Shown here: piece by piece, positions 1-64,000 of the stretch
How the letters are laid out: each line of letters opens with the position of its first letter
Numbering within the stretch: the first letter of the stretch is position 1
From: Hormiphora californensis
Lineage: Eukaryota; Animalia; Ctenophora
Reading direction: 5' to 3'
Assembly (NCBI GenBank): GCA_020137815.1
Contig: CM035351.1
Coordinates: 8,804,001-8,868,000, forward strand
Length of the DNA stretch: 64,000 nucleotides
Translations under genes and position numbers: made by a program
Notes under the pieces: model-generated
What the model was told of the DNA's origin: nothing
Seen by the model: the letters and a program-made list of their open reading frames with translations, nothing else
The model's database searches: none

Positions 1-541
1 AACCGATACGTGATACCATGCCGAATCGGGGCACTTTAAGCGGGGTGAGGAAGAATTCGAATTTCAAAATATCTTTTTCTCTGAAAATTCATGGGGAGCA
101 CCGATCAAAGCAATGACAATCATTCTGTAAAATTTTGCAAAAAAAGTTATGAAAATTGTTCAAAGGTACCTATTTCAACCACGTCCGAATCGTGTTTCTA
201 ATCAGTGCATCCTATCGCACGTCCTGTCGCTAATTAGACGGTTCGAAACGAACTGATACGTGATCCCCATGGGATCAGTTAAGTTTACCAAGCGTCAAAA
301 TTGCGATTCGATGGGCCTCATGGGGATCACATATCTGTTCGTTTCGAACCGTCTAATTACCGGCAAGACATGCAATAAGATTCACCGATTCGAAACACGA
401 TTCGGACGTGGTTAATACACCTTTGAAAAATTTTCAAAAAATTTTCAAAAAAAAATTTTCACAAAATTTTTGGGGGAAATTTATCCTGCCGTTAAATCGG
501 GGTGCCGCTAAATCGGGGGCCGTTAAATCGGGGTCCGACTG
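1..541. mobile_element. Right part of a TA-flanked MITE (CAGTCGGACCCCGATTTA TIR family) with an internal inverted repeat
   Basis: Ends ...GTTAAATCGGGGTCCGACTG then TA; same TIR as the complete copies at 7753, 37672 and 59601; internal IR ~177-413. Left end is outside the window. Confidence 0.75.
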
Positions 542-718
542 TATCTCCTCAATCTCTCTGATCTCTTTGAGCCTCCCACTCCCTCCCTCTCTTTCTATCC
601 CTCTCTTCCTCCTATCTTCCTCCTCTCTATAATCCCTCTCTCTCCATTCTCTCTCTCACTCTCACTAGCCACTATAATCTATAATCACCCTCTCCTAACC
701 CCCTCCCTCTCTCCTCAG

Positions 719-2694
719 TATCTCTGTTGCCCTCTCCATGATGACGGGTGTGGGGATCTTCATCTTCCCCAACCTAGTTCTGCAGGGTGTCAACAGTGGT
801 GGTGCATCTCTCCTTGTCTGGACTGGAGCAGGGGGTGTAGCTCTACTGGGTGGTTTAGCTTACGCAGAACTAGCTCTCACCCTCCCGGTAAGATTTAGGT
901 AGATAGGTTCCCACCTAAACCTGGGTCATGTCCCCCTCAGCCTTCATATATATGTGACCATCTTTTGACTTCACAATTAGAATTGACACCACAATGGAGG
1001 GTCGGGAACACTTGACATTTCAAATGTCGTGTGGTAAATTGGTGAAGTCATGCGAATACCTCAGAGATAAGAAATACATGTTCCCCTTGCTAGAAATGTG
1101 ATAAATAACTTAACCATGGCATAGTATAGAGTGCATATATGTATTGGCATCTTGTCAGGAATATTTATTCCACGTGGTGAGAGACTCTATATGGTCCGCG
1201 CCCAGGTTGGAGTCCATCACTTCCCCCAACGTACCCCTCTCCTACACCGCCCTCCAATCCCTCTCCTACCCCCACCACCCCTTTCCTACACCACCCTCTA
1301 ACACTCTCCTCTCCTACTACAGGGTTCAGGGGGAGAACTAGTTTATGTATTGGAGGTATTTGGGGCTGTTCCTGCTAACCTATTTGTCCTTACCAGCGCC
1401 TTTATCAAATATCCTGCCATCACTATTATCATGACAAGGTACTACCCCCAGGCCCCAATCTTAAACAATGAAACCTCTGTATACCGGAACTTTTGATAAC
1501 CTAGAGCCTCTAGATACCGGTGGAGTATCAAACATATTGTTCAAAACATCCCTTCGCACGTCATTCTAAATATTAAAACATTTGTACAGGTCAGTGTTCA
1601 CGTATAGTGCCCAATTTATAGACAGTGGAATCTCCGTATCATCCTACCCCTACCCTCAGCTCACAAGTGTTACCGGTATCGTCATTATAGGTTTGTGATA
1701 TTATATGACATATCATTTGTGTCTGTGATGGACCTTTATGCGACGAGATTTTGTTCATTGGTCTGTATTTTGTTCTTTATTTCTTTTCTCTGAATATTTC
1801 CCCTGGCCGTCATTGGTCAAAAGATTTCTCCTTGACGTGTGCAACTGAAAGCCTAGTCTAGACAGCTATCAGGGGATAGCATATACTACCACATATTTTA
1901 TTACGCTACAATATTATGTCAATATTAAAAAGTGCAGACTACAGCCGTCTTTCAAAGGGAATCTCATATCATTGGCCTCTGTCTTGTCTCCCTAAATATT
2001 TAGAGGGAGATTCATGATAGTTTTGGTCTCTCTTGCTTCCATTATATCATAGTCAGTCAGACTGAGAGTTTTTAGTGCGACACAACAGGCTCAGATTGAC
2101 AGGATATTATTTGACAGCTCTTATCTGTTTAAGATTTACAAAATATGAGTTATATGACCCCCGTATGACCGATCACCGAGATCAAGAGCCAGTTACTGAA
2201 TGAGCCCGGTGCAAATATTAACATCCCGGGCCCGGTGCCATGGTAACCAAAATAACGTCCAACCAACTCATTTCAGTTATATCGTGTGGGATTGCGGTTG
2301 TCAGTACCAAGGTGACTACCTCCCTTCTCAATGCATTCAATATCTGCAAACTGTCTGGAATTGCTGGTATCTTGGGCTTTGCAATCTACGTAGCTGCAAC
2401 CGGTATGAAATAATGTAATATTACTTGTCCATCGTGTAATGACAACTATTTCCATTACATGTGTGCCTGATTACTAGGTTGTAGCATACCAAACTATTCA
2501 ATACGTTCTCCATCCCCATCTCAGATCACGGGGCTCATGATCTGGGTGAGAGGTTCTCAATGGCGAACACCTCCCATGATGTCCCAGCTATATTAGTGGG
2601 GCTGTTTGGGGCCATTGCATCTTACGAAGGATGGAACTCTCTCAACCTTGTCGCTGGAGAGGTCCACGATCCTGCCAGGTATTATACTGCTGTG

Positions 2695-2757
<63 letters not shown>

Positions 2758-5101
2758 GTCTGTCTATCTGTCTGTCTATCCCTCTCTCTCTCTCTCTCAG
2801 GACGATGCCAGCAGCTATTATTATGGCTACCCTGCTAGCAATTGTGCTTTATGTACTATGCAATGTGGCTTACCTCACTGTTCTTCCCCTGGAGGTCATG
2901 AAACGATCCTCTGCAGTGGCCCTGGTAATTATACATGTGTTGTCACTGCTTAGCCAGCGCCATGTGGGGTCAGAGCGACAGCTATATTAGACCTTAAAAT
3001 GGATGAGGCTTGTGAGATTGTAAATTAATCCCCATATATCTCCCCCAGGATCTCGGTTATATTGCCTTTGGAAGATACGGGGAGCTCTTTCTAACTATCT
3101 GTGTGGTGGCATCCTGTCTGGCTACCATTCTAGCCATGGTCCTCTGCAACTCAAGGTGGGCCATAGCTGGGAATGGGACAGTGGGCTACAGCTGGAAGTG
3201 GGGCATCTAGATGTTGGGAGGGGGGTTGGCTATTGGGTGGAAGTCGGTCAGCTGGGACAATATTTGGGTTTTTGGTGGGTAGTATTTGGGTTTTTGAGTA
3301 CGGTGACACGATATGCGCCAGAGAAAAAGTTCAGGGAAAGAGGGAAAGGGGGTATCGTACCCTGGGTTGTACCTCAACCTACTACCAGATGATGTTTTGT
3401 CAGCCAATTACCATGTGTTACAGATTGATACAGAGTGCAGCAAGGGATGGCCAGGTACCAAGAGTACTCCGGTTCACATGGATCTCTAGACAAACACCCC
3501 TCTTTGCTATAATCCTACATGTGAGTAACGCCCCTTACAATTAGGTGATCCTAAATACAATCTGACATAATAACATTACAATACTGACACAGTTCCAGGG
3601 GTCCATCATTATATATCACATATAATCCGACCGGTCTTCCTTTGCAATGTGTTCCACAATGTGGTGGTGTGTAGTTCTCAGTATCTTAGTTTCGGAATAT
3701 ACCCATCGGATCAACACCCACCTGGGCTCGCTCCTGTAGAACCCCACACAGGGGCATACAACACGAGATGACGAAGGAGAGGAGAACACTTTCATAAATA
3801 CCAGCCTTCTTGGCTACCTCTTGTCGTATTAGAGCCCTACAGGGGTTCATGGGCGTTAGAAGACTGTAGTTATGCTCTCTTTAGTAAGCCGTAAAGATAA
3901 CATTCACACGGCATGGTCAACTCTTACCTGACACACCCATGGACGACTGGACATACAGAGAGACACCCATAAAGCACACAACTCATACCAACAGACTCAG
4001 CAACCAGTCCACTTGTTACACAAGGAAGAAAGTAGGTGAAAATACCTGAACATAGTGAGGACACATTACCACAGATTGCATTTAGGAGTTGTACTTTTAT
4101 GTAGTTCAATATGTTGCGGATGAGCTCAACTTACATGCCCCTATGTCGTCAAAACACCCCCATAGCGGTACTTTCCAAGTAGTGCCTTCCATCCAGTTTA
4201 TACTTATAGACTAAGCTAGAGATTGAGCAACTGTAGCAGCTGCAAAGAATTCAAGGGCCACTAGAAGTTCGGCCCCGGCCCCTAAATAACAGTGTTATTA
4301 GCAACTGTGTATCTTATTTCCTGTTCCACATGTGTTCTTAGATAGCTAATTCTTTAAAAACCAGTACCAAAAAAGGCACCACACAGAGAGATACATGCGG
4401 TCATTCCAAATGAAGATGGACATAGAAGCCAAGGGCTGGGGCTGTATTAATGGTGGGGTAATGTCGCCCACGACCTTATCTCATGGTACCGAGACAACGA
4501 TACTGTCAGCTACTTATCCCCCACAAAATGATACATATCCCTCCTCCCTCTCCCTACCTCTCCCCCCCCCCCTCTACTCAACAACTCTCCTGCAGGGTCT
4601 GGTGTGTTGTATATTCTCGCTGATAACAACCCTTGATGCCCTGGTAACAATGACAGTATTTGTATCCTGGTTATTCTACGCGTTCTGTTTTGTTGCTGTG
4701 GTTGTCCTGCGGATGAGGAAAAACGCCAAGAAACCATCCTTTTATGTAAGTTGACTTAATAAATTACTTGATTATAACAGGACTTATAATATTAATTTAG
4801 TTAATCTTTGTAAGACAGTTATTAATCTAAAATCAATCCCAAAGAGACCGAACTAAATCCTCCCCTTCAGGTGCCTCTAGTAGTGCCAATATTCCTGGTC
4901 CTTTTCTCCGTCCTGCTAATGATATGTCCAGTTACTACAACTATCGGCAACTATCGATCCTCATTCTACATAACCCTGATCCTCCTAGCTGTGTTAACAC
5001 CCCTATCCATCCTGTGTACTATGAAGAGATTCACCGATCTATCCGTTATTAAAGAAACAACAGGTGAGAAATCTGAAATTCTGATTCAGAATCTGAACTA
5101 G
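719..5101 (+). CDS. SLC7/LAT-type (APC superfamily) amino-acid transporter, multi-exon, 5'-partial
   Basis: GT-AG exons at ~719-887, 1323-1438, 1591-1690, 2277-2402, 2525-2678, 2801-2924, 3048-3155, 3424-3520, 4596-4745, 4871-5063 encode GVGIFIFP, LAYAELALTLP, SYEGWNSLNLVAGEVHDPARTMP, AARDGQVP and hydrophobic TM segments typical of LAT permeases. 3' end uncertain. Confidence 0.85.
2694..2798. repeat. (TCTG)n/(TC)n intronic microsatellite
   Basis: Directly visible; explains the spurious VCLS-repeat ORFs. Confidence 0.95.
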
Positions 5102-5724
5102 AACTGAGAAATCCTAGAACAACAGGGACAGCCCTGTTGTCTTAGAATCCAAGACAACCTATGACTACTGCCCCACTTGTAGTTCAAGTTGTAGTTCAAG
5201 TGTAACCTCTTCACTACGCTAACCCAAAGCATTATCTTTCAGTAAAGTTAGACCGTATTGTTGAGTCCTGGGGTGGATTTGTGTAGCAGGCATGTCTATA
5301 GGCCTACTAGACTTTGTTGGATCAGATATCCACCATGGACCAGATACTATTTGAGATACTTTGACCGCGGGGAAACTGAAGTGATCTGAGACACTGACAG
5401 AGCAGAAAGATTCAAATGCAAGAAATGGACTCATTTTAATTAATAATTAATTGTGCGATTGTGTCGATTATTTTTAGTTTCAAAGTTTGAAAACCACGTG
5501 TATTTCATGCTCAAAAAATGTCTGCCAGGCGGCGCCGACCCGATCTGAGTGGGGATCAAAACTGGATTAATTTTAAACTAAAAGTGCGCCTAGTGGTAGG
5601 ATTCGATCTCTCGCTCACATCTGGTCGGTGCCGCCAGACAATGACATACAATATAGGCCCATACCATGGAGTCCATGATAGTGATGCCAAAGTTACCCAC
5701 AAAGCCCCAGAAAGGTCAAATCAA

Positions 5725-7687
5725 GTCTGACTGTGGTCTAGAAACCCCCTACTGAACGAATCAATTTTTCGAGACGAATCCAACGCAACCGGAATTAGGC
5801 TTTCTGTCTTATCGGGAAGTTTGGGCTTGAGTCCCTTCAATTTTAGTCATTTTTCGGCGTGTGAGAGCCAATCAGAGCTCTGCAGTCGCAGAGGCCTTTA
5901 TTTCGAAATACAGGCCTCTGATTGGCTCACACACCGAAAAATGACAAAAATGAAGGGGCTCATGCCCAAACTTCCCGTTAAGGCAGAAAGCTAATTCCGG
6001 TGGGTACCGGACAGAAACTCGAACGGACGATAACTCGAACTCGAACTCGAAAATTTCGGACTATAACTCACTTTTGAAAATGTCGAATTTAGGTGAGTTA
6101 TAGTCCGGATCAGGTGACTTTCTGTCCGCCCCACTGTTTAGCACTATTTACGGTGAGTTAGAGTCCGGGCGGACACTAACTCACCTATTCGAGTTGTGGG
6201 GGCGAAGGTGAGTTTCTGTCCGCTAAAAATGTCGAAATTCGACTTTTTGTCCGCCCTCTAAACTCACAAATTCGGACTACAACTCACTTTCAGTAGACAG
6301 GGGGAACAAGAGTGACAGGGAAAGGGCGGGAAAATATGTGACTTTTTGTCCGCTTAAATAGCGAATTTCGATTTTCTGTCCGGACTAAAACTCACTTCAT
6401 GTACAGAGAGAAAACGGCGGGAAGACATGGCGGCGTCGTTGGCAGAGAGAGGGATGCAGAGTTGTAGAGAGAGCCTGACAGAGAGAGAGAGAGAGAGGGG
6501 AGAAAGGGCGGGCTAGTTCAGTTCTCGTTGTTCACTCATACATTGGTTGAGCTCTGCTTCTCTTTGTCGCTCTAGCTTCCGGGCTTAATTCCCATCATGG
6601 ATCTCATCGTTCATCACATGCAGTGGTCTATATCTCCTCTCCAATCTGTTCCAACCAGCCTAGCTGCAGGCTGCAGCTGCTCTCCTACTCAGTGACTCAC
6701 CTATCCTTCACTCGACAATCTATCACACCATTCAAAGAGAAAGAGAGAGGAAAAGAGATGGAGAGACAAAGAGAGAGAGGAAGAGAGATGGAGAGACAAA
6801 GATAGCTGTTCATCACTCGCAGTGGTTTGTCTCCTCTCCAATATGTTCCCAATCAGCCTATAGCTACCCACCTATTCTCGACAATCTATCACAGCGAGAC
6901 CTATAACTGATTGTGGATCCTTTCTCCTTATCCACACCATACCCACTATGCAACTACGACTCAAGACTTCTCTCTACAGAGCCCAGTCCGATCCTATAAT
7001 ATGACTCCATCAGATATGACTCCTCATCATCTTCTCTGTTGACGGATTTTGGATTTTCTAGGCTTCTGAAGAGCAGCATGGAGAGAGGGAAAGAGAGAGA
7101 GAGAGAGAGAGAAAGGAAGGGAGGTAGAGATAGAGAGAGGGAAAGGGAGAGATGAAGGGAGATAGAGAAAGGGATGGGAGATGGGTTTTACAGTGTATTT
7201 ATGTCAACCACACAACTTGTTTCTCTTGTAATAATGATAGCTAGCACAAAAAACTCAAAAATTTTGTTTGGAAACCTATTTCATCGGCCGGACAGAAACT
7301 CACCTGGCACCTGCCATGGAAAATGAAAATGTCACCAAAATTTTCGACATTTTCGTAGTTTTAGCAAGTGAGTTTCTGTCCACCAACTCGAAACAAAATT
7401 CGAGTTAGTGTCCGCATAACTCACCTAGGTGAGTTTAAATTTCGAGATTTTGTCCTAGCTATCGACTTTTTGTCCTAGCAAAAAGTCGAAAATAATGCGG
7501 ACAGAAAGTCACCAGAAAAAAAAAGTCGACGCCAAATTTCGGACAATAACTCACTTTCGAGTTACTGTCCGGGTGAGTTACAGTCCTAAAGCCATTCCGG
7601 TTGCGTTAGATTCGTCTCATTGAGACTCTCAAAAAGGTGATTCAGAAAAGCTCCGTTCTCCTAGGGGGTTTCAGACCACAGTCAGAC
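5725..7687. mobile_element. Non-autonomous palindromic TIR element interrupted by a nested element
   Basis: Termini GTCTGACTGTGGTCT(A)GAAACCCCCTA and its reverse complement; internal palindrome centred near 5895. Confidence 0.65.
6002..7593. mobile_element. Nested non-autonomous DNA transposon, Merlin-like (GG..CC termini, 8-bp TSD)
   Basis: ATTCCGGT duplicated at 5994-6001 and 7594-7601; imperfect ~19-bp TIR; many subterminal GGAC-x-AACTCAC motifs in both orientations. Confidence 0.65.
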
Positions 7688-7752
7688 CCAGGTCCATGCA
7701 TAGGTCCGGAGTGGTATAACAAGCTCATGAAGGGTCCAAGGTGACCCAAGTA

Positions 7753-8280
7753 CAGTCGGACCCCGATTTAACGGCACCCTCGGGGGAAAGGGTTTTGTCC
7801 GTTAAATCAGGGTGTCCGTTAAATCGGGGTAGAGCATATTTGGCCCATGAACCCTATTTTTGTCCAAAATGCTATACTAAAACATTGCCATGCTACGCAG
7901 TCTGTCTGTTCGGCACTTTAAGCGCCTCGGACCTTTGGGCTCGCGTAAGCTCTCACAGTGGTCATCCGACATAATTGCCACATCTCGACGTGAACTTCGA
8001 CGTGGAATTCGACGAGAAATAGCAGGCGTTTGTAGTTATGAACGCCTGCTGTGCGCGGCACATTGGCACGTGCGGCATGGGCAGCAGGCGTTCATAACTA
8101 CAAACGCCTGCTATTCCTCGTCGAATTCCACGTCGAAGTTCACGTCGAGAATATGGCAATTATGTCGGATGACCACTGTCACACCGGGCCTTCGGCCCGG
8201 TTTGAGAGCTGAGTCTGACAGACGAGGAACATGTCGAGCTAAATCGCCAATCGGGGTGCCGTTAAATCGGGGTCCGACTG
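7753..8280. mobile_element. TA-flanked MITE (Tc1/mariner-type), CAGTCGGACCCCGATTTA TIR
   Basis: TA|CAGTCGGACCCCGATTTAACGGCACC ... GGTGCCGTTAAATCGGGGTCCGACTG|TA. Confidence 0.85.
7956..8178. mobile_element. Near-perfect palindromic MITE nested in the previous MITE; 3-bp TSD TCA (PIF/Harbinger-like)
   Basis: ~95-bp arms starting CAGTGGTCATCCGACATAATTGCC; TCA at 7953-7955 and 8179-8181. Confidence 0.7.
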
Positions 8281-9297
8281 TAGGCGTAGCTATATTATAC
8301 TGTATGGCGGCGCCATACCCCATTTGACAGTGCGCTCAGGTGGGGTCGCGGCGTCAGACAGGCTATATATGGACTCCAAGGAAGTTCATACATGTGGACA
8401 CTGTCTGGTGGCACCGACCCGATCTGAGTGCACTGTTACCCAAATCAAACCAAAATTCAAATGGGGTCTGGCGCCGCTAATTAGTAGTAATTTGACATGT
8501 AGCTCAGCCCTTTATATTCGTGTGCCTTAATTTCAAATTTGTGAATCACTACGGACATACATAGGTCTGGGCATATATCAATATGGACTTCTCTAGAGCG
8601 TGGTAGGTTTTGGACACGGGCACGTTTTTCCTGTTGTGGTTTTTCAAGATGCAATGCAACTTCACCATGGTTGAGTAACCCGTTTACTCAACAACCCTTC
8701 CCCCTACCCGTTGTAGAGAGGCCGCCGATCCTTACCGAACAAATATTTCTAAGCGGATCTAGCCGGACGGTCAGACCCGGATACCGATAACCCTTTCCTT
8801 CCGTTTATTAGGACACGAACAAAGAGCTAAACACATCGTATAAGGGTGTCCGGAAATAGTTAGTGCACCTTCCTCTATTCGAGAAAGATGTTAAATAAAA
8901 TTAACACAATAAAATAGACAAAAACAGTTCTCTATTCTTTTCATACTTCTCGATCTTATAACCAAAAAGTAACCAATCGATCTCATCCGGTTCTAATGAG
9001 TTGACATGTGTGTTGTGCAAATACTTTAAACCGAAGGGAAGTATTGGTAATGAATATCAAACGCGATCTTGGAGAGCCATCTTGGCAGCTGGGTGGTATA
9101 AACGTAAAACAACAAAACCCCGATTTTAACTGGTGGTAAATTCCATAATATTTGGTGAAAATTATTGTCTGTCACAAATGAATGATGGTGCGGTGATCGA
9201 TATATTATGTCTCTTTCTTTATCGATTGTCTTTGAAATAAATCTTTCTCTTTCTTTCTATCTCTCTTCTGATAAAATTGTCCTCATTTGGTAGTGTG

Positions 9298-13634
<4,337 letters not shown>

Positions 13635-14057
13635 TAGGCATTAGTGGCGTGTTAGTAAAGACAAGAGAGAGAGAGGGCAGGGGAACAAACAAACAACTAA
13701 ATTTCTTTGAATTTTTTCCAAAACTAAATGTTACTCACAGGCGTTTTAATCCGCGTGTAAGACTAAAAGGGGTAGCAAAACACTGATTTGTCCTAGGACT
13801 CTAGCAATATGCCAGAGAAAATACGCAGAACAAACCGACTGCAGGGAGAGATAGAGATGGGAGTGGTAGAAAGAGAGATAGGGAGTGTTTTGAAAAAGAG
13901 AGATGGGAGTGGGAGAAGAGAAGAGAGGGGGCCTGGATCAAAGTGAAAGCAGCGTTTGTTTCCCTGCCCCTTCATTTATATTATAACAAGAACTCGATCA
14001 TATGAACTTGACATGGAGGTATGAGACAAAACGACGGAGAGAGAGAGAGAGAGAAAG

Positions 14058-14108
<51 letters not shown>

Positions 14109-14309
14109 GCGAGAGAGACGGGAAGAGAGTAGAGAAGTAAGGAAAGAGAAATAGAGATAAGAGAGAGAGCGAGAGAGCGAAAAGAAGAAAGAGAGAAGAG
14201 AGAAGAAGATATGTCAGAGAGAGAGAGAGAGTCCAGGAAGAGTACCGATCGTCTCTGAAAGGACTTCTCTTCTCTCTACGTCCCTTTTCTCCTCTCTCTT
14301 CTGCTCTCT

Positions 14310-14352
<43 letters not shown>

Positions 14353-14930
14353 CGTCTCCTCCTTCTCTTTCTTCTCTTCTCTCTCTCTCTCCCTCTCTTC
14401 CTTCCCCCTTTCCCTTTCTTCAACTTGTAAACTATCTCCTTCTATCATCTTAGCAATTTAAACAAATAAGTTTCTTCACTTTTGTAGAAATCAGGTTTGA
14501 CTCACTATACATTACTCGACTGGGTTGGACTAGAAAATCAGACAACATATTTGGCGGTCCTATTATACTAGCTGTAGACTATCGATTTACCGGGCGGAAT
14601 AGATCCCCAATTTGTATTTGTAAATTCTCAATCGATCACTCAAAGTCTCTTCATTAGATCGTAAATCTAGGAATCTAACCCAAATACTCAACTATTTCAT
14701 ACCACTTTTATGTTTTCGGATTTTTTGAAGTTGTTTCAGCTCACACCTTTTCACACTTGGCGTCGTATTTGCGCGTGACAGCCCCCACTTGCTCTTACTT
14801 TTCGGCAAAAAACCGCATATCATCAGAAAGAGCATAAATTTGTGAGTCCGTAAAACTTTGGTTTGACGAAATTGGTCAAAAAACAAAGGCGTGAGAGCCA
14901 AAAAACCGCCAAAACAAGTTTCCGACGCAC

Positions 14931-14979
14931 AAACAAGAATTATTGCATTATGTATTCATAATGCTGAGTTTCCCTGCCC
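14931..14979. mobile_element. Terminus of a DINE-1/Helentron-associated (HINE)-like repeat
   Basis: AAACAAGAATTATTGCATTATGTATTCATAATGC..GTTTCCCTGCCC (hairpin GCATTATG/CATAATGC); near-identical reverse complement at 43651-43699. Confidence 0.5.
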
Positions 14980-15405
14980 TACCGTTTCACATGTCACTGT
15001 CAGTGACACTGACACTGCCAACAGGATCAAGGCTTGGTCATAATGTAATGTGAGATGCATACGATCTAGCTGTCAGTATACTTCTCACATAGCTTAGCTA
15101 ACTCACATGACACTTGCTAACCAGCTTTTGACATTCCAACTTAACTACTTATCTAACCCTCACACTCGACTCGCAAGATGACAATGTGTATGTAACACGC
15201 GGCAGCGCATTTCATGTTTTGTTGAGTGGCGCGCGCACACACGTCCATCAAACTGTGTCAATGAGGTTTTTGATAAAGGAGCAGCTCGTCACTGTGCGTG
15301 CGGCTCTAGTTGCTACACCGTTGCCCCTCGCAACGAAAGTGTGACCAAAAAATGTCCCTCTACCGATTAGTTAGTATACCAAAATGTCGTTTTCGAATTC
15401 TAACC

Positions 15406-15695
15406 TTGCTATGCCTTTTTACAAAGTAAAAAGGCATCCGGGTGAATGCCTTCGGCATTCACCCGGGCAGGGAAATAAAAAAATTGCGCGCCACCCAGGG
15501 GGGTGACAGTTTCAAAAAATCCGACTTTAGCTAGATATTTTCAGCGCAGCAAATATAGATTTAACTAAAATTGACTGGAACTACATTATGACAAGTTGTT
15601 TTTTCAAAATCCTTGGAACAAAAATGAACAAAAATGAAACAAAATAAACTTTTGAGAGTTGATAATCGACAATTTACAACATTTCAGCATAGCAA
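15406..15695. mobile_element. Small element with short terminal IRs (TTGCTATGC/GCATAGCAA) and twin hairpins, HINE-like
   Basis: Perfect hairpins 15411-15437 (12-bp stem, AAA loop) and 15438-15466 (13-bp stem, TTC loop), followed by the GGGCAGGGAAA motif. Confidence 0.45.
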
Positions 15696-16132
15696 ACATA
15701 GACGCCTACAGTCGAGTAAAGGAAAAGATGTATACAAACTATTCAATGGTTAACATGTACTATGTACTATGAAATACATTTATGTACTACCAAACCATTC
15801 AACAGAGTTGGTATACATTCTAACCCTCCTTTACGGGCGGAGTGCACGGAAAGAGGGTAGAGCAAGGAAACATCAGAGTTTGTTGCAAACATAGGAAAGA
15901 ATGAATAGGAAAATAATTAGGAGTAGAAAATAGGGAGGAAGTTCAAAGTCAGTATTGAGTATTGAAAAAAATATCGGACACCTGCCGCACACAAATCCCA
16001 AGGTTCAAAACATAAAATATTTTGTAAATAATTTTCAAACTACTTGTGTTCTAACAGCTAACTATGTCAAGAAAGATTTTCTAAAACTACTTCATAAACA
16101 AACTGCTGAATCTCAGAAGAGAAGATAGAGAC

Positions 16133-16178
<46 letters not shown>

Positions 16179-16774
16179 CCGTCAGTCCCAATCCTTTGCA
16201 ATTCAATTATTTCTCAGATCACTGAACACAAAATCAAATTAGTTCACTAAATGAGTACGGGTAGAGATAAAACAAGCGGATATTAAGTAATGGGGCAGGA
16301 AGTGTGTGGAACTTACAACACTTATAAAGCTGCTAGGTAGCTGTACGTAATACATTTACTGAAACTAAATGTATCTTCTAGAATCACAACAATCGGAAAG
16401 TCATGGAAACAATCAATTCACTGCCAAAAACACTTATCTGCACTTCATGTAAATCAAAGTTAACGTAGTTTTCAAGTAACAGATGTACATTAATTTATAA
16501 TTAGTTAATTTATTTTCAACTTATCAACATATTCCATTTTTGAACCTAAATTATTGTATGTTTTTAACAGCAACAATTAAACAGTTAACACACACAGGAT
16601 ACAGTATCTATCATATAATCCCCCCTCTCATTTATCAATCATCACATCTCAATTCTACTCTCCACAAATCCCCATTATAGGTCAATATAAAATGACAAAC
16701 ACATGTGTGTAGGGGGTGTTTGGAGGCGGCTGGTGAGATATGGCACACACTGGCCCGCTGAGTTTCACACTCAC

Positions 16775-17060
16775 CTTGTTGGCCCGAACCCACCACTTCA
16801 CTGCTTTCTTTCATCTGCTTACTACGAGCGAGCTGGTTATTAGATTGGACAACGCGAGGGGGCGGAGCAAAATTCATGGCAACCTTATCTGCAAGAGAGC
16901 TCGATATGGAGGGTACCCCTGGTGGATACGGAATACGCGGAACAACGGGCACATGAACAACAGGCCGTGCTAGGCGGTCAAGAGGGTTACAAATGTCTGG
17001 GGGTGGCGGGCCAATTGCCCCACCACCACGGGGTTCGGATCGCACGTTTCCACTTTTCAT
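16775..17060 (-). CDS. Putative Pro-rich exon of an unknown gene
   Basis: Polypyrimidine+CAG acceptor before ATGAAAAGT; donor AAG|GTGAGT at 16775; open frame MKSGNVRSEPRGGG... Confidence 0.35.
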
Positions 17061-17309
17061 CTGGGGGAGGGGGAAACCGGGATTAGGGATGGAGTTATTA
17101 TTAGATACAGCGAGCAATTGATCAGAGAGACAGGAGGAAATACATCTTGAAATTGAAGCAAAAAAGTAATAAGTACTCACATTTGGTGATTACTTATACA
17201 GACACTAGCTAAAAAAAGGAACGGTTAGAATTGAGGCGTACATTTTTCGACTTGTCTAGTAATGTAAACAATAAAATTATATATATTTCTGTTTCATATA
17301 AAACATTGT

Positions 17310-18375
17310 TTATAATTCGCCCTCTTCAGCTTCCCCAGATTTATCATTGTCCGTATGGGTCTCTTCTTTTAGTCTCAAAACAACTTTTCTGGCACTCTCC
17401 ATTTTATCAGTGAACTCCCTACTCCACTTGAATCGACCCCGGTCAACGCCACGGCCGAAACTGGGCCGTTGGAAGTGGACTTCGGGTCTCCGTGGCCGCC
17501 TTTTCCTGCTGGGACGAGTGGATATTGGTAGCGGTCGGGGACCTGGAGGAGATGGTATTCTCTTGCGTTTGTAGAAGGATGTGATAGCATTATCGAATAT
17601 AGACTCCTCGTTGCCCCGACTAGAGCTCCGTGCCATGTCTTCTAATAACTGCACAGCTGGCTCGTCGTCTGGGTGGTAGAAGTGTGCTTTCTGTCGCAGT
17701 TTCTGCATCACTTTCTGTGTCCTCTGAGGTAAGATGGGTCTGTTCAACAAAATAGGCCGTTCAGGTGCTGATAAGAGAGCACGCCGGGACATAGGAAGGG
17801 GAAGGTCTTCGAATGATTCATCAACGGGACTACCACTACTGATATCTGATGGCTGTCTCTGTCGGGATGTGTGAGCCTGCTGGGGAGGCTTGGGAAGGAG
17901 CCGAGGAAGAAGTAGGCTGAGGTTCAACTTTTTGAGGTTTTGATGGCTGGGGTTGAGGTTTTGTTGCTTCTTCTGGTGCTGTGGAGGGTTGAGGGGCACT
18001 TTGTCCACCACCTGTCATAATACCATGTTGAACCACCGTACTTAGCAGCTGCCTCTCTAACTTTGTGAACTTTCTCTTCTCACTCGTGCGCACGTGAGCT
18101 GAGAGGGTTTTTAGAGTGTTGATCGTGTCTTCTGGAGCGTTGTCAGGGATTATGTCAGAGAAATCTTCCGCTTCTTCGTCTGTATCATCATCAGAGTAGT
18201 CAAAGCCGTCATCAATAAATTGTGGTTTCTCATCCTTGGCTTCCTCGTCAGATGTTTTTCGGCGTTTTCTGGTTTGAGTAGGTTCCTGTTCAGGTTTAAC
18301 TTCGTACAACGGCTCTCCGAAAACTTTGGTGAATGGCTGAAGGCCTTGCTTGGGATACGACAATGCCACCGCCAT
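17310..18375 (-). CDS. Orphan intronless low-complexity protein (~350 aa) split by a +1 frameshift
   Basis: ORFs 17836-18375 and 17310-18011 overlap in adjacent frames; acidic tract, basic NLS-like RKRRK/RKRRPRR, C-terminal EEGEL; no domain recognised. Confidence 0.5.
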
Positions 18376-19260
18376 TAACCAGAGCCTACATAAAAATCAA
18401 AATGGTTAAGGGCTGGGGTGGCCCGTGGCCTCATGGAATTAAAATCAGAAAATTGACCCACTTCAGTCCACGAAGCACGTTGCAGGTTGCCATACGGCAT
18501 ACACTGCAACGCGTACTGTGTCGGGAGTACTCCGGGAGGGCGGAGACCTTGGCCTATGCTACAGGCCCTCGAAGCCGTGGAAAACGCGCGCACTTGGGGT
18601 CTGCAGCGCATGCCAAGCGGAGACCGGAGTAAAAAAAATCAAAAATCAAAAAATTGGCTGGGGTTGATTTTTTGAAAACTCGAACTTCGCTTCTGGTATG
18701 GTCGCGCGGCCCTCACTAACGCGCACCGAGGCTTGCAGCGCATAAATAAAAAGTTTTGAAATAGTAAAATCTTATCTGGGGCCCAAAAAAGTGCAAGTGT
18801 CCTTTTTAAAAAAGTACGATTCTCGCTTTTGGAGTTTTCTGTTCGCTCTTTGCCCCCTCAATCCCCATAGGGGCTTGCAGCCCCTGGGCTCTGCTCGCGG
18901 GGGCTCTGCCCCTACATCCCCACACACCCCCTGACCGTGAGGCGGCTGCTCCAGGCCCGGAAGCGAATTCAGGCCCCGGGTAACAAGCTCAATTCATTCC
19001 GCTTGCGTTAAAAAGATCTTAAGAAGATACTTCCATTGGAAGTCTTCCAACGCAGCCGCGATGAAGTTTCAATCTTACCAGGAATCGCAGATATGACATA
19101 TTAAAAAACGACACTCGTTTCAAATCTGACTTAAAAGTTAACGCCACTCGCGAATTTTGTTTGTGGTGTATCTGTCCTTCAGGCTTCAAGTTCTTGAATT
19201 AAATAATAATATTATGATATTGTAATCTTAAAGTCACCTCTTTACCAGGTAGCCGACAAT

Positions 19261-19980
19261 ATGCCAGACGTGATCGTTACACACCCCGACTTTGTGGCAA
19301 TCTCTATAACAAGTACTGTCTCCAGTGTCGCCTCAGAGAAGCGGTTCCAGTCTCATTTGACCGTTAGGGAACTGAAGGGTAAACTGGAAATGATAACGGG
19401 CGCCTCCATGGATTCCATGAAGATTGAAGTGTTCAATTCCAATAACAAGTCCATCGGGAAGCTGACAAATGATGAGGCTGTGTTAAAGGATGTTCTTGAG
19501 AATGGGCTGCGTCTCCATGTGACAGATCCCAACGCGGTGAGTTTCAATGAGGGTGATGTTGAGAAGTACGAGATGACTAAAGAGGATTACGACTCCAGGG
19601 AGGATACGGTACAAGCTTTCAAAAGGAAGAACAAGCTGGGGAGGTTCAACCCGGAAGTCCAGGCCAAACTGGCTGCTCAAGAAGAGGAGAACAAGGAGAA
19701 GGCTTTGAAAATGAATGTAGGTGATAGATGTGAAACGAAAACCCCAAACCAACCGATACGACGTGGCGAGATCATGTTTGTAGGGGAAACCAACTTCAAA
19801 GCAGGCTACTGGGTTGGTGTGAAGTTCGATGAACCGGTAGGTAAACACGATGGTCTTGTTGAGGGTAAACGGTATTTCACTTGCCAGAACAAGTATGGTG
19901 CGATGGTGCAGCCCCGATATGTTGAGGTGGGTGACTTCCCCCCGGAAGATGACGACCTCTTTTCGGACGATGAGATCTAA
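19261..19980 (+). CDS. TBCB: Tubulin-folding cofactor B (Ubl + CAP-Gly)
   Basis: N-terminal ubiquitin-like domain (ELKGKLEMITG), FKRKNKLGRFN, CAP-Gly WVGVKFDEPVGKHDG...RYFTC, acidic DEI end; intronless CDS. Confidence 0.95.
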   Translation: MPDVIVTHPDFVAISITSTVSSVASEKRFQSHLTVRELKGKLEMITGASMDSMKIEVFNSNNKSIGKLTNDEAVLKDVLENGLRLHVTDPNAVSFNEGDVEKYEMTKEDYDSREDTVQAFKRKNKLGRFNPEVQAKLAAQEEENKEKALKMNVGDRCETKTPNQPIRRGEIMFVGETNFKAGYWVGVKFDEPVGKHDGLVEGKRYFTCQNKYGAMVQPRYVEVGDFPPEDDDLFSDDEI

Positions 19981-20606
19981 TTGTTTTGTGTGTTTGCTGG
20001 TGTATGTACGTTTGTATTTAAATTTATGTATTCATAGATCTGTGTCATCATTACATAATATCCTCCACACACACAGTGGGAACTGAGGTGGACAAATTTT
20101 TTGACAAAAGTTTTTCTGTTTTTGGTTGTTTCTGATCACAAATTGTCTGGTCCGTTCAGAGCAAAAAACCGTATCGAAAAATTCCAACTTTTGTAGAAAT
20201 GGTGGCATATTTTTGACGGGCATTTTAAAATCTTACATTTTGTTGGTTAAATTTGATCGTAATCATATCTTTTCTGCATAATCATCTGATTCACTACTTA
20301 GTATGGATTAAGTTCCACCTGGTTCTTTGTTTAACACCCCGTTCCATGGAAAAAACCGCAAGAAGATCCAAAATTTGAGAAAAATTCTGTCGCGCATGCA
20401 AATTTGATGCTATTTTTAGCTTATAAAAAGGCTCAATTATTTTTTTGCCGCATTATGCCGCATATGAGTATGGTTCTATGTGATAGAGCATCTTAATACG
20501 GACATTTTGGCATAAAAATATAGTACGGCTCGTTACGGCTAAAATTTTTATGGGTGTTTTAATAAACAAGGTAAACACGAGGTATTTTGGTACTTTGGAA
20601 AACAAA

Positions 20607-20653
20607 TTTACCGTAGCTTTCAATTACACTGGGGTAATCTTCATCAGCGGAAA
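20607..20653 (-). ncRNA. Minimal type I hammerhead ribozyme in the 3' pLTR
   Basis: Minus strand: TTTCCG CTGATGA AGATTAC cccagt GTAATT GAAA GC TA CGGTAAA; core boxes, stems I and II, palindromic AGCT in place of stem III. Confidence 0.8.
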
Positions 20654-20792
20654 GGGTGAATGGGTTGAGTGGTGGGTATAAATACCCAGGGTGTGATTGG
20701 ATTGGGTGACAGGGTGGAGACGAGATAGGGTGGTGAGCTGGGTTGTTGTGGTATGATGAGAGGGGGGATGAGAGCAGGGAGGGAGAGGGGGG

Positions 20793-23517
20793 CTACAGCT
20801 GTGATACGTGAGACGGGTTAGTGGCAGGGGGAGTGGGGACGGAGGGAGACTGGAAGGCGGGGATATTGGCACTACGGGGGTTGAAGGAGGATGCAACAAT
20901 GGGGAGGATGGGGTCCCATTGCTGGCTGACGGAAGGAGCTTTGGAAGTCCGGTTGAGCGAGGGCTGGAGGGTCTGGATGGCCGCCTGTTCTAACATGTCT
21001 AGATGGGCCGATGATGCCGCAGTAGACAGGATCTCCGTAGCACTCCAGTTGATCTCGTGATCGGTGTGGAGAGCGTGGAGAGCTGCTCCTGATTTAATAT
21101 TCCCAGTGATGAGGTCGACGGGGTTTTTGAGTCTGTATGAGGCCTCGTGTTCTTTAATGCGGACTTGTACTGGCCTTTTAGTCTGTCCGATGTAGCTGGC
21201 TGGACAGTCCTGACATGGGATCCTGTATATGACGTTCTGCGTGAGTTGAGGCGGGAGCGGGGATTTGGTCTTGGAGAGGAGAGAGCGGAGGTTCGGAGAG
21301 GAGGTGTAGGTGACGTCGATGGAGTATTTCCGTAAAGTCTGTTTGATCTGGGGCGCCAGGGAGGGATGGTACGGAATGAAGACTCTTTCGTTAGAGGTAG
21401 CTGATGATGAACGAGGAGCTGATGATGAACGAGGAGGACGGGGTCGGTTGAGCCTGTGTTTGACGTCATCCATTACTGATCTGACGATGTGGCTAGGGAA
21501 TCCATTGGCCAGGCAGATGGAGTATACCGTGTAGAGTTCCTCTTGGAGATGCTGACTGGAACAGAGGTTGTATGCTCTGCGGGTGAGTGACCGGATAACT
21601 GCGTTCTTGGTGGCCGGAGAGGACGAGGAGGAGTGTTTGACATACAGGTTTGTGTGGGTCGGCTTCCTGTAGATCGAGGTGGAGAGGTCGGCGTGGATCA
21701 GGACATCAAGGAACGGAAGGGAGCCATCTGGCTTGGGGTGTTCGATGGTGTACTGAAGGTCCTTACTGAGAGAGTTGATGTGACGCTGGAAGGATTCTGC
21801 ATGTTGGGCGTCTCTGGCTGCTCCAATACCATCATCCACAAAATGGCGGTATGAATGGATCGGATCTGGTGCGGTGGTGAGTGCCAGGTTCTCAATGTCT
21901 GCAGTTCGAATCTCGGCCAGGGCTACGGTGAGAGGAGATCCCATAGCTCCACCAGAGGTTTGGGAGTAGAACTTACCACCAAACTCAAAGTAGGCATTGT
22001 CCAGACACAGGTTTAGGAGTGACTGGAGGTTGTACGATGGAGATCTCGGAGGAGAGGAGTGAAGGATCGGATCGAAAGGAAGCAATGGCGGCAGCGGCAG
22101 CAGCTCGCATGTCGGCGTTGGTATAGAGGGATACGACGTCCAGGGAGAAGTAGTAGGGAAAGGCCGGATCATGGGACGATTGAAGGTGGGAGACGAGGGC
22201 TTCTGAGTCCTTGAGTCTGATGGAGTTCCTGGTGAGGGGCGACAAGAGGACGGAGAGCTGCTTGTGGAGGGCGGAGAGCGGGGAGTTGTAGAAGGCCACA
22301 ATGGGACGGATAGGAGCTCCGGCCTTGTGGATCTTCGGAGTGCCGTACAACTGAGGATACCTGGGGTTGATCACTCGCATCTGGTTTTGGAGGGAGGTGG
22401 AAAGGGTGCGCTCCTTGACAAAGCGTTTGAGCACAGAGTCGAGCTTCCTCTTGACAGAGTCCGTAGGGTTGTGCTTCAAGAGGGAGTACGCTCCTGCATC
22501 TCGGATGTGGTCTAACATCTTGCCCATGTACTGGTCCTCTGTTAGTACGACGGTGGCATTTCCTTTGTCTGCAGGGAGGATGCGAAGAGTGCCACGTTTC
22601 TGTTTGAGGGTACGAATAGCCTCTTGCTGGCTATTGGTGAGGTTCGAAGATTTAGAGGGAGGAGTGTAGGAGGATAGGATGTGGGAGATCTCCCATGATG
22701 CAGCGGCTTCCATGCCGGGAGGGAGGCGTTTGGTGGTGGGTTGGATGCGGGGAGCGATGTCGATCGCAGGATGGGAGGTAGGAGAAGGTGTGAACTTGAG
22801 TCCTTGAGAGAGGAGTTCAGTTTCACCTGGGTTAAGGGGGGTACCTGAGAGATTGATAACGAGTTTGGAGGGGTCAAGGGAGGGACAGATGGGTTGGGTT
22901 TTGGGAAGGGGTCCAGAGATGGTAGGGTGGGTAAAGTGAAAGTCTACAAGAACATCGTAAGGGTTGAGAAAAGGAGCATGATAGTGTTGAATGAGCAATG
23001 CGAACTTCTTCTGGTGAGTTGTCGTGTGGCGTTTGTGAAGAAACACACTTCTCTCCCTTATAAATACATTCAGTCTCTCTCTAAAGTGTCCAGTTAATAG
23101 AAAATCAAGATTTCCGTTGGTAGTGCTAAACTCCTTGTGGTGTTTGGCGAACTTGGATCGGAGATGAGAGAGTCGCTCTGTTAAGAGGAGGGAGGAGGCC
23201 TTGAACATGATGGCTGTCGAACGTGGAGTGCCAACTGGGTCCTGTAGGCGCAAACCTTTGGGTATGAACCCATGGTCTCTGCAAGATTTGAGGAAGGCGA
23301 TGTGGCACGAGGTGACCGCTAGGGTCGTCAGGAGTTTGAGAAGAAGTTTGGTGGAGGTAGCAGCTTGGACACCACATGTCTCCCGAAGGGATTGAGAGAA
23401 GGAGAGGCGTTTCACACTGGGGATGGAGGAAGGAAGATGGTGTGGAGAGCAGGATGGGGAAGAAGAAATGGAGGGTGGGCTGTTGGATGCTGAGTCTCGT
23501 GGAGGCTGTAGATCCAT
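20793..23517 (-). CDS. Penelope RT + GIY-YIG endonuclease polyprotein (one +1 frameshift near 22034)
   Basis: ILPADKGNATV, LYGTPKIHK..PIRPIV, SLDVVSLYT, GAMGSPL, HFVDD, LPFLDV, YRKPTHT, VIYRIPCQDCPASYIGQT; deleting one base at ~22034 joins SSEISI-DNLQSLL. Confidence 0.92.
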
Positions 23518-23587
23518 AGAGGGCTGGTAGTACCAGGAAACAATAAACAAGGTAAACACGAGGTATTTTGGTACTTTGGAAAACAAA

Positions 23588-23634
23588 TTTACCGTAGCTT
23601 TCAATTACACTGGGGTAATCTTCATCAGCGGAAA
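23588..23634 (-). ncRNA. Minimal type I hammerhead ribozyme in the 5' pLTR
   Basis: Identical to the copy at 20607-20653. Confidence 0.8.
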
Positions 23635-25046
23635 GGGTGAATGGGTTGAGTGGTGGGTATAAATACCCAGGGTGTGATTGGATTGGGTGACAGGGTGGAG
23701 ACGAGATAGGGTGGTGAGCTGGGTTGTTGTGGTATGATGAGAGGGGGGATGAGAGCAGGGAGGGAGAGGGGGGCTACAGCTGTGATACGTGAGACGGGTT
23801 AGTGGCAGGGGGAGTGGGGACGGAGGGAGACTGGAAGGCGGGGATATTGGCACTACGGGGGTTGAAGGAGGATGCAACAATGGGGAGGATGGGGTCCCAT
23901 TGCTGGCTGACGGAAGGAGCTTTGGAAGTCCGGTTGAGCGAGGGCTGGAGGGTCTGGATGGCCGCCTGTTCTAACATGTCTAGATGGGCCGATGATGCCG
24001 CAGTAGACAGGATCTCCGTAGCACTCCAGTTGATCTCGTGATCGGTGTGGAGAGCGTGGAGAGCTGCTCCTGATTTAATATTCCCAGTGATGAGGTCGAC
24101 GGGTGTTTTAAGACCAAAAATTTGCCAAAAATCGGCAATTTTTCACTTTTATGTGTATTTTCCCATATACCGAATATGCATGTTTTATTCGTTATTCGTG
24201 TTTATTTTAACTTATACATTGTTATCAAGTGCTGTTAGAGCTAAATAAAGAATATAAAATCAATAAAATTGAAAAATGTAAAATTTTACTTATAAAATTT
24301 AATTTTTTCAAAATGCCTCTCGCGGGCCAAAATTTTCGACATAAAAGGACTCATAAGTCGAAAACGGTTGGATTTAGGGCATATGTTGCTTCATGACGCC
24401 TATATAAACATGCACATTCCGGTCATTTTGCACCCAACGTTGGGCTCTCTAGGACCTTCCTGGAAAAAGTTAGTTTTTTTAATTAATTAACTAATTAATT
24501 AGCTAATTAAGACGAAAATTGAGGTCCCCGAACTTCAAAAGTGGTAAATTTGTTTATAAATCGACCCTTGCCTCTCTTTTTAGCTTCAAGAAAACTCATT
24601 AACTCTTGCCAGTTAAAAGTTAATAAAATTAATTAATTAATTAATTACAATTTATTGGCGATTTTTCGAAAAATTTGTATAAATTTGCTTTTTATAAGGT
24701 ATGAGATCATTTAGATCCAAAAAAGTTGTTGTAAAGTCAGATAAAAAATTTGTCCACCTCGTGCAATAGAAATTCCCACTGTGACACAGCTTGTGCTAAT
24801 GAATAATATATTATCTAGCTGGGTATAATGGGAGAGGTAGCACAGCGACCTGACCAAATGATGTGCATGGGTATTGCTCATATTCAGATGAATAAAACAC
24901 CACAACCCCAGGTACAACTCGTCCCCCGCGCTCATAATTTATGGGCCGTATTATATGATCAATCCTCCTTTCTAACATCACTTTAAAATGATCTCAAATG
25001 AGCGAGGAAGTTTAATTTTCTCCTTCCGACTGTACAGAATGAGTAG

Positions 25047-26851
25047 ATGGGTTTTATTGTAGAAGAACGCTTAAACCCTAAATTCCCTCTCCATCAGGTA
25101 TGGAAGAGTTTGTTTTACTGGTGGTCTAAGTGGGTCTCAGAATGTAAGGACAATGAACAGATGAGTGCGTGTTTTGAAACAATTTCAACCCTACCAGGAT
25201 TTGCTCAACACAGTCGCTTATTTTGCGACTTCATGGCCTGTAATCTACCACTTTTTGAGCGTGAAAAGTGCTTATCTAAAGGTAATATATTCATTTCTAT
25301 GTCCCCTGATGTTGACAATTCCTCACTTCTGCCAATCTAACACATGATTCCCAAGTCTCACAGTGTCACGTGACCCAATCTAACACATGATTCCCAGGTC
25401 TCACAGTGTCACGTGACCCTGTAGTGGCTGCCCAACTGCAGGATACCCGGAGTGAGGCCATGGAACGATGGACATTCCGCATGCTAAACGACAGGACACG
25501 GAACTCCGCATACCGTTCTGCGCTTCATGAGATAATTCAGGAGTTGGGAGGAGACAAGTTGAGGGTATTGGATGCGGGGGCTGGGACTGGGTTACTCAGT
25601 CTCTACGCAGTTGAAGCGGGTGCTGGAAGTGTGATGGCAGTCGAGCAAGATGGACTAATGCATGAGATATGCAGGAGGGTGACACGTGATCACAATGAGA
25701 TAGAGTGTTACCATGGTAACACACGAGAGTTACCTGGGGATATTCAGGTGGATATCGTTGTCACGGAGACACTCGACTGCATTGGTATTGGGGAGGGTAT
25801 AGTGGATACGTGCCGAGATATTGCAATAAAGTCGCGTCACAGACCTGTCACTTTCGTCCCGTCTAGAATCGCTGTCAGTGCGTTCCCCATCCAATCACAT
25901 CTCCTGCACTTGTCTCATTTCAAAGGTTCTGAATACAGGAGTACCATTGGAACTCAAGCTACCCCTTATTGTTGTGAGTTTGTGAGCGAGTTCCTAGACA
26001 TTGTCAATATTAGCGATCCTCTCCAGATATTATCACATCGCCTGGGTGATGAATTACCACCATCCACCACCACTCTTACCTTCAAGTCTAAGACTCGGTG
26101 CAGTGTCGATGGGATAGTCACCTACTTCACTGCCCAACTCTCCCCCGAGGTATCACTCACTAATGCCCCGGGGAATGTGGCATCTGCGGAGTGCTGGGAG
26201 CAAGGATACCACCCCCTACCAAGGAGAGACTTCCAGTGCGGAGAGAAGTTCACGGTTTCTGTGGAAATCACTGCATCATCAATTCGGATGTGCTGGCCGG
26301 GAGAGGCGATCATTCAATCCGTGGAGGGACTGGATATGAGGATGTTAAATGCCCGGTTAGCTAGTAACCCCTGCCTAGCTAACACAATCCCGAGAATGGT
26401 GACACCAGATGGTATGGTGGTATGTGATGACCAGGATAATATCAGTTTTAAAGGCGTTGTTATTCACTGTGAATCTTTGGAACGGTGGACTAGAGTTGAC
26501 AAGGGCGTGGTGGAGAGTAAGATTATTGCAGAGGAGGTTAATCGGTTTCAGACTATAGTTCATCAGGGTGTCCCATGGAAAACCATGCAACACAAAGCCC
26601 TATCTGACACAATGAAACTAAAAAATGGACAAGTAAAAAGATTTTCCTCAAAATATCCCTCCCTTGTGCCTACTGCGTTAGTGTTTTGGTGTACGATAAC
26701 TCTCCAAAATGGTAAAATATTCGACCAATCAACAGAATGGCCCTTGTGGCGACCAGCTGCGGTTCTATTTGAACCAATTGTGCCATCAAACGAATACACT
26801 GTTGAGTTTAGGGCTCAAGGTGGCAATGTTTTCGCATCAATTACTAATTGA
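25047..26851 (+). CDS. PRMT9: Protein arginine methyltransferase, PRMT9-like
   Basis: ERWTFRMLNDRTRNSAY, VLDAGAGTGLLS, VVTETLD..IGEG and CWEQ motifs; the exon ending AAAG|GT at 25281 splices in phase to the acceptor at 25397; start uncertain. Confidence 0.75.
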
Positions 26852-27075
26852 TTTATTATTATTTCAAAACATATTTAATGATTTATACAGAAATTTAAAA
26901 ACACATTAAAAACACATTCAGCAAAACAGCGAATTATATCTAATACAGATAAGCCGACTTTATGGGCCCAATGCAACTTCCAATACCATCGTCACTAATG
27001 AGATTTCTCGACCTTGTCTCTCTCTCTCTCTTTCACCAAGTAACGACCATAGCAACAGAATATTGCGGTTGCGTT

Positions 27076-28101
27076 TCACAAGGCTGTCATACACACATGT
27101 TGTGGTGAAGAACTGTGCGTTGATGAAAATATCGACATTTTAGGAGTCTGAAGGGCATTGGGTCTATTAGGAGCTATCCCAACTTCGTTAGCTTTATGAG
27201 ACTGCTTGCGAAGATAGTATATTGTGTACCGGCGGAAGCTGCGCAGTGTCAGGAAGTAAATGAGGGGGTTACTACTGAAGTTCACATATATCAGCATAGT
27301 GGCGAACCTCTGGAAATACAATCCCATCCCCCTAATCTCACTAAATCTCTTTCTGTTTATCTGATAGACAGCAAAGGGGAAGAAAGTTATAAAGTAGGTA
27401 AGGGACACTGCCAGTAGGACGGCCACACCATGTTGCCGCATCGCCATCTTCCGCTTGAAAATCAGATAACAGAGCAAAAACACGACAACACAAATGACAA
27501 AGAAGAATGGGATAAAAATGAAGACTATTGAGTTAATCCTTGGAATTATAGCGTTCACCATATCGTTTTTAAAGTATCCAACACACCGATACAGACCGTG
27601 CTTGAAGACCTGTACTCGTCCTCCTAACACATTCGCTGACAGCTGGAGAAGGGGGAACACCCAAGTCAGGATGCACACAAACATCCCCGACCTGGTAGTC
27701 CGGGCCCGAGCACGCAGGGGCGACATGAGGAGGGTCATCTTGGAGAAGTTGAGGGCACACACTGATATGATCTCACAGGACCCAAAGTAGATGCTCAGGT
27801 AGGAGGAGATATCACACATCACCCTCCCAAGTACCCACCCATTGTATAGTATGGAGGTGAGGTTAGTTAGGAGGATGCAGCAGAAGGCGAGGTCTATGAT
27901 GGCTATGTTTCGGATCAGAGCCAGTGAAACACAGTCTAATACGATAGAGTTATCTCTGAAGGATGATATCAAGACGAATGTGTTTCCAAATACCGAGAAC
28001 CCTACTAGAGTGGTTATCCACAAACCCATGGCTGACCGCTCAAGTAGTGTCGCTGGCATATCCGAGTAAAACAATGAGTCATTCAGTGTTGTTCCGTTCA
28101 T
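27076..28101 (-). CDS. Rhodopsin-like (class A) GPCR, intronless
   Basis: Seven hydrophobic segments, GN in TM1, NIAIIDL in TM2, WVLGRVMC, NPLIY in TM7, N-terminal N-glycosylation sites; DRY replaced by SKM. Confidence 0.9.
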   Translation of the reverse strand: MNGTTLNDSLFYSDMPATLLERSAMGLWITTLVGFSVFGNTFVLISSFRDNSIVLDCVSLALIRNIAIIDLAFCCILLTNLTSILYNGWVLGRVMCDISSYLSIYFGSCEIISVCALNFSKMTLLMSPLRARARTTRSGMFVCILTWVFPLLQLSANVLGGRVQVFKHGLYRCVGYFKNDMVNAIIPRINSIVFIFIPFFFVICVVVFLLCYLIFKRKMAMRQHGVAVLLAVSLTYFITFFPFAVYQINRKRFSEIRGMGLYFQRFATMLIYVNFSSNPLIYFLTLRSFRRYTIYYLRKQSHKANEVGIAPNRPNALQTPKMSIFSSTHSSSPQHVCMTAL

Positions 28102-28546
28102 GTTCTAGAATGGAGGGGGGGGGGGTTGAACAAAATGGAAAGAGCAAAAAGGAGCACAAGTATAATTTATACTTTGTCTAGGTAAGGCGTACCCGCTAAA
28201 CTGCAGCAGACTAGATCCGAGCTTGCCCCACCTATTAGAAGAAGCTGCATGACGTTATATCGGACAGAAAACGATCATTTTCGATCGAATATTTAGACGT
28301 CTATGAGCACAGAGTAATGTGGGACAAACCCATATAACGAGTAGAGCAACGCAGTAACGACTAGTTGAAGCGAGATAGCAAAGACATGGGTAAAGAATGT
28401 CATCAAAATGTGAACTGTGAACCTATTACAATTTCATTACTCAGTGACTGCCCTAGTATAGGGAGCAGCTTTTGTCTTTTGAAGTAAATTAACCAGCACA
28501 ATTTGTGGATTAAAAAGGACCCCTTTTATCACACGCTCTCTATGAT

Positions 28547-31500
28547 TACCCCCCTTATCCTCCCTTATTTGACGTTGCATGTTAAGGGGAGGAGGCACAT
28601 AGGTCCGACGCTGAGTAATGACAGGAACACCTGGGGGTGGTTAACCACGATAGTCCTAACAAGACTGGCTGTATTTTATGTACGGTGGCAAACGTGGGCT
28701 AGAGTGTGTTGAACCACAGTATATGCACCATTCTGCCTTCTATAGGCTCAGTGGGTCAGAACTGTGTCAAATCATTCTCAATCACGTACTTCCCTACAGA
28801 AGGTTCCCATATACCTTTCTGCAAGGCTTGATTGAATATATTGTGGCAAAATGCTAGTGATCGCCACCAAGGGGTCACTACGGTCACCAGATGCTGTTTG
28901 AAATCTCTGCTAGTGTAGGGTCGGTATTGCACCGTTTTGTTTAATCTTATATGATATTTAACGTATACCAGTAAAGGTTCAAAATCCGGCAGCTAGAGGC
29001 TAGCAACCTCTACTGTTGTATATCAATTGCTAAAGAAACGTCGAAAAGTAAATCTCGCTCCGAAAGGAAAGGTCGATCTCGGGCGACAAGAGCCGGTGAG
29101 CTCAGCATGACGGGCGCAGGGCAAAGCCGCGAGGACCCCTGCGTGCAGACGGGGACAAAGAGATCGTCTCATTGTAACCGAGTTATTAGCTGTGCTATCA
29201 CCGAAGTGAGCCCCGATTTATCTAAACAGAATCCGTACAACCTTGTAAAATACAGTTTTAAAATATCAACTTGGAATGTGCTCTCTCTGGAGAGTAGCTC
29301 ATCGAAATTGTACGAACTAGCGAGGGTGACATCAGAGTATGGAACTGACGTTATGACCTTGACAGAAACTCACCGGCCTGGAACTGGTGTGGTAGTGTTG
29401 GAGAACGGGAATTTGTTCATTAACTCGGGGAGAATGGATGGGATTCGGAGACAGGGAGTAGGAGTTGTCTTGTCTAAGAGGGTTAAGAACTCATTGATCT
29501 CATATACCCCTGTATCTGAGCGGGTGATGTGGCTGAGGCTCCACTCTAAACAGGTCAATGTGTCTGTTGTGGTGGCATATGCCCCTACCGAGGATGCGGA
29601 GGACAGTGTGAAGGATGGGTTTTACAATGAGGTAACTGGGGTATTGGATGGACTGCCGGGGCAAGATGTTGTATTCCTCAGTGGGGACTTCAATGCTAGG
29701 GTAGGGAGTGACAGTGAATCAGTGTCCGGGGTTGTCGGGAAACACTCTTTACACGCGGTTTCTAACAACAACGGGAAGCGTCTTGTTGACCTCTGTACAC
29801 TGTATGGGCTGGTTATTGGTGGCTCCCTTTTTGAGCATCTTAATATTCATAAGGGGACCTGGAAATCACCGGATGGTCGGACCGTCACTCAAATTGACCA
29901 TATCTGTGTGAGCTCTAGGTGGAAATCTTCCCTCCTTGATGTTCGGTCTTATCGTGGCGCTGATATTGGCTCAGACCACTATCTTGTGGGGGGTCGGTTT
30001 CGGCTTCGTCTTAGGGCTAATGGAAGGAGGAAGGGTGAAAGGGTGGCAGTGCCTGACTTGCAGAAGCTCCGAAATGGGAGTAAGATCGTAGAATACCAGG
30101 TTGCTCTCAAAAACCGGTTCGAAGAACTGGAGGATGGAGTAGATTTGGAATCTAGGTGGGATTTCTTCATGAACACCATCAGTGACACGTCTTTGGAAAT
30201 TCTGGGGAAACGACCAGCCCAGAAGAGGCAGTGTCATCTGTCTGATACCACCAAGGATCTTATTAGCCAGAGAGCTGAAGCTAAGAGGAAGGGTGAAACA
30301 GCTAGTGAGGATTACGGCAGGTTAAGGAAGGTGGCAAAGAGGAGCAGTAGGGAGGACGAGCAGTTGTGGGCGGACAAACTAGCTGATGATTTGGAAGGTG
30401 CAGCAAGGCGTGGTAACCAGAGGGATGTTTGGCAGCTTACCAAACAGATCGCTGGTAAGGCGAATTCGAAGGGTGTTGCTGTCCGGGACAATGCGGGTAA
30501 CCTCCTTTCCGAGGTCGACCAGCAGAGAGGAAGATGGGCGGAACACTTTTCGACGCTTCTGAATCCCCAAGCATCTCCGGTTAATCTGGTGGATTTGGGG
30601 GAGCTTTCAGGGCGGCCTTGTTTTTCGGAGCTTGAAGATAGCGACGCTGCACCAACAATCACTGAGATCAGCACCGCTCTCAAGCGTCTCAAGAACCACA
30701 AGTGTCCGGGACTAGACGGAGTTTCAAATGAGGAGCTGAAGTTTGGTAGCGCGGTGCTTGTGGGACCACTGGAGGCACTGTTTGGAGAGGTGTGGGAGTC
30801 TGAGAAGGTACCATCTGACTGGCTCAAGGGAGTTATTACCGTTCTCCCGAAAAAAGGAGACTCATCGGTATGTGGAAACAACCGCGGAATTACCCTTAGA
30901 GCCACCACCTCTAAGCTCTTTCAAATGGTACTTCTGGGCAGAATGGAGGATGGGCTCGAGAGACTTCTACGAGAAAACCAGTGTGGGTTTCGGAGGGGCC
31001 GATCCTGCATTGATCAGATTTTCTCACTGAGGATGGCCATCCACCAGGCTTCAGAGTATAACCTGCCCCTCTTTGTCAATTTTATTGACTTTAAGGCTGC
31101 TTTTGACTCGATTAACAGAGGGTTCATTTGGGCTGCGTTCAAGTACTATGGCCTCCCCGATAAATACATCAGAATCCTCAGGAGCTTCTTTGATGGGACA
31201 GTCAGCGCGGTTAGGTGGGCTGGTGGACTGTCGGATTGGTTCGAGGTTCTATCGGGCACAGGTCAGGGTGACATTCAGGGGCCTGTGGTGTTTAATGTCT
31301 GCCTGAACCTGGCCGTGGAGCTTAGTGAGGCGCATGGAAGTCCGTCCCGAGGGTTAGTACTGAGGCAGGAAGGAGACTCAGTAGAGACGGTACTTGATTG
31401 TGACTACGCTGACGACATGGCAGTCATGGATAGCACAGAGGCGGGGCTGCAGGAATCTACTGACTTAATCTGCAAGTTTTCTGAGTATGCCGGGCTGAAG

Positions 31501-32247
31501 GTGAACACCAGGAAGACCGAGGCCATGGCTGTTGCTAAATCTAGTGTACAGCCTCCACCAGAAGTCAGTCTTACCATAGGGGACACAGAAATTAGTCAGG
31601 TCAGAGATTTCACCTACCTGGGATCGAAGATAAGTTACGATGGGAAACTGGATGGCGAACTTTCTTCTAGAATTGGGAAGGGATCAGGTGCATTCCGGTG
31701 CTTGGGGAAGGTCTGGAACAATCGTAACATCCTGGAGCGAACAAAAATTCGTATTTATGAGGCTGCGATCCTGACCATCCTACTGTATGGGAGTGAGACC
31801 TGGAACACTACCAAGGCACAGATGCACCGTTTGGAGGTTTTCCACCAGACCTGTCTCCGCCGTATCCTTAAAATCAGGTGGTACAACAAAGTGAGCAATG
31901 TTAAGGTCTTGAAGAGAGCGGGAATCAGTACAGTGCAGGGATACATCTCCTCGAACCGGCTACGGTGGTTTGGTCATGTGTCCAGGATGCCAGAACATCG
32001 GATCCCCAAGATCTTCATGAACTGGGTCCCTAGGCATGGGAAGAGATCTAGAGGACGACCTAGGAAGACTTGGCTGCAGTGTGTCCGTGAGGATGCCTGT
32101 GCTGTTTCAGGAGTTGATGATACCAATGAGGAGTTGATGGGGAAAGCACAAGATCGTGACGAGTGGCGGCGATTTTCAAGAAGAGCGAGATATTCCGACG
32201 CGGGCCACTCTAACGATTGAGGAGACCCCTTCAAGTACAAGTAAGTA
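28547..32247 (+). mobile_element. Full-length RTE-clade LINE with an intact ORF
   Basis: TSD CTCTATGAT at 28538-28546 and 32248-32256; (AAGT)n-like tail; ~560-nt 5' UTR. Confidence 0.92.
29107..32220 (+). CDS. APE endonuclease + reverse transcriptase (RTE ORF, 1037 aa)
   Basis: TWNV, GDFNA, QIDHI, SDH; FIDFKAAFDS, QGD, YADD, YLGS, RLRWFGHV. Confidence 0.95.
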   Translation: MTGAGQSREDPCVQTGTKRSSHCNRVISCAITEVSPDLSKQNPYNLVKYSFKISTWNVLSLESSSSKLYELARVTSEYGTDVMTLTETHRPGTGVVVLENGNLFINSGRMDGIRRQGVGVVLSKRVKNSLISYTPVSERVMWLRLHSKQVNVSVVVAYAPTEDAEDSVKDGFYNEVTGVLDGLPGQDVVFLSGDFNARVGSDSESVSGVVGKHSLHAVSNNNGKRLVDLCTLYGLVIGGSLFEHLNIHKGTWKSPDGRTVTQIDHICVSSRWKSSLLDVRSYRGADIGSDHYLVGGRFRLRLRANGRRKGERVAVPDLQKLRNGSKIVEYQVALKNRFEELEDGVDLESRWDFFMNTISDTSLEILGKRPAQKRQCHLSDTTKDLISQRAEAKRKGETASEDYGRLRKVAKRSSREDEQLWADKLADDLEGAARRGNQRDVWQLTKQIAGKANSKGVAVRDNAGNLLSEVDQQRGRWAEHFSTLLNPQASPVNLVDLGELSGRPCFSELEDSDAAPTITEISTALKRLKNHKCPGLDGVSNEELKFGSAVLVGPLEALFGEVWESEKVPSDWLKGVITVLPKKGDSSVCGNNRGITLRATTSKLFQMVLLGRMEDGLERLLRENQCGFRRGRSCIDQIFSLRMAIHQASEYNLPLFVNFIDFKAAFDSINRGFIWAAFKYYGLPDKYIRILRSFFDGTVSAVRWAGGLSDWFEVLSGTGQGDIQGPVVFNVCLNLAVELSEAHGSPSRGLVLRQEGDSVETVLDCDYADDMAVMDSTEAGLQESTDLICKFSEYAGLKVNTRKTEAMAVAKSSVQPPPEVSLTIGDTEISQVRDFTYLGSKISYDGKLDGELSSRIGKGSGAFRCLGKVWNNRNILERTKIRIYEAAILTILLYGSETWNTTKAQMHRLEVFHQTCLRRILKIRWYNKVSNVKVLKRAGISTVQGYISSNRLRWFGHVSRMPEHRIPKIFMNWVPRHGKRSRGRPRKTWLQCVREDACAVSGVDDTNEELMGKAQDRDEWRRFSRRARYSDAGHSND

Positions 32248-32630
32248 CTCTATGATCAAAAGCAGATAATTAATTGGATAATTTATGTGGGTATTTTGAT
32301 TACCAGAAATGTAAGCATAGAGCAATAAATCGAGGCATTTTGCTTGCACTTTTTATTTTTTGACCGTTACGTTGGCTGCGTTTCTACTTAAAATCTGAAC
32401 TATTCGAAGTATAATCTGCGACAATGGTACGTTAAAATCAGAACTACGAAATTATATAGAACTGCTAAGTTTGCAAATTTAGAGTTTGCATCACCCCTCA
32501 AACCCTCCTGTTGATCACCCCTTCACTACCATGGTCACGTGCAGCGCGGCAAACGAAGCCAGCGAAGGGGATGGCATCACCAAAGTTAACTTTGCATTTG
32601 TTCAGAAAGTTAACATTGTATTTATTCAGG

Positions 32631-35600
32631 ATGTCAAGTGTCAACTCACTAGATAGTATTGGTTGGGACCCGTCCTATCAAATTGGAGCCGCATTTCTCA
32701 CTACTTATTTCGCCTGTTTGCTCATGACGGCTGGTGACTACCTTTTAGCCCTTCTTGGTTCTGTGTTAGGTGAGTTGATTGTACATAATAATTACATTTG
32801 TAATTAAATGTTCACTGTCATATAATCTTTTATTGGTAACGAAATTACCCCTACCTCAGTTACGAGGGGTAATTTCGTTACCAATATCTTTTATAATCAC
32901 TAGACAGGTCGAAAGATGTTTAACTATCGCAGGTCATAATATAAAGCAATATGATATATTTTGACACTAAATGGTCATGTGACAGAATAGAGGCTTCTAA
33001 CCCCCCTCCCTACTGCCACCCTTCTAACCCCTCCTCCCTACTGCCACCCTTCTAACCCCCCTCCATACTGCTACCCTTCTAACCCCCCTCCCTACTGCCA
33101 CCCTTCTAACCCCCTCCCTACTGCCACCCTTCTAACCCCTCCCTACTGCCACCCTTCTAACCCCTCCCTACTGCCACCCTTCTAACCCCCTCCCTACTGC
33201 CACCCTTCTAACCCCCTCCCTACTGCCACCCTTCTAACCCCTCCCTACTGCCACCCTTCTAACCCCCTCCCTACTGCCACCCTTCTAACCCCCCTACCGC
33301 CACCCTTCTAACCCCCTCCCTACTGCTACCCTTCTAACCCCCCTCCCTACTGCCACCCGTCTAACCCCCCTACCGCTACCCTTCTAACCCCCCCCCTACT
33401 GCCACCCTTCTAACCCCCTCCCTACTGCCACCCTTCTAACCCCTCCCTACTGCCACCCTTCTAACCCCCTCCCTACTGCCACCCTTCTAACCCCCTCCCT
33501 ACTGCCACCCTTCTAACCCCCCTCCCTACTGCCACCCTTCTAACCCCTCCTCCCTACTACCACCCTTCTAACCCCTCCTCCCTACTGCCACCCTTCTAAC
33601 CCCTCCCTACTGCCACCCTTCTAACCCCCTCCCTACTGCCACCCTTCTAACCCCCCTCCATACTGCTACCCTTCTAACCCCCCTCCCTACTGCCACCCTT
33701 CTAACCCCCTCCCTACCGCCACCCTTCTAACCCCCTCCCTACTGCCACCCTTCTAACCCCCTCCCTACTGCCACCCTTCTAACCCCCCTCCCTACTACCA
33801 CCCTTCTAACCCCCCCTCCCTACTGCCACCCTTCTAACCCCTCCTCCCTACGGCCACCCTTCTAACCCCCCCCCCTACTGCCACCCTTCTAACCCCTCCC
33901 TACCGCTACCCTTCTAACCCCTCCCTACTGCCACCCTTCTAACCCCTCCTCCCTACTGCCACCCTTCTAACCCCTCCCTACCGCTACCCTTCTAACCCCT
34001 CCCTACTGCCACCCTTCTAACCCCTCCTCCCTACTGCCACCCTTCTAACCCCTCCCTACTGCCACCCTTCTAACCCCCTCCCTACTACCACCCTTCTAAC
34101 CCCCTCCCTATACTGCCACCCTTCTAACCCCCTCCCTACTACCACCCTTCTAACCCCCTCCTCCCTACTGCCACCCTTCTAACCCCCTCCCTATACTGCA
34201 ACCCTTCTAACCCCCCTCCCTAGTGGTACCCTTTTAACCCCCCTCCCTACTGCCACAGTGCTGCTGGTGCTACCATTGATCTTGGAGCGGGTCCCCTACC
34301 TCCAGAGAAGACTCCTCTTCCACTCGTGGTACTACCAACCTGATAAACCTCTAGACAGACCTGAACTCCATGGACTTCCCGGGGCGCAGAACCGCCGTAT
34401 TGGACCTCTCGGGTGTTGGTATGTTTCCAACCCGGACTCTGGGGTGGTCATTGTCTATTGTCATGGGAGCTCAGGATCTCGTGCTAATGAGTACCGGGTG
34501 GACTTGGTAAGATTCCTATCCGAGGACCTTGGTTTCACCGTTTACTCCTTCGATTACAGAGGTTATGCTGACTCCCCGGGCCATTCTTCTGAGGTGAACT
34601 CTGTCGAGGATGCCAGGTCGGTGTTGAGGGTGGCCAGGAAGGAGCACCCTGGAGCCATGGTCTACCTCTACGGGCACTCCATGGGCACGGGGGTATCATG
34701 CCAGGCTGCTTATCAGGAGGTACAAGATGGGGCTCCGGTAGATGGTATTATTCTGGAGGCACCCTTTCTTTCAATACCAGAGGTGGTCCTAAAATCTCCC
34801 GCTGCTCGGGTGCTAAATGCTCTCTATGGTGGGTTCCTCTGGAGGTTTAGTGATCTCTTCATGTCACGAGATGTGATCGGGGAGCTGGAAAATGTGCTGA
34901 TTCTATTTGCTAAGGACGATGAGGTAGGTAAACAAAGTAATAAGACCAATGATCATAAATAAAATGATAATATACAATGGTACAGGGGTGGGCATAAAAA
35001 ATGTCCGCCCTAGACTAGCATAGTTCCAGATATCGTAGAGGGCTAAAACTTGGCAGAGTTACTCTATGGAACAAATAAATAGGTTGACCGAAATTTCAGA
35101 CTTTTAGCTCAAAGTTCATTTTTTTGATCGGAATGAACATTGTCAGTCATTCCAAAAAACATGAATTTTCGGTCCAGAAGTCAAACAATTGTCTTTGGCT
35201 ATCGAATGTCTTTCAAATGCGACCAAGAAAATCAAAAACGTACAACCACAAGGCACACAGTGATCATGTTTCTGTCAGTTAGTCAGGTCATGTGATCCCC
35301 ACCGAATCATGGACAACTTTCTGAATTGCTAATCAGGCTTATCGGGGAAGAATCACGTATCATAGCCGCTAATAAGGGATGTGTATCGAAAAGCGACCTG
35401 TGATGCGAGAGCATTGGGATAAAGAGGCCACTTGTTAATGAGCCTCGGATCTCATGGCCAATCATCATCGTCATCCCTCATTAGCGGCTGTGATACGTGA
35501 TTCTCCACAACTAATCCTGATTAGCAATTCATAACAGTCCACGATTCGGTGGGGATCACATGATCTGACTAACTGACAGAAACATGATCACTGTGTGCCT

Positions 35601-37353
35601 TGTGGTTGTCCGTTTTTGGTTTTCTTGGTCGCATTTGAATGAAATTTGATAGCCAAAGACAATTGTTTGACTTCTGGACCGAAAATTCATGTTTTTTGGA
35701 ATGACTGACAATGTTCATTCCGATCAAAAAATGAACTTTGAGCTAATAGTCTGAAATTTCGGTCAACCTATTTATTTGTTCCATAGAGTAACTCTGCCAA
35801 GTTTTAGCCCTCTACGATATCTGGAACTATGCTAGTCTAGGGCGGACATTTTTTATGCCCACCCCTGTATAAAGTGGTCAAGTAGATTAAATTTCAGTCT
35901 TAAAGGTTGACAAGATACCTAAAACTTTTCGTTTTTGATATTTTTACCTGCTCGGGTGAATAAGATGGACCAAAAGACCATCACCGTCTCTATCAGACAC
36001 TACAAGTGGTATTGATTACCTTCTGCGTTTCCGTTCACAACTCATGACTGCCACCTCGTTTAATTGCCAGAGCAATGAGCATACCTGCTCTACAGTAGTT
36101 CCATGGTTGCGAAAAGGGCAGGAACCTTGGTCAGATTTGACCAACTAGGGTAGCTTATGTATTGAGGGACCAGCGAGCCAGGCATGCATATTGTGTGACT
36201 TGGAGAATGGAGATGTACGAAGCTGAAAAGGGAACCTTCACTGACATAAGCCTCCAAATAATTTTCTAATCAGAGCCCCTTTCCCACTGGAAGGATGAAT
36301 CATGAACTCCAAGTACGATGTGGAGTGTTTTAACAACTCTACACCGACAAAACAGTGTGGATTCAGTCATCTAACTGGTGTTGCGAAAACGCAGCGATTG
36401 TTCAAAATAGCTCCTATTGATACAATTTTGACGGAAAATGAATACTATCTAGTTATTATAGAGTCAAACCATTTACTTGGGACCATAAAATATCTATTAA
36501 TCTATTCAATTATACACTGTTGCGGGCAGGGAAATTCGAAAATATACGATAGACAACGAGTTTTAGAGATCTTGTTTATTGATTGAGTAAGATGTACCCA
36601 ATTTCTGAGAAAGGGCCTTTCCGAGAAATCTTTGTCAGATTACGCCCGGTGCGAAGCGAGGGTTACGGAAGTAACAAAGAAATCTAGTAATTAGCCCTGA
36701 AAGTGATAGATCTGACAGTATTCTACTTCTTCTGACAGTATCAAGCTGTTAAGATGAACTGTCAGAAAAATGTCTCTGATATATGAAGTGTCTAATGATC
36801 ATACTCTGATTCTTGACGTACATGGCGCATTTGAAACTTAAAACTCTTAAAATGCCAGACATGTCTGGCATTTAATGAGTTTTTTAAAAGTCTGGCTAAT
36901 ATTCAAATGTGCTATGTAACCAGTCAATTTATCATCATCTGATAGGTGATACCCATGATATCTGACACCTATATTTAACTAGGTGATACCCGTTATATCT
37001 GACACCCATATATTTAACTAGGTGATACCCGTTATATCTGACACCTACATTTAACTAGGTGATACCCGTTATATCTGACACCTATATTTAACTAGGTGAT
37101 ACCCGTTTACCATGCTACAGAACTCCATGACATGTGCTCTGGCTCATCACTTCTACTTACTGAAAAAGGGGGACACAACTTCTTAATACACGAGGTAAGA
37201 AAGCGCTTATATAATAATAGTTTCTGGGAGCACTACAGCAGAACTGGGGGAGGCAATGAATTTCGAAAAAGAAAATACGAAGAAGATACGAAGAAAAATC
37301 AGGTGAATGAAATGATCGCTTCTGATTGGATGAATGCTATAAATCAGTTTTAA
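32631..37353 (+). CDS. ABHD12: ABHD12-like alpha/beta hydrolase, at least 3 exons
   Basis: Exons 32631-32769, 34259-34923 and 37096-37353 are phase-compatible; YCHG, FDYRGYADS, GHSMG nucleophile, ILEAPF, DDEVIP, GGHN catalytic His. Confidence 0.8.
32995..34256. repeat. ~25-bp intronic minisatellite (CTTCTAACCCCCTCCCTACTGCCACC)n
   Basis: About 50 copies, running directly into the exon 2 acceptor (TGCCACAG). Confidence 0.95.
34983..35867. mobile_element. Palindromic Tc1/mariner-type MITE, TA TSD
   Basis: TA|CAGGGGTGGGCATAAAAAATGTCCG ... CGGACATTTTTTATGCCCACCCCTG|TA; arms ~400 bp. Confidence 0.88.
36944..37108. repeat. ~37-bp tandem repeat of an intron/exon junction
   Basis: (AG|GTGATACCCGTTATATCTGACACCTATATTTAACT) x4, followed by the true exon start at 37096. 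Confidence 0.9.
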
Positions 37354-37671
37354 CCGTCTATATAAATCAGTTTTAACCGTTTTAACCGTTTATGTTATGT
37401 AATTTAAAATTCGAAGGGATTGTTGACATCTTGCTGGTTAGCTGTCAAGATAACATGCAAGATATAAAGAGATTCAGTTCTTCATGTTTCAGGCTGATGT
37501 TAGAGACGAGATAAGACGGTATCTTCTGACAGGACGTGGGAAGTTTGCCTTGCTCTACCCTCCCTCCAGCTCCCGGCGCCCCGATAAAAAGGTTTTGAAC
37601 AGGCGTGGGAAATAACAAAGCTGTGACACCCAATGGCCATGATATTTAATATGATATGTGAAGTATAGTTA

Positions 37672-37741
37672 TAGTCGGACCCCGATTTACCGTGCACCCC
37701 AAAATACTGGGCTATTATCCCGTTAAATTGGGGTCCGACTG
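37672..37741. mobile_element. Short MITE of the CAGTCGGACCCCGATTTA family
   Basis: Both TIRs present, TA flanks. Confidence 0.75.
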
Positions 37742-37954
37742 TAGTAGTTTTCTAGAGTACAATTATCATGGATTATTTATTGCTTATTTTCCTAACATAA
37801 TGAATTTCTTGCTGTGATGTATTACATATATTTGTCTTCTTATTTTCAATTTAAATTTCCTTTACATAGAATATTGTGCGTTTTATTGCCCAACAAAAAA
37901 AGCAATGTTTTACTACCGTTGCAACTCTAAATTTGATGTTAAGGTAGTGTAGGA

Positions 37955-38612
37955 ATGAAACGGAAGCTAGAGGATCATGTATCAGATATTGAGGGGTTCC
38001 TGGCAGATGTAGGGATAACATTGGGCAAGGATAGGAATTTAGCAGAACGAGATATCGAACCAATAGTAAGGTAACGTAATTACATCATTAGCAAAACTCT
38101 CATAAAAAGAAAATGAGAGTTACTTGAGACTGGAGGAACAAAATAATGTTGATTATAGATTTGTGAGATCCCTGACAAAAAGGTCTATAACCCAAGGCGG
38201 CAAGCACTAAAAGCAATTTAGTTTTTGTATTGCAACGCGATTTGCCGCCTTATGTCATCATGGGTTCCAATAGAGTTCTTTCTCAGGGATCTCACGAAAT
38301 CTCTGTTGAACAACGAAACTCGGGAAACGTTTTTAGGACAGCTTGAAGAATACATATTTTCTGATGTAAACAGGTTAGAATTGTTTTTGTTTCAGTTTAC
38401 AGTCACTAGTGGACCCAGACCATCCTACGGATGGCTTACAATTAATTGATTACTCAAGCGACGTACACTAAACTAAAAACACCTAGGAAATTCCTCGTTT
38501 TTCGTATCGCTCTGTTTATCTGTCTATGTGTCTCTCTGTCTCGTCGCTGGTCCTGGGGAGGGAGAGAGCAAGAGAGAGAGAGAGAGAGAGAGGAGATAGA
38601 GAGAGCAGAGCG

Positions 38613-38654
<42 letters not shown>

Positions 38655-38774
38655 ATAGGGAGGGAGAGGGGGAGAGAGATGGAAAAAGATAGAGAGAGAG
38701 AAGGAAACAAAGAGAGAGATACGAGAAAAAAAAACAAGAGAGTAGAGAGCGAGAGCGATTCTCTCTTGTCTCTC

Positions 38775-38846
<72 letters not shown>

Positions 38847-41800
38847 GATACTAAGCTGAGGTTTGCCAAAACGGAAATCAGGTGAATTGCACCTGACAAC
38901 CGAGACACATGCTCCCGGCATGGTCAACATCACCCGGACCGCCACACCTTACAGACACTTCGGTAGTATTCAATCAGGAATCCGAATATGTGCCAAAGTG
39001 TAAGGGGGAGCCCACTGCTTGTCATGGGTAATGTCATTTGGGCCCAGATGGAGTGCCGTTGGGGCCCACTGGAGTGCCGTCTTGCCAATGCGTCTGTCGT
39101 CTTGGATTGAGTAGAGGGGATGGTGTCAGACACCGGGTTGGGGCTAGGAAGAAGGGAAGGGGTAGGTAGGGGCTAGGTTGGGGATTGAAGGATAAAATCA
39201 ATATACACATTGCATATAAAGATAACATCTCGGCTGGCTCCTATCATCGTATTGACAATAGCGAGAAAGGGAGAGGAAGAGGAAGAGGGAGATATGATAG
39301 GTAGGGTGACTGCAAAATGAACTAGGTGTGAGTGGTACAATGATAGGCAGGGTAACTGCAGAATGAACTAGGTGTGACTGGTACAATGATAGGCAGAGTA
39401 ACTGCAGAATGAACTAGGTGTGACTGGTACAATGATGGGCAGGGTAACTGGAGAATGAACTAGGTGTGACTGGTACAATGATAGGCAGGGTAACTGCAGA
39501 ATGAACTAGGTGTGACTGGTACAATGATAGGCAGAGTAACTGCAGAATGAACTAGGTGTGACTGGTACAATGATGGGCAGGGTAACTGGAGAATGAACTA
39601 GGTGCGACTGGTACAATGATAGGCAGGGTAACTGCATAATGAACTAGGTGTGACTGGTACAATGATAGGCAGAGTAACTGCAGAATGAACTAGGTGTGAC
39701 TGTACAATGATGGGCAGGGTAATAGCAGAGTGATCTAGGTGTGACTGGTACAATGATAGGCAGGGTAACTGCAGAATGAACTAGGTGTGACTGATACAAT
39801 GATAGGCAGGATAACTGCAAAATGAACTAGGTGTGACTGGTACAATGATAGGCAGGATAACTGCAAAATGAACTAGGTGTGAGTGGTACAATGATAGGCA
39901 GGATAACTGCAAAATGAACTAGGTGTGACTGGTACAATGATAGGCAGGGTAACTGCCGAATGAACTAGGTGTGACTGGTACAATGATAGGCAGGATAACT
40001 GCAAAATGAACTAGGTGTGACTGGTACCATGATAGGCAGGGTAACTGCCGAATGAACTAGGTGTGACTGGTACAATGATAGGCAGGGTAACTGCAAAATG
40101 AACTAGGTGTGGGTGGTACAATGGGGGGTGCGGAAATGGTCGTTAGGACCATCACCGAAAAGTGACATGCGAGCAGGGTAGCCCTGTCAAGGAAAGTAGT
40201 GTTGAAAATATAATTTGTAATTGGAAAATACAATCACCATAATAGGAAAAGGCGGAAAAGGTAGTTAGGGGCAATACTGAAAAAGACATATGAGCAGGGT
40301 AACCCTGTCAGGGAAAGAAGATTAGGCGGCAGGCCCAGGGAGTGAGATAGAGATAGATGAAGGGTATACAGTGGGACCCGGAAAAGGTTACAACGGCAAT
40401 CTCCAGCTAATTGATATCAGACATGGATGTCCCCAGTAAACGAATTATCACGATTGGGACCGATGTCACATAATCAGCCTAAACCATAGTTGGGAGAGCA
40501 GTTGATTAGACACTGGGAGAGAGGAATTCTGCCCTGGATTAAATTACACCTGAGAAGGAGGGAATAGAAATGAGTGGGCTGGATAGTTGAACCTGAGAAC
40601 AGGAGGGTGAGAAGAGGACGAGTACGATGGTAAACTCGATGCGGGGATCACTAGATGCCCTGGAAAGATGAACACCAGGGGAAGGAACTAGTCATGAGGG
40701 AATGCAGGGCCGGGGCCGTTGACAGGATCAACTGATTGAATCAGTATTCGGTCTGGATAGGTAACGTTTTTCCTTTGCGAGTGTAGCATGTCAGTATGGA
40801 GTTGGTCCTTTGTAAGGCTATCAGCCAGCGTCAGTCAAAAGGGCGGTGCTACTTGTACGCCTGGGACCTGAAAGAGAAGTTCTACTCGGGACTCTACTAC
40901 TCTCCTAACTCAGCTACTTGCTAACAACTAACAGACAAATGAGGATGCCACTATGCTCGGAGGTCTAGAGCGTACGCTTGTACGGTGTACAGAGAAAAGC
41001 GAAAGGGTTAGATGAATACCTATGTTATTGGAAAACAGAAGCTGAGAAAAAGATTATTACATTGCTGCTTGTAGTGGGAAGACGGCGCCCGAACAACACG
41101 GCAGCCGATCACAACGGGCACCGAGACACACACATATACATACATACATACACATACATATATATATATAATTATATACATGTACATACATATATATTAT
41201 CTACCTGAAATACACAGACAAACACCACAGTGTCGAATGGACACACGTGCTGTCAATCCGGTACTCCGATACGTCCCGTCCTACCGGTCCCCACCGACAC
41301 CGCTCCCCCACCACAAGCACCCATGTTATAAGGGAAAGAACTCAACTCTTGATGAGAAAGGAATAAATATAAAACAGGGGGGGGTCCAGCCCTAAAAAAA
41401 GCTAAAGGTACCCTGATTTTGGTCGATAGCGTTTTTTATTTTAGCTTTTTTTAGCTTTTTTTTAGCTTTTTTTAGCTTTTTTTAGCCCTACTTTTTATGT
41501 TTTTTTCAGCATTCATCTTGACACTTTTCCATTAAATTTTCATCCTTCCGGACGTCTATTGACTGCATTTGTTCATTTCCTGCACATTTTTTTACCATAA
41601 TCTACCGTTTATGTCCATACATAGCAATTTCTGTATCCACCCCTACTGCCATTTTCTGGAGACATTTTTTCGATAAAAATATTATTCAAATTTGATAAAA
41701 ATAGTTTTAAAAAAGTTCAAAAAACGTTATAAAACGTTATAATAAAAGTTTAAAAAATTTGGCGTCAGCGGGATTCGAACCTATATGAATCCACTAAAAA

Positions 41801-44800
41801 CTCAATTTTAGCTTTTTTTAGCTTTTTTTAGCTTTTTTTAGCCTTAAAAAAGCTAAATAAAGCTAAAAAAAGCTAAAAAAAGCTAAAAAAGGCTAAAAAA
41901 AGCTAAAAAAAGCTAAAAAAAGCTAAAAAAAGCTAAAGGTACCCTGATTTTGGCCGTTAGCTTAGCTTTTTTTAGGGCTGGACCCCCCCCAAAACAGGAA
42001 ATTCCAAAAGAAGACCTGGTGAGTGGGTGAGATCTAAATTCTAAGGACTAAAAAGTGAGTGTGATATAACACAGGAACTGGAACCCCAACCAGTCGGACC
42101 ACCTACCAAACAGCCCAAAACGAGATACCTAAGACGGAAAGGCTGACAGGACAACTTTGCGCTTACCAGCACAGTAAAGAATATGAACAAACACAACAAA
42201 GAGGAGGGGGCAGAGAAGCTGGAGCCAACCCAGGGAGGGAGACAGAGGCCAAGGGACCACGAAATAAGAGGACGCCTTGCCCTAAATACTGGCCACCCTT
42301 CCTGCTGAACACAACCGGATAACAACAATAATAAATAGTAACCAATGAATATAGAATGAACGATCTTATCTGATTTGAGAATGTAGGTAGGGGATGTAGG
42401 TGGCTGGTCCTTTGTTGCTGGTCCGTGGTGGTAGGTAGGGCTGGCTGGGGTTTGTTGGTCGCGGTAGTCTATGTCGTGAAATTCGAGACTAATTACGGAG
42501 CCCGCGATATTAACAGCAAACTACAACACAACTGATTGAACTCCTCTCTCTCTCTCTCTCCCTCTCTCTCTTCATTTCTATCTCAATTTCTCTGTCGTCT
42601 TTGTCTATTTTCTACTCTATATGGGGATCTCATCACGCACAGTGGACTGCTGGGTGAAATGTGGGATCTGATATTCACTGGGGTGATCTGATCATGGGTG
42701 GGGTGATATGATCCTCAATGGGATGATCTGATCTTGGGTGGGGGGATCTGATCCTCAGTAGGGTGATCTGATCTTGGGTGGGGGATCTGATCCTCAGTAG
42801 GGTGATCTGATCATGCATGTTGGGTGATGTGATCTGATCTTGATGACGACGATTTAGGGACCACCAAACATGCATGGGTGGGATCAAGTTTCGGGTGTTT
42901 TTGCATTATATAGTAAGATATATATCACGTACCCTTTTAATTATCTTCGACATAATATCACTACATATAAATAACACATCACGAGTTTTAACTTTTCACC
43001 TACCTAAACTACTCTATGCAGTGGGTCTCTAACAGTGCCTGGGTCGGTTATTCACTAAAAGGAAAACACAGCATTAGTGATGGTTTTAGTAAATATATCA
43101 CCCGGGATGATGTTTTTAGCACGCACGTGCTAAAAAGATCATTCATGGTTTAGAAATCAGCAGATTGTGTAGTTAACTAAAATATCCGTCCGTCTGTCCA
43201 CCGTTACACATAGCAACAAAGTCTGCTCCTTCATAAATCTTTCAACTCACACTTTGTCGATGCAACAAAGGAAATGATTAACACACATTGTGGCGCGCAA
43301 TTACTCACTCGTATCACTTCCTATTTTCACCTGAAATCACTTTGGGTACCCTACAGCCGTACCATGACGTGGTAGCAAGTCTTCCAAGCATGAAACTACT
43401 ATCACACAATAATTGCAAGTGACTGGTGTTAAGATTACTGAGGCCTGAGGGTAAAGGTGAAGCGCTTGGTCACCAACTAGGGTCTCCTAAGCAACTGTCT
43501 TGGTTATCATAGCAACTGCCTTGGTTACCATAGCAACCACCCTGGTTACCATAGCAACTAACATCGTATCAGCCAAAAATTGCTCTTAGAGTGCAAAATT
43601 CATCGGAAAATCTGAATTTGAAGCTTAATCATCAATTTTACACCCATCTGGGGCAGGGAAACACCGCATTATGAATACATAATGCAATAATTCTTGTTTA
43701 CATAAAATGGTTTCAGATTTTATGTAGAAAATATAATTCACAAAGATAATCCTTCATGCTAAAAACTATAACTCTCAACTGGTTCTTGAATAAATGGGGG
43801 ATGAGGTCTAGGTTGACCCCCCCCCAATTTAAACGTTTTACTCGATAAAATGAAGGTTCTTAGATATCCCATTACCATTAACTTTGTAGATTAAATGAAA
43901 GAATTCATTAAATAGTATTTAAAAAATACCCATTCTGTCGACTCTTTAGACTTACTTACTTGACTTAAGGCGAGTGGTATTCTCGAACGCTGTAGGTCAG
44001 TTTTCGCCAAGGATCTCGGCCAGCCATCATTGAAGATATCTCTGCTACGCTCTTCACTCCAGTATCTCTTCGTATGGTGTCCACGAATGTAAGGTTTGGT
44101 CTCCCTCTTTTCGTTTTACCGTGGGAGGGTTCCCATAACAATACTGAGTGAAGTGTTAGCTCTGGGTGTCTAAACGCGTGGCCAGCATGTCTCAGGCGTC
44201 TCTCTGCTATTTTGGTGCTGAGAATCGGTAGGTCACCATACAGCTCGCAGTTGGTCATCCTCAGGAGATACTGGTTTTTATTCAGTGCCATCCTGAGCAT
44301 TCGAGTGTAGGTGCCGTTTAGACTACGCTCTTGATCCCTAGTAAGCGTCCAAGTCTCACAGCCGTACAGCAGAACAGATTCTACACATGCCACAAACAAT
44401 CGGACCTTTAGCTCATCTTTAAGACTCGAGTTCCAGATCTTCTTGAGTTTATGACATGCCACCCATGCTTTAGCCTTTCTAGTGTTAATGTCCCGGGTGG
44501 AGTCGGCGATCCAACTACCAAGATACTTGAAGTCCTGTACCCTCTTGATGCTCTCTCCCGACAGAGATGTTAACTGCCCTGGGTTATCGATGCCCTCTGT
44601 CAGGAATTCTGTCTTACCAAGGTTACAACGGAGGCCAATTTGGCCACACACGGTTTCCACCTCCTTAAGCAGAGTTCCAAGTTGTTCAGTAGAGTCGGCA
44701 AGGAGCGCTAGATCGTCAGCAAACTCCGTATCCGATACCCGTTGAGCCTCAATCGGTCGAGATCTGGTACCCCGTGCTGGTTGGATGGTGAAACCAATCT

Positions 44801-47800
44801 CCGGGTGCCTCGAGAGTGCCGTACTGATGCAGTAGTCCAGTGCTATTATAAATAGATAGGGTGCGAGCGTATCGCCCTGTAACACCCCGGCAACAATTTC
44901 AAAGAGAGCAGATTCTCCATCAGCGGTAATGACCTTTGCCCTTGTGTTTGTGTAGAGCCAAGATATAAGGTCCACTATCCGTGCTGGGATCCCATACGCT
45001 CTGAGAATCTTCATCAAAGATTTCCTGTTGATGCTGTCGAAGGCTTTGCAGAAATCTATAAATACCATCGCAACAGGAAGATTCTTTGCCCTCGCACCTT
45101 CAAGAATCCGCCTCAAAGTGAGAACATGATTAGTAGTGGATCGGCCTTCCCTGAACCCGTTCTGATTATCGCTGAGCAGAGTTTCCACATGGGGCCTAAT
45201 TCTGTGGAGGATCATCCGATTTAGCGTTTTAGCTACAATCGAAGTCAGAGCTATCCCACGGTAGTTGCCGGGTTTTGAAAGGTCGCCCTTTTTTGGGACT
45301 GGGATCAGGTTGCTTATTCGCCACTGATCCGGGACTCCTTCCCCATTTAGTGCTCCGTTACAGAACTCCAGTACAATGTCATCCACATCGCATCTCTTTA
45401 GTACTTTCTGGAGGGATTGAGTCATCCCCAAACGCCTTGGCTTCCTTCAGTCTAGACTTCGCTGACTTCAGCTCGTCTCGGGTAAAGGGGCCAACTTCGA
45501 TTGGGCCAGGAGGGTGAATCTCCGGAATTTCCAGATCTCCATCAGTCGATTCAACCTGTGTCCCGAGTAGGGTCTTGAAATGGTTGTACCATATCTCAAC
45601 TCTATCATCGGCTGAGTCACCCTCAATCTGACTTTGCTCTCGCTGGTGTCGTCCCGAAATTTCGTTGATCAACCTCCAGCTTTCCCTGGTCTTGGCGTGC
45701 TTAGTAGCAACCTCAACCTTACTGAATCTTGTTCTCCAGAATTTCAGAGTGCACATTTTCGTACGCATTCTGTAGGTCCTTCTTCGCGGTTCCGATTCTA
45801 TCCAAGGTTTCCTCAGATGGGGCAGAATGGTACTGCTGGCTTGCAGTCTCCACATTTTCCCTTGCTCGTTTAACCCTGAAATCATCAGCCACCACGTCTC
45901 TGATCCTCTTTCGCTTCTTCCCCAGTAGAGCTTTGCTCGTCTGCCCAACAGCTTCAACTAGACATCCATATCGCTCGGTCGCATCTTCCCTGTTTTCTAT
46001 GGCTGAATCTAACACTGCGAAGCGGTTATGCACCTCCACAGAGAACCTCTCCTGCAGTTCTGGGCTAGATTTCAGCTCCTCGTAGCAGTAAGAGGTCCTC
46101 CCCGGGGGTGTTTTACGTTTCCGCAGTGTTAGCTTCAGTTTAACAGTGACCGCCCTATGGTCCGATCCGAGAGAACTAAATATCTCAGATACATCGGCGT
46201 CCTTGATACTGTTCCGCCATTTCCTACGCACTAGTATATAGTCCTTGGTGGATTTACTGAGAGTACCGTCCGAAAGGTGAGTCCAGAGGCGGCATTTCCG
46301 TTTCTGAAAACGCACATTAGCAACCTCCATATTCGCCTCCCGTAGAGTCTCCTTCAGACAGAGTCCATTAGGGCTAGTGCTCTTGTGGTAATACCATCCT
46401 GAGGGGGAATCCGACCAGCCGAGTTTCGCATTGAAATCTCCCGCCACGACCACTAGATTGTGAGCAGGGATAGTGTTTATACAATCCCTTAGGTCATGGT
46501 GAAACTTCTCTACTTCATCTCTGCTGTAGCCCTCAGTTGGTGAATACACAGAAACTACAGTGAAACGAGGGTTCCCTGCAAACGTAACCTTTAGGATGCG
46601 AGGTGAGACAACCTCCTTCTCCGTAATCAGCTTCCACGCTGCTGCCCTCATGGCGATCCCCACGCCCCCCACTGAAGCCCCTCTCTGGTTTCTCTCGGCT
46701 GTAGATGTTAAGAGGATGCAGTCTGACCCAGCCGGAGTAATGCGTATAACCTCACCCGGTGCATGCACTATCCGATGTTCTTGAATTGCGAGCACACCAA
46801 GTTTGCTATTGCAGAACTTATAAGCCAGCTCCTCTTGCCGTTCGACTGTACGTAAGGTACGACAGTTTAGAGTTCCAATGAACGTTTGGCTAATATCCTT
46901 ATAAAAACTTTCCATCATTATTTTTCTTTCACTGCATTTACGTCTGCGGGCGTGACTCCACAGACAAGACAATCATAGCATTAGAAATAAAGGCGGCGAA
47001 CCGACTCTACTACACTTCCAGCTGGCGCTGGGTAGAAGAGATTTTATAATGAATTTGTGACCGTAGTAACATGAATCACTAGCAAGGGATTTGGATCTCT
47101 CTAGAGTTAGCCAGGACAACATAAAATGGGAGTTGAACTGAAGGACTCTGAGTGCATAATTTACAACTGGTTTGTTCCACTAAGCCTATAGAAGGCAGAG
47201 TGGTGCATGTTCAGTGGTTCACTACACACTTTAGCCCACGTTTGCCACCGTACATAAAATACAGCCAGTCTTTTTAGGACTCGTGGTTAACCACCCCTAG
47301 GTGTTCTGTCATTACTCAGCATCGGACCTATGTGCCTCCTCCCCTATGACATGCAACAATCAATAAGGGGAAGATAAGAGGGGCAACTTTAGATGCGAAT
47401 TTAAAACGAAAATTAATCTTTCGAAGCAGCTATACAGTAGTATAGATTAAAGGGCCTAAAAACCCAAATTTTATTTAATTATTTTGAACACTACATCGTA
47501 ACAAGCATGCTATTGGAGTCCCAAAAAACATAGGTACACGCCCCACCCGCCCAATGTGAGCCCAGGGGGAGCCCCTCAAGTTGGGGCCAGTTGGGGTCCC
47601 CTTGTAAACGCGCTTGTACTCCTTGAAATGCTAACAATATGATCCTCTCTCAAATATAAAATTTAGGATAGAAACTATCCTTGTGTTTTAGTAGATTTCA
47701 TAATCTTTCTCATCAATTATTATTTAAGCCTATCAAAACTAGGAGAAAAATTACCAGAATACAGAGACATGAAAGATTATGTACTCACCTGAAACACAAG

Positions 47801-50800
47801 GCTAAATTTTACCCAAAACTTCAAATTTCAGAGAGGATCATATTGTTAGCATTTCAAGGAGTACAAGCGCGTTTACAAGGGGACCCCAAATGGGCCCCAA
47901 CTTGAAGGGCTCCCCCTGGGCTTACCTGGGGCCCATGTGGCGTGTACCTATGTTTTTTAGGACTCCAATAGCATGCCTGTTACGATGGAGTGTTCAAAAT
48001 AAATAAATAAAATTTGGGTTTTTAGGCCCTTTAAAGTTGGAATTAGAGATGAAATATTATTAAGATAAAGTTGATAAAAGAAGCCAAGCTAATGTCACGG
48101 GTAATATATACCACAGTAAAACACAACTTAAAATGTTTGTATAGATAAACCATTTCAGTACACTTGATTTACCATTTAGTCTAGGGTAGGGTGCTAATGG
48201 ATGCCTTTCAATGCCAAGAATGGTTGTCAGTTCCCCCCAGCTAGGTTTTATAGTAATCACACGAATAGAGGATTCCATCGACGCGTTATGTGTCTCGTAC
48301 GCACAACGCAACGCCTCCCTGTTCAATCCATTAGGAAACGCCCTCTCGTTGATATAGTCGGTTATGGTAATGAACTCCTCAGAAAATCGGCTGATCCACC
48401 ACAATATTGATCTGTACTTCTTAACCATTCCCCCCGTCTGCAGCAGATGTTCCATGCTCCTAACCCATTCCTCAGAGTTACCTCTTTTAGTCAACACTAC
48501 CACAGCCCCGGGACACGCCTCCCCTATCTCCCCCGCAAATAGGACATGTGGGAAGTCCACGACTGCATCGTAACCCCGGAGGAGGTACCTCCAGGGAGCA
48601 GTGGCATCATCAGCCCCATCCCTGATCCACCGTGCCCAGATTGCAGCGTGACCAGGAGTGGTGAACATGTCTTCAAAGTGGTAACATCGTAGACCCAGTG
48701 TTGATAGGGCGTGCTTTAGGGAATAGGTGCCAGTTCGTGCATACCCAACTCCTAATGGATTGTCATTGATAATGTAATTGTCATGAATTTAAAATAGTAC
48801 ACATGGTACAAATGCAGTGCATTCTATAAAATATGCTGTCTATGCTAGTATACTTACCGATTAGTTTTAATTGAAGATCTTCTGCCATTTATCACACACA
48901 ATATAACTCAGTGGAAAATTGCAAGAACTACTGCTTCACTAAGTACAGCAGCAGCAAACAAGCTTATAAAAGTAGGCAACACAATAGACTATGGCTTATT
49001 ATAGCTTGGGCAACCATTGTTCGTACACTCTAGTGTGTTCAGACAACAGAGACCGACCCATAGTAATGTACTACGCAACCTAAAATAAATCTTTAATATG
49101 ATACAACACAACTTTGGCGACGATTGGGTAACGCTCGGTGACCTATATACTGCTTTCAATCAACGTTTTAAAGTGTTTAAGGTTAACAAGTGTCTTTCTA
49201 TGTAGAGTGCGGGCTGCAGCGGCGATCATTGTTGAAGAAACGTTTTAGATATCTTCACAACCTCTTAACTATTTCTAGGATTGACATTTAATAAACTATA
49301 GTTTCTAGGGATGACATTTAATAAACTATAGTTTGTTAAATGTCAACCCTAGAAATGGTTAAGAGGTTATGAAGATATCTAAAACGTTTCGTCAACAATG
49401 ATCGCCGCTGCAGTCCGCACTCTACATAGAAACTATAGAAACTGGGGGGGGGGGCTGCCGCAAAAATCTCAGCTACCCTATTTTTGGCCGATGCGATTTT
49501 TGAGATTTCGGGAAGATTTTCTCAATTGCGTTTGAGAATTTTTTGATAAATTGGCCCAATTTTTGCTGCCAATACTCAGCATTTCGTCATATTTTTTAGT
49601 TTAAACCGAATCATAATATTAATTTAGTAACTTGATTAGGTAAATCTCTTATTTTAGCTTCTTATCAACTTAATTGTATTTTGAGAAAAATTTGCGATTT
49701 TCTCCGGAAAAATCGCAAGTTTGCCTCAAAAATCTCATAAATCTCACGTTTTTTGGCCAAAAATCTAAAATCTCGAAAATCTCAGCTACCCTGAAAATCT
49801 CCAATGAGGCATGAGATTCTTGCGGCAGCCCCCCCCCAACTTCATTGACTGTCCCCGTGCTCTCTCTAAGTTCGCTTCCCTCCCTCTCCCTTTCTGTGAG
49901 TTTATTCTATCCTACACTTGACAGGTTGAAAACCGCAATGTTGCCACTAAAAAGAGAGGGAGGGGTTCATTTAAACAGTGAATCGTTTATCCGTGTCCTC
50001 CTTCTTGTCCCTTTATTAACCGATAAAGTTGCTGGTATGCTCCTTGGAAAGCTGTCTAAATCGACAGGTAAGTCAAAACTCCTGCCATTTTAATTTTGTC
50101 AGATATTGCCCAGTAAAAGAATTATAGTAAAAGAGTAAATGTTTAAAGTTGTGAAAATTTTGACCTCTCTTAGATGGAGACAATATTTCGGGTTTGATAG
50201 TGGCTCAATTTCGGTGGCTCATGGCTCAGTGTGATGATGTGATTGTTACACAACTTCCCATTATTCTTCCATCCTGCAGTGTACAGGTAATATCAGCTGC
50301 ATGCTAGATTTACTGCAGAGTGGGACATCCCTCCCTAAAGTGGGAGCTTTTTTAGTTTTGATTTTACTTTAGACTGACACGGTTCCCGAAAGGTAGCACA
50401 TACGTACATGAGAAAATTATCGTGAATACCACATGAATTGTTTTACGGTCGGACTTCCTCGAAAAGCCATATTTGTTGATTTAATTTGAGCTCCATTAGA
50501 GTAGGATCAAGTATAACCAAAACCTTCTCTCACAGGTGCAGAAGGATATCATAGGAGGCATATCAGAAATGACTTCGGAAAGTTCCCATGGGTCGGTTTG
50601 TAACATTCTAGTGGGACACTTAAAATCTCCTGAACTTGTGCCATGTGTTTTAGATGCTATCACGGAGCTCACCCTGGCACCTGATGATCTAGGTTAGCAG
50701 AAATACTTGATCATGTTAATTCAATTTTCTCGGCGAGCGACGTTCGCTAAGTATATTTCTACCTTCAGTTTTTATTTAAAAACATTGTTTTGTGAAAAAC

Positions 50801-53800
50801 TCTCAGTCGATTCTAACCCAGGTGTTAGAAATAAGAAGAGGGCGTGGAAACAAATCTGGCAAACGAATTAAAATTTAGAGCGTTTTTTGAAAGTGGAAAG
50901 TGCTAATAAGTTTTGTGTGAAATAATGAGTCAAACTGTGCGCTAAATAGATTTGCGGGTGGTTTGAGTTGTGAAGATAGCACTGGGAGGGAAGGGTATAA
51001 ATACCCCCATCCTTCACTCCATCATTACCCAAACAACTACAACTACAAGATGAAGATTGTCCTGGTCTGCCTTTTGGCTGTTGCCTTTGCCGAGGATCCC
51101 CTCAGGTCCGTCCTGAGGTCCTCCTCCGCTACTGCTTCTCTGTTCAGGCAGATGAAGGTTAAGAACCATCTTAACTTCGGACGATCCGAGGATTCCTTCC
51201 GATTCCGACTGTTCAGGAGCTCTGCCATGAAGGTTGCCGACTACAACGAGGATGTTGAGGATACCGCCCAGTACGCAGTCAACAAGTTCTCCTTCATGAC
51301 CCCCATGGAGAAACAGAGCTACCTTGGACTCAACGTTTCTGGACTTGAGATGGGACCCGAGCCCACTGGTCTCCAGAGCTTCAACGCCCCCGAGAAGGTT
51401 CTCTGGACCAACACCGGAGATGTTACCCCCGTCAAGAACCAGGGATCTTGTGGATCTTGCTGGACTTTTGGAGCTGTCGGAGGTCTTGAGACCCACTACA
51501 AGCAGAAGAGCGGTGTCCTCAGGAACTTCGCCGAGCAGGAGTACCTGGACTGTGTCTACGAGGGAAGGAGGAACGGATGTAACGGTGGATGGATGAGCGA
51601 TTGCTACGACTGGAGTGCCAAGAACGGTGGCCGAATTGCCGCTACCTCTGCCATGCCCTACCGAGGATCTGACGGAACTTGCCGATCCAGCAGCACTGCC
51701 AACGGTGCCAAGGCCTACAAGATCTCCGGAAACACCCCCGTCTCCAGGAGTGAGAGTGCCCATTTGGAGGCCTTGACCAAGGGATCCATCGCTGTTGCCT
51801 TCGAGGTCACCGACAAGTTCTTCCAGTACGATGGAACCATCATGAAGGATACCACCTGCCGAGGAAGTGCCAACCACGCCGTCACCATGGTCGGTTACAC
51901 TAAATCTTTCATCCTGGTCAAGAACTCCTGGGGAACCAACTGGGGAGATCAGGGATTCGTCAAGTTCGCCAGGAACTACCACAACTGTCACCTCTACGAC
52001 TACTCTAGCTACCCTGCCCTTACCAGCACTGGATCTAGCGACAGTGGATCTGATGCCGCCACCAACTACAAGCCCGATGAGAGCGATGATGGCCCCAGCC
52101 CCAACCCTGACCCTGACTGCAAGGACAATGTCAGCGACTGTGCCAAATGGTCCAGCTACTGCAGTGCCAACGGATGGGTTGACTACATGAAGAAGAACTG
52201 TGCCAAGACCTGCAACTACTGTGAGGGTGGAGATGGCGGTGATTGTCCCTCTGGAACCATCAGGTGCCCTGACGGCAAGTGCCGACACGAGCACATGTGT
52301 TAAATTATTGTTGATAATTAATTTACACTTTGGTTAACAGCCAACCCATGATAAAATGTGTCTTCATTTGTGTTTTCCTTTACATAATATGTAGCAGCAC
52401 GGTGGCGATCATGAATTAATTTAATGCTTGCAGCATGGCATTTATGCTGAGATGCAGAGATCATCGGAATATACGTCACACTTTTTTCCTTTTTCGCTGT
52501 CTCTCTCTCGCCGTCTCTCGTTGTATCTCCCCCAGTTCTCCTTCTCTCTCACTCTCTCCCTCCCACTTTTTCTCTCTCCTTCTGTTCTCTCTCCCTTTCA
52601 TTCCCTCTCTCTCTTTCATTCCCTCTCTCTCCCTCCTTCCTAGTTACATAAAAAATAATATTCACAAGCTGATCTGTTCGTACTACACAGTAACACTATC
52701 TTGTTGGCCATTCATCCTTTGACACACTTCTTTTCCTCCAGAGCGTGTGTTCACAGAGGTTGAAGAGATTCTCGGTGATCTTTCTTGGGATTCACTTCCT
52801 GCAGCTTTAAGATTCATTCTTGGCAGTGCTCCCGCTGATTCCGCTATCCGGGTTATCCGAGAGAATGTGTCCCTCGACCAGAAAAATGATACATCATCCG
52901 GGTTAGTCTTACTCAACAGTTTAGTCACCTGTCTTTAGCCCTTCAAATACAGATAAACTAGGGGTTTCTAAGCCCAACGTCTTATTTGTTACACCCCTTG
53001 TTACTTGTTCTAGTTTAGAATTGCTAGGAAGTAAAGGGTAGTAGGGGACGGTAGCGTGGTAAACACTTGCACTTTTCCGGGGTTGGGGAGAGTTTTATCA
53101 TCATCTGCTGTCTACATCATGCATATAATATAACTGAATTATTCTGCACTAGGAGTAAAGAGTTTTCTCTGGAATGCCTGGAACAGGTACTTCGATTCCA
53201 AGGGAAAGTCCAAAAGCACTGGCTGGTCGTCCTGGAACGATCCCAAAAACTCTCAATCCTCGATTTCTTCACCTTGATCCTACTGTACCGGGTATCCTCT
53301 CATCCCAAGAGGGTTCTTGGTATTGTGAAGAAGCATGTAAAAGGAGGAAGCCTATCACGTGTCTTACTCGAGGTAATGACACATGAGTGTATATAGCATA
53401 GCAGTTCTATTCAGCAGCATATATTGTACATATAATTATCATTCTCTTTGTCTCACAAAAGACGGCCCTCTCCGAACCGGGCGCGACATTAAACAGTCAT
53501 GACAACATATCCTTTGTTTCTAGTGTGTGTTTGAGGATCATGCTAGTACGTGTGTTGTCTACACGGTGGAGTTGCTAAAGATAGCCCAGGGGCTAATATC
53601 ATCACTACCAGTCCACCCGACCCCCAGGACACTTTACTGCGGACTATTCAACTGGTATGTTGTGTGACTCTCACCCCACCTGGTAATGAAGTAACCCCTC
53701 CCTTGCCAGCGCACGAAGATCTTTAGAGAGGTTATTTCGTAACCAAGTCCAGTAGATCCACTGGTATACATGTGTATATTTCTCTCTGGTTGTTGTGAAA

Positions 53801-56800
53801 TTATGGGTTGAGTAGATGTTTCTCGCCAATAGCCCTGTGTGTGTATATTAGATGATCATACCTATTGAGTTAGTCACGATATGTTCATTGCTTTGTTTTG
53901 AATAGTTACAGGCGTGTCTCCCTACATATTGTGACATGTACCGCGAAAGTAAGAAGTGAAAACGCCCCTACACCTCACTTTTGACTTCTATATCTAATAT
54001 AACGAAACTGTTGAGTTCTGCCTCTGGCACGGTACTGATAGTTCTAGTTCTATGACCTATCTCATAATCCTGTGTGGTCGCAGATGTTTAGTGTGAGCTG
54101 ATCTGTGTTTCCCTCTCTCGTTTTGTCTCGTCTGGAAAGGCTCTTTCTCAGCCTCATGAGCCCCGGGGTGCGGTATGTCTCAACACAAAGTTGTCAACTC
54201 ATGTGAAGTGTTTTTTAGGAGGGCCCATATAATCTTTCTTTAACTAGTTTTGTTTCTGGTTTCTATTGTAGTTTCCAAAATGCAGTTGAATTTTGAGTTG
54301 TCATATTGCCCCACGACCACCACAACCCCTGACTAAAACCCCTGTCTCTAGGCTCTGGCTCTATAATAATATACTTGTGCCACTGGGACGACCACCACAA
54401 CCCCTGACCAAAAGTCACCTCTGCTTGTCAATATCTGGCTACAAACAAACGATCAATGGCACATTATATTTTGTGGTTGTCACTTGTCAGTCGCTACTCT
54501 TAAATAGTAAATCTATCCTATTATGTACATATTCACCATCTCCATGTAATATGACACTACAGTCTAATTGATTAGTAATTTCTCTCTCTCTGTGCATGTC
54601 ACCTGTAGGTCAGTCGACAGTTTCAGGCTTTTCGGCACTACTTTAAACAATTAATTTGAGGTCTGTGACCTCGAAGAGTGAAAGTAGCCAATTAATTTTG
54701 TTTTGCAGTTTGCAGTCTCATGGTCGTCAGGAGGTGGTGGGTAGCTTGCTGACTTTAACAGGGAGCAGTTCGACTAGAGATTGTGCTATCGATACACTCA
54801 TTTTGATAAAGGAGCGTACTGGAGATGCACTGGATAGATATGTATCTCTCCTAGGGAGTCTTCTGGACTATCTTAACACGCTCACTTTACAGCAGGCTAG
54901 AAAGGTAAGATACACTTCTATATAACAGTGCTCGTTCAATATAAGACTTCTAACCAGAAGTCCTGATATTTCAGTTCTTTCTCCCCTTATAGTCAAGTGT
55001 ACTAGCACGAAGAGTTTAGCGTAAGCGATGATGTGAAATCGTCCGTATCGATATATTGTAACTACAAACTACTGCACGTGTTAACTGTTAGGTGTTATAC
55101 ATCACTTTTAAGCATGCACTCTCTGTCACTACAGGTGTTATTCCTCCTTGTGTCCCTAAAGTCAGCATCCTCAACTGTAACGGATGATGTTCACATCCTG
55201 ACTAGGAAGTACCTGAGTCACCCTGACACGAGGCTGAATAGACTGGGCACCATTGGTGCATGTGCCCTCTTGCAACACCTCTCCCTGATCACTGAGTCTC
55301 CTAAAAAGGCAGCGGTAAGTTATCGCTGTTGGATAAAATCATGTTCAAAATCCCAAAAGTAAGAACATATTTTGGTTTCCCCGAATTCGCATACTTATAC
55401 TTTTTATGGAAAATTCTCATGAGCTTTTTAACAAACATATTTTCTTATTTCGATTTTATGCTACGCTTGCTACCTCTTCCTCTCCACCCATTGGGTGGGC
55501 TTCGCCGGGTGGTTCTTTTCGTCACTTTCAACGTGAAAAAACGGTTGCCATGGCAACTGAATTGGTAACTATGGGGACTGGCATGTTAAGGGTACACCGA
55601 CCGAAATTTTTTGTCGAGTGCAGGGCAATCTCTCACCGTAGGGTTGTAGGCCATGCCAAGGAGACCTCAAATATGCAATTTGAGCTCTCAAGTCGAATTC
55701 ATATTTTTGCTACAGCTGTTTAAAAAATGTCCTGTAAATTCGTTTTTGGCATCTCAAAAAAATTTTTTTAAAGATAGGAGCATGAAAATTTGGGGATTTG
55801 AAGAGGACATAAAGGTGAATAACCACAAAAATTTTTTTTGCAATCCGAGCTGATTTCCGGTCCTGAGATGGATTTCTTTTTTTCCACTTTAACGCCCTAT
55901 TTGGCAAAGTTCCGAAAACATGTGAAAGCTGTAAATTGGTGAAAAGTTGCGTCTAACGATTATCTAAGTGGCCATAAATTTTGGGCGTATCCTTATTTGA
56001 GATAAGCTGTACAGAGTTTTTTTTGTGAAAGCCGTCATTTCAGAAATAAATAAATTCCCTGTATCTCAAAAACGGCTGATCGTAGAGACCTGAGACTATG
56101 CTTAAACGATTCAGAAGGTCCGATTTTGGGGGGGTCTTCTGAGAGACATTTTGCTCCTACTTCAACCGTTTTTGCTGTAATTGCGAAAAACAAAAATTCA
56201 TCTTCGCCATCGTGGATTTTTTGTGATTTTGTTTTTGGTGATTATAGGGACCCATATGGACCGAATAGTGAAGGAATTAGCTTGTTACACATTTTTCCAT
56301 CGTTTCGGTCCTTTCCTAGCCAAAATTCCCTAATTACAGGATATTGGAGTTTAGCTTTTGCCCTTTTCATAGAATTTGTTTTTCGCAGTTACAGCAAAAA
56401 CGGTTGAAGTAGGAGCAAAATGTCTCTCAGAAGACCCCCCCAAAATCGGACCTTCTGAATCGTTTAAGCATAGTCTCAGGTCTCTACGATCAGCCGTTTT
56501 TGAGATACAGGGAATTTATTTATTTCTGAAATGACGGCTTTCACAAAAAAAACTCTGTACAGCTTATCTCAAATAAGGATACGCCCAAAATTTATGGCCA
56601 CTTAGATAATCGTTAGACGCAACTTTTCACCAATTTACAGCTTTCACATGTTTTCGGAACTTTGCCAAATAGGGCGTTAAAGTGGAAAAAAAGAAATCCA
56701 TCTCAGGACCGGAAATCAGCTCGGATTGCAAAAAAATTTTTTGTGGTTATTCACCTTCATGTCCTCTTCAAATCCCCAAATTTTCATGCTCCTATCTTTA

Positions 56801-59800
56801 AAAAAATTTTTTTGAGATGCCAAAAACGAATTTACAGGACATTTTTTAAACAGCTGTAGCAAAAATATGAATTCGACTTGAGAGCTCAAATTGTATATTT
56901 GAGGTCTCCTTGGCATGGCCTACAACCCTACGGTGAGAGATTGCCCTGCACTCGACAAAAAATTTCGGTCGGTGTACCCTTAAAAGTCATTCGAAAATAT
57001 TAACAAACTTCCACTGGAAGTTCCAAAAGTGTGAATGACAGCTTTACAGCTTTGGGCACATAAAGTATTTTATGAAGGAGCACTGTCGCGTAGAAACGCA
57101 CTGAACGAACGACCATCACGACGTCGTTCATCTCCAAATTATAATAGAGACTAGCGCACCCATTGGGTGCGCACCCAAGTAAGGGCTTTTTGGTAACCCA
57201 CACGGCTTCGCCGTGTGGTTGTTTTTGCCACTTTTAACGGAAATAACACGGTTGCCATGGCAACTGAAGTGGTAACTATGGGGACTGAATTGTTAAAATT
57301 CATTCGAATATAATAAGAAACTTCCACTGGAAGTTCCAAAAGTGTGAGCAACAGCTTTACAACTTTGGTCGCATAAAATTTTTATGAAGGAGCACCCATT
57401 CCTAGGTACTACCCGCATCCTCCATATCCTTAAATCGATAGTGTTTACGCAGTGAATACAGAGCGAATGCAGAGTGAATGCAGAGCGAATGCAGAGTGAA
57501 TGCAGAGTGAATGCAGAGCGAATGCAGAGTGAATGCAGAGCGAATGCAGAGTGAATGCAGAGTGAATGCAGAGTGGTTCCAGAGTGAATACGCAGTGAAT
57601 GCAGAGTGAATACGCAATCATTGGGGATATCCTACCAGAACTGTTTACGCAGTGAATACAGAGTGAATACGCAGTGAATACAGAGCGAATACGCAGTGAA
57701 TACGCAGTGAATGCAGAGCGAATACGCAATCATACCAGAACTAGAATGCCGTAAATACGCAGTGATAAAAAATTGGATATTGTTGCTACAACCCGAAAAA
57801 AGTGGTTTTGTCTCTCTCTCCCTCTCTATCTCCCTCTCCCTCTCCCTCTCTATCTCTATCTCTATCTCTATCTCTATCTCCCTCTCTATCTCTATCTCTA
57901 TCTCTATCTCCCTCTCTCTATCTCCCTCTCTCTATCTCCCTCTCTCTATCTCTATCTCCCTCTCCCTCTCTATCTCCCTCTCTATCTCTATCTCTATCTC
58001 TATCTCTATCTCTATCTCTATCTCTATCTCTATCTCTATCTCTATCTCTATATCTCCCTCTCCCTCTCTATCTCCCTCTCTATCTCCCTCTCTATCTCCC
58101 TCTCTATCTCTATCTCTATCTCCCTCTCTCTATCTCCCTCTCCCTCTCTATCTCCCTCTCCCTTTTGTTTGCGTTACCGGCCTCATGCCTGTTTGCTTGT
58201 GACTTACCATACAATATCCAATTTTTTATCACTGCGTATTTACGGCATTCTAGTTCTGGTAGGATATTACCAATGATTGCGTATTCGCTCTGCATTCACT
58301 GCGTATTCACTCTGGAACCACTCTGCATTCACTCTGCATTCACTCTGCATTCGCTCTGCATTCACTCTGCATTCGCTCTGCATTCGCTCTGCATTCACTC
58401 TGCATTCATTCTGCATTCACTCTGCATTCGCTCTGTATTCACTGCGTAAACACTATCGATTTAAGGATATGGAGGATGCGGGTAGTACCCATTCCTACCC
58501 GGTTTTTTATTTGTGGTTTTTTGATCTTTGATGTCGATTTTTTCAAAAACCCTACATGGGATTAGACTAATTCTTTTTCTAATCGACTAAGCTAATCCTG
58601 AGCTTTCGAAAACACACCCTATTGATATAGATCGGATGAAAAAACTTCGACGCGACATCTCCAAATTATAATATAGATAGTAGGGTGGATAACCGATTAC
58701 ACGTCAGTGACACACGGTGCATACCAAATTTACCACTAATTTGTTCTAGACCTTCTTCGAACAAGTCGTCTGCTTGATAAAGAGGAGCATTGAGCTAAGA
58801 GCTTTTTTCTTGGAAGAACTATCCTCCAGTATCCTAAGAATGGAGAGCAGCTTTGCTCAACATGTCTTTGAGAACAATGCGGAACACTTTCACGAGATGT
58901 TCGTCTCTGATACCCCCACATCCAGTTCAAGTAGGGTAAGTGGTAGATTTCTCACACAATTGGGGCCACTTATGTTGATGGCTGTGATGGCCACAATTTC
59001 TAAATAATCTTGCACCATATTGTGGCCACCACACCTGTTATAGCTAATGGCAATTTGCCACAGTGGTACCTAATCTGATATCAATGAATGAGATCTGTTC
59101 AGGATTAAATAGGGAGGAAAATTAGAAAAATATCTGGCGAGGGCCGGGCTCGAACCGACAACCTCTGGGTTTCGCGTCCATTGCTCTACCTATTGAGCTA
59201 CTATTGTACAGTAGGGCGTGTATGTGTGAGAGAGAAAGTGAGATTAGCAGCCAGAGAAGATATTAAAAATCTTGTTCCGATAATCTGATATCAAGCCCCA
59301 TTAATTCCCTTTTTCTTAAAAGAAACTGTTACGAGTTAGATGCGTTATTTCAGGCTGCTGATATTCTGTGTATAGAGGGGGAAGATACCCTGAACGGAAG
59401 TGCATTCGTCAGTATCGATCTGTGGCGTATAGCTGAGGAGCGAAAGAATCTTATCCTTCTCTTTCCCCTTCTTCGTCTCCTCGGGTTCTCTCTTCAAAGC
59501 TCTGGTCGCCCAGATATGGCTGACATAGACGTTGTAGTTGGTAGGTCCCCGCTCATAATATGAGCCTCATACATTAGAAAAGTTCCCCTAGGTCATTCTA
59601 CAGTCGGACCCCGATTTACCGGGCCCCGATTTACCGGAACCCCGATTTACCGGGAGGATAAATTTCCCCCGATCTAGGAAATTAACGGTATTTGACCCCG
59701 ATATACCGGACACCCCGATTTACCGGGCAAAACCCTTTCCCCCGAGCATCCCGGTAAATCGGGGTCCGACTGTACTAGAACAATAGTCAATACTGGCCAC

Positions 59801-61850
59801 TCTTCCCCCAGAAATGTATCTAATTCTAAATAATATTTCAGGTTGTCATATCAGAATGGCTCCTCTTGATACCCTCACCCCATCAGACTCCCTGGCCCTC
59901 ATTACCCTGTATAACTTTGCGGTCGAGATAGTTAACGTCTTCCACATAGAGGCCCGGCCCTCCATGAGGTCTAAGGTGGTGCAACGTTTGGAATTGTTGC
60001 TCCGGCTGCTCCGAAAGATCACCTTCCTAAGTCCCTCCCCCAGGAATCTGATACCTGTGACAGGTGACCTGATACCCAGTCGTGGTGATCAGGTAGGCCG
60101 GGTTACCAGATCAAACTCAGGTGGAGCTGGTGCTGCAGACTCCTCAACCTGTGACATCCTAAACACAACAGACAAACCAACCCAACAAATGGAACACACA
60201 TTGATTGAGCAGAAAGAAGAGGTGAAAACTGAGGTAACAAGCATGGCGGCATTAGACAAGTTAACTGGGTATGTCAGAGAACTGGACGTGAAAGTGCTAC
60301 AGATACTGAAATATAATAACACAAAACCGGAGAAGGATGCCGATGAATCAGGTCATACCTTCTCTCTCTCCCTCCCCATTGTATGTCTACTATTAGAGGA
60401 TACCCTTAGGAAATGTAAGGTGAAGTTAAAATCTAACCCGTTTGCCAAGGGTGGCAACTCTGGACTGAAGGGTTTAACGGAGGAAGGTTTAGTTAGGGAG
60501 ATACTGGATGTCCTACCAGAGATATGTCAGTTAATGGAGGACAATCAACCAACCTCCACTCCACCAAGTGAGTCCTCTCAACCCTCCACCCAGGAGGAAC
60601 TTGACGCGATGGACCCCGCCAAGACTCGCCTGTTTGAACTTGTCTTTGCAGTTCTGGAGCTAGTATTCAGCTGGCCTGGGTTCTCCTCGGACACCCAGGA
60701 GGGATGGTTGGAGGTGCTGGGAGGCCGGAGTGTGGGAACACAGGGACCATTATCAGCACGGCGTCGTAGGACCCTCCAATACCTCCTCTCATTCTCTGAG
60801 GGATGTTCCTCCTTCTCCAGCCAGGTCAGCCTGGTGAGATGCTGCAGTGTGATTGCGGATGGGCAACACTCCCGACTGGGGGAGATCTGCAGGAAGTGTC
60901 TGGAGGGTACCTGGGAGGGTGGACCTAAACATAATGACGGGGTGGCCATGTTGGTCAAGTGTTGGCTGGAACACGGAGCTGAGATGGAGGAAGTGGTGGG
61001 AGAGTTACAGACGGTTGTAGACAAATCTGGAAGCAACCTTCCCTCTCTTACCCGGGGGACCCTGCCCCTGGCGTACAGGGTAGTTTGTGAGAAACTAGTG
61101 GTTAACCTGAGGAAGATCAATACAGATACACCTGACGAGAACACGGTGACTGACTTGGCAGAGTGTGTGAATCATTTTGCAGTTCTCATCTCCTTCATCA
61201 AGCAAATCAACAACTCCCGCCCCATGATTCGTTCAGCCCTGACCCTGGGACAGCGGTTCCTCGATCTCTTCCTATCTAAAGGGTTACCAGCCCTGTCTGG
61301 TCTTATGAAGGATCAATGGCTTGAAGTCCAGTCCATATTAAAGAGGCTACAAACACCAACACGGTATCTCCACCATGTGACGGGTCACTCCAAGTCAATT
61401 CGAGATATAGCTCTGACGGCTAAGGTACCCCAGATGAAGAAGACCCTAGAACACCTAGTGTTGAAGGTTAAGGCAATGCTGGCTGCTCACGGGTGTTCCG
61501 CTGCCTTCTGGCTGGGTAATCTGAAGCAGAGGGACCTAAAGGGACAGGAGATACTCTCCCAGGAACCCCAGGAGGAGGAGGAAGAGGAGGATGGAGCTGG
61601 TAGCGATATCAGTGAACTGAGTATTGACACTGATGGAGGGGAGGAGGATCCTTGTAACGATTCCGAGCCATGTAAGTCAGAGAGTATAGTTGCAAGATTT
61701 AATAGTTCTAAACTTAAGCTTACCTTTAGGTGCCTTGCACCGCCATGTTTCATCGAGCCCCGTAAAAATAAAAAGGGTTTGAACCTTTAGTTCGCTAACC
61801 AAGAATATCATATATTTTCAGATAGTGAAAGCATGTCTATTGGCTATTGA
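37955..61850 (+). CDS. FANCD2: Fanconi anemia group D2 protein, multi-exon
   Basis: Exons (several junctions checked for phase) 37955-38070, 38287-38373, 49925-~50067, ~50174-50286, ~50536-50692, 52742-~52901, ~53153-53372, ~53524-53654, 54709-~54904, ~55135-55315, ~58750-58934, ~59354-59540, ~59842-61671, 61822-61850; motifs LIVAQFRWL, QEVVGSL, KTLEHLVLKVKAML..AFWLGNLKQRDLKGQEI. Confidence 0.9.
39308..40122. repeat. 46-bp minisatellite (GTAACTGCAGAATGAACTAGGTGTGACTGGTACAATGATAGGCAGG)n, ~18 copies
   Basis: Head-to-tail near-identical units with no spacers. Confidence 0.95.
41377..41990. mobile_element. Non-autonomous TIR element with poly-G/poly-C ends and (TTAGCTTTTT)n subterminal arrays
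   Basis: G8TCCAGCCCTAAAAAAAGCTAA mirrored at the right end; AAAACA(GG) duplicated on the flanks. Confidence 0.75.
43113..43699. mobile_element. DINE-1/HINE-like non-autonomous repeat
   Basis: Hairpin TTTTTAGCACG-CA-CGTGCTAAAAA, TCCGTCCGTCTGTCC microsatellite, terminal block shared with 14931-14979. Confidence 0.5.
43951..47386 (-). mobile_element. Second full-length RTE-clade LINE (different family), in FANCD2 intron 2
   Basis: TSD CTTTAGA at 43944-43950 and 47387-47393; (AAGT)n tail; EN+RT ORF. Confidence 0.9.
43965..46918 (-). pseudogene. RTE EN+RT ORF with two +1 frameshifts (~45725, ~45407); may be assembly errors
   Basis: Three overlapping ORFs with GTLNCRTL, GDFNA, SDH, FIDFCKAFDS, QGD, FADD, YLGS. 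Confidence 0.8.
47451..48030. mobile_element. Palindromic MITE with TTAA TSD and purine termini (Kolobok-like)
   Basis: TTAA|AGGGCCTAAAAACCCAAATTTTATTTA ... TAAAATTTGGGTTTTTAGGCCCT|TTAA. Confidence 0.8.
48060..48888 (-). CDS. Sulfotransferase-domain (Sulfotransfer_4-like, P-loop fold) protein with a C-terminal TM; 2 exons; nested antisense in FANCD2 intron 2
   Basis: Exons 48888-48858 and 48751-48060 join to LKLIGVGYARTGTYSLKHALSTLG..YHFED; YDAVVDFP, VVLTKR..EEWVRS, YETHN, YPRLN. Confidence 0.8.
49195..49432. mobile_element. Palindromic MITE
   Basis: ~95-bp inverted arms starting TTTCTATGTAGAGTGCGG, with an internal short duplication. Confidence 0.7.
49444..49837. mobile_element. MITE with poly-G termini and a 4-bp TSD AACT (Sola-like, tentative)
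   Basis: AACT|G11CTGCCGCAA..AATCTC ... GAGATTCTTGCGGCAGC9|AACT. Confidence 0.7.
50996..51003 (+). promoter_or_regulatory. TATA box of the nested protease gene
   Basis: TATAAATA ~50 bp upstream of ATG 51050. Confidence 0.6.
51050..52303 (+). CDS. Secreted papain-family (C1A, cathepsin L-like) cysteine protease with a C-terminal ShK domain; intronless; nested in a FANCD2 intron
   Basis: Signal peptide MKIVLVCLLAVAFA, I29-like propeptide (VNKFS), QGSCGSCW, NHAV, KNSWG; ShK CKD..C..W..YC......YMKKNCAKTCNYC at 52118-52222. Confidence 0.92.
   Translation: MKIVLVCLLAVAFAEDPLRSVLRSSSATASLFRQMKVKNHLNFGRSEDSFRFRLFRSSAMKVADYNEDVEDTAQYAVNKFSFMTPMEKQSYLGLNVSGLEMGPEPTGLQSFNAPEKVLWTNTGDVTPVKNQGSCGSCWTFGAVGGLETHYKQKSGVLRNFAEQEYLDCVYEGRRNGCNGGWMSDCYDWSAKNGGRIAATSAMPYRGSDGTCRSSSTANGAKAYKISGNTPVSRSESAHLEALTKGSIAVAFEVTDKFFQYDGTIMKDTTCRGSANHAVTMVGYTKSFILVKNSWGTNWGDQGFVKFARNYHNCHLYDYSSYPALTSTGSSDSGSDAATNYKPDESDDGPSPNPDPDCKDNVSDCAKWSSYCSANGWVDYMKKNCAKTCNYCEGGDGGDCPSGTIRCPDGKCRHEHMC
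54617..54705 (+). ncRNA. Candidate spliced-leader (SL) RNA gene or relic
   Basis: AGTTTCAGGCTTTTCGGCACTACTTTAAACAATTAATTTGAG|GT, hairpin GAGGTC-TGT-GACCTC over the donor, Sm-like AATTTTG at 54694-54700; resembles ctenophore SL exons as recalled. Confidence 0.55.
55590..56979. mobile_element. Foldback element with ~600-bp TIRs and TTAA TSD (Kolobok-like)
   Basis: TTAA|GGGTACACCGACCGAAA ... TTTCGGTCGGTGTACCC|TTAA; mirrored ORFs 55710(-)/56662(+). Confidence 0.88.
57151..58677 (-). mobile_element. Non-autonomous Helitron-like unit, in tandem with a second unit extending from 57150 to ~55480
   Basis: Minus strand A|TCTATATTATAATTTGGAGATG start; hairpin GCGCACCCAATGGGTGCGC then CTAG; the next unit starts immediately with TCTCTATTATAATTTGGAGATG. 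Confidence 0.6.
57405..58489. mobile_element. Merlin-like non-autonomous element with long TIRs carrying 10-bp (GAATGCAGAG)-type arrays and a central TC/ATCT microsatellite
   Basis: 8-bp TSD CATTCCTA (57397-57404, 58490-58497); GGTACTACCCGCATCC termini. Confidence 0.8.
59135..59201 (-). other. tRNA-derived fragment (SINE head or pseudo-tRNA)
   Basis: A box TAGCTCAATAGGT and B box GGTTCGAGCCC present; acceptor and anticodon stems do not pair fully. Confidence 0.6.
59601..59772. mobile_element. TA-flanked MITE of the CAGTCGGACCCCGATTTA family
   Basis: Both TIRs, internal CCCCGATTTACCGG repeats, TA flanks. Confidence 0.88.
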
Positions 61851-62056
61851 CGAGAAACAGCAATCCAGATTTTTAATAATTTTTGTAGAATGCTTATTTT
61901 TAATTTATACGATCATTATTATAGCTGTGTTTATTATGTGGATGTTACAAAACCCCTTGCCTTGCTCGACCCTGCTTCCCACGCCCCGCCCAAATGTAAA
62001 GGAGGGTTAGAACACAACAAAAAGACCCTCTTCATAATAATATTCCCAATAGCAGT

Positions 62057-63618
62057 ATGACATCACTTCATATAGCATTCCTGACGTTCTTCATTATAGT
62101 GACAGCTGCAAGTACCGAAGAATACATCCTAGGTAAGATCGACTTTTTGAATAGAACTATAATTTTGATTTCGAAAACCTGGTACAATGAAGCATATATT
62201 CAAATAGTAATTAGGATCTCAAAAATTACTGTAATTATTTAATCCCCAATATCTCTTTACAGAGTGTACAATTAAGACTACCAATTCTCTAAAAAGAGTG
62301 ATACGATACTCAGAGTAAGTCAGCTTTAATTTAATGCTAAGAATTAGATAAATCACGATTTATGCGAACCACAATTTATGCGAACTACGATTTACCGTGC
62401 ATAAACCTTTACCCGAGGAGTCCTGTAAATCGAGGTTTTATTGTGTGCCCTACTTTACCAATTCAATCACTGCAGTCACGTGGATGAGTGTGGAGTTGAC
62501 TATACCTGCTCACAGAACTGTTATCAGAGTGTTATCGACGAAGTCTTCCACGGGTAATTATAACTCTGCAGTCTGCAGTCTGCATTGTAACAAGATTGAA
62601 ATCTAATTCAAAGCTGCAAGATCAAGAAACAAAATTAACACATTGAGCATGTTAAAAAAAATAATCTAAAGCTCCTTGCAGATCAAGTGGTGCTACAGTA
62701 TCCGATAGGTTCGATATCTCCACGTGTGAATGCAAGCTGAACACCAATGGAACTTTATACCCTGTAAATGACACTTCAGAGTGCGATGAAATCAGGGATT
62801 TTACTCAAAGCTGCTTTCTGAATGATTGTAACGCCTGGGATTTGTGGGACAAGGGAGCCGTGTGTGATGTGACTGCAGACTGCACATGGGAGTGCTGGGA
62901 AAAGATAAAGGAAATAAAGGCCTCCTACAATAATACTCTGTGCCACTGTCACCATGAATATGCTGCATCCAGTAATGAGGACAATGAACTTTGCGAAAGT
63001 AAGATATAACAACTTAGTGTCACATGAAAACAAGTTTATTTTGTGTTCCCCCCACGGCTCACCTTCATAATAGTATAAATTCTACACCGGCATTGAAAAA
63101 AGGCAATTTTTAATAATGAAAACCATTTAACAGGTGCTTTAAATAAGATTGGAAACTGTACCAACAACCCGCCAATGGAGCCAACAGAAAAAGAGCCAAC
63201 TGAAGAAGGTCCAACTACAGAAGAGCCTGTGAAAGACATGTCAATAACAGTAGTACTACTAGTAGTAGTCGGGATCACTCTGTGTTGTATACTTGTACTG
63301 GTGATTCTAAAGAGATGGTGCCTACATGCTGGGAGGGAAGGTAAGCTGAGATTAAAACTCAAGTACAATATTCAGTGAATATCAAGATCATTTAATATTA
63401 CACAATGACCATGATAAAGAGCTAAACGCGTGATTCTCAAGCTGTATTTGAAGCATCTCAACAAAGCTGTGTTTTCAGTAAAGAGGTCAGGAGATTTGAG
63501 GAAGATGATTCCGTTTATTCAGTGGCACTCCATTAGACTTCTTGGTCACACTGAAGAATACCTGAAATCTGGAAAGGACTCGACGAGACTTGAAAAGCGG
63601 GAGGTGAGTACTGAGTAA
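62057..63618 (+). CDS. Type I membrane protein with two Cys-rich (GAS1/GFR-alpha-like) repeats, multi-exon; 3' end uncertain
   Basis: Exons ~62057-62132, 62263-62314, 62477-62553, 62682-62998, 63134-63340, 63478-63603: signal peptide, CSQNC...CEC...C...C and CTWEC...CHC...C...C, PTE stalk, TM ITVVLLVVVGITLCCILVLVIL then KR. Confidence 0.6.
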
Positions 63619-64000
63619 TATTCTTTTACTCCTGAGACTTCACGCCAGTTTTCCGGTGAGACTAACTATTTGGTCTTCAACTTCCCCACATGCATCAAAA
63701 ATATTGATTCATTTCCCTAAAACTACAATCTTTTTATTGGGTAGAACTATTTTGGGTGGGAGACATTTATAAATCAATTGCTTCAAATAAGTTACACTCA
63801 CGCACCCAGGGGACCCACACAGCATTAGGGCTGCAACTAAGGGTCCCTTACTAACAAAACTTGAACTCAACGAAAATTTAGTTTCGCCTTGACGCAATAT
63901 AAAACCATTAGAGAAGGGTTTTCGTGCTGGTTGCTGCGGTATACCACGACCGCAAAACAGGGTCATGCGGCTTTACACTCGGAAGGGAGAAGGTGAAGGG

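What the first reader, a model, noticed from the sequence alone, without database searches (positions are those of the whole stretch)
20067..24788. Transib/RAG-type transposon with a perfect RSS heptamer and 13/23-bp asymmetric spacers
Seen: left end CACAGTG-GGAACTGAGGTGG(13)-ACAAATTTT; right end (reverse complement) CACAGTG-GGAATTTCTATTGCACGAGGTGG(23)-ACAAATTTT; 5-bp TSD ACACA. Two conserved blocks are offset by 10 bp (one helical turn) between the ends. Established: V(D)J RSSs are CACAGTG-12/23-ACAAAAACC, RAG/Transib transposition makes 5-bp TSDs, and RSS-like asymmetric ends are reported for some Transibs. Inference: a RAG1-like/Transib transposase obeying a 12/23-like rule was active in this probably early-branching animal. 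The nonamer-like block matches only 5 of 9 bases and no transposase is in the window.
Basis: partly seen in the sequence, partly recalled or inferred. Interest (0 to 1): 0.8.

Follow-up and report, generated by a model that had tools for sequence, protein, structure and literature searches.

The report
Comb-jelly Transib relic with uneven ends
This is a real 1.16-kb jumping-DNA insert in a comb-jelly genome, with no enzyme gene of its own and a 3.5-kb retrotransposon sitting inside it; its two ends differ by 10 bases exactly as in comb-jelly Transib elements already published, so it is likely an ordinary new family moved by a Transib enzyme (a relative of the antibody-gene cutter RAG1), not a new V(D)J-like signal.

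Summary
The ends are real. The element spans 20072-24783. Both ends start CACAGTGGGAA and share an 18-bp block that begins 13 (left) or 23 (right) bases from the terminus, and ACACA flanks both sides. Contigs of other samples fix the boundaries, show both ends at other insertion sites, and indicate an empty allele with one ACACA, so the 5-bp TSD holds and the asymmetry is not a private indel. Three-quarters of the length is a recent Penelope-like insertion; the insert-free element is 1,163 bp and non-coding. The host is a ctenophore. The architecture is published: Tao et al. 2022 (PMC9435367) report ctenophore Transibs and asymmetric TIRs. In their supplement, 3 of 3 ctenophore elements with both TIRs marked start CACAGTGGG and have a +10 offset; PbaTransib_0868 has its inner block at exactly 13/23, with a 5-bp TSD. 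The 'nonamer' is not significant (5 of 9; 14-19% by chance) and lacks RSS position 6. No transposase was found and no pairing rule was tested. Verdict: a new non-autonomous family of a known kind.

The parts
20067..20071 (+). Left target-site duplication ACACA
   Evidence: single copy in an empty allele of run X2, inferred from contig coordinates and depth sums
20072..20102 (+). Short terminal inverted repeat: CACAGTGGGAA, 2 nt, 18-bp inner block at offset 13; likely the 3' end by analogy with published ctenophore Transibs
   Evidence: boundary fixed by contigs of X2 and X8 whose loose ends begin exactly before 20072
20072..20562 (.). Left AT-rich non-coding arm of the non-autonomous element (35% GC; longest stop-free frame 58 aa)
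   Evidence: held as one gap-free piece by a 1,009-bp contig of X2
20552..20562 (+). 11-bp direct repeat GGGTGTTTTAA at the left junction of the retroelement insertion; single copy in the insert-free element
   Evidence: the X2 contig joins 20562 to the sequence after 24111
20561..21122 (-). Penelope-like pseudo-LTR, downstream copy (562 bp identical to the upstream copy); holds a minimal hammerhead-like motif with CUGAUGA starting at 20647
   Evidence: Rfam did not detect the motif
20793..23517 (-). Penelope-like ORF: reverse transcriptase then C-terminal GIY-YIG endonuclease, in two frames with a shift near 22030-22060
   Evidence: GIY-YIG E=0.0011, below Pfam cut-off; 94 homologues; ctenophore proteins about 51%; many more distant ones carry PF00078
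23542..24103 (-). Penelope-like pseudo-LTR, 5'-truncated upstream copy (partial tandem); hammerhead-like motif at 23628
24101..24111 (+). Second copy of the 11-bp junction repeat
24101..24783 (.). Right AT-rich non-coding arm (30% GC; longest stop-free frame 64 aa; TTAATTAA clusters at 24479 and 24629)
24743..24783 (-). Long terminal inverted repeat: CACAGTGGGAA, 12 nt, 18-bp inner block at offset 23; likely the 5' end
   Evidence: boundary fixed by 2 contigs of X5 with loose ends behind 24783
24784..24788 (+). Right target-site duplication ACACA

Best explanation
This is a 1,163-bp non-coding DNA transposon with bipartite ends offset by 10 bp, flanked by a 5-bp duplication and interrupted by a 3.5-kb Penelope-like retroelement; it is likely a non-autonomous ctenophore Transib moved by a RAG1-related transposase encoded elsewhere in the genome. 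Shown: the ends, the duplication, copies at other sites, the insert-free form and the absence of an ORF. Inferred from the family: a transposase dimer would bind the terminal CACAGTGGG block and the family-specific 18-bp inner block, cut by nick-and-hairpin at the CAC, and reinsert with a 5-bp stagger. The extra helical turn at one end would keep the inner block on the same face of the helix in an asymmetric synaptic complex. Order of events (inferred): the element inserted 87 bp after the stop codon of a tubulin-folding cofactor B gene. The Penelope-like element entered this copy or its donor recently, since its two 562-bp repeats are identical, and duplicated 11 bp.
For: Ends and TSD. Left end at three other flanks, in runs X2, X3 and X8 (X8 is a second organism by its record), and right end at another flank in 2 contigs of X5; no indel inside either TIR among the rows shown. 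Empty site: X2 and X3 each hold a 129-bp contig with 28 unaligned letters followed by 24784 onward. In X2 the depth sums fit that contig covering 20039-20071, i.e. one ACACA. Insert-free form: one X2 contig of 1,009 bp covers 20072-20562 and 24101-24540, and X2/X3 loose ends at 20562 read straight into the sequence after 24111. Host: TBCB is 75% identical to Mnemiopsis and 73% to Bolinopsis; named non-ctenophores are at most 45%. Published ctenophore Transibs with transposase genes (PMC9435367 supplement, offsets counted by hand): PbaTransib_0868 inner block at 23 (5') / 13 (3') with TSD CTGTC; MleTransib_3931 26/16; MleTransib_2823 27/17. All 8 TIRs marked in the 5 ctenophore elements start CACAGTGGG. 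5-bp TSDs and non-autonomous asymmetric families are described for Transib (PMC1131882 passages).
Against: No transposase is linked to these ends: none in the window, no genome was held, and pattern scans of metagenome, viral and prokaryote collections gave no true relative. The inner block is not found at any TIR in the supplement's sequences (line breaks could hide a match). TSDs at other sites could not be paired end to end. The five 5-mers seen beside ends (ACACA, TATCA, CTATG, TATGG, CTCAG) are not strongly GC-rich, unlike the preference reported for Transib. The 28 letters of the empty-allele contig were not printed, and the depth fit is not unique. The read laying tables hid rows (4 and 23 indel rows; 57 and 122 loose-end rows). 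A second empty allele is 5 bp shorter and is unexplained.
Confidence: 0.88

Rival explanations
1. The partner is a RAG1L-RAG2L transposon, or a Transib, that reads heptamer plus nonamer and enforces a strict 12/23-type rule.
For: Perfect CACAGTG heptamer; 13/23 lies within RSS tolerance (12+/-1, 23+/-1); +10 kept in 3 of 3 published ctenophore elements despite different inner sequences; ProtoRAG prefers its asymmetric pair (PMC8289069 discussion); PflRAGL-A has a 10-bp asymmetry.
Against: Nonamer match is not significant and position 6 is T. Other ctenophore families have an unrelated block at that register. Tao et al. list the ctenophore proteins as Transib, not RAGL. RAG1 without RAG2 loses the 12/23 rule (PMC4840297 passages).
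Confidence: 0.07
2. It belongs to another CAC-ended DNA transposon group (Chapaev or CACTA/EnSpm type) and the 5-bp repeat is a coincidence in a CA run.
For: The left flank is a CA run (CCACACA); the superfamily is assigned from termini only.
Against: Boundaries are fixed by other-site junctions at 20072 and 24783, and the empty allele has exactly one ACACA. 5-bp TSDs were described as distinctive of Transib. The shorter TSDs of the rival groups are recalled, not looked up.
Confidence: 0.03
3. The asymmetry is a frozen 10-bp indel in the family founder with no role in transposition.
For: Only one family with these ends was seen; copies in organisms A and B are about 95% or more alike, so they may share one founder.
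Against: Exactly +10, with the long end 5' of the gene, recurs in three published ctenophore elements with two other inner-block sequences; Tao et al. state that all Subgroup I Transibs have asymmetric TIRs.
Confidence: 0.02

Closest known systems
PbaTransib_0868 (Pleurobrachia bachei), MleTransib_3931 and MleTransib_2823 (Mnemiopsis leidyi); Tao et al. 2022, PMC9435367 (whole main text; supplement parts 6, 8, 9 and search passages)
   Same: Ctenophore host; ends start CACAGTGGG; bipartite TIR with the inner block 10 bp further in at one end (Pba_0868: 13/23 from the terminus, as here); 5-bp TSD.
   Different: Different inner block (GAGGTGGACAAATTTTTT versus GCTATATTAGG- or ATGACATTAAG-type); no transposase gene; 1.16 kb rather than about 3.6-3.8 kb; carries a Penelope-like insertion; insertion polymorphism seen here.
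Transib5, Transib2_AG, TransibN1-N3_AG; Kapitonov and Jurka 2005, PMC1131882 (passages)
   Same: 5-bp TSD; CAC heptamer; ends resembling RSS12 and RSS23; includes non-autonomous families.
   Different: Insect hosts; their A-rich nonamer keeps positions 5-6; there the short end is 5', whereas in the ctenophore elements the long end is 5'.
V(D)J RSS12/RSS23 and PflRAGL-A TIRs (bioRxiv 10.1101/2023.08.20.553239, passages)
   Same: CACAGTG heptamer; about one helical turn of asymmetry; 5-bp duplication on transposition.
   Different: No credible nonamer; most of the 'spacer' is identical at both ends; no RAG1L or RAG2L gene; no antigen-receptor context.
Canonical C-terminal-endonuclease Penelope-like elements (Craig et al. 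2021, PMC8557442, passages), for the insert
   Same: RT followed by GIY-YIG; partial tandem making pseudo-LTRs; hammerhead-like motif in the pseudo-LTR.
   Different: ORF is frameshifted in this copy; clade not determined by a tree.

Membership tests
Non-autonomous Transib | 5-bp target-site duplication | tested here: met
   ACACA on both sides; one copy in an empty allele inferred. One site only.
Non-autonomous Transib | Termini starting with CAC in an RSS-like heptamer, with a second conserved block inside | tested here: met
   same start as all 8 marked ctenophore Transib TIRs
Non-autonomous Transib | Mobile as a unit: same ends at different genomic sites | tested here: met
   Left end at other flanks in X2, X3, X8; right end at another flank in X5; empty alleles in X2, X3, X5
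Non-autonomous Transib | Ends shared with an element that encodes a Transib transposase | not testable with these tools
   No genome held; no relative in the collections scanned
Non-autonomous Transib | GC-rich target preference | tested here: inconclusive
   Five flanking 5-mers hold 10 G/C of 25 bases; four are unpaired and one is a consensus of two contigs
Autonomous Transib or RAGL transposon | Encodes a RAG1-core-like DDE transposase (and RAG2L for RAGL) | tested here: not met
   Non-insert arms have no stop-free frame above 64 aa; the only long ORFs are Penelope-like
Subgroup I Transib (Tao et al. 2022) | Asymmetric bipartite TIRs | tested here: met
   offset 13 versus 23
Subgroup I Transib (Tao et al. 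2022) | Transposase with alpha11-alpha12 region and CTT1; position in the tree | not testable with these tools
   No protein available; the paper's tree figure, which assigns subgroups, is not held as text
V(D)J RSS pair | Heptamer CACAGTG | tested here: met
V(D)J RSS pair | Nonamer with essential A at positions 5 and 6 at a 12+/-1 / 23+/-1 spacer | tested here: not met
   13/23 register: 5 of 9, positions 5-6 = A,T. 12/22 register: A,A but only 3 of 9. Chance of 5 or more of 9 over three registers is 0.14-0.19 (criterion).
V(D)J RSS pair | Cleavage only of a short/long pair (12/23 rule) | not testable with these tools
   Needs the enzyme and a bench assay
Penelope-like element (insert) | RT with C-terminal GIY-YIG endonuclease | tested here: met
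   GIY-YIG E=0.0011, below the curated cut-off; homologues with RVT_1; both halves match the 875-aa P0059
Penelope-like element (insert) | Partial tandem forming pseudo-LTRs | tested here: met
   562-bp identical direct repeat that includes the ORF's 3' end
Penelope-like element (insert) | Hammerhead ribozyme in the pseudo-LTR | tested here: inconclusive
   Core motif and stems present, and found only at these 2 places in the window; Rfam negative; minimum-energy fold differs, z about 0

The most novel reading that the evidence does not exclude
Ctenophore Transib transposases enforce a one-helical-turn pairing rule on their own, without RAG2 and without a nonamer. Exactly +10 bp is kept across four families with three unrelated inner blocks, so asymmetric synapsis would be an intrinsic property of the RAG1 ancestor that predates RAG2 capture. 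This family looks recently mobile (polymorphic sites), and the 5-bp-shorter empty allele could be a coding-joint-like excision scar.
Probability: 0.3. Interest if true: 0.65.

Novelty: new member of a known kind. Interest (0 to 1): 0.24.

Why it matters
By itself it is one more non-autonomous family of a described group. Its modest value: it adds a third inner-block sequence at the same +10 geometry, which argues that the spacing rather than a nonamer sequence is conserved, and it shows recent mobility in a comb jelly. Whether a RAG2-less transposase requires asymmetric ends bears on the origin of the 12/23 rule, since RAG1 alone loses the rule (PMC4840297). My searches turned up no biochemical test of an asymmetric-TIR Transib. 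The published ctenophore elements, which have their own transposase genes, are better material for that test than this copy.

Tried and rejected
No whole genome was held, so no genome-wide copy or TSD census was possible. The metagenome pattern scan gave 4 loci, none similar to the window by blastn. L001-L003 carry the motif inside another repeat, with shared sequence running past the CACAGTG in L001 and L003, so it is not a terminus. In L004 it lies in tandem motifs inside a 313-aa prokaryote- or phage-like ORF. The viral scan gave 4 loci with unrelated context. The prokaryote genome scan gave 0. Rfam over 19900-25000 gave 3 weak snoRNA matches far below gathering scores, rejected as chance. 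PDB sequence search of the RT part gave one chance hit. Pfam missed both long insert ORFs at E 0.001. No ESM Atlas result was obtained for the insert. Gaps in cover of the element in run X5 are not taken as absence, and contig depths are not used as copy numbers. The excision-scar reading of the shorter empty allele is weakened because X5's allele differs from the window haplotype at three other nearby places. Earlier-findings look-ups by sequence found nothing. The TIR alignment figures and tree of PMC9435367 are pictures and were not seen; 3 of 24 supplement parts were read whole, others only as passages.
Full report
Observation. The described ends are present. The element runs from 20072 to 24783 (4,712 bp), with ACACA at 20067-20071 and 24784-24788. 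Read inward, the ends are CACAGTGGGAA-CT-GAGGTGGACAAATTTTTT and CACAGTGGGAA-TTTCTATTGCAC-GAGGTGGACAAATTTTTT: an 11-bp terminal block and an 18-bp inner block that starts 13 or 23 bases from the terminus. In 30 simulated windows no pair had this combination (0 of the 8 chance pairs with an 11-mer and a 5-bp repeat).

What lies inside. Most of the length is not transposon body. 20561-21122 and 23542-24103 are identical over 562 bp. With the sequence between them they form a partial tandem on the minus strand, encoding a reverse transcriptase (motifs read by eye) followed by a GIY-YIG domain (E=0.0011). The reading frame shifts near 22030-22060. A homology search returned 94 proteins, including Mnemiopsis and Bolinopsis proteins at about 51% identity and many more distant ones with PF00078. 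A minimal hammerhead-like motif (recalled pattern) sits in each repeat and nowhere else in the window, though Rfam and free folding do not support it. This is the layout of a canonical Penelope-like element (PMC8557442 passages). It is bounded by an 11-bp repeat, and removing it leaves 1,163 bp. That insert-free form exists: a 1,009-bp contig of run X2 covers 20072-20562 and 24101-24540, and loose ends in X2 and X3 read across the junction. The two arms are 35% and 30% GC, with no stop-free frame above 64 aa. None of the window's 71 tested frames of 100 aa or more hit a RAG1, Transib or DDE family in Pfam (2 low-complexity frames left out).

Fourteen runs hold part of the right arm; I laid 4 of them (X2, X3, X5 of organism A; X8 of organism B).
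(a) Private indel? The left end continues into different flanks in X2, X3 and X8, and the right end into another flank in 2 contigs of X5. No indel inside either TIR appears among the rows shown. So both end types occur at other sites and the boundaries are exactly 20072 and 24783.
(b) Chance TSD? X2 and X3 each hold a 129-bp contig with 28 unaligned letters followed by 24784 onward, and a 124-bp contig with 29 unaligned letters followed by 24790 onward. In X2 the depth of bins 20028-20079 is reproduced if these contigs cover the left flank from 20039 to 20071 and 20068 (the fit is consistent, not unique). That gives an empty allele with a single ACACA and a second allele 5 bp shorter. A 1,371-bp contig of X5 bridges the shorter allele directly (19950-20068 then 24790-24914). 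The TSD therefore holds at this site; TSDs at other sites could not be paired. The insertion lies 87 bp after the stop codon of a TBCB gene.

Host. The host is a ctenophore other than those two.

The nonamer. ACAAATTTT is one 9-mer inside the 18-bp block. It matches 5 of 9 RSS positions. A match that good occurs at 6-9% of single positions and 14-19% of three-register windows in this DNA. It has T at position 6, one of the two nonamer positions described as essential (PMC1131882). At 12/22 positions 5-6 are AA but only 3 of 9 match.

Comparison with what is known. Kapitonov and Jurka (passages) described 5-bp TSDs, RSS-like termini and five insect Transib families with RSS12/RSS23-like ends, including non-autonomous ones. 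Tao et al. 2022 (main text read whole) found six Transib-like proteins in ctenophores and state that all Subgroup I Transibs have asymmetric TIRs. Their supplement lists five ctenophore elements. Three have both TIRs marked, and counting by hand from the printed sequences gives inner-block offsets of 23/13 for PbaTransib_0868 (TSD CTGTC), 26/16 for MleTransib_3931 and 27/17 for MleTransib_2823: +10 each time, with the long end 5' of the gene. Two have only a 3' TIR marked. All eight TIRs start CACAGTGGG. The window's element thus has the published ctenophore geometry with a new inner block. The paper's figures, which assign subgroups, were not visible, so 'Subgroup I' for this element rests on end geometry alone.

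Mechanism. Most likely a Transib transposase encoded elsewhere binds the terminal and inner blocks, cuts by nick and hairpin and inserts with a 5-bp stagger (established for HzTransib and RAG: passages; inferred here). The recurring +10 with changing inner sequences suggests that phase on the helix is selected. Whether unlike ends are required is open: ProtoRAG prefers its asymmetric pair (PMC8289069 abstract and discussion), while RAG1 without RAG2 loses the rule. Searches showed no test on an asymmetric Transib; subscription papers are not covered. An unchecked AI note on another piece of this genome (e1-10649023) reached a similar verdict for a 1.25-kb element that shares no indexed words with this one; it is not independent evidence.

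Verdict. Observation confirmed; Transib reading supported; RSS-nonamer and novelty claims not supported; pairing rule untested. New member of a known kind, interest 0.24.

Noticed in passing
window 20067-20071 / 24784-24790, runs X2, X3, X5: Two empty alleles at the insertion site: one with a single ACACA and one 5 bp shorter. The shorter could be an excision scar or an ordinary deletion.
   Followed up: partly
window 20590-20670 and 23571-23651, minus strand: Minimal type I hammerhead-like motif (CUGAUGA, 6-bp stem II, GAAA, two-base stem III) in each pseudo-LTR; missed by Rfam.
   Followed up: partly
window 19980-20067: The element sits 87 bp after the TBCB stop codon, with no AATAAA/ATTAAA between them, so it may lie in the 3' UTR.
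   Followed up: no
window 24915-24962: 48 bp in the window stand where X2, X3 and X5 have 10 other letters; the stretch matches a very high-depth repeat.
   Followed up: no
window 9700-11275, 34981-35869, 47447-48034, 49195-49432, 55586-56983, 57405-58489: Six more long inverted-repeat elements; 47447-48034 and 55586-56983 begin and end with TTAA.
   Followed up: no
window 28975-32220 (+) and 43965-46972 (-): Two APE-RT non-LTR retrotransposons, the first with an unbroken 1,081-aa frame, the second in several frames.
   Followed up: no
window 39156-40282, 33003-34218, 57407-58469: Tandem arrays with units of 46, about 27 and 11 bp.
   Followed up: no
window 25391-26851, 27076-28104, 50921-52303, 59787-61790: Long uninterrupted frames: methyltransferase with a weak PRMT5_C match, rhodopsin-family GPCR, papain-family protease with a C-terminal ShK-like domain, FancD2.
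   Followed up: no
L001 150-192, L002 2385-2421, L003 421-457: An unrelated repeat family in metagenome contigs carries CACAGTGG followed by GAGGTGGACAAATT at offsets 23-29, inside a longer shared sequence rather than at a terminus.
   Followed up: partly
L004 581-1522 (-): 313-aa ORF with four tandem GGACAAA-type motifs inside its coding region, resembling a phage replication initiator with iterons (label recalled).
   Followed up: no
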